From Diadema antillarum (taxonomy: Eukaryota): a DNA stretch of 64,000 nucleotides. The notes under the pieces are model-generated. The model was given only the letters and a program-made list of their open reading frames with translations. It was not told the origin of the DNA and did not search any database. Within the stretch, counting starts at the first letter, position 1; each line of letters starts with the position of its first letter. Below are positions 1 through 64,000 of the stretch, piece by piece. Location: the NCBI RefSeq assembly GCF_040938485.1, contig NW_027271052.1:930001-994000 (forward strand). Reading direction: 5' to 3'. Made by a program: the position numbers and the translations under genes.

Positions 1-19
1 CAGTTAGTAGCCATCCCCT
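1..19. mobile_element. Right terminus of another family A MITE at the window edge
   Basis: CAGTTAGTAGCCATCCCCT|TTAA matches the family A end. Confidence 0.75.
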
Positions 20-440
20 TTAAACATAATACAATAGTATAAGAAATTGGCTTTGAGATTTTGCTTCAAGAACTTGATTGAATCAAAACAAATATTAAGG
101 ATTCGTCCATTATTCACAGGTATTATTAGTACCTGTAACGTCATTGGCAAATCAAAATGAACCATTTTATGTTGAGAGATGTAAGACTGAAAGATAAACA
201 CGGGTCACGTGGGGTTTCTGATTTTGCTTTAACCATTGTTAACTCACATGTTGCATCTCCTCGACTTACAAATATTTTGGAAGTTAGCTAACTATAAGGC
301 AGAAAAGCCTCTCTACTGCTGAATTTTAAATTCCAGCAATATCACTTCCCTCTGAAAGTAATTGTGCTTAAGCTAAGAGGTTATCAGGGATAGATAAGGT
401 TACTTTATTGTTACCCGTGTGAACCGTGTGATAACTTGTT

Positions 441-3400
441 TGTTTTGTTTGTTTGTTTGTTTTAAACACGGGTAAAACATACTTGCACTCAGCCGTTAGG
501 CTGTTTTTCAGCAAGTCCGTATGATATACACTGTACAAAAAACATAATGTGGTACAATCAACGTATAGAATAATACATAGACAATAATCGGTATAACGAA
601 ACAAAAAGATGAAAAAAAATACATATATACACAACACTCTTTACAAAACAGTCAGACAGTAGAATGCAGTAAGAAGAAGAAAAAAATCTCGGAAAGGAAG
701 TGATTAAAAAAAAAGAAGATATTACTCAGAAATAGAAAAACTCATAAATCAAGTAAGAAAACAGAATCGATATCCTTCAGAAATTGTGCTAACCTTGTAC
801 ATGTTCTCGTGGCTTCCGGTAATTGATTGAATAATTGAGCTGCTATGTAAACAGTACTACTTTTGCAGAAATTGGTCTTTGGTTTTGGTAACAATACTTT
901 AAATGCCGAGTTCCTCAGATTGTAATTAGATACTTTTACGTTCACTTGATAAGTCAGAAAATCAGGCAAGAGGTTATTCAAAACCTTGTAAATAAAAACA
1001 ACAAGATCTTTTTTCACTTTTGCACTGAGGCAGTCAATAGGCAGCCTCCCATACAAATCTCGTCTATTGTGACGATGATCCACTTTCAGAACAGTTCGCA
1101 AGGCTCTGTTCTGAAGTATTTGCAGTCTTTTTATGTGACCAGAATTTGGTTTCATCCAGATGGTGTTACAGTACTCAAAGTGAGGACGAATCATTGTATT
1201 ATACAGGGTTAATGCGGTGTCTTGGTCAATGTATGGTCTTGCCCTTCTTAAAGCGTACAAATTACGTAACACTTTACTTTTTACGCTGTCAACCTGTGGT
1301 TTCCAAGAGAATTCTGAGTCAATGATAACACCTAGATATTTACAACTTTTTACCTTTTCTAACTGAGTACCATTAATTCTTATACTAACATTTTCAATTT
1401 TTTTACGATTACGCTTAGTACCTATAAACATACATTTACATTTTTTAACATTCAACATAAGCTTATTATGAAGTAACCATTCATGCACGGTACGTAAATC
1501 ATCATTAACAATTCTTTCAAGTTCAATAGGATCAGTGGATGCATAATAAATACAGGTATCATCCGCATAAAGCGACACTTGACAATTTCTAACTACCCGA
1601 GGCAAATCATTCATATACATGATGAACAACAAAGGTCCCAAAATACTTCCCTGAGGGACCCCACAGAGCACCTCACCCTCCTTTGAAACATTACCATTGA
1701 TTACAGTTTGTTGTTTTCTTTGGCTGAAATAATTTACAAACCAGCGTATAGTATCCTCACAAAATCCGAAAAATCGTAATTTTTCAATCAAAATATCAAA
1801 GGATACCATATCAAAAGCCTTTAAAAGATCGAGGGTAACCACAACAACAACTTGTCCAACATCTATAACTTTATTTACATTTTCAGTGAGGTTTAATAAT
1901 GCCATTTCTGAAGAAAATTTTGGGCGAAAGCCATATTGTTTTTTTGTCAATAAATCATTTTCATTAAGATAAGCATATACTTGTTTAAACACCAACTTTT
2001 CTAAAATCTTTGAAGCTACAGGCAAAACAGATATTGGCCTATAATTTGAGGGATCAGTTGTATCACCACCCTTGAATAGAGGTGTTATTTTAGCACACTT
2101 CCACTCGTTCGGGATAACACCATCTTTCAATGACAAATTTACTATGTGGGTAAAAGATTTAAGGATAACTGACACAGTGTCCCGTAGGATACAAGCTGGT
2201 ATGGTGTCAAGCCCAGTAGCCTTATTTCGGGGCGTTTTATCAATACACTTCTTTACCTCATCAGCTGACACCGAAGTGAATTCAAAAGTTGTACGTGCTC
2301 TCGGTACATATTGCATAGGATCATTTTTAAAATGTACATTTTCTCTGTTTCGCAAAACCAAATTAGAAAAGTGGTTGTTCAGTGCATTTGCAACATCTTT
2401 GTACCCTGTATACTCGTTTCCATCATATGTAATTTTATGAACTTTCGTAGAGGATTTAGCGCTCGGTATAAGCTCTCTTAAGACTTTCCACATGAGGGTG
2501 GAGTTTCCCACATTTTCCCTAATATTATCAATAACATATTTCCTTTTAGCTTTTCTAACAGATGAGGTTACCAAATTACGTAGACTTCCATATTTCTGCC
2601 ACTCATAATCATTATTCATGCGTTTAGCGGCCTGTTTTGCCTTATCTCTTTCTCTTATCAAAGCCATGACACCACTAGTCATCCAAGGTGACCTCTTTTG
2701 TCGAAGCCTTTTCTTTTTGACTGGGGCATGCCTATCCAACAGAGATCTTAGTTTATGAACCCAGATGTGATATGCTTTCTCTGTTGATGTTTCTTGTAAT
2801 ATTTCATCCACTGAAGAGTCATTTAATTCATTTACAAATTTTTCAATATCAAGCTTTCTCATGTTGCGTGATGAAATATAACAGTGGTTACCACCTGATT
2901 TCGGTTTACACTTACGCCATGAGAAAAGAACCATTTCATGGTCACTTAGGTTGAAAGGCAAGACTTTGCATTGTGAAATATTTTCACTCTTTGATGTATA
3001 AACATGATCAATGAGTGTTTTAGAGTGCTTTGTTACTCTCGTTGCCATGGAAACACATTGAGTTAATGAGTATTCTTCTGCTATACTTTGCATACGAGAA
3101 GTATGATACGAGGGTTTCTTGTTTAACAGATCACAATTCACATCTCCTACCAGAACATAATCACAATAACGAGCTTCAACACTCTGAAGTATATTTTCAA
3201 GACCATGAAATATATTGATAGACGAATCTGGCGGTCTATACCACGACATTAGGATAAAAGGCTTTTGTTTATTAAGAGTTACCTGTATACACGCTAACTC
3301 TAAGCCTCGATTATGATACTCTTCAAGGGCCACGTAATCTAAAGAACTGCGCACGTAGATAATAACGCCCCCACCATTTCGATTTCGGTCATTACGAACT

Positions 3401-4086
3401 GTCTTGTACCCATCAATACATATTTCATAGTCAGATACTGACTCATCAAGACGAGTTTCACAAAAGGTTATTATATCAATACTAGTTTAATCAGAAGTAA
3501 TCGAATTTCATCCATATTTTTCAGAAGAGAGCAAATATTCAAGTGTGCAATACTTATTCCACCAATTATTTTGAACTCATTAACAATCTGTTCATGATCA
3601 CTTATTTCTATTTCTGTATGACTGTCATCTAGAACATTGTGTTCAAAATCTACATCCGGAACATTATAAGGAAGTTCAAACATTAAACATTTAGTACACA
3701 TATAATCAGAATTTGACTGAAAAAAGTTGTAAGTTACAGACGAACACATCAAATGAATCCATTCGTTACATCTAACACACTGAAGAGCATTTTGATCATA
3801 CTTTACAGATCTATTACATGAAATGCATGGAAATATCCGGCCCGTTGGAAAAAATCATGCATGTGATAAGATGCTATTTTTCTGTCACCAGTTCTAGAGC
3901 TTTTCTAGATCTTTGATCGATCTGATTTTTACCTTCTTGTCATCCCTTGTCAGTACTGAGATTCGTCCATCGGTAGTCCACACTCTCTTCACCTTCTCAT
4001 GCTTCCTCGCCATGTAGACAAGGTTGCTCCTCTCTTGCGTGAGATCCTCGTGGATGTACACATTGGAGCCTTTCAGTTTCTGTCTT
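441..4086 (-). mobile_element. Non-LTR retrotransposon, L2/Crack/CR1 group, 5'-truncated within ORF1, ORF2 nearly intact
   Basis: ORF1 C-terminus 3894-4086 (KLKGSNVYIHEDLTQER...VWTTDGRI); PHD finger 3687-3827; APE (HLNICSL, DIITFCETRL, GGGV, GDVNCDL, SDH); RT (PQGSILGP, YADD); 3' stem-loop GAAAAACAGCC..GGCTGAGTG and (AAAC)n tail at 441-463. Confidence 0.93.
742..3354 (-). CDS. LINE ORF2 (apurinic endonuclease + reverse transcriptase), 870-aa open part
   Basis: ORF track 742-3354 with RT motifs NYRPISVLP, QYGFR, PQGS, YADDT, YLG; same frame is open upstream to about 3480. Confidence 0.93.
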   Translation of the reverse strand: MRSSLDYVALEEYHNRGLELACIQVTLNKQKPFILMSWYRPPDSSINIFHGLENILQSVEARYCDYVLVGDVNCDLLNKKPSYHTSRMQSIAEEYSLTQCVSMATRVTKHSKTLIDHVYTSKSENISQCKVLPFNLSDHEMVLFSWRKCKPKSGGNHCYISSRNMRKLDIEKFVNELNDSSVDEILQETSTEKAYHIWVHKLRSLLDRHAPVKKKRLRQKRSPWMTSGVMALIRERDKAKQAAKRMNNDYEWQKYGSLRNLVTSSVRKAKRKYVIDNIRENVGNSTLMWKVLRELIPSAKSSTKVHKITYDGNEYTGYKDVANALNNHFSNLVLRNRENVHFKNDPMQYVPRARTTFEFTSVSADEVKKCIDKTPRNKATGLDTIPACILRDTVSVILKSFTHIVNLSLKDGVIPNEWKCAKITPLFKGGDTTDPSNYRPISVLPVASKILEKLVFKQVYAYLNENDLLTKKQYGFRPKFSSEMALLNLTENVNKVIDVGQVVVVVTLDLLKAFDMVSFDILIEKLRFFGFCEDTIRWFVNYFSQRKQQTVINGNVSKEGEVLCGVPQGSILGPLLFIMYMNDLPRVVRNCQVSLYADDTCIYYASTDPIELERIVNDDLRTVHEWLLHNKLMLNVKKCKCMFIGTKRNRKKIENVSIRINGTQLEKVKSCKYLGVIIDSEFSWKPQVDSVKSKVLRNLYALRRARPYIDQDTALTLYNTMIRPHFEYCNTIWMKPNSGHIKRLQILQNRALRTVLKVDHRHNRRDLYGRLPIDCLSAKVKKDLVVFIYKVLNNLLPDFLTYQVNVKVSNYNLRNSAFKVLLPKPKTNFCKSSTVYIAAQLFNQLPEATRTCTRLAQFLKDIDSVFLLDL

Positions 4087-4264
4087 AATAATAACTATCA
4101 TTATTATTATCATTATTATTACCAGCGGCAGTTGTTGTCGTTCAGTAACAGTAGTGAAAGCAATAGTAGCAGTAGTAGTGGGCGTCGTAGAAAGAGTAGG
4201 AGTAATAATATTGTTCTAATATTTTGTAGTAGTAGTAGTAGTTATTGTGGTGATGGTGGTATAG

Positions 4265-4313
<49 letters not shown>

Positions 4314-4445
4314 AGGAGTAGGAGGAGTAGTAGCAGTAGAAGTCATAGTAGCAGTAGTAATGGTAAAATTAGCACTGTAGTACGGGTAATCTGTTGATAA
4401 TAATACTACTGGTAGCTGTAACAGTTGTAGAAGTAGTAACTGTGG
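4087..4445. repeat. Compound trinucleotide microsatellite (TAT/TCA, AGT, GTT, AGT)
   Basis: Direct inspection; abuts the 5' truncation point of the LINE. Confidence 0.9.
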
Positions 4446-5848
4446 TAGTTAAGCTTCTGGTAATTTCTTATATTCCTGCATGTATAAAATCTAATAACTA
4501 ACAAAGATCAAGATCAAAAGCAATCCATATAGTAGTGAATACGCTATGCTTTCTATAAGAGCTCGATCTGGGCGTTTGCTTATGTACTCGTATTCCTGTG
4601 TTCGTGGGAAATCTTTGAATTGTGAGATAATATACAACTGAAACCAAAATCTAAAGTGTGCCACGCAAGCAAAGATGCCTCTTGAGTATCCAAGACTGGT
4701 TAGAAATTGTTGTGGTTGTTTTATCATTAGTTAGGATTTGTTTTGAAGTTTTTCATTGTTGTATATTCGGGGGTTTTCTTGTGATGTCGCTCAAGATTCT
4801 CTTACATCATAAACATCTCATGGCTTTATTGGTTTGTTCTTTTCTATCTTATTTTGTTCAATTTGATTTGATTTGATACAATTTATTACATCTTTCCCCT
4901 TCAGCACAGTGTAATCACTAATGCATGGATGCGCATAACAATCACTTTACTCATTGCATGCTTTGTGCATTGCATGTTTCAATCGCTGTTGGATGCACTT
5001 TGACACTTTAATATCCATAAATTTATTTAACAAGTTAACACTTTAACGCTCTGAATATCACAGTTTTAGAGGATACTTAACCTCTTCTACCATGCCTACG
5101 ACAAAATTCTAAAGCTTCATTGTGTATATCATGTGTAATTGTCACTGAAATTACACATTGCACTGGAAACAACTCACTGGAGAATGGACTCTCAGGCCCC
5201 GCCTATACGATGAACCTCTGAACTGTTAGTGCTAAGTGTCTGTATGCTAGTCACAAATAACCTATTTTTAACATCCGCCTGTACCTTCCCCTCTTTCACA
5301 TTACTCCAGTGTATCGTGTCCGGGCGTGTGTATGAGTGTAGGTGCTCGCTCGCATGTGTGTGCGTATGTCGCAGATATCATGTGAAATATCATTTACAGA
5401 AGTGGTGTGTTTATTTTCGCATAAATGAGACTCCAGGTTTGTTGATATAAGCCTGTAATAAGATTCAGGCTAATTAATGTTTCCGCAAAGTTTTACTGCA
5501 AGTGTCATCCTGTGCATCACAACTACAGGTTTTCAAAACTCATACAACACTAGTACTGATGACCGGTACTTTCCATTGTTCTTAGCATTATTTATACATG
5601 CATTTTTCTCTCTGGAGAAACGTATAATATACAGGACACCTCACAACCAATATCATAAAGGATGCCCTAATACAATGCAACTACGAGTCATTGTTTCAGT
5701 CACAGGTATCATAGCGTGACGTTGGCATCGATTATAGGCAGCTGCCAGCATTTCAGAATTTTACAACTGTGATTATCATGATTATTGAGTCTTAATTTAT
5801 GGCATACCTTTTTCTTTTTTAAACAGGTCCATGACACCCTTTCATTTT

Positions 5849-6132
5849 CTACACTGTTACGCTAGCAACTGATATTGACCGCAAGTTATTCACTTCCGGT
5901 AGGTCGCAGAGGGCGTAGTTGTAAGTGCCGTCGGCTGGGTCCGCCAGGATGCCGATGCTCTTCGTGAACAGCCAGTAGATTTTCCCGCTAAAAATAGCCA
6001 CGTCGTACAAATCTTCTCCCTCGTTGGTGTCAACATAAGCGGACAAGTTAGTGAAGACGGTGGAGTTGGTATCAGTCACGTACTTGTACATTGCCGCGTT
6101 GAGTTGACTTTCACAGAAGAAAAGCCGATTTC
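5849..6132 (-). CDS. YWTD propeller terminal exon
   Basis: atatag|GNRLFFCESQ...LYDVAIFSGKIYWLFTK...NLRSISVASVTV-TAG. Confidence 0.85.
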
Positions 6133-6834
6133 CTATATTTTTCATACACAGCCGTATTGAGATTAATGAGAAGGATGCAAGCAACAAAGATTGAATTAAA
6201 AGAAAAGATAAATGCTCGTCGGACGCTCAATTGTCATGACGTTAAACTGATGCAACGAATTCTAACTTCTGGTGTCCAAATTTGAGCCTGTGTGGGCTGC
6301 TTCAAGTAATGCATGCAGAGATCCTAATAAACCTGCTCTGATATAATTCTAAGTCGACAACAACTGAGAGGGTGGAAATCAAAACGATCCAAGTATTCAC
6401 CTCCGTGAGAACTTTGTTACTGACTGCAGACGAATATAAAGATACAATCATCCGCCTAAAGCTTTTGTTGGACTCCGTTTTGTGCAATAATTGCAGGGAA
6501 GGATCCAGGAATTTCGTAAATGGTAGGCGCCTTTACACAGCACACTTCCCCCATATTTTTTTTAATATTTATTTATTTTGTTGTAATAAAAAAAAGGGGG
6601 TGCGCCCGGTGCACCCCCTCTGGATCCGCCTCTGAATTGCTTGTTATTTCTTCTTTTTTTTCGACTGCCACAGAAGCTATATATTAAGAAAGAAAAAAGT
6701 ACTTTGTCGTACATGCAGACACATGAGCACAGTCATAGACAGACACCTGTATGTACGTACACGTATCTAGCTGATTTCATTTAAGGATTCATTCAGTTAT
6801 GCATTTGTTCATTTACTGAAATAAATGAATATTT

Positions 6835-6872
<38 letters not shown>

Positions 6873-8624
6873 TTTATATACATTGTGGTTGATTTGTATC
6901 ATACCTGCGCTGTCATATTCCAATCCCTGCAACTGGTCCATTCCGCTGTTGTAAAAAAAGGTTTCCACCGAAGTACTCCCGTTCATGGCTTTTCGCTGGA
7001 TAGTGTATGACTTAGCCCAGTACACCATTCTACAGCCAGAAAAATAATCATAAGGATTATGATTGTATTAAACATAGAAAATACACACGCCTGAAAGCTA
7101 AAACATAAAACATATATCACATCGATGAGTGTCATTGCTTAGTTTCGTTGATTCCATGTAAATGTCATGCATCTTGTCTCACAACTGATCTGTGTTTATG
7201 CTGTTATTTGGAATATGTATTTTCTTTTTGTAAGCTTATATTCTTTCTTGAAAATAAAAAGGAATAATTCAAATTCATGAAATTCTTCCGTCGAGATGTT
7301 TTCATTGCAACTGATTGACAAATTGCCCTACGTCGACGTAAATAAGCACTGAATTGATCAGTATTTCAGTAGAAGCCATGAAAAAAAATCATGGGCGTAC
7401 GTACTCGAACAGGATTCGAACCCGCGACCTCCTGACCACCGCACAGGCGTCATCTCCACTAGACCACCGAACTTTCGCCGCGCGACAGCAAGTGTTGGTT
7501 CTAATCCTTACTAGCTTACAGCATGCAACGGGTACTGCTCTATTATTCAAATTCATGAAATTCTTCCGTCGAGATGTTTTCATTGCAACTGATTGACAAG
7601 TTGCCCTACGTCGACGTAAATAAGCACTGACTTGATCAGTGTTTTAGTAGAAGCCATGATAAAAAATCATGGCTTCTACTACTTAGTCCATGGGCCAGGC
7701 CAGATATTGGTACCACCTGAGGTGGCAAAACCTTTTTGGTGTCATTTTGTTTGTCGGGCATAGATATGCTTATCAAGCTATGATAGCATTTCCAAATGAG
7801 TAGCTTAGTCATAATAAATGAATTTTTAACCAATTTGGTCTCGTTTTTATATCCCTATACTTCTGAATCGAAACTAACCGCTATACAAAGAAGAGCACTG
7901 TCTTCTGTATATGTCCACAGGTGTTATGTTGTAAACGATGTGCGCTTAGTCTTTATTTAAGGCAGCGAAGGGAACATCCAAAGGGTTATAATGTCCACAG
8001 CTGTCATGCGGTGCGCTTAGTCTTTATTCAAGACGGCGAAGGGAATATCCAAAGCTTATGATACAGTGTATATCCCTTTATCTAAAAACAACAACAACAA
8101 AAAGCAATTCCTCGTGAATTTTGCCGTATTTTTCAATTATTCGTCATTTTCCGCTGAAAACGCTACAGTGAAAACGCTAATGCCACGCCAATGTCGCTTT
8201 ATTTCCATCCAACAATGAAAGATAATGCGAAAACAATGTACCAATATACTACAATACACTATAATAAATAATATTGTTAATGAACAGAGTAATTTTTGTT
8301 TAAAGCTGATGTATTTGTTGAGAGGGTAGTATAAAAACAGTACAAAACAGTTATAGATGTGATAACGGTACAGTATTTTGTTTTGTTTTTTCTTTTTTAG
8401 CAGTGTTTACCAGAATATTTACCAGAATATTGTTGTTAATCAGGCAAAACACACACACACACACACAGAAACAATTGTCACATAATGTAAAGACGCAGTA
8501 TTGTAGCAGAAATTAAGAACACATTGACAGGACAATGAAGGTCAAAGAGACAAAAGAAGGGGGTGAGAAGAAAGAAAGAGAGATCTGATGCCACGCAACT
8601 CCATCACCAGCTGGAAGTACGAAT

Positions 8625-8683
<59 letters not shown>

Positions 8684-11600
8684 GGTCTTCTTTACCCAGG
8701 GTAACCTCTTCAGTGTTGCCACTGCTCTACCAGAGGGCCCTGCCATTATTATTACCCTAGCATTGCCAGGTACCCATTTATACACCTGGGTCGAGTGGGA
8801 CATAGTGGGTAAAAACATCTTGTCCAAGGACGTAAGCACTGGGCGGGATTCGAACTCGGGTCCTCCGATCGGGAGTCGGGAATCTTATCCACTATGCCAC
8901 AGCGCCCCGGAGATCAAGGTGAGTTGTCCCGGAGATCAAGGTGATCAAGGAGATCAAGGTGAGTTGTTACATTTCACTGTGCTTCTGTTTTAATATAACC
9001 GGTGAAATTTTGATGGTGTTATTTTTGGGAGCATCGTATGCTAAATATATGTGCCAAAATTCAGAGGAATAGGTTTAAAAACCTTGAAATTATCAAAGGT
9101 CACCATGCACTCTGCCTGTATTTGGTGAAAGAGCGTCAAAAAAAAATTTTTTGGTATTGGTCGGGTTAATGGCTGAAATCTATGACTAAGCTACTACTCT
9201 GGAAATGCTATCATAGCAAAATAATAATCCTTAGATATATGCCATTTCATAATGCACAACTAGAACTTGCCACCTCAGGTGGTACCAATAACCCATTTTT
9301 CGGGTCTTGGCCCATGGACTAACTATGTGACAATTGTTTCGGTGTCTTTTTTTTTTGTGTGTGTGTTGTTGTTTTTTTTGGCCTGAATAACAACAATATT
9401 CAGGTAAACACTGCTAAAAAGAAAAGAAAAACATAACAAAACAATGTACCGTTATCATATCTAAAGTTCCTAATAAAATGGATTATCTATGTTGTTTTTA
9501 TACTACCCTCTCAACAAATACATCACTTTTAAACAAAAATCACTCTGTTCATTTACAATATCATTTATCATAATGTATTGTAGTGTACCGAAACATTGTT
9601 GTTGCATTATCTTTCATTGTTGGATGGAAATAAAGCGACATTGGCGTGGTATTAGCGTTTTCACCGGAAAATGATGAATAATTGAAAAATACGGCAAAAT
9701 TCACGAGGAATTGCTTTTTGTTGTTGTTGTTTTTAGATAAAGGGATATACACTGCATCATAAGCTTTGGATATTCCCTTCGCCGTCTTGAATAAAGACTA
9801 AGCGCACCGCATGACAGCTGTGGACATCATAACCCTTTGGATGTTCCCTTCGCTGCCTTGAATAAAGACTAAGCGCACATCGTTTGCAACAGAACACCTG
9901 TTGACATACAGAAGACAGTGCTCTTCTTTGTATAGCGGTTAGTTTCGATTCAGAAGTATAGGGATATAAAAACGAGGCCAAATTGGTTAAAAATTCATTT
10001 ATTATGACTAAGCTACTCATTTGGAAATGCTATCATAGCTTGATAAGCATATCTATGCCCGACAAACAAAATGACACCAAAAAGGTTTTGCCACCTCAGG
10101 TGGTACCAATAACCTATTTTTCGGGTCTTGGCCCGTGGACTATACTTATCATGGCTTCTACTAAAACACTGATCAATTCAGTGCTTATTTACGTCGACGT
10201 AGGGCAACTTGTCAATCAGTTGCAATGGAAACATCTCGACGGAAGAATTTCATGAATTTGAATAATAGAGCAGTACCCGCTGCATGTTGTAAGGATTAGA
10301 ACTAACACTTGCTGCCGGGCGAAAGCTCGGTGGTCTAGTGGAGATGACGCCTGTGCGGTGATCAGGAGGTCGTAGGTTCGAATCCTGCTCGAGTATGTAC
10401 GCCCATGATTTTTTTATAATGGCTTCTACTAAAACACTGATTAATTCAGTGCTTATTTACGTCGATATAGTGCAATTTGTCACTCAGTTGCAAAAAAAAG
10501 GAATAAGTTTGTATGTGTTCTTCCCTTACGTTATTTTTGTTCTAGTTTTCAATTCCAGTTGTCAATCATAGTTCAGGTTCTTCAGTGATATTTTAATTCG
10601 GTCAATGTGTGTATAACTACTCTTTATTCTCGATAAGATTAGCCTTATTGAGGTTTTTTCTCACTTTTAAATGATCATTACATTTGTCCTGATTTAAATC
10701 ATCTTCAGCCTTTCCAAGCAAAGACAAAAACCCACAACAACATGAACAACAGCAACAAAAACAAAAACAAAATGTGATCATTCTTACTAATGCTGAAGGA
10801 AGGTGTTCAACAGTCTGACGGATTAAACATTTTCCAAGTCAGCTTACTCCGACCTACGAGGGCGCTATCCACTTGAACTCGAAAGCAGTCACGATACATT
10901 TATCGTTTCGACATTAATTATCATTATTTTTATTGTTGTTACTATTACTATCATTATTATTGTTATTATCATCATCATCATCACCATCATCATTACAATT
11001 ATCATCATTATTGTTATCATTATTATTATAATTGAATATGGTGCATAAATAGCAGTAATAGTAGTAGTATTTAACATTATCATTTGTTTTGTTTTTATCT
11101 TCCTTTTCTCTTTTTTTTTTATTTCTTACCGTCTTTCTTTGTCTAGCTCAACATCATAAATGGTTTGAACGTTCTCATCGCTGTGGAATTCTGAATGGTT
11201 GAATGGACTGTCAAGATGAGCTTTGAGGACCCTGTTTGATTCAGCGAAGTACATGACGCGGGAGCCTTCGTCTATGGCAATGCCTCTGGGATCTGCGACA
11301 TTTTTAGAAAGATAAGTAGCAAGAACAGGTACAGACCGACCGACTGATATGGCAATAAAAAAAATGTAATTTCATAATATTCTTCACAGAGGGCATCTTG
11401 CGTTTGTAGCTTAAATAGGTATAGAATAAAGAGGAATAATTATTGTAGGAGGAACATTTTTTTTTGTTCTGTCTCATATGCAATAAGTTTCTGTGAAATA
11501 ATAGCTTCACGTGAAGCAATAGCTTGTTGTAAGTGCTATCATCAAACAAAAGTATAGCATGAGCTTTCGATACATCTTCAGAAGCGTCCGTATTACACAC

Positions 11601-14600
11601 ACACACACACACAAATTAATCTTGTTTATTTACGAAACAAAGTAAAATATGAGGTAAGTGGAAGTGTATGTCCAAAATTTTATAAAGAGATTTTACAAGC
11701 GTGGCAAGATTTGGGAAGTTTGAGAAATTTAGAAGAGGGACATTTGAATCAAGTAGTATTTGATAATAATTTTTTTTTATTCAAAGGTAAAATGATATAT
11801 AATGGAAATCTTTTTTTAGGAAAAATATTTATAGATTATGTCATTACTTTGATGGAAAAGGTATACGGCCGATTATTTATTTTCAAAAAACAGGTTTATG
11901 AGGTGAGGAATTGAATATGTTTGGAGGATTTGTGATGTTATTTTGAAAAGTGGACGGTTTAGTTTGTCATGGGTTAGTATTAAACTTTTTCAAGTGCTGG
12001 TTAGAATTACACGGAAAAGAAATTAGGATTGGTGATATACCTTCGAGAAAGATTTACACCCATTTTTTAACTGATTTACAGCAGTTATATACAGTGGAAG
12101 TACGAGATCAACAGAGTAATTTCGCCTTCTCCCAAAAAGTAACCCAATATATTTTTCTCCGACCCAGAGTCACAACTCTTATCCCAAAGATTAGGGAATT
12201 TCAGTTTAAACTTCTTCATAGCGCACTTTATACAAAAGTTAATCTGTTGAGATTTGGGTTTGTTTCTGATGATCTATGTTCTTTCTGCAAAAAAGCACTG
12301 AGACATATTCACATTTATTTTTGGAGTGTATTGAAGTGCAGGAATTGTGGCAAATTATTATTCAGAAATTGAATTTAGAAGAATTAGGAAATGTAAACTG
12401 GGAAGTTGTTTATACAGGTATATCCGGAAACTCATTAAAAGTCAAAGGATGGAATACAATTATATTGATGGTTAAACATATTTTGTATTTAGCGAGATCA
12501 GAAGGGAAAGTACCGAAGTTTGATGATTTTGTGAAGTATTTTGATATGTGTAAAGAAGAAGAAAATAAGATAGCGAGTAAAAGAAGAAAAGTTGTAATGT
12601 ATTTGCAAAAGTGGGAATATTTGAAGTATACCGAGGATGATACGTGATTTTTTTTTTGTCTTGATTTTGCCGTATCCGCGAGTTATTATCACATCGTTGT
12701 CGGGTTTTTTTTTCTCTCTCTCTATTGCTTCTACCTTTCCACATCATCTCCATATTATGATTAGGATGCATTTTATTGTATGACAAATAAAATGGCAACT
12801 TACACGGCAGAGTTATTCAAGTGTTGATATAAACCTGAGGGCTGAAGGCACGGGGAGGGTGCATGGGGGAGGGGGGAAGGGGGAGGGCATAATGGTGTTA
12901 TGTTGGTGTGTATGTGTGTATGTGTGTATGTTTTCTCGGAAATGGCCTTTTTTTTCTCTTTTTTTTCGAGAAGCAATGAAATATGCCCGTTTTTGTTTTT
13001 TTTGTTTTTAAGCAAAATATCTATTATGTTCCTGTTTTGCGGGCTTTTGCGAGAATATGTGTTAAAAAATTAAAAAGCGGATTTGGTGGGGTTTTTTTTT
13101 TAGTTAAAAGAGTTACAGAGTAAGTTTGACATTATTTTTGCACAATGTTGGTATTACTGCATTTTGTTCTTATGTAGTGTAAGTTGATGTTATTTTGTAT
13201 CATGATTGTGTATGTCTGTTTTTGTATGATGTCTTGTTTTTGTTTTGTGAACGTTTCTGATTCTTGTGACATGATATTGAACGAAATTCAAATAAAGAAT
13301 TATAAAAAAAAAATGTCATCAATATTTGGCGAAAACTAACACGAAGTAAATACATCTGAAGCTGCTTCCTTGGATTTAGTTGACAGATCGACGCGCAAAA
13401 TTTGGTAGACGTCGCACCAGTACAGCTTATTCTGCACACTCTCGTACGCCAGACAGTATGGTGTTGTCGAAAAGTTGAAAAATTCGGCGACAGTCTCATT
13501 GTCGAGGTCTGCAACATAAACTCCTTGGTTTCCATGACCAACAAAGATGGTGGCACCTGCGGCAACACAGAATTGAGAGAGAAAGAATGAAAATCTATGT
13601 AATCATTGTCTGAATTTTCTGGAGATACTTTTAGAACATTCTAGAGTCTTCTAGAAGATTCAGGAAAGATCAAAGTCCCGTGAAATGTTGACTTTAATGA
13701 ACAACGATCAACTATACTTACGTTAATGAAATACCCCGAATTTTGTAAATGGTATAGTCGAGTTGAAGAAGTGTTCAGTTTTACAAGCAATCGAAATATC
13801 ATTGTGATTCCTGAACTTTCCTGTATTACAGTGTATTATAATGTATTATACAAAATGTTCGATTCAAGGGAGAACTGACAATCAATGTGCGTAGCAAAAA
13901 CAAGTGATACATGTATATGATGTATGTTTACTTTTCAAACGAATTGTGAATAAACAAAACATTAATCATAAAAGGACCTATTTAATATCTTACATTTTCT
14001 ATAAAACTATGATAAGTATCCCTATTACAATTCTATAGTTGTTAAAATGGGTTTTGTGGGAGGGTTCCTGTATGTGTAGGTGGTCTTTATGCAGGAAGCA
14101 TCAGTGCTTCAGCATGTATAGCCATGCTCGATACGGATGGATGCGTAATATGGTGAGAAAGAAAGTTAAAGTTGTTGCCAAGGGTATGACTGTGGTGACA
14201 TGTTGATAGCGTGTAGTACTAAATGTTAATAATCTATCAGCACGTTTCCATTATATCTTAGTCATGAAACTTCAAGCGAAATCAACTTGTCTTCTGGCAT
14301 CGTAAGTGGTGTCTGTAAATAACCACGTATTACCTTCCGGTGTTTCACACTTCAAATCTGTTGTCTCTGTTGAAGCGGGCAAGGTAGAAACTCCAGTGGT
14401 TGAAGCGTCATCAGTTGTTTGACCGAGGGAAGTTGTTGAGGATGATGTAGCGTCCACCCCTACGGTAGACCTCTTTTGTGCGTTTTGCGTCGGAGCTGAC
14501 GTAGACAGCTTTCTCGACTTTGTGACAGTTGATGGTGCAACATCGGGTTCCGTAAGTGGAGAATCTGTTGAGAATGGTAGCTCGCCTGTATCCATGGTAA

Positions 14601-15431
14601 CTGACAAGTATGTAGATTGCGCGGCAGTTAGTGTCGTAGTTGACAAGGGAGTCGTTGATAGCACATCTGTGGTCACTTCAGTGGGTTGTTCTAAAGTTAT
14701 TGGAGTGCTGTGAAATTGGGTTGAGAGAACCGTTCCTTCTCTCTCCGTTGTCGGTTGCTCTTGTGAGAAAAGTAAAGCAGACACTTGAGTCGTTTGTGGT
14801 GTAGTTGTCGCGAGAGACGTCTGTTCGAACGATGCAGTCTCCTGACCCGTTGTGTGTGGAGTGTCTTCTGTCTCCGCCGCTGTCTGTTCTTCACTCCATT
14901 GCGGGTGTGTGGTTATTTTTACCGCAGTTGACGCTTGTTCGTCGGTGGACAACATTGTCATAGCGGAGGTAGTCTCCTCTTGTAAGGTTGTCAGTGACAA
15001 AGTAGCAGCATTTGATGTCTGAAGAGGTGAGTTTTCCGTTGCCACTTGCGATGTTTGCATTGCGGTCGTAGCATCAGTTGTAGTTTGGGTTGGCTTAGAT
15101 GGCGTTGCTTCTTCAGCCAAGCTGGTTTCTTGGAAGGATGATGTATGGGAGAACGTATTCGCTTGTGTAGTGGCACGAGTTGTCTCAATCAACGTGGCTA
15201 AGAAAGGTGACTCCGTCGTTGCTCGTGTATTTCCCGCAGGCTCTGTTGATGTTTGTGATCGTGTAGGAGTTGTTGCAACGTAACTCTGAGTTGTTTCCAC
15301 ATTTTCTTGCTCTGTCGTGCTTGTTACGGAGGCTGTAAGAAGGACGGGATAAGAGCGAAATTTTAATCACTGGGTTATTGCCTGAAAGGAGGCACGATAT
15401 GACAGAGTCGAAATGTACTCAATTATTATTA

Positions 15432-15471
<40 letters not shown>

Positions 15472-16549
15472 CATAATCTATTCAATTATTATGGTAATAA
15501 GAACGATCACTGAGTAATGATGGTGTGACAATCGCAAGTTCTTTCCGCTTAATGGATAGCTAGTGGTTAGTATCGGTAACGATTGGGAGTACAGCTGGTA
15601 ACTTGAGGAATGCAGAAAGCTAAAAAGTCTAGATCTTACTTACTGTAGTCAAGAGCGGGACGGCAGACAAAATGACGATGGCCTCTGGGAAATGGGAGAG
15701 ATATTTCATGTGGAAATAGATTTATCTGTTCGCCTCGTGAACCGTTGATTGCACGACATGGATTAATCTTCTGATCTGTCCATTCCAAGTCATTTGTTCC
15801 GTTTCTTAAACAAAGAGTGCCAACTATCGACTGATCCCCCGGCGACAAAAAGGCGTTGAAACCTGCAACTTCATTATGAAACCAATATCGAAACAGTATA
15901 AATTTCTGTGATTAGTTTGCGATGTAAATGCAACAAATTCTTCATTCAGTGCAACAATAAAGAAGAGAATGGTATAGATCAAAGAACACTTATCGATGTT
16001 TCGCTCTTTTAGATTTCGTTTTGGAGATCGGTAACATATTACCTTTATGAAATTCTTCCGACATAAATCTTTCCATATCAATATCAATATCATTTTCCAA
16101 CCGACCAAACGGAAGTCTTCTTTTTCTCTCGATTGACAATAAGGATGTTTAATCGTATTTCTTATCCTGGGTATTTTCCTCCCTGGGTTTGCTACTCCTT
16201 TGCTAACGAGCATTTGCTAGCATGATTATACAATAAGGTAGATAATATATGCAGGGTTCAACATTGGCGGTGACCCGGTGTTCCGGGGCTATTATAGAAA
16301 TTGTTGGTGTAGGGCCATCAGACTTTCAGAAGGTATATCTTTTGGTGGCCCGACCTAGCAACTAAGAGTCAAATATATCGCTATGTTGAGTCCTATTATT
16401 CAACGCCCTTACCATTCCGTTTCGAGCCATCAACATTTCAAACATTATGATTTTAGTGGCTCGAACGGACCTTCAGAGAAACGAAGCTAGTATCGAGACC
16501 TGATATAAATCAATACACCCCCATGCACACACACAACACATTATGATCA

Positions 16550-16608
<59 letters not shown>

Positions 16609-19600
16609 GTGTGTGTACGTGTGTGTGTTTATTTTTATATATAGTAAACAACAAAATGACTTATTAGTGACAACTNNNNNNNNNNNNNNNNNNNNNNNNN
16701 NNNNNNNNNNNNNNNNNNNNNNNNNNNNNNNNNNNNNNNNNNNNNNNNNNNNNNNNNNNNNNNNNNNNNNNNNNNNNNNNNNNNNNNNNNNNNNNNNNNN
16801 NNNNNNNNNNNNNNNNNNNNNNNNNNNNNNNNNNNNACGTGATATACAAGGCACTGAATAGCGGCGCCAATCATGTAAGTCTTTCCCAGGAAAGTTCGAA
16901 AGGTAATCCGAGAGATTACTATCTTGCAATTCTGGAAATTAACAGTTCGGTCAATTTGTTTGACGTGGTCTTTGAATGAATTGATAGACCTACCTTGGGA
17001 TGTAAAGATGATGATGAAGAAGAAAGCACGTACGACAAATCCAGCCGGAAATATTCCCCTTGCCTGCAAATTAAGTAAATAATAAAATCTGATTATCTGA
17101 TTGAACTGTCATGATTTGTGATTATAATGATAAAAATGTTTGACGAAATTGTTTAGTTTTTCCTTCTTCAAAATTACGAACGATAAAGGTCTGTATCGCA
17201 TTTAGGAACAACACAGCTTTCAGTACGTGGCATTTAACGGTCTACTAGTTTCTGTTGATTACTATCAACAATCATCTGTGTCCTGATAAACTAAAGGTTT
17301 ACTCGTAGCTATATTTTCCATGCAAAGTTGCGATACAGAGCTTCAGCCATAAAGTGAAAAAAAGACGGCATGATGTGGGGGGGGGGGGGGAATTGACGAG
17401 GGGGAACTGGCCATGGCAAATATGTATGTATAATGGATTTTTATATATATAACATATTCATCTACTCATTCATTAACATACTTAGTCATTATATAGATAG
17501 ATAGATAGATAGATAGATTAGATAGGTAGATAGATAGATAGATAGATAGATAATGAAAGATGAAGGCATAGACATGAGTGTTTTCTTTTATCTCTTGTTC
17601 CTTTCATGTTAGTGGATGTTAGAAGGTGAAACTAGGTCTTAACTTGAAGCATCAGCCTAGATAGTGTAGAAGCTGTGGCACGAATCAAAGACTATGCAAT
17701 GGTTCATAAATATTCAATGCACTAAACTCGATCTGTTCACCACTATCCACTGTCACTAGATAACTTAAAGGCATAACTTACCATTTGCAGATGAAACGAA
17801 AACCCAGCATTAGTGCTTTAAAGTAGTTCTAAAGTGTGAGTTAGAGATAGAAACAACCACTGTAAAATTTGAATCAGTAAAATCGATTCTAAGTATTGTT
17901 AAATATACAAAATGTGAACAATAGTTATAATAAAAATGTTTCAAAACTAAACCGTATACCGCTACGGTTTACTGAGAAAAATGATGACATCTCCTCATAA
18001 CTTTGGCTTTATTGCAAAACTTTCACATGGAAGGGTGTTTTGTGGTACAACAGACCTACACATATGCATGAAAGGCGATATCTTGAACATTTTGCAAATG
18101 ACTGCTCCCAAAGGTAAACTGGACCTTTAAGGCACATTTCATCTAGCCTTAATCTCACATCCAACCCAAGAATTGTTCTTGAGCAATCACAGGTAGCCGC
18201 AGATGATCTGATCACTGAATTCTCCACACGGACAAAAAAAAAATGATGCCTTTTAATGCACCTGACCTGATTAAGACTACAGAAAATTAGGTCAGTTTGA
18301 CACNNNNNNNNNNNNNNNNNNNNNNNNNNNNNNNNNNNNNNNNNNNNNNNNNNNNNNNNNNNNNNNNNNNNNNNNNNNNNNNNNNNNNNNNNNNNNNNNN
18401 NNNNNNNNNNNNNNNNNNNNNNNNNNNNNNNNNNNNNNNNNNNNNNNNNNNNNNNNNNNNNNNNNNNNNNNNNNNCAAAGACCACCCAAACTAGCAATAG
18501 GTACTTGTCATCTTGTGGGATTACCCCGTTGTTTTCTCCCATAGACATTTTAATTATTACTCGTATAATGTCATTTAACCCCCACAGTGCCTTACTGCCT
18601 GAGTAAATAAAGTGAAACATAGGATAAAACCCCCACAATGTACCTCTTGCTCGTCCACAAACACACACTCACACACACACACACAAAAAAAGAATCTGTT
18701 CTAATAGGACTCCAGTAATAAGATGTAATTGCCTAATTTACATAGGCTAACATATTACATATTTCCCTTCCAAATCGTGTGTGCTTGAGCGCTTCCGTCA
18801 GGGAGATGAGATTCACCTCCCTGCTTCGGTATATTGAAATGATGTATGACAAAAGCAGCAGTGAGGGTAAATTCCTTTAAATTAGAGCCATGATAATGAC
18901 AAAAGTGATAAAATTTCTACAACAGTAAAAATCGTTGCAGTCATACTAGTAAGAAAAATATAAAAAGCGAAAGAATTGTAACATCTATTTGTACTCACAT
19001 TTGTATTTGTTACTTTATGAGAATAACTGATAATATTTTCTTTTAAACTTTGTACTCTTAGCTGTGCAAGTATATATAACAAAACAGTGATTTGAATGGG
19101 ACAGAATGGAAAAAAAAAGTAAAACAGGATGCAGTAAAGACCAGAAATGAAAATCTCAGAAATATAACAATGACCGATATAATGAGTATACAACGTCATA
19201 AACAAACAAGAAAACGAACCTAGAAGTGGTTTAATTGGAGTGCATCTACCTACATTATTAACATGGTTCTATTTCAAAGATTAATTTCAAAAAATCATAA
19301 TTTTTATGAAAACATGAACGAAAATAGAATTAAGCGTAATTGTACATTTATACTAGGGTAAATATAGCAAATACATTATGAGTTTATCTGTATGTAATTT
19401 TCACTTAAAACAGGTTTCAGTTTCAATCATCATCAGCCTTCTGGAAATATGAAGGGAATGATATGTTTAGAGGCTCATTCTCTTATCACAATTTCATGTT
19501 TGCCTATTTCAAGTGATGAAATAAATTTCGTGTTAACATGACAGCGTATTACAGTCCTTCAAAACTTACCATCTTTCGTCTATGCAGATTCTGTCCTCCA

Positions 19601-19644
19601 AGAGAGCCTCCAGTTGCCATTTTTTGACCCATGAGGCATATCAG
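5849..19644 (-). CDS. Secreted or membrane-anchored protein: degenerate C-type-lectin-like domain + Thr/Ser mucin stalk + YWTD (LDL-receptor class B) beta-propeller; at least about 725 aa
   Basis: join complement: 19570-19644 (tentative), 16994-17063, 16931 into gap at 16836 (tentative), 15644-15862, 14334-15332, 13341-13556, 11130-11292, 6905-7029, 5849-6132. Junction phases are compatible from 15862 to the stop. YWTD-like repeats: PYCLAYESVQNKLYWCD, PRGIAIDEGSRVMYFAE, IYDVELDKERRMVYWAK, LQGLEYDSAGNRLFFCE, LYDVAIFSGKIYWLF. Confidence 0.8.
6494..6634. mobile_element. Short MITE with CAGGGGCGGATCCAG-type TIRs
   Basis: CAGGGAAGGATCCAG...CTGGATCCGCCTCTG, flanked by AATTG on both sides. Confidence 0.65.
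6905..7029 (-). CDS. YWTD propeller exon C
   Basis: ctgtag|MVYWAKSYTIQRKAMNGSTSVETFFYNSGMDQLQGLEYDSA|gtatga; phase 2 to 1. Confidence 0.85.
7402..7473 (-). pseudogene. Mirror copy of the tRNA-like cloverleaf
   Basis: AGTTCGG-TGGTCTAGTGG...GCGGG-TTCGAAT-CCTGT-TCGAGTA; T8 run downstream. Confidence 0.7.
8629..8908 (-). mobile_element. tRNA-derived SINE with conserved central domain and (TTA)n tail
   Basis: A box TGGCATAGTGG, B box GAGTTCGAATCC; core TCCTTGGACAAG...CACTCGACCCAGGTGTATAAATGGGTACC (Deu/Nin-type core by recognition); second copy at 40160-40424. Confidence 0.8.
10324..10395 (+). pseudogene. tRNA-like cloverleaf (72 nt) with non-canonical anticodon loop, inside a 280-bp repeat unit
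   Basis: A box TGGTCTAGTGG; T-arm GTAGG-TTCGAAT-CCTGC; D stem GTC/GAC; T7 run about 12 nt downstream; anticodon loop lacks Y32-U33. Confidence 0.7.
10905..11075. repeat. Degenerate (ATT/ATC)n microsatellite
   Basis: Direct inspection. Confidence 0.85.
11130..11292 (-). CDS. YWTD propeller exon B
   Basis: gtcgcag|PRGIAIDEGSRVMYFAESNRVLKAHLD...IYDVELDKER|gtaaga; phase 1 to 2. Confidence 0.85.
11613..13313 (+). mobile_element. Degenerate 5'-truncated Tx1/L1-clade LINE (ORF2 C-terminus, 3'UTR, poly-A)
   Basis: Frameshifted fragments FYKEILQAWQD, REFQFKLLH, CSFC..ETYSHLFLEC (zf-RVT/CCHC); stop at 12647; AATAAA 13291-13296; A-tail 13304-13313; starts next to (CA)n. Confidence 0.8.
13341..13556 (-). 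CDS. YWTD propeller exon A
   Basis: ccgcag|ATIFVGHGNQGVYVADLDNET...NKLYWCDVYQILRVDLSTK...|gttagt; this frame is absent from the ORF track; donor choice less certain. Confidence 0.8.
14334..15332 (-). CDS. Mucin-like Thr/Ser-rich exon (999 nt)
   Basis: cttacag|SVTSTTEQENVETTQ...ETTDLKCETPE|gtaata; ORF 14272-15300; phase 1-1. Confidence 0.88.
15644..15862 (-). CDS. Cys-containing exon resembling the C-terminal half of a C-type lectin domain
   Basis: ttgcag|FNAFLSPGDQSIVGTLCLRNGTNDLEWTDQKINPCRAING...RHFVCRPALDY|gtaagt; phase 1-1; LEWTD, C and FVC motifs. Confidence 0.7.
16676..16836. other. Assembly gap (161 N)
   Basis: N run; probably hides coding sequence of gene 2. Confidence 0.99.
16837..16931 (-). 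CDS. Tentative exon running into the N gap (possible N-terminal half of the lectin-like domain)
   Basis: ttccag|(E)LQDSNLSDYLSNFPGKDLHDWRRYSVPCISR then Ns; phase 1, W-x5-6-C pattern; preceding intron would be only 62 nt. Confidence 0.4.
16994..17063 (-). CDS. Signal peptide/anchor exon of the lectin-mucin-YWTD gene
   Basis: ttgcag|ARGIFPAGFVVRAFFFIIIFTSQ G|gtaggt; hydrophobic core; phase 0 to 1. Confidence 0.65.
17769..18126 (+). mobile_element. MITE family B (short TIR, TTAA TSD, Kolobok-like), 358 bp
   Basis: TTAA|AGGCATAACTTACC ... GGTAAACTGGACCT|TTAA; homologous to 54145-54503 (inverted) and 51829-52070. Confidence 0.78.
18304..18475. other. Assembly gap (172 N)
   Basis: N run. Confidence 0.99.
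19570..19644 (-). CDS. Tentative start-codon exon of the lectin-mucin-YWTD gene
   Basis: ctgtcag|..MGQKMATGGSLGGQNLHRRKM|gtaagt; ends in ATG at phase 0, matching the phase-0 signal exon. Confidence 0.45.
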
Positions 19645-19886
19645 CTGACAGAAAAAGGAAATGTGTTTTCAGTGACAAAGCCTAGCTCCTTGGGCAACTC
19701 TAGAGTTTGAAAGTTTACCTATATTTGAGGGGAAGGATTGCAGGCTATCATATGGAAAGCTACACGAAATTGGATGAAAGAGACACGATCACAATTCGCG
19801 ATGCCCTTGGACAGAGTGGTACTAATGGTTACCCCATGCTGTGGGACCGCCTTATAATCCGGTGTATACGTCGTTGGATGTGCACC

Positions 19887-19900
19887 GTTACCAAGGCAAC
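19887..19900. promoter_or_regulatory. RFX X-box consensus near the 5' end of the lectin-mucin-YWTD gene
   Basis: GTTACCAAGGCAAC matches GTNRCCNNRGYAAC exactly. Confidence 0.35.
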
Positions 19901-20699
19901 AAAGTGATAATGCCGCTATCTTCCCCTTACAAAAAGCAAACATGATTTGTGCTACTTACGCTCTATGCAGCATCAATCAGTGATCCTTATCTGTATATAC
20001 AAGTGCAAACAGTGAATATTAACAATACCAAATTTGGAAGGATCTGTTATGACATATGTCTTGATTATCTGCATATCAATCCGCTGATGATTACAAAAAT
20101 ACGTTATGATTTTGATGAATTTTCATTTTCTCTGTCAAATACGACAGTTCGTAGCCAAGTGATCTAAATCGTCAGGAAAGCAAACTTTTCAAAGCATCAA
20201 TAAACATCCGATTATGCACTCATGATTCAAAAAAAAATTCCTTGAAATCTCATTAGTGAGCTATCAAATCTATCTCTCTCTTTTAAATGCATTGCGTTTT
20301 ATCAATTTTGTTGTTATGTCGGGCAAGCCTCCATGCACACTGAAAAAAAAATTGAATCATCAATCATCATCATCTATCGAACAGGTCTCTCACAGTCACC
20401 TGTAAACACACATTTAAGTCAAGTCTTCGCATTCACGATTTTTTTAATATAAAAATCATTTGGTGATAACTATATAACATCTTCTTTACCCAATGTCGAG
20501 ATTGCACAGAAGCATTCCTAACCAACCTGATCGTAATGAGTCTTTATAAGGAACACGTGATCTTCGAGGTAACTTGTAGCTTTAGCTCTCATTGGAGCAG
20601 TCAGTTGGGTAGGGTGTTGAATAGCAGGTGTCACTTTATAATACGCACGCGTAGTACGAGAGCTGAAGGGGATAGGGGATCCATCAACTGGAGTTTTAG

Positions 20700-20848
20700 N
20701 NNNNNNNNNNNNNNNNNNNNNNNNNNNNNNNNNNNNNNNNNNNNNNNNNNNNNNNNNNNNNNNNNNNNNNNNNNNNNNNNNNNNNNNNNNNNNNNNNNNN
20801 NNNNNNNNNNNNNNNNNNNNNNNNNNNNNNNNNNNNNNNNNNNNNNNN
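20700..20848. other. Assembly gap (149 N)
   Basis: N run. Confidence 0.99.
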
Positions 20849-22830
20849 TCATAATCTGACAACATTGAGGTAGAAAACATGTCAGTTACCCCATTCTGCA
20901 GCTTAATGCGTTTCTGTGTTCCTTTTCATTGCGTTGTTGTTGTCGTCGTCGTCGTTGTTGTTGTTGTTGTTGGCCTGGGAGGGGGAGGGGGAGGGCTGTT
21001 ATTGTGGCAGGAAACCCGCTGTTTCCAGGCCAGATACAAGCACGGTACGAGCACAGATACAGACATACAAGAGTTCGTCCATGCCTGCATACACACAAAT
21101 AAGATACATTCATATCTACGTTCATGGCGTCTGACGTGCAAACACACATAAACCCATGTACACAGAAGCGTGACAGCATGCACACAAACCAACACGCAAA
21201 CATGCGACATTCATGAGAATGAATATACGTCATGTATTCAAACTAATATACATACACACTCACAGATCAGCTCAAGAAAAAGGCCAAATCACAGTCGATA
21301 GCTCTGTTCAGTTTTCCAACTCTCTTTATGTAAAAGGAATACGCCAACACTTACAACCATACACCAGCAAGCTGCTTGGCGGTATGTATCATTTAAAAAA
21401 AAAAAAAACCTGATGTACATAGAGCATGACCTTTAATGAAATCATTATGTACAGTGACTTCTCCTTCTCCTTCTCAATGCAAGTTAAAAAAGGATAAAAG
21501 ATAAACCAAAATTTATAGCAGTCGACAAAGAAAGAGATATTTCTAAGAGGAGAAGAAGAATATTTCCACATCATTTGTTTCCTTATTTTCATCAAACATA
21601 ATATACCACAGACTTCAAGAAGTGCTTTTACTATTCACTAACTGTATCGGAGTAAAACCTTGATTTCTTTTTAAGTTCGATTGTGTAAAGCAAACATAAA
21701 CAAAGCCGTCATTTTCATTGTTTTCCAACACTGTGTTTACTCTGTAATGAAGTTCGTCAATTCCGTTTAAATATTGTTTAGTTAACTCATGACTTGACGA
21801 TGGCGTGACCAAATTTCGAATTCCGAGTCACTGTATTTATTTACAAACGATTTCAGTATTTTGTATGGCATCGTAGCTTTTGGAATATTCTTGTTTAATA
21901 ATTTTTCTACACTCTCCTTTTTGTGATTTACTCATGCAAATTAAATACTAAGTCTAAAAAGGCATATACAGATAAAATACTGAAAAAGTGATCAGGAAAT
22001 CAATGAACTTGATGCTTTGAACCTTGAGGACCCTACACTTTCACGACGAAAATAGTCCGTCTTACTTTTGTCAACAGAAGTAAAGGACTCGTTACGAATA
22101 ATTAAGATATTAACATGTTTCTAGATTCGATTCACATTCATTTTTACCTAGACAGGGTTTTTAGTAGAAGGTCGACCTCCTCTAGAGCAGTCTGGATGTG
22201 TGTATATTGCTTGTTTTCTCAATGTTAATGTAAGATTTTGCTTACTTACAGACAGAAAAGGACAAGACACCAAAATAAATTTCTTCTTCGGGTAAAAAAA
22301 ATGGATAAATCTCTAGCAAGAATAAAAACCCATCGCTATCCCTCAACGTCAACAAACTACCATCCAAAATATCAATACAAATCCACTTATCTATCAAGCG
22401 GGAGGTCTGCATTTGCATGGTTCAAAGCATTAAAAAAATACACCTACTGGACAGAGTACATAACCTAAAAGCAGTACAACTATATCATACACTTGCTACG
22501 TAAGACACATTGTGTGAAGATATTTCTGTGAGGCACTTAGGTCCTTTTGGATATTTCTTCATAATTTACATATCAAATACTTTCTCTCAATTCTTCACAC
22601 ACACTTGTTTGAATATCAGTGGTTTATTGCACTTTCTCTAGGCACACCTGTACGATCAACAATGCGTTGGTATGAGTTACATTGCCTCGACTCAACTAAG
22701 GTTGATATTCTTTGTGTTTTGCCTAGAAATACAGTCATGTACATAGCAAAATAATTGGCAACGTTACATATCAGTTCTTATTTGTTTCCTCCTGGAGATC
22801 AGTCTCTATGACGTAAATTCTATTGTCATG

Positions 22831-24071
22831 TCATAATTTCGTCACAAGCACGTCACTGGAAGATTCTCGTCCTCGAGAAGAGGTTCTCATCTCCAACTGG
22901 TACTTCTCGGCTTTATTGTTTGTCGGTAAGCTCTCATTCGGATCTTCGGCTATCATCGGCGTGGTGCTTCGAGAGAGCCCCAATTGACCGGGAAGTTCCA
23001 TAGCGGGTCCGAGAGAACCCGAATGGCTAGCGTCTAAGGTCGACCGACCGGCGTCATGAGAGTTTCTCCGCGAAGCACTGTGACTCGCATTTGCGGCCCT
23101 GTTGGCCGACGCGGCCTTGCTGATTTCTCGGCGGAGGCGGAAGAACCTGTAAGCTCGTTGGACAATCTTTGCCGCTTGATTCATTTTATTGATCTTCATC
23201 GTGCTCGTCGTTGGTTGTACCTGCTCACGGTCAGGGAAGGACTCCGCGAATTTTTCCGCCATTTGTCTCTGGAGTTCATTGAAATCATCAGATTCCTCAA
23301 CATCTGCTAGCACTCGTTTGGTCAAACTAAACAACACATCAAGACAATGTAGCCTAAACCCTTCGTAGATTGGCATGTCCAGTGCCGCGATTTTAATTCT
23401 GTTAGGTCTAGCTAGCCGCAGAGGCGGTTCTAGCGCGTCGCAAAAATCGCTTAGTTGTTCGTATGAGATAAACTGTGATGCAGTAGGGTCGTACCTCTCC
23501 CATACTTGGTAGAACATACCAAAGTCGTCCTCAGTGATACCCACTTCTTCCTGGGCATGAGCCTGGCTGAAGTTCTCAAGGATGACTGCGATGTATGTGT
23601 TGATCACCACGAGGAACGTAATGACCAGGAAGACAAGCATAAAGAAGATTGGCAGGTGGAAACTACCACAATTGCCGTTAGGGTAACCACCGTAGGTGGC
23701 GTTGCAGTCTGGTGGTTCCACCATGAGAGGGTCCAGGACGTCGTTCCAGCCCGCCGATGTCGACAGGCGGAAGAGCAGGAGGATGCTGTTCAGGAACGTC
23801 TCGAAGTTGACGACGTCGTCGATGGCACCGTCTTTCTTGACGTAGGCGAACTGCGACATGCCGACGATAGAGAAGACGAAGATGACGAGGAGGAGGAGGA
23901 TTCCGATGTTGAGCAGAGCGGGCAGGGAGATGACCAGGGCGAAGAGAAGCTTGCGGATCCCCTTGGCCTGTTTGACCAGCCTCAATACTCTCCCGATTCG
24001 GAAGAGTCGAAGGACTCTCAGCAGCGTTGGGTTGATGAAAAAGTCGTTCAAAAGGTCTCCGAGGATAATAC
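22831..24071 (-). CDS. Nav2: Nav2 coding exon 25 (DIV S4-S6, filter A, C-terminus)
   Basis: [18 protein letters not shown]...[13 protein letters not shown]...ILENF...VQRAYR...VLVTKL-stop (TGA 22831-22833). Confidence 0.97.
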
Positions 24072-26046
24072 CTGTAAGAAAGCAAATAGACTTATATCAA
24101 AGCTGTGCCGTCAGCTGAAGAAATCATTAACAAGATTGTAAAAAGGTTGTAGCATTTGATTTGTTTTGCGTACGAAGTCAAATGTAAAGACATTGAACTT
24201 GCAATTTTTAGTTTTCCTCTACTTGAAAGGCTCTTAACGCTCGGGGTAATAACGTGTCTAATATTAAACAATCCCCATTTGTTAACTTCCACAAACCTCA
24301 ACATCCGTTCATTTAGATTCATCTTGACAATCATGAGGAAAGACGCTGTTGAACTTTGTACTGAGGTAATGACGTTGATTTTATATTTCACCCGTGTCTT
24401 CCACGTCCACTAAAGCAAATGTTTTATTTTACCGTCATTATCGGACTATTAGAACAATGTGATACTATGAACGTATCAAGGAAACGCTCAATATTAAAGT
24501 GTTGTAAGCCCTTTAGCTGCAATTGCTTGAAATTTTATTCGCACCAGGGTTAGAATTTCCTGTATGTTTAATACTAGTACTTCGATGTTGATGGCAGCTT
24601 TACACAACACTGTAAAATATGATATACACGAATCATTACGTAAACACAAATTGTTCATGCTGTTGTTATCACCATTCCTGCTGCTTGATTGGGATTACAG
24701 TTGCAACTTGAGCTATGGAAATTGCTCAAATCACAGAATATTCTGCTGCTTACGGAGACGGTAGCACAGTGGTTGGCACCGAGGTAATTTTCAGAGAAGC
24801 AAGTGAACTCAGCTGCGAGCTACTGACCTAGGAGTGACATGACGACGACGATGAAATCAAAGACGTTCCAGGGAATCTTGAAGTAGTACCAACTGAGGGC
24901 AATGAGTTTGATGATGGCCTCCAGAGTAAAGATGGAAGTGAAGAAGATGTTAAGGTTGTCAAGGACGTCAGTAAACTCCTGCGACATCTGGTAGTGCTCG
25001 ACCATCATCGCCAGCATGTTCAGCATGATTATGGAGACGATGAGGATTTCGAATTTATTGTTCGACGTCAGCTTGTGGAAGAAACTTTGAATTTTGTTCT
25101 GCATGGAAAGAATGAGAGATTGGTCGATGGGAGAATTAGTTGTTATGTTGTTTGTCAGATTGTTTTGAAGATGGTGAAATTATAGGATGTATAATCGTCA
25201 GGTGGAAACTTCATCGCAAATCACACATTGAACGAAAGAAATATGTTAATGTATAATTATACCCCTCATCTTCACTGTACAGTGTGCGCTAATATTCAGT
25301 CACTTGCAACGGCACGCGAATATAATATCCAAGTGACGGTATTTATTCGTGTTTAGGCATCAATTTCTGCAAGTCTAGGTGCATTCCTTCGTGTGAATAT
25401 ATCTTTGAAGGTATATAAATTGCTCAGTTGCACTTGTTTGTGTTCTATGTCTATGTACGTTGACAGTAATAAACTTTACAGTCCAAATAACGAAATGTTA
25501 GTCACAAAGATTAATGTCACACAGTGCGGAATAAATCAGAAGCTTATAATTGTTGAGAGCTTTTTTTTTTTCTTTCATGTATAACTTGCTGTATAACTTA
25601 TGGTGCATTCTGAAAACTCATAGATGTGCACTTATTTCTCGATTCTCCGGGTACTTCATGCCTGTAGCCACAGTCGTTAAATCATGGATCCTTGCATTTA
25701 TTCAAATAAAATAAGAAATACTAAGGGTGCAATTATTGAGCCTGGAAAGTTGAAAGGTAAAGACAAGAAAATGTAGGGTAATACATGGCTTGGGGATAAA
25801 ATTATGCAAAAAGAGGATGTGTCATATACTTCAATTTTCCACTCCGTAATTATGTCAAAATTATTCAGTTTTGGTATTATCATTGTACTGTACTCATTGC
25901 ACGGAGCGTCACACCCAAGTAAAAAAAAAAAATTTTATACCTCTTCACTGCAGTTATCGGAAAATTGCACACACAGTAACACTGCAAACAAATAGTATAT
26001 CTATTTATATATTTATATATTCATTAATATGCATATATGTAAATAC

Positions 26047-26079
<33 letters not shown>

Positions 26080-29000
26080 CATATATATTTACATATATAC
26101 ATACATATTTCACGCATAAAATGTAGAGAAATTATGTAATATGATAGCTAAAGTCTCTCAAGTAATTAAGAAAAAGTTCACGCGTCCACAGATAAGATCT
26201 GTGATGTGTAAATCAGCAAATACTTACCCCGGTCTAAAGTGGTCCACATAAATAAGGCAGGCAAAATCAAGGGGCAACGAAAATACAGCAAAGGTTGAAA
26301 TCATCATACATAACAGTGTAAGTCAGCATCAATTCATCCACACTTTCATACTAACTTTGATTGCATTTAATCATTCAAGAGCTTGTTGATTTCTGATTTA
26401 TTTTTTCTGATTTCTTATAACTGGTTCCTTATCTTTATGTTGGTAATCTAATTCTGAGAGGCAATCAAATAAAACAGGGTTGTGATTCTAATCGCTATAC
26501 TTGAAGCCGCTTACCATTTAATCTCAATTATACTAACATGTGGTAATATCTTTTTCAGCGGATGATTGTTTTGTTTTTTTGCAAGAACATAATAACACGT
26601 TACTTGTTTTAATCTTCTCACTGTGGTGAAAGATATTGTATACAGTAACAGACTTTAAGATAGTGATGCATTTTGGGTTTAACATGTCAGCATAATGATA
26701 ACGCGCGCACTGGTTAACGTCATATTTTTTAACATGTTTAAAAGCGCCTCCCATCAGAGCCGTGATGTCATCGATGAATCATCTTACCGTCGGTTGTTTG
26801 ACTTGTTTGGTAGGCTTCTTAATTCCCAGTCGTCTCATGGTTTGGTAGTACTGCTTTTGATTCGTCGTCAAGAACATGTCCATAGAACTGTCACCTTCGT
26901 ACTAGAAACGACAGAATAACACTGAGGTTTAGGCGCTTGCTAGCAATTTCAAGGAACAGGTAACTTCTACTGTGCATTGTTCTTGAATTGTATATTTTTA
27001 AACTTATTACAGTGTGGTTAAAGGGGATTAAAGACATGCGCGACATTACTCCACGAGAGTAAGATTATCGTATGATGTCTTCAGGTAATAAAATTCAACA
27101 ATAATGCTATTGCTGTCCACGTTGACTAACGCTTTATACGCTATCGACAAACACAGCTCGAGAATATAACATATCCATACGTGAGGCATTATAATATGGA
27201 AGTTTTGTAGTCATGGTAGTAGCAAAAGCTGACTGTTTCAAACACACATAAAATGAAAAACCATTGCAATATGTGTGTGGTGCGTGAACAGCTTCGAAAT
27301 CCGTTGTGAATCGTTTTCGGCAATGAAAGTAGTCAACAGATCCATAGACACTAGTGTTTCGCAGTAAACTTGAACTAATCCTGCAAAAGTCTTTAAAGAA
27401 AAAGAAAAAGAAATATACTATCGCTTACCTTGCGTTTAAGCGTATTGAAGTTGTCGATGATGACGCCAATGAAGAGATTTAGGAGGAAGAAGGAGCCGAT
27501 AACGATGAGGATGAAGAAGTATGCATAGGCCAGCATGTTGTTGTCCTGATGGGGCTGGAGGTCGTACTGAAAAAGAAAACAAAACTGCATAAAATATTTT
27601 GGATTCACACAGACAAGAAGTTTTGATCGCATGCTTGGTCACACCGATTAATAGCTCACTCTGCACTATGTGAACATGCATAATATGTCAAAGGGAATGT
27701 TTATTGCACACACACGCGCGCGCGCACGCACACACAATGGCGTCAACCGGTAATTTCCTCAGCAAAAATGTAATGCTGAATATTTTTTTTAAATAGTCAT
27801 TTCATGAATGACACACTTTAATGTCTAGCGCGTTATACTTGCACGTTTCGATTGTTTTGATTCTTTGGTTTCGACGTAAGACTATAAGGTAGGCGAATCC
27901 CCTCCTCCGCTGCCTCCACCCTCAACCCCTCCACCCCCCCCCCCCAAAAAAAAAAAAAAACATCCCAAAAAATAAAGCAAGAAACTTACCCCTCTTGCGT
28001 CCACTCCTGAACTCATAGCTTCCATCCATCCCTCGAAGGTTGCCTGAATTTAAATCAGAAAGAATAAATGATTTAAAATCCCATCATACACATACTGCTA
28101 AAGGACAGTAACTTTCAAAAGCCCCAAATAATTGAGTCAAACAGTAAAGCATTCGTCTTCTTAAGCTAAAATCAAAACTCTGATACCGAATGTATAGCGC
28201 ACGTCCATCTCCGAGTCTGAATTGTGTCGTCTCTTTCATTATCTGCAGGCTTATTTCTTCTCTTAATCACGTAATGCTCTTGTTCATAAATATAGAAAAA
28301 AAATGCAACATACGAAAATGTATATTCACAACCAATGAACACAAGCAAGCACAAGTGTGTGTTTTCTTGCGTTGATTTCACATAGAAGATGTTAAATTCA
28401 GAAGAGCGAGTGATCGAAGTAGTATTTCAGATGTGTCTGCACCAGCATCAAATGGTCTGATAGTACAGTGTACTAGCACACGGTGATTCACTTTAAATCG
28501 CTACCATAACATCTCGAGTGTCACCAAAATGCTACAAGAACTTAATTGGACCACTCTGGAACAGCGCAGAGAAAATGACAGGCTAATTATGATGTACAAA
28601 ATACACAATAATCTCACTCCTCTTTCAGCACAGGACTATATCATCAAACAGGCTACTCAGTTAACGAGAGCCTCGCAACCACACTCCTATCAGGTACCAT
28701 ATTCGAGAACTGAATCGCATCGCCATTCGTTCTTCCCAAGAACTGTAAGGAACTGGAATTCCCTGTCGTCAGAAATTGTTTCAGCGCCATCTGTGGGATC
28801 ATTTCGAAACCGTCTAACGGTTGATCACAGTGGCTAGTATTTTCGTCAAATTTTCTATGTGCTTGTAAATATCTGTAAATAAATTGTATTATAATGTAAA
28901 TATCACCAGTCTGCAAGAATCTTCAGTCTATTGAAGGAGGCAGACTTAATCAGAAGAAGAAGAAACCGTGATGCGCACGTACCACTTGGAAGAGGGTTAC

Positions 29001-30827
29001 GTAACCCTTGAAGACGTCGTCGAAGTTCATGTTTGGATTTTCCCACGAGTAGTTCAGATTGAGGCAGTCGGACTTGTTGTTGACGATATCGATTGGTAGA
29101 CGTTCTCCGTCCTCGTCAACGCATCGGTAGAAGCGCCCAGAGAAGAACTGCACCCCGGTGATTGAGAAGATAAGCCAGAAGATGAGGCACACCAGTAGAA
29201 CGTTGGCGATTGACGGGATGGCGTGGGTTAACGCGTTGACGACAATCTGGAAAGAGGTGGTTGAAAGGTAAGTCATTGACTGCTGGCAGTGTCACAAATG
29301 TTGCAGAATGTGATTAATCGACTCGTAAGCTCATTGTGTTGTATGAACTCTCTCGCGTATAAAATCTCCATGTAGCTTGTATCTTGTAGCAAGTACGTTT
29401 GCAGCTTGTAGATTGCACTGCAATGCTGCAATGCATTGTGTAAAAAAAATCGTAAAACTTAAAAAAAAAAAAGAGGACGAGCTAAAAGGGTAGAACTGCA
29501 AAATAATGTGCACTTCACATTCATACATTTTGGCAACATTTGGCATTAACGCGGTTACACATTGACATGCTTTTAGAACAATGTTTCTTAGACTTGCATC
29601 GAGACGCCATGGCAACACAGACATCATCATCTATTAATATGGTTTCCAAATATATATATTACCCCTAACCTTCAGAGGGGTCCTAACTGACTTTCAATCA
29701 TGACGCCGCCTAATCGTGAACTATTCCTAGTTGGCCAACCTTATGCTACATGGCAGGCTGATTATCAAAGCCAGGGAGTGGCGGGGCTAGTTTGTTTGTT
29801 TTTTTTTTAAGGTAGCAGTCACGGACAACCCTTACCTTCATTCCTTGCCACCGTGAAATAGCTCGAAGTGGTCTCAGTGCACGAAGCGTACGCAGGGCCC
29901 TGAAAGCTGTGATGTTCGTCAAACCAATGACGTCACCCAAGATACTCAGAAGGCTTATCTGGAACAAAGTGAATAGTCATTTATAATCAGTCGCCTACGA
30001 TGATCTCAACGAGGTGATCATGTTAAAAGAAAGGAGAGCGGACGAATGATGCAGGTTGCACATTATGACTGGAAGATATCTGCATTGCTTGGTGAAATAA
30101 AATAGAGTCTGAATGGTAAACACGTTGGCGGTTTAAAGAGATACTTAGACGATAATGTATGTCCACTATCTATGATGCTTATCAGCAACTCAAGCATTGC
30201 AAACTCGAGGCAATGTTGCACTACAAGCACAAGCTGTCCTAGCCATAGCATTACAAGACAAGTGAGGTCTAGGAAGGAGACTACGCAGCACTGAATTTAA
30301 AAGCATAGACTTACGACTACGATGACGAAATCTAGCCAGCACCAGAAACTCGTGTAGTACTTCACGAAGCCGAGACCGAGCCATTTAATAATCATCTCGA
30401 CGACGAAGATTGCGAAGAAGACGTAGTTGAGGTAATTTAGGATCATTTGCCTCTGGGGGTGGAGCTCCAGGTAAATATCCTCGAAGATCTGAAATAGAAA
30501 AGCGACTGAATAACTAAGCTATCTGTGTCTAAACATTTAAGATATTTGCGTAACTATCGTTCTTTTTACATAAAGCATTATTTTGATTACTATAACTCTA
30601 CAATTCTTTTCATTATTTTGGTATTTAATGCGTGGTATTATTTTCATCATTATTGTCAGGATATGGCTACTACCATTTGTAGCATTACTGTTATTGCTAT
30701 TATCATTGTCAATATTGTCACCAACATCATCATTACGATCTCAGTGTATTTTGAACACATCTTATTTTGAGGGGTACACCAACAACAGTGCATCAATATC
30801 TCACCCCACCCCCAAATATATATGTAC

Positions 30828-30900
<73 letters not shown>

Positions 30901-33900
30901 AATAATTCAAACAATTGAACAACAGAGGGGGCATAGAGACGAAAAACATGCATTGCTAAAGGATTTCATCATGAAGCAATATGCCGCATGGGGAGAAACA
31001 ATTGCCACTATAATTGTATGAACTGACAATAAAATTTGAGATGAATTGTATAGTCCCGAAATCAGCGAGATATTGAGGAGTCCAATGTCTAATACTGATC
31101 ATAGCTCAGCATTTTCATCAAATTTACCATTCGTGGTTTATAGAACGCATTCTCTGAAGCGAAGGCTAGGATCAACGCACGGCTCAACGTCATGGATCAG
31201 CTACTTACCAGCGTGATGCTACTGCCGAAGATGATGATAATGATGAAGGTTTCGAATACTTTGTGCTCGCAGATGGTACACATGATCTCACGGAACCTTC
31301 GCCAACGGTGGGCGACGTCGTTTGTGTTGGGGTCCTGACAGCACTGTATGCACGAGCACTTGATTTGACACCATCGGATACAGGACTTAGGCAGGCAGTC
31401 TTTCACTGGATCTTCGAGCTCGGGCTCGTCGATGGTGGCCGTGGTCTCCACCACTTTTGCCGTGTCGCGTCTACTGGAGATGCTGGCCAAGGAGGCGTGG
31501 CTGAAGGACCGGCCAGCCACCGGGGTAGCGTTGATCGAGCGATTCGGCTCCATCTCGCCAGTTTCAGCGTTGGTGCTGATGACCAGGGCATTGGAGGCTG
31601 GTTCGACGGGTTCGTCGTCCTGTGCCGGCTCAATGGCAAGAATAGGAGCCGGGAGTGGGGCGATGGGTGGTACGGGGGCTGGGGTGACGAAGGCCTGGGA
31701 AATCGGCTGGGGCGGCGGCAACTGAATGACGGAAAAGAGTGGAATTGTGGCATCCTGGGATTATCTCTTAAAACAACTGCAGATATGTTCTTTAAGAATC
31801 CACATTTCTTCCTTGAAAGACTGTCAATTAATTCATACCGGGGTGAATATCAATATTTTGTACGATACGTGAAACACATTAACATGGCAGACGCATCTCA
31901 ATGCAATATCATTTTTACTATCATTGATTTGCATTTATATCTTCCTAAATGTAGGTCATACCACTCATTACAAAATGAGTAAAATCATCATGAAGCTGGG
32001 TTGAAGAGTTAATAAAAACGATACTAATAATGTTGAATTCATAGGTACAAATAGTTAAGTCTTTGAATAATGATAAAGACAACAAACATAGTGAGAACAT
32101 CGTCTTGATGATGAGTTACGTCTTACGCCACGCAGTTGATGTACTCACCGATCGTATGCTGACGGCACTGCCATTTCTGCTGGATCCATTTGTGTACATG
32201 TGAGGCAGGTGGCCGTTGGACCTCGCTAGGGTGGGGTGTAAGTGCGTTCCATTGGACGTCAGATGACTTCTGTTACGCACTGTATGGTGTTCGATAAAGT
32301 AATACTCGTCAATGCAATGATTGCTTTTGTCGTATCTTCACATCCATGCTATATGACGCAGAGTGTTTTATCAAAATATATCTGTGATAAATTTCAATTT
32401 CAATTTCATTTTCAATCTATTTTCATATATCAGTGAAAAATACATCAACTAAAACTGCCTTGGAATATAACGAAGAGTGATGAACACTATAAAAAACAAC
32501 ATGAATATGCGTGTGTTAAAATCCATCTTGTAAGTACTTTTGGGTGGTTGTTTCTTTAATTGTGGCTTAGTTTGTCTGTCTGTCTATTGTCGATGAATCT
32601 GTTAAGGACGCTAGACTTACGTGTTTGTGAAGAGTTCTCGATGTCGATAGTTGATATTTTATCTTCGTCCTTCCCGACGTCCTCGACAACAATGAATTCG
32701 TTGATGGCCGGCTTTCCGTTCTTTACAGGTGGCGCTGTCCCATTTGCCTTGGCCTCCGTCTTCGCCTCAACCTCTTTCAAATTCTCGCTGCTGTTCTCAA
32801 CTTTGTTCTGATTTCGGAAGCGCTTGCAGCAGAGGCAGGGTCGAATGCAGCACATGATCCAGCGACCAATCTTCTTGACGGCGATCACAAGTTTAGATTC
32901 CTCGGTCTCCTTGTTGCTCAGGGAGTCAGAGGCGAACGAGTTCAGCAGCAGGGCGAGGAACAGGTTAAGGATCTATGAATTCGATATAAAACAAAATACT
33001 GATGAGCTCATTTTGTTTCTTTTATCGCCTACGTCACACAATCAAGGCAACCAATTATTGGCGATCCTGACCCCGATTTGCGTCAGTTGCGTGATTTGAT
33101 GATTCGTAGCAGATGTCAGTTATCACGAATTCAGGCATACGGAAAATGTGAGGGATCCAGTAGTTAGCCTGCTATCTAAAACTGTTAGACTTACTAAGAG
33201 CACATGACCTCCTTTTCCAGGAAGGGAAAAATACGTTAAAGAATGTGATTATGTATGTACATGTGTATTTTTCACGCATGAGAGAAGGCTAAATGATAAA
33301 ATAGGCAATATCTTCATTCATCATCTTGTTTTGTTAAATTGTATTATTCCCTACAAAGAATTCTCATTATGCTCATTAACTCGTTATGCTACTGATTTAG
33401 TATGATTAGCTTGTTGATATCTTCTGACATTACATGGTTACCAGATGGCTGACATTTGACAAGCCGTATTCTTTTGAAACTCTTCTCATTCTTTATCAAA
33501 TATCAAATAAGTTGGAAAAGCCCCGTTTTGCCGATTTGACGGTTGCAATATACGTCTTAGAAGAGTATATCATTATTTTCTAACTCGGACTTTGCACTTC
33601 AGCACCCGATCGAGGCTCAAGTTTATAAGTCCTTACCATAATGTTGCCAACAACGAGGGTGCTGATAAAGAGTATGATGCAACCAGCCGTGTTTGCCACG
33701 CTCATACAGTCATAGAGAGGTTCGATCCACTCTCCACACAGGATCCGAAAGACGAGCAGGAAGGAGTGGCCGAAGTCGGTGAAGTTCCAGGGCGGCACGT
33801 CACCGCCAAAGTTCTCGGGGACGTAAGAGGCGCCGAATAGTTGCATGCCGATGACGGCAAAGATGAACATAATGATGAGGAGGACGACGGACACGTTGGC

Positions 33901-36900
33901 GATGGCGCTAAGCGTGGTTCCAATGATAGAAAGGAGTGTCCGCATGGTTGACCACGACTGGGCCAACTTGAGTACACGTAGCTGTAAATTTGAAGAAGGA
34001 CGAGTCAAATCGATATATTGTAAATATTATCATCATTACCATTGTTCTAAGGATACATTAAATTGGATTTCGAGCATCATATTGCTATAATTCATAATGA
34101 CAAATTGATATGATGGAATTCATATTTGAATTGTAATATATTGATAGCTGAAGATATGCAGGAATTGAAATCTACCTACCATTCGAAACGTCCGCAGAGC
34201 ACCCAGGCCCTGTACACCCTGAAGTCCTCGCTCCAACAAACTTACGGCAACGACCACGAAGTCGAATATGTTCCACGTGTTCCGGAAAAATTTTTTGTCT
34301 AGCGCTATTAACTTGAGTACGCATTCGATAGTGAAGATGTAGGTGAAAACCTGAAAATCAATCAGAAAATAAGAATGTGTCCGTTATTCACTCGTAATAT
34401 GATAATGAGACATATTTTACTAGATTCTTGTCTATTTCAATCGTAGCTGTACAAAGGAAGGAAAACGGAACATCCTATTGTAATGAAATGCAGACATAAT
34501 CACATAGACCTTTGATTGCTGTTGATTAAAAAGGTTGGACTAATTTAAGCCAGAGAGAGACAAAAACAAATCGGGAGAGCCATAACTATTCTTTGTGATA
34601 TAGAAATAACACATCATTAGTTAGGCGCGTATAAGTATTAGTCGATAGTCAACATCATGGGATATTGTATGCTAGCGGTGAACCTCTTCTCTGTTTATTC
34701 TGACTTCTAGTTCTTATACTCTGGTTGGGGTTTTGACCCACCTCATTCCCTTTCTCGGAGACATTCGCAACGTGCTCAGGGATACCATTGTGATCCATGG
34801 CGAGGAAAACCGTGTTGCCGACGATGCAGAGAGTGATGAAGAGGTCCATGAGGGGGTCTAGAACGATCCATCCCGCCCAGTACTGGACCACCCGCCACCG
34901 CCTGTAATGGGGGTATGGGCATATGAAGTTTCGTCGGCAGCAGCCGCAGCAGCTCGAGTAGTCGCAGCAAGGGACGTCGCGTCGGTTTGCAGGATCGCTG
35001 TCATCTTCAAGTTTGACTACCATGGCAACGAGAAAGAATGGACAAAGAACAATAAGAGTATATCAAAGCACATTTAAAGTAAGATGATAGAAAAAAGAGT
35101 GGATTTTGTAATGTTCCTTTCTTTTGTATACGAGCATATGTCAATGTGCTCTTGTATTTTGCAGACAAAGGAACAACTGTTTTGTAAAAAAAAAAAAATG
35201 GATCCATACAAGCACATTGAATGGAAACATAGAGAGACGGAGATGAAGAGATATCGAAAGGGTCAAAGTGATACCTGGTTCTTCATCTTCATCCCCGGTC
35301 GCCCCCCATTCCTTGGCCGTACTATCACCGTCTCCTCCGCTGCCACCTGCTGAAGCGCCCTCATTGTTCTCTGGTGTCGTTTGTTGGTCGATGTCTATGG
35401 TGCTGCCTTTGCCGGGTTTCTGATGAAGCACAGGACGGATGTGACATTAGGTTAATGAAAAGAAACGACAAAATAACTAAGTTTTACTCCTAAAGAATAT
35501 GTTTCATACAAGTGGCAGAGTAGGGGGGGGGAGTGCAGGAATTTAGGTTACGTACGAGGGAACATCCACACTTGGCTGGCCATGCCAACCACTCGACCGG
35601 TGCACTGTGGGGTACCTCTTCGCAGCCTTGTTCTGCCAACGCGGAGGGAAAGTCTTTTGTTCCTGCTGGGTTGCCCATTGTTGAAGGGATTTCAGTAACA
35701 CTGGACCGTATCGATCGCATCAAGTATTCATGAAGTAAAGCCAGGCGGATCGAGTATTGCGCTAGTTTCGCTATCTCCCCAGGTTATTTGTTAACCCTGT
35801 TTGGTTCCGCAGCTTGAGAATGCATACCTCCCCGAACAGGGCAATAAGACTTTCTCCTTTGCGAGACAGTATAAGTGTGAGTGTTTATAATTACATCGTT
35901 AGACTTCTATAGGTAATTCAGCGTTTAAATTTGGGCGTCTTGCTTTCAACTGTAAAGAAAACTTTATGTTTACGTTACTTGTCATAGCTACTGTCATTGA
36001 GAGAGACAAATATATGGAATATTACATTTTTTTATATAATTATTCTACAAAGTTCAGGAAAGAGATGCCCAAAACCTTTCAGAACATTCGAAGCAAATAC
36101 TCTTTAAATCGAAGCTGTGACGATTCCTCTCTAATTGTCAACTGTGTATTGATATCATTAGTATCGGTAAAAGTATCTGATAAATTATTTTAAATAAAAA
36201 GAGTTCATTTCGGATTCTCTTAAAGGAATTTCAAAAATGGTGTGGACGTTAATACTTTTACTGCTAAAGTCAAATTACACTCTTCTGCTCATTGTCCGAA
36301 GAAGTGTTGATTCTTCTTATAACTGAGTTTCACGATCTGGCATGAACCTAACCTAACGCCCCCCCCCCCCCCCCGTTTTTATTCTATGTAAACAAACTGA
36401 GCTCTATAACTCACATTTCAGAGACACAAGATGAAAATATGGATGAAGTTCAGGTTTTAGTGAATACAACTGATATCGTCGACACATCAAAAAGCAGAAG
36501 CGATTCTGGAAAAACATTGTTTAACCGTGTTTAAATGGAGATACATAGTTTTAGTGAGTTATTGAATCAACAAACTAAAAAATTACAATCGTTAACCGGC
36601 AAAATATAACTTTTTTCGACATCATCATCGTACCAGTATCCTGTGGTCTTTATGCCGTATCAACATGATGCCCCAAAGTATCAAATTTCTCTGATAAAGA
36701 CTTGTTTTGGAATATGATTAGTATCACTTCAAAAAGTTACCACAAGAGTTAAACATTTAGATTTCCACACAAAAACTCACGTCGTAGGTCGATTGAAGTG
36801 CACTCAATGTCAGTTCCTTTAAAACAAAATGGGAAATTATTGGGAATGACACCAAATTTAAGCATTGCGCAATTAGTAGGTTGCATTATCATTATTAACT

Positions 36901-64000: not shown

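What the first reader, a model, noticed from the sequence alone, without database searches (positions are those of the whole stretch)
5849..19644. Hidden gene with an unusual architecture: lectin-like domain, mucin stalk, terminal YWTD propeller, no EGF or TM
Seen: eight to nine phase-compatible minus-strand exons; two propeller exons are absent from the ORF track in the coding frame. They give a hydrophobic N-terminal segment, a Cys/Trp domain, a 333-aa T/S tract, and five YWTD-like repeats plus closing strands that end at a stop. Established: YWTD propellers (LDLR/LRP, nidogen, pro-EGF) are protein-binding modules almost always followed by an EGF module. Inference: a bifunctional extracellular tether with a glycan-binding end and a protein-binding end held apart by an O-glycosylated rod, e.g. 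in mucus, adhesive, immune or gamete coats. I do not recognise this domain order from any named family.
Basis: partly seen in the sequence, partly recalled or inferred. Interest (0 to 1): 0.75.

Follow-up and report, generated by a model that had tools for sequence, protein, structure and literature searches.

The report
Sea-urchin mucin-stalk YWTD propeller gene
This looks like a real sea-urchin gene for a probably secreted protein with a small two-cysteine module, a long sugar-carrying stalk and a terminal YWTD-type propeller; it belongs to a large gene family seemingly restricted to this lineage, and it has no lectin domain.

Summary
The 3' two thirds of the finding hold. Six minus-strand exons (15862-5849) have GT-AG sites and matching phases. 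They encode a 73-aa Cys-motif exon, a 333-aa T/S-rich exon and four exons (about 262 aa) of a divergent six-bladed YWTD propeller that ends at a stop. No EGF or TM exon follows.

The 5' third does not hold. No lectin domain exists. The "Cys/Trp" material near gap 2 is an interspersed repeat. Both assembly gaps lie upstream of every supported exon. The start-codon exon is unresolved; the best candidate is 19943-19892.

The gene is one member of a family of at least 30 loci in this genome, probably Diadema antillarum. The family layout is a short signal exon, a conserved two-Cys motif, a variable spacer (none, EGF modules or T/S-rich exons) and a C-terminal YWTD propeller. At least two other loci carry a T/S-rich spacer, so the domain order recurs.

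The Cys motif has no relative in Pfam, in PDB or among 1.84 billion proteins. No RNA run was listed, so the splicing is inferred. I left out the joined-protein step. An earlier scan note, s1-217854, flagged a related small YWTD gene elsewhere in this genome.

The parts
19892..19943 (-). Best candidate for the start-codon exon. It has 17 codons plus 1 base, reads as a signal-peptide start (MFAFCKGK then a hydrophobic run), has the donor TTG|GTAACG and ends in phase 1. Low confidence.
   Evidence: My scan for ATG plus a hydrophobic run plus a phase-1 GT/GC donor. The stretch is unique in the genome, present only in the three gene copies, and identical in all three. Its size and phase match paralog exon 1. 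It shows no sequence homology to paralog exon 1.
16043..16093 (-). Weaker alternative first exon (MILILIW...). A phase-1 donor exists only as the weak T|GTCGGA at 16063. The good donor at 16043 is phase 0 and would need the poor acceptor at 15905.
   Evidence: Sequence reading. There is a 26-nt similarity to one paralog exon 1 (score 30 against a shuffle maximum of 26). It is not found by the nhmmer profile.
16676..16836 (.). Assembly gap 1. It lies upstream of the Cys-motif exon, so it is either inside intron 1 or hides the true exon 1.
   Evidence: Paralog exon 1 lies 0.5-4.6 kb upstream of the Cys exon. Letters were not looked up.
18304..18475 (.). Assembly gap 2, in intron 1 or the 5' flank. 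Its 3' flank (18012-18302) is an interspersed repeat.
15644..15862 (-). Cys-motif exon, 73 codons, phase 1/1. Its first part is a hydrophobic and then polar stretch, probably the end of the signal peptide. After that comes the conserved module N-P-C ... G..GE.I..FP.EI..P ... RH..C.P.
   Evidence: Splice sites. The motif is found in 91 places in the genome. In the 13-sequence alignment N33, P34, C35, G40, E44, I46, F49, P58, C66 and P68 are invariant. The paralog exon has the same acceptor and donor phase. The model has pLDDT 70-86 for residues 31-70 and is disordered before that.
14334..15332 (-). T/S-rich, mucin-like exon of 999 nt (333 codons), phase 1/1, non-repetitive.
   Evidence: The C289 copy keeps the same length and an open frame at 93% identity, and the C142 copy is identical. 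Paralogs carry T/S-rich exons at the same position.
13341..13556 (-). Propeller exon p1: degenerate blade 1 and the first YWTD motif (LYWCD).
   Evidence: phmmer against PDB gives 14 hits, all LRP YWTD propellers, best LRP4 at E 1.1e-5. The profile built with paralogs gives LRP4 at E 1.9e-24. Against C289 the exon is 95% identical with no indels, while its flanks are 86% identical.
11130..11292 (-). Propeller exon p2 (PRGIAID...MYFAE), phase 1/2.
   Evidence: Exon 92% identical against 85% in the flanks, which have 140 gap columns. Weak LRP4/LRP6 hits only.
6905..7029 (-). Propeller exon p3 (MVYWAK...), phase 2/1.
   Evidence: Exon 94% identical against 80% in the flanks. The C289 copy has a stop here, W to stop.
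5849..6132 (-). Propeller exon p4 (LFFCE, IYWLF, closing strand) and the stop codon at 5851-5849.
   Evidence: Paralogs also end 1-8 aa after the aligned closing strand. The fragment model has pLDDT 72.5, and its best Foldseek matches are LRP6, LDLR and megalin propellers at probability 0.99 but E 0.07.

Best explanation
The locus is a seven-exon gene, six exons supported and the first unresolved. It is one member of a gene family that seems restricted to this sea-urchin lineage and encodes extracellular proteins. The family plan is a short exon that starts the signal peptide, then a 70-aa exon that finishes the signal peptide and carries a conserved two-cysteine module, then a variable spacer, then a C-terminal divergent six-bladed YWTD (LDL-receptor class B type) beta-propeller that ends the protein.

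In most paralogs the spacer is one to several EGF modules. In some there is no spacer. In this gene, and in at least two other loci, it is T/S-rich mucin-like sequence. Here that is a single 333-codon exon with a phase-1 intron on each side, so it can be added or skipped without breaking the frame.

Inferred mechanism: the protein is secreted. The T/S/P-rich segment is heavily O-glycosylated and acts as an extended, protease-resistant spacer. The propeller is the protein-binding head. The small disulfide module at the other end attaches or pairs the molecule. This makes a soluble or matrix-bound binding protein, not a receptor.

Shown: the exon anatomy, the YWTD kinship, family membership, and the absence of EGF, TM and lectin. 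Inferred: splicing of the exons into one mRNA, secretion, glycosylation and binding function.
For: - Splice sites and phases of all six exons fit.
- Against the diverged C289 copy the exons are 92-95% identical with essentially no indels, while the flanking intron is 80-88% identical with 10-15% gap columns. dN/dS is 0.35-0.44 in p2-p4.
- p1 alone hits only LRP-type YWTD propellers. The family profile hits LRP4, LRP2, LRP6, nidogen and LDLR, with E down to 2e-24.
- The top fold matches of the p4 fragment model are LRP6, LDLR and megalin.
- The Cys motif lies upstream of a p1-like exon, on the same strand and within 26 kb, at 34 places that I paired by eye.
- The spacers are Pfam EGF modules in the C710, C727, C511 and C237 paralogs; EGF-like exons also lie at that position in C952/C1449, seen by motif only. 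The spacers are T/S-rich exons in C750/C40 and C30.
- Paralog exon 1 encodes an M...LKMI..LLILT signal start that ends in phase 1.
- No TM-like segment exists: the highest 19-residue hydropathy is 1.27.
- Downstream DNA is a LINE element, not exons.
Against: - No RNA run was listed, so no junction has been seen in a transcript.
- The start codon and signal peptide of this copy are not established.
- The Pfam Ldl_recept_b model does not score any single exon, and the window is not among the 150 best genome hits.
- The C289 copy has a premature stop in p3, and overall dN/dS is 0.58. This could mean relaxed constraint.
- The whole-propeller fold and a signal-peptide prediction on the spliced product were not computed, because the joined step was left out.
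Confidence: 0.6

Rival explanations
1. The gene is real, but the T/S-rich exon is an optional cassette or is not used. The main product would then be the family-typical Cys-motif protein joined directly to the propeller.
For: The exon is symmetric, phase 1/1, so skipping it keeps the frame. Some paralogs (C297, C81) join the Cys exon to p1 with no spacer.
Against: The acceptor (pyrimidine run then CAG) and donor (AAG|GTAATA) are strong. The 999-nt frame is kept without indels in a copy that is 7% diverged. Paralogs carry T/S-rich exons at the same place.
Confidence: 0.12
2. The locus is a decaying or silent family member, a young pseudogene, and the intact frames only reflect recent duplication.
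For: The paralogous exon-1 sequence and its donor are not recognisable here. The C289 copy carries a stop in p3 and a W-to-L change in the first YW motif. dN/dS is 0.58 overall. There is no expression evidence.
Against: All six exons are open with intact splice sites in two copies. Exons are clearly better conserved than introns and free of indels. A plausible signal-type first exon exists at 19943-19892 in all three copies.
Confidence: 0.15
3. One reading: a lectin-like glycan-binding domain, a mucin rod and a YWTD propeller together form a two-ended tether, with further 5' exons up to 19644.
For: The Cys exon of this copy has a W.D..C-like stretch and ends in FVC, which looks superficially like the end of a C-type lectin domain.
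Against: Pfam finds no Lectin_C in any upstream open stretch. The W and the extra Cys are absent from all paralogs; only two Cys are conserved. The model shows a roughly 40-aa beta unit with no PDB match. The upstream Cys-rich stretch is a repeat element.
Confidence: 0.05

Closest known systems
YWTD (LDL-receptor class B) beta-propellers of LRP4, LRP5/6, LRP2, LDLR and ApoER2
   Same: About 260 aa with five recognisable YW-type motifs plus a degenerate blade. Sequence hits go to these proteins only. The top fold matches of the last two blades are also these proteins.
   Different: The propeller is very divergent, and the Pfam model misses the single exons. It is the C-terminal end of the protein, with no following EGF module, no LDL-A repeats, no TM segment and no cytoplasmic tail.
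Nidogen G3 domain
   Same: A secreted matrix protein whose C-terminal part is a YWTD propeller preceded by EGF-type modules. The nidogen chain 1npe is among the profile hits. The EGF-bearing paralogs resemble this layout.
   Different: There are no NIDO, G2 or thyroglobulin modules. The N-terminal two-Cys motif is unrelated. In this gene the EGF modules are replaced by a T/S-rich exon.
O-linked sugar domain of LDLR, VLDLR and ApoER2 (from my own knowledge)
   Same: A clustered Ser/Thr, O-glycosylated stalk in the same polypeptide as a YWTD propeller.
   Different: In those receptors the stalk is short (about 50-60 aa), follows the propeller-EGF pair and leads into a TM helix. Here it is 333 aa, precedes the propeller and there is no membrane anchor.
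C-type lectin domain
   Same: Only a short W.D..C ... FVC-like pattern in this one copy.
   Different: There is no Pfam match. The exon has 73 aa rather than about 120, only two conserved Cys, and no WIGL core. The pattern is not conserved in paralogs.

Membership tests
YWTD / LDL-receptor class B beta-propeller | Six repeats of about 43 aa with a [YF]W[TAS][DE]-like motif, about 260 aa in total | tested here: met
   Five motifs (LYWCD, MYFAE, VYWAK, LFFCE, IYWLF), a degenerate first blade and a closing strand over four exons, about 262 codons.
YWTD / LDL-receptor class B beta-propeller | Significant sequence similarity to known members | tested here: met
   p1 alone gives LRP4 at E 1.1e-5, and all 14 hits are LRP propellers. 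The profile with paralogs gives E 1.9e-24. p2 gives only weak LRP4/LRP6 hits (E about 1). A p4 profile built with paralogs gives no PDB hit. p3 was not searched on its own.
YWTD / LDL-receptor class B beta-propeller | Match to the Pfam model PF00058 above its cut-off | tested here: not met
   No hit for any exon translation at E up to 10. The window's exons are not among the 150 scored genome hits. The test is weak, because repeats are split by introns and only the best candidates are scored.
YWTD / LDL-receptor class B beta-propeller | Closed six-bladed fold | tested here: inconclusive
   Only the p4 fragment was modelled (pLDDT 72.5). Its best matches are LRP6, LDLR and megalin at probability 0.99, TM 0.55-0.57 and E 0.07. 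The whole-domain model needs the joined sequence, which I left out.
C-type lectin domain | A domain of about 120 aa matching Lectin_C, with four or more conserved Cys | tested here: not met
   No Pfam hit. Only two conserved Cys in a roughly 40-aa module. No structural match.
Mucin-like (PTS) domain | A long stretch with more than 40% Ser+Thr+Pro | tested here: met
   332 codons with T 27%, S 13% and P 6%, 46% together.
Mucin-like (PTS) domain | Tandem repeat organisation and dense O-glycosylation | tested here: not met
   No tandem repeat at score 30 or above. Glycosylation cannot be tested with these tools.
Diadema Cys-motif/YWTD family (defined here) | The N-P-C ... C.P two-Cys exon with phase-1 borders, upstream of a YWTD propeller on the same strand | tested here: met
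   Ten invariant positions are shared with 12 paralogs, the exon phases are the same, and there are 34 co-oriented pairs.
Secreted protein | N-terminal signal peptide and no TM or GPI signal | tested here: inconclusive
   There is no TM-like segment in exons 2-7. Paralogs have a signal-type exon 1. For this copy there are only candidates.

The most novel reading that the evidence does not exclude
The family is a diversified set of extracellular binding proteins that arose in diadematoid sea urchins. It would be built on a new small disulfide domain and a fast-evolving YWTD propeller. Phase-1 exon shuffling would swap the spacer between none, EGF modules and mucin-like sequence, to set the reach and environment of the binding head. 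It could serve, for example, in immune recognition, mucus or adhesive secretions, or egg and embryo coats.
Probability: 0.25. Interest if true: 0.6.

Novelty: new variant of a known kind. Interest (0 to 1): 0.42.

Why it matters
YWTD propellers are known almost only from large receptors and from nidogen, where an EGF module follows them. Here a whole family uses the propeller as a free C-terminal head behind interchangeable spacers, with an N-terminal module that has no detectable relative anywhere. This would be a clear natural example of domain shuffling through symmetric phase-1 exons. It also gives a pool of candidate secreted binding proteins in Diadema antillarum, an ecologically important urchin hit by mass die-offs. 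The value is limited until expression and ligands are known.

Tried and rejected
- RNA evidence: no RNA run was listed for 13300-15950, so read laying could not be used.
- Pfam exon by exon: nothing.
- ESM Atlas on the last exon: only unnamed phage or bacterial clusters, uninformative.
It gave three spurious hits (nitrogenase-like, SdrD-like, Sprouty-like). This shows there are no annotated relatives, but it also gave me no full-length protein to fold.
- The search for homologous proteins was not used. Its length window (0.55-1.75 times the query) cannot reach a protein of about 690 aa, or even about 355 aa, from any single open frame here.
- Upstream exons by homology: protein and DNA comparison with nine paralog upstream regions gave nothing for the window.
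- Exon delimitation upstream from the C289 copy failed, because that region is 97-100% identical, introns included.
- CUB-like reading of the Cys motif: considered from the C...C spacing and rejected, because there is no Pfam or PDB support and the exon ends 6 aa after the second Cys.
- Literature: searches for YWTD with sea urchin gave nothing relevant.
- Joined product: I did not build, search or fold it. That covers SignalP or DeepTMHMM, whole-protein Pfam, and AlphaFold of the full propeller.
Full report
**Setting.** The window is C164:930001-994000 of a 1.75-Gb assembly in 2963 contigs. Earlier scan notes call the genome Diadema antillarum. The size and scaffold number match the draft assembly in bioRxiv 10.64898/2026.05.24.727502 (1,754,675,526 bp, 2,964 scaffolds). 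That paper estimates a haploid size of 703 Mb, so the assembly is about 2.5-fold redundant. This explains the three copies of the locus. C142 is 100% identical in all exons searched there. C289 is 92-99% identical in the exons.

**Gaps first.** The gaps at 16676-16836 and 18304-18475 lie upstream of every exon I can support. Open frames that seem to cross them are N-to-X artefacts. The readable flank of gap 2 (18012-18302) is Cys-rich in translation, but it is an interspersed repeat with 13,380 first-look candidates in the genome. The flank of gap 1 is microsatellite-like. I did not look up gap letters in C142 or C289. The stretches I fetched from those copies lie outside the gap equivalents.

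**Exon anatomy.** From the DNA and a phase check, the minus-strand exons are as follows.

| Exon | Coordinates | Phase in/out | Splice sites |
|---|---|---|---|
| Cys-motif exon | 15862-15644 | 1/1 | acceptor TTGCAG, donor GTAAGT |
| T/S-rich exon (999 nt) | 15332-14334 | 1/1 | acceptor CTTACAG, donor GTAATA |
| p1 | 13556-13341 | 1/1 | acceptor, donor not noted here |
| p2 | 11292-11130 | 1/2 | acceptor, donor not noted here |
| p3 | 7029-6905 | 2/1 | acceptor, donor not noted here |
| p4 | 6132-5852, stop at 5851-5849 | 1/stop | acceptor not noted here |

- Counting one base from an upstream exon, the frame runs for 668 codons to the stop.
- Independent support comes from the diverged C289 copy. 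Exons p1-p4 are 92-95% identical with essentially no indels. Their flanks are 80-88% identical with 10-15% gap columns.
- dN/dS is 0.35-0.44 in p2-p4 and 0.58 overall.
- C289 carries a stop in p3, so that copy may be a null allele.

**The propeller.**
- Pfam sees nothing exon by exon. A six-frame PF00058 scan of the genome lists only canonical LRP-type genes among its 150 scored hits.
- Even so, p1 alone finds only LRP YWTD propellers in PDB, with LRP4 at E 1.1e-5.
- A profile of p1 with five paralogs finds LRP4, LRP2, LRP6, ApoER2, nidogen and LDLR, with E down to 1.9e-24.
- An AlphaFold model of p4 alone, from a six-sequence alignment (pLDDT 72.5), has the strand pattern of two blades. Its best Foldseek matches are LRP6, LDLR, megalin and ApoER2 propellers at probability 0.99, TM 0.55-0.57 and rmsd about 3 Å, although E is only 0.07.
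- Five YW-type motifs, a degenerate first blade and about 262 aa are the canonical YWTD count. I call it a divergent YWTD propeller.
- The protein ends right after the closing strand, as do four diverged paralogs.
- Downstream DNA (745-3854) is a LINE element with endonuclease, RT and PHD ORFs, not EGF or TM exons.
- No exon has a TM-like segment.

**The stalk.**
- The 999-nt exon is open in one frame only.
- It is T 27%, S 13% and P 6%, net acidic, and not tandemly repeated.
- It is kept at the same length and stays open in C289 at 93% identity.

**The 'lectin' end.**
- No Lectin_C or any other Pfam domain is found in the Cys exon, or in any of the 35 minus-strand open stretches from 15863 to 20200.
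- The Cys exon is instead a family signature. Its core, N-P-C ... G..GE.I..FP.EI..P ... RH..C.P, occurs at 91 places in the genome. Ten positions are invariant across 13 sequences, including just two cysteines.
- The W.D..C pattern that looks lectin-like is private to this copy.
- A profile of the motif finds nothing in Pfam or PDB. Among 1.84 billion representative proteins it gives only three spurious hits.
- Its model is disordered for residues 1-30 and forms a small beta unit for residues 31-70 (pLDDT 70-86), with no structural neighbour.

**The family.**
- Pairing the hits by eye gives 34 cases where the Cys exon lies upstream of a p1-like exon, on the same strand and within 26 kb.
- The paralog Cys exon has the same phase-1 acceptor and donor.
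- What lies between the Cys exon and p1 varies, in three classes:
  - No spacer: C297 and C81.
  - EGF modules. These score above the Pfam EGF cut-off in C710, C727, C511 and C237. C952/C1449 carry EGF-like exons seen by motif only.
  - T/S-rich exons: the C750/C40 locus has three, with T+S 0.31-0.45. The C30 paralog, the closest relative of p1 and p4, has a 96-aa exon with T+S 0.36.
- So the Cys motif, mucin-like and YWTD order recurs in this genome. The window gene is the variant with the longest single stalk exon.
- The symmetric phase-1 borders fit spacer exchange by exon shuffling. They also allow exon skipping.

**The 5' end.**
- Paralogs have a short exon 0.5-4.6 kb upstream of the Cys exon. 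It encodes the signal start M..RYP.C...LKMI..LLILT (MQLTSWCAVLIFLII in C750) and ends in phase 1, with a GT donor or, in three paralogs, a GC donor.
- The window has no recognisable homologue of this exon.
- The Cys exon holds no ATG, so a first exon must exist between 15863 and about 22.8 kb. At 22834-24051 the last exon of a voltage-gated channel gene lies on the same strand.
- Candidates:
  - 19943-19892. It is signal-like, has A at -3, ends in phase 1, is unique to the three gene copies and is identical in all three.
  - 16093-16063 or 16093-16043. It has poor sites.
  - An exon hidden in a gap.
- My rough odds are 45% for 19943-19892, 15% for the 16093 exon, 25% for a gap and 15% for something else.

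**Limits.**
- No RNA run was listed, so the splicing is inferred.
- Cross-species orthologues could not be sought, because the length window of the search for homologous proteins cannot reach the full protein from a single exon.

**Verdict.** The gene is real-looking, and the propeller and stalk are right. The lectin end and the upstream exons are not. It is a new variant of a known kind: a YWTD-propeller family seemingly restricted to this lineage, with a novel N-terminal module and swappable spacers.

Noticed in passing
window 745-3854, minus strand: A non-LTR retrotransposon with an uninterrupted 914-aa ORF (Exo_endo_phos plus RVT_1). It is preceded by a 127-aa PHD-finger ORF and lies directly downstream of the gene.
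   Followed up: partly
window 22834-24051, minus strand: A large terminal exon of a voltage-gated cation channel (Ion_trans plus GPHH). It bounds the 5' side of the gene studied here and belongs to the channel gene already noted at 43957-44481.
   Followed up: partly
window 18012-18302: An interspersed repeat whose translation is Cys-rich and open for 97 aa. It has 13,380 first-look candidates genome-wide, many at 80-95% identity, and is easily mistaken for an exon.
   Followed up: partly
L021/L034 (C289:401450-412500) against window 5700-16600: Divergence between the copies is patchy. The Cys-exon side is 97-100% identical, introns included. The propeller side has 80-88% identical introns. 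The C289 copy has a W-to-stop change in p3 and a W-to-L change in the first YW motif. This points to gene conversion, or to a null allele on one haplotype.
   Followed up: partly
L031:849-961, L045:7279-7384, L032:750-850 (paralog exon 1): Three of five paralog first exons use a GC donor (AG|GCAAG), where the other two have GT. This is a family-wide GC-AG first intron.
   Followed up: no
window 7200-7700 and 10100-10500: Repeated SINE-like elements with tRNA-like '...GFES...' frames sit inside the long propeller introns. They also occur in paralog introns (L021, L023).
   Followed up: no
L039:1729-5266 (C511), L036/L041 (C952/C1449): Retroelement ORFs are inserted in the introns between the Cys exon and the EGF exons of paralogs: an 867-aa open frame in L039 and smaller open frames in L036/L041. 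I judged these by their look only and did not scan them against Pfam. They explain the large and variable gene spans.
   Followed up: no
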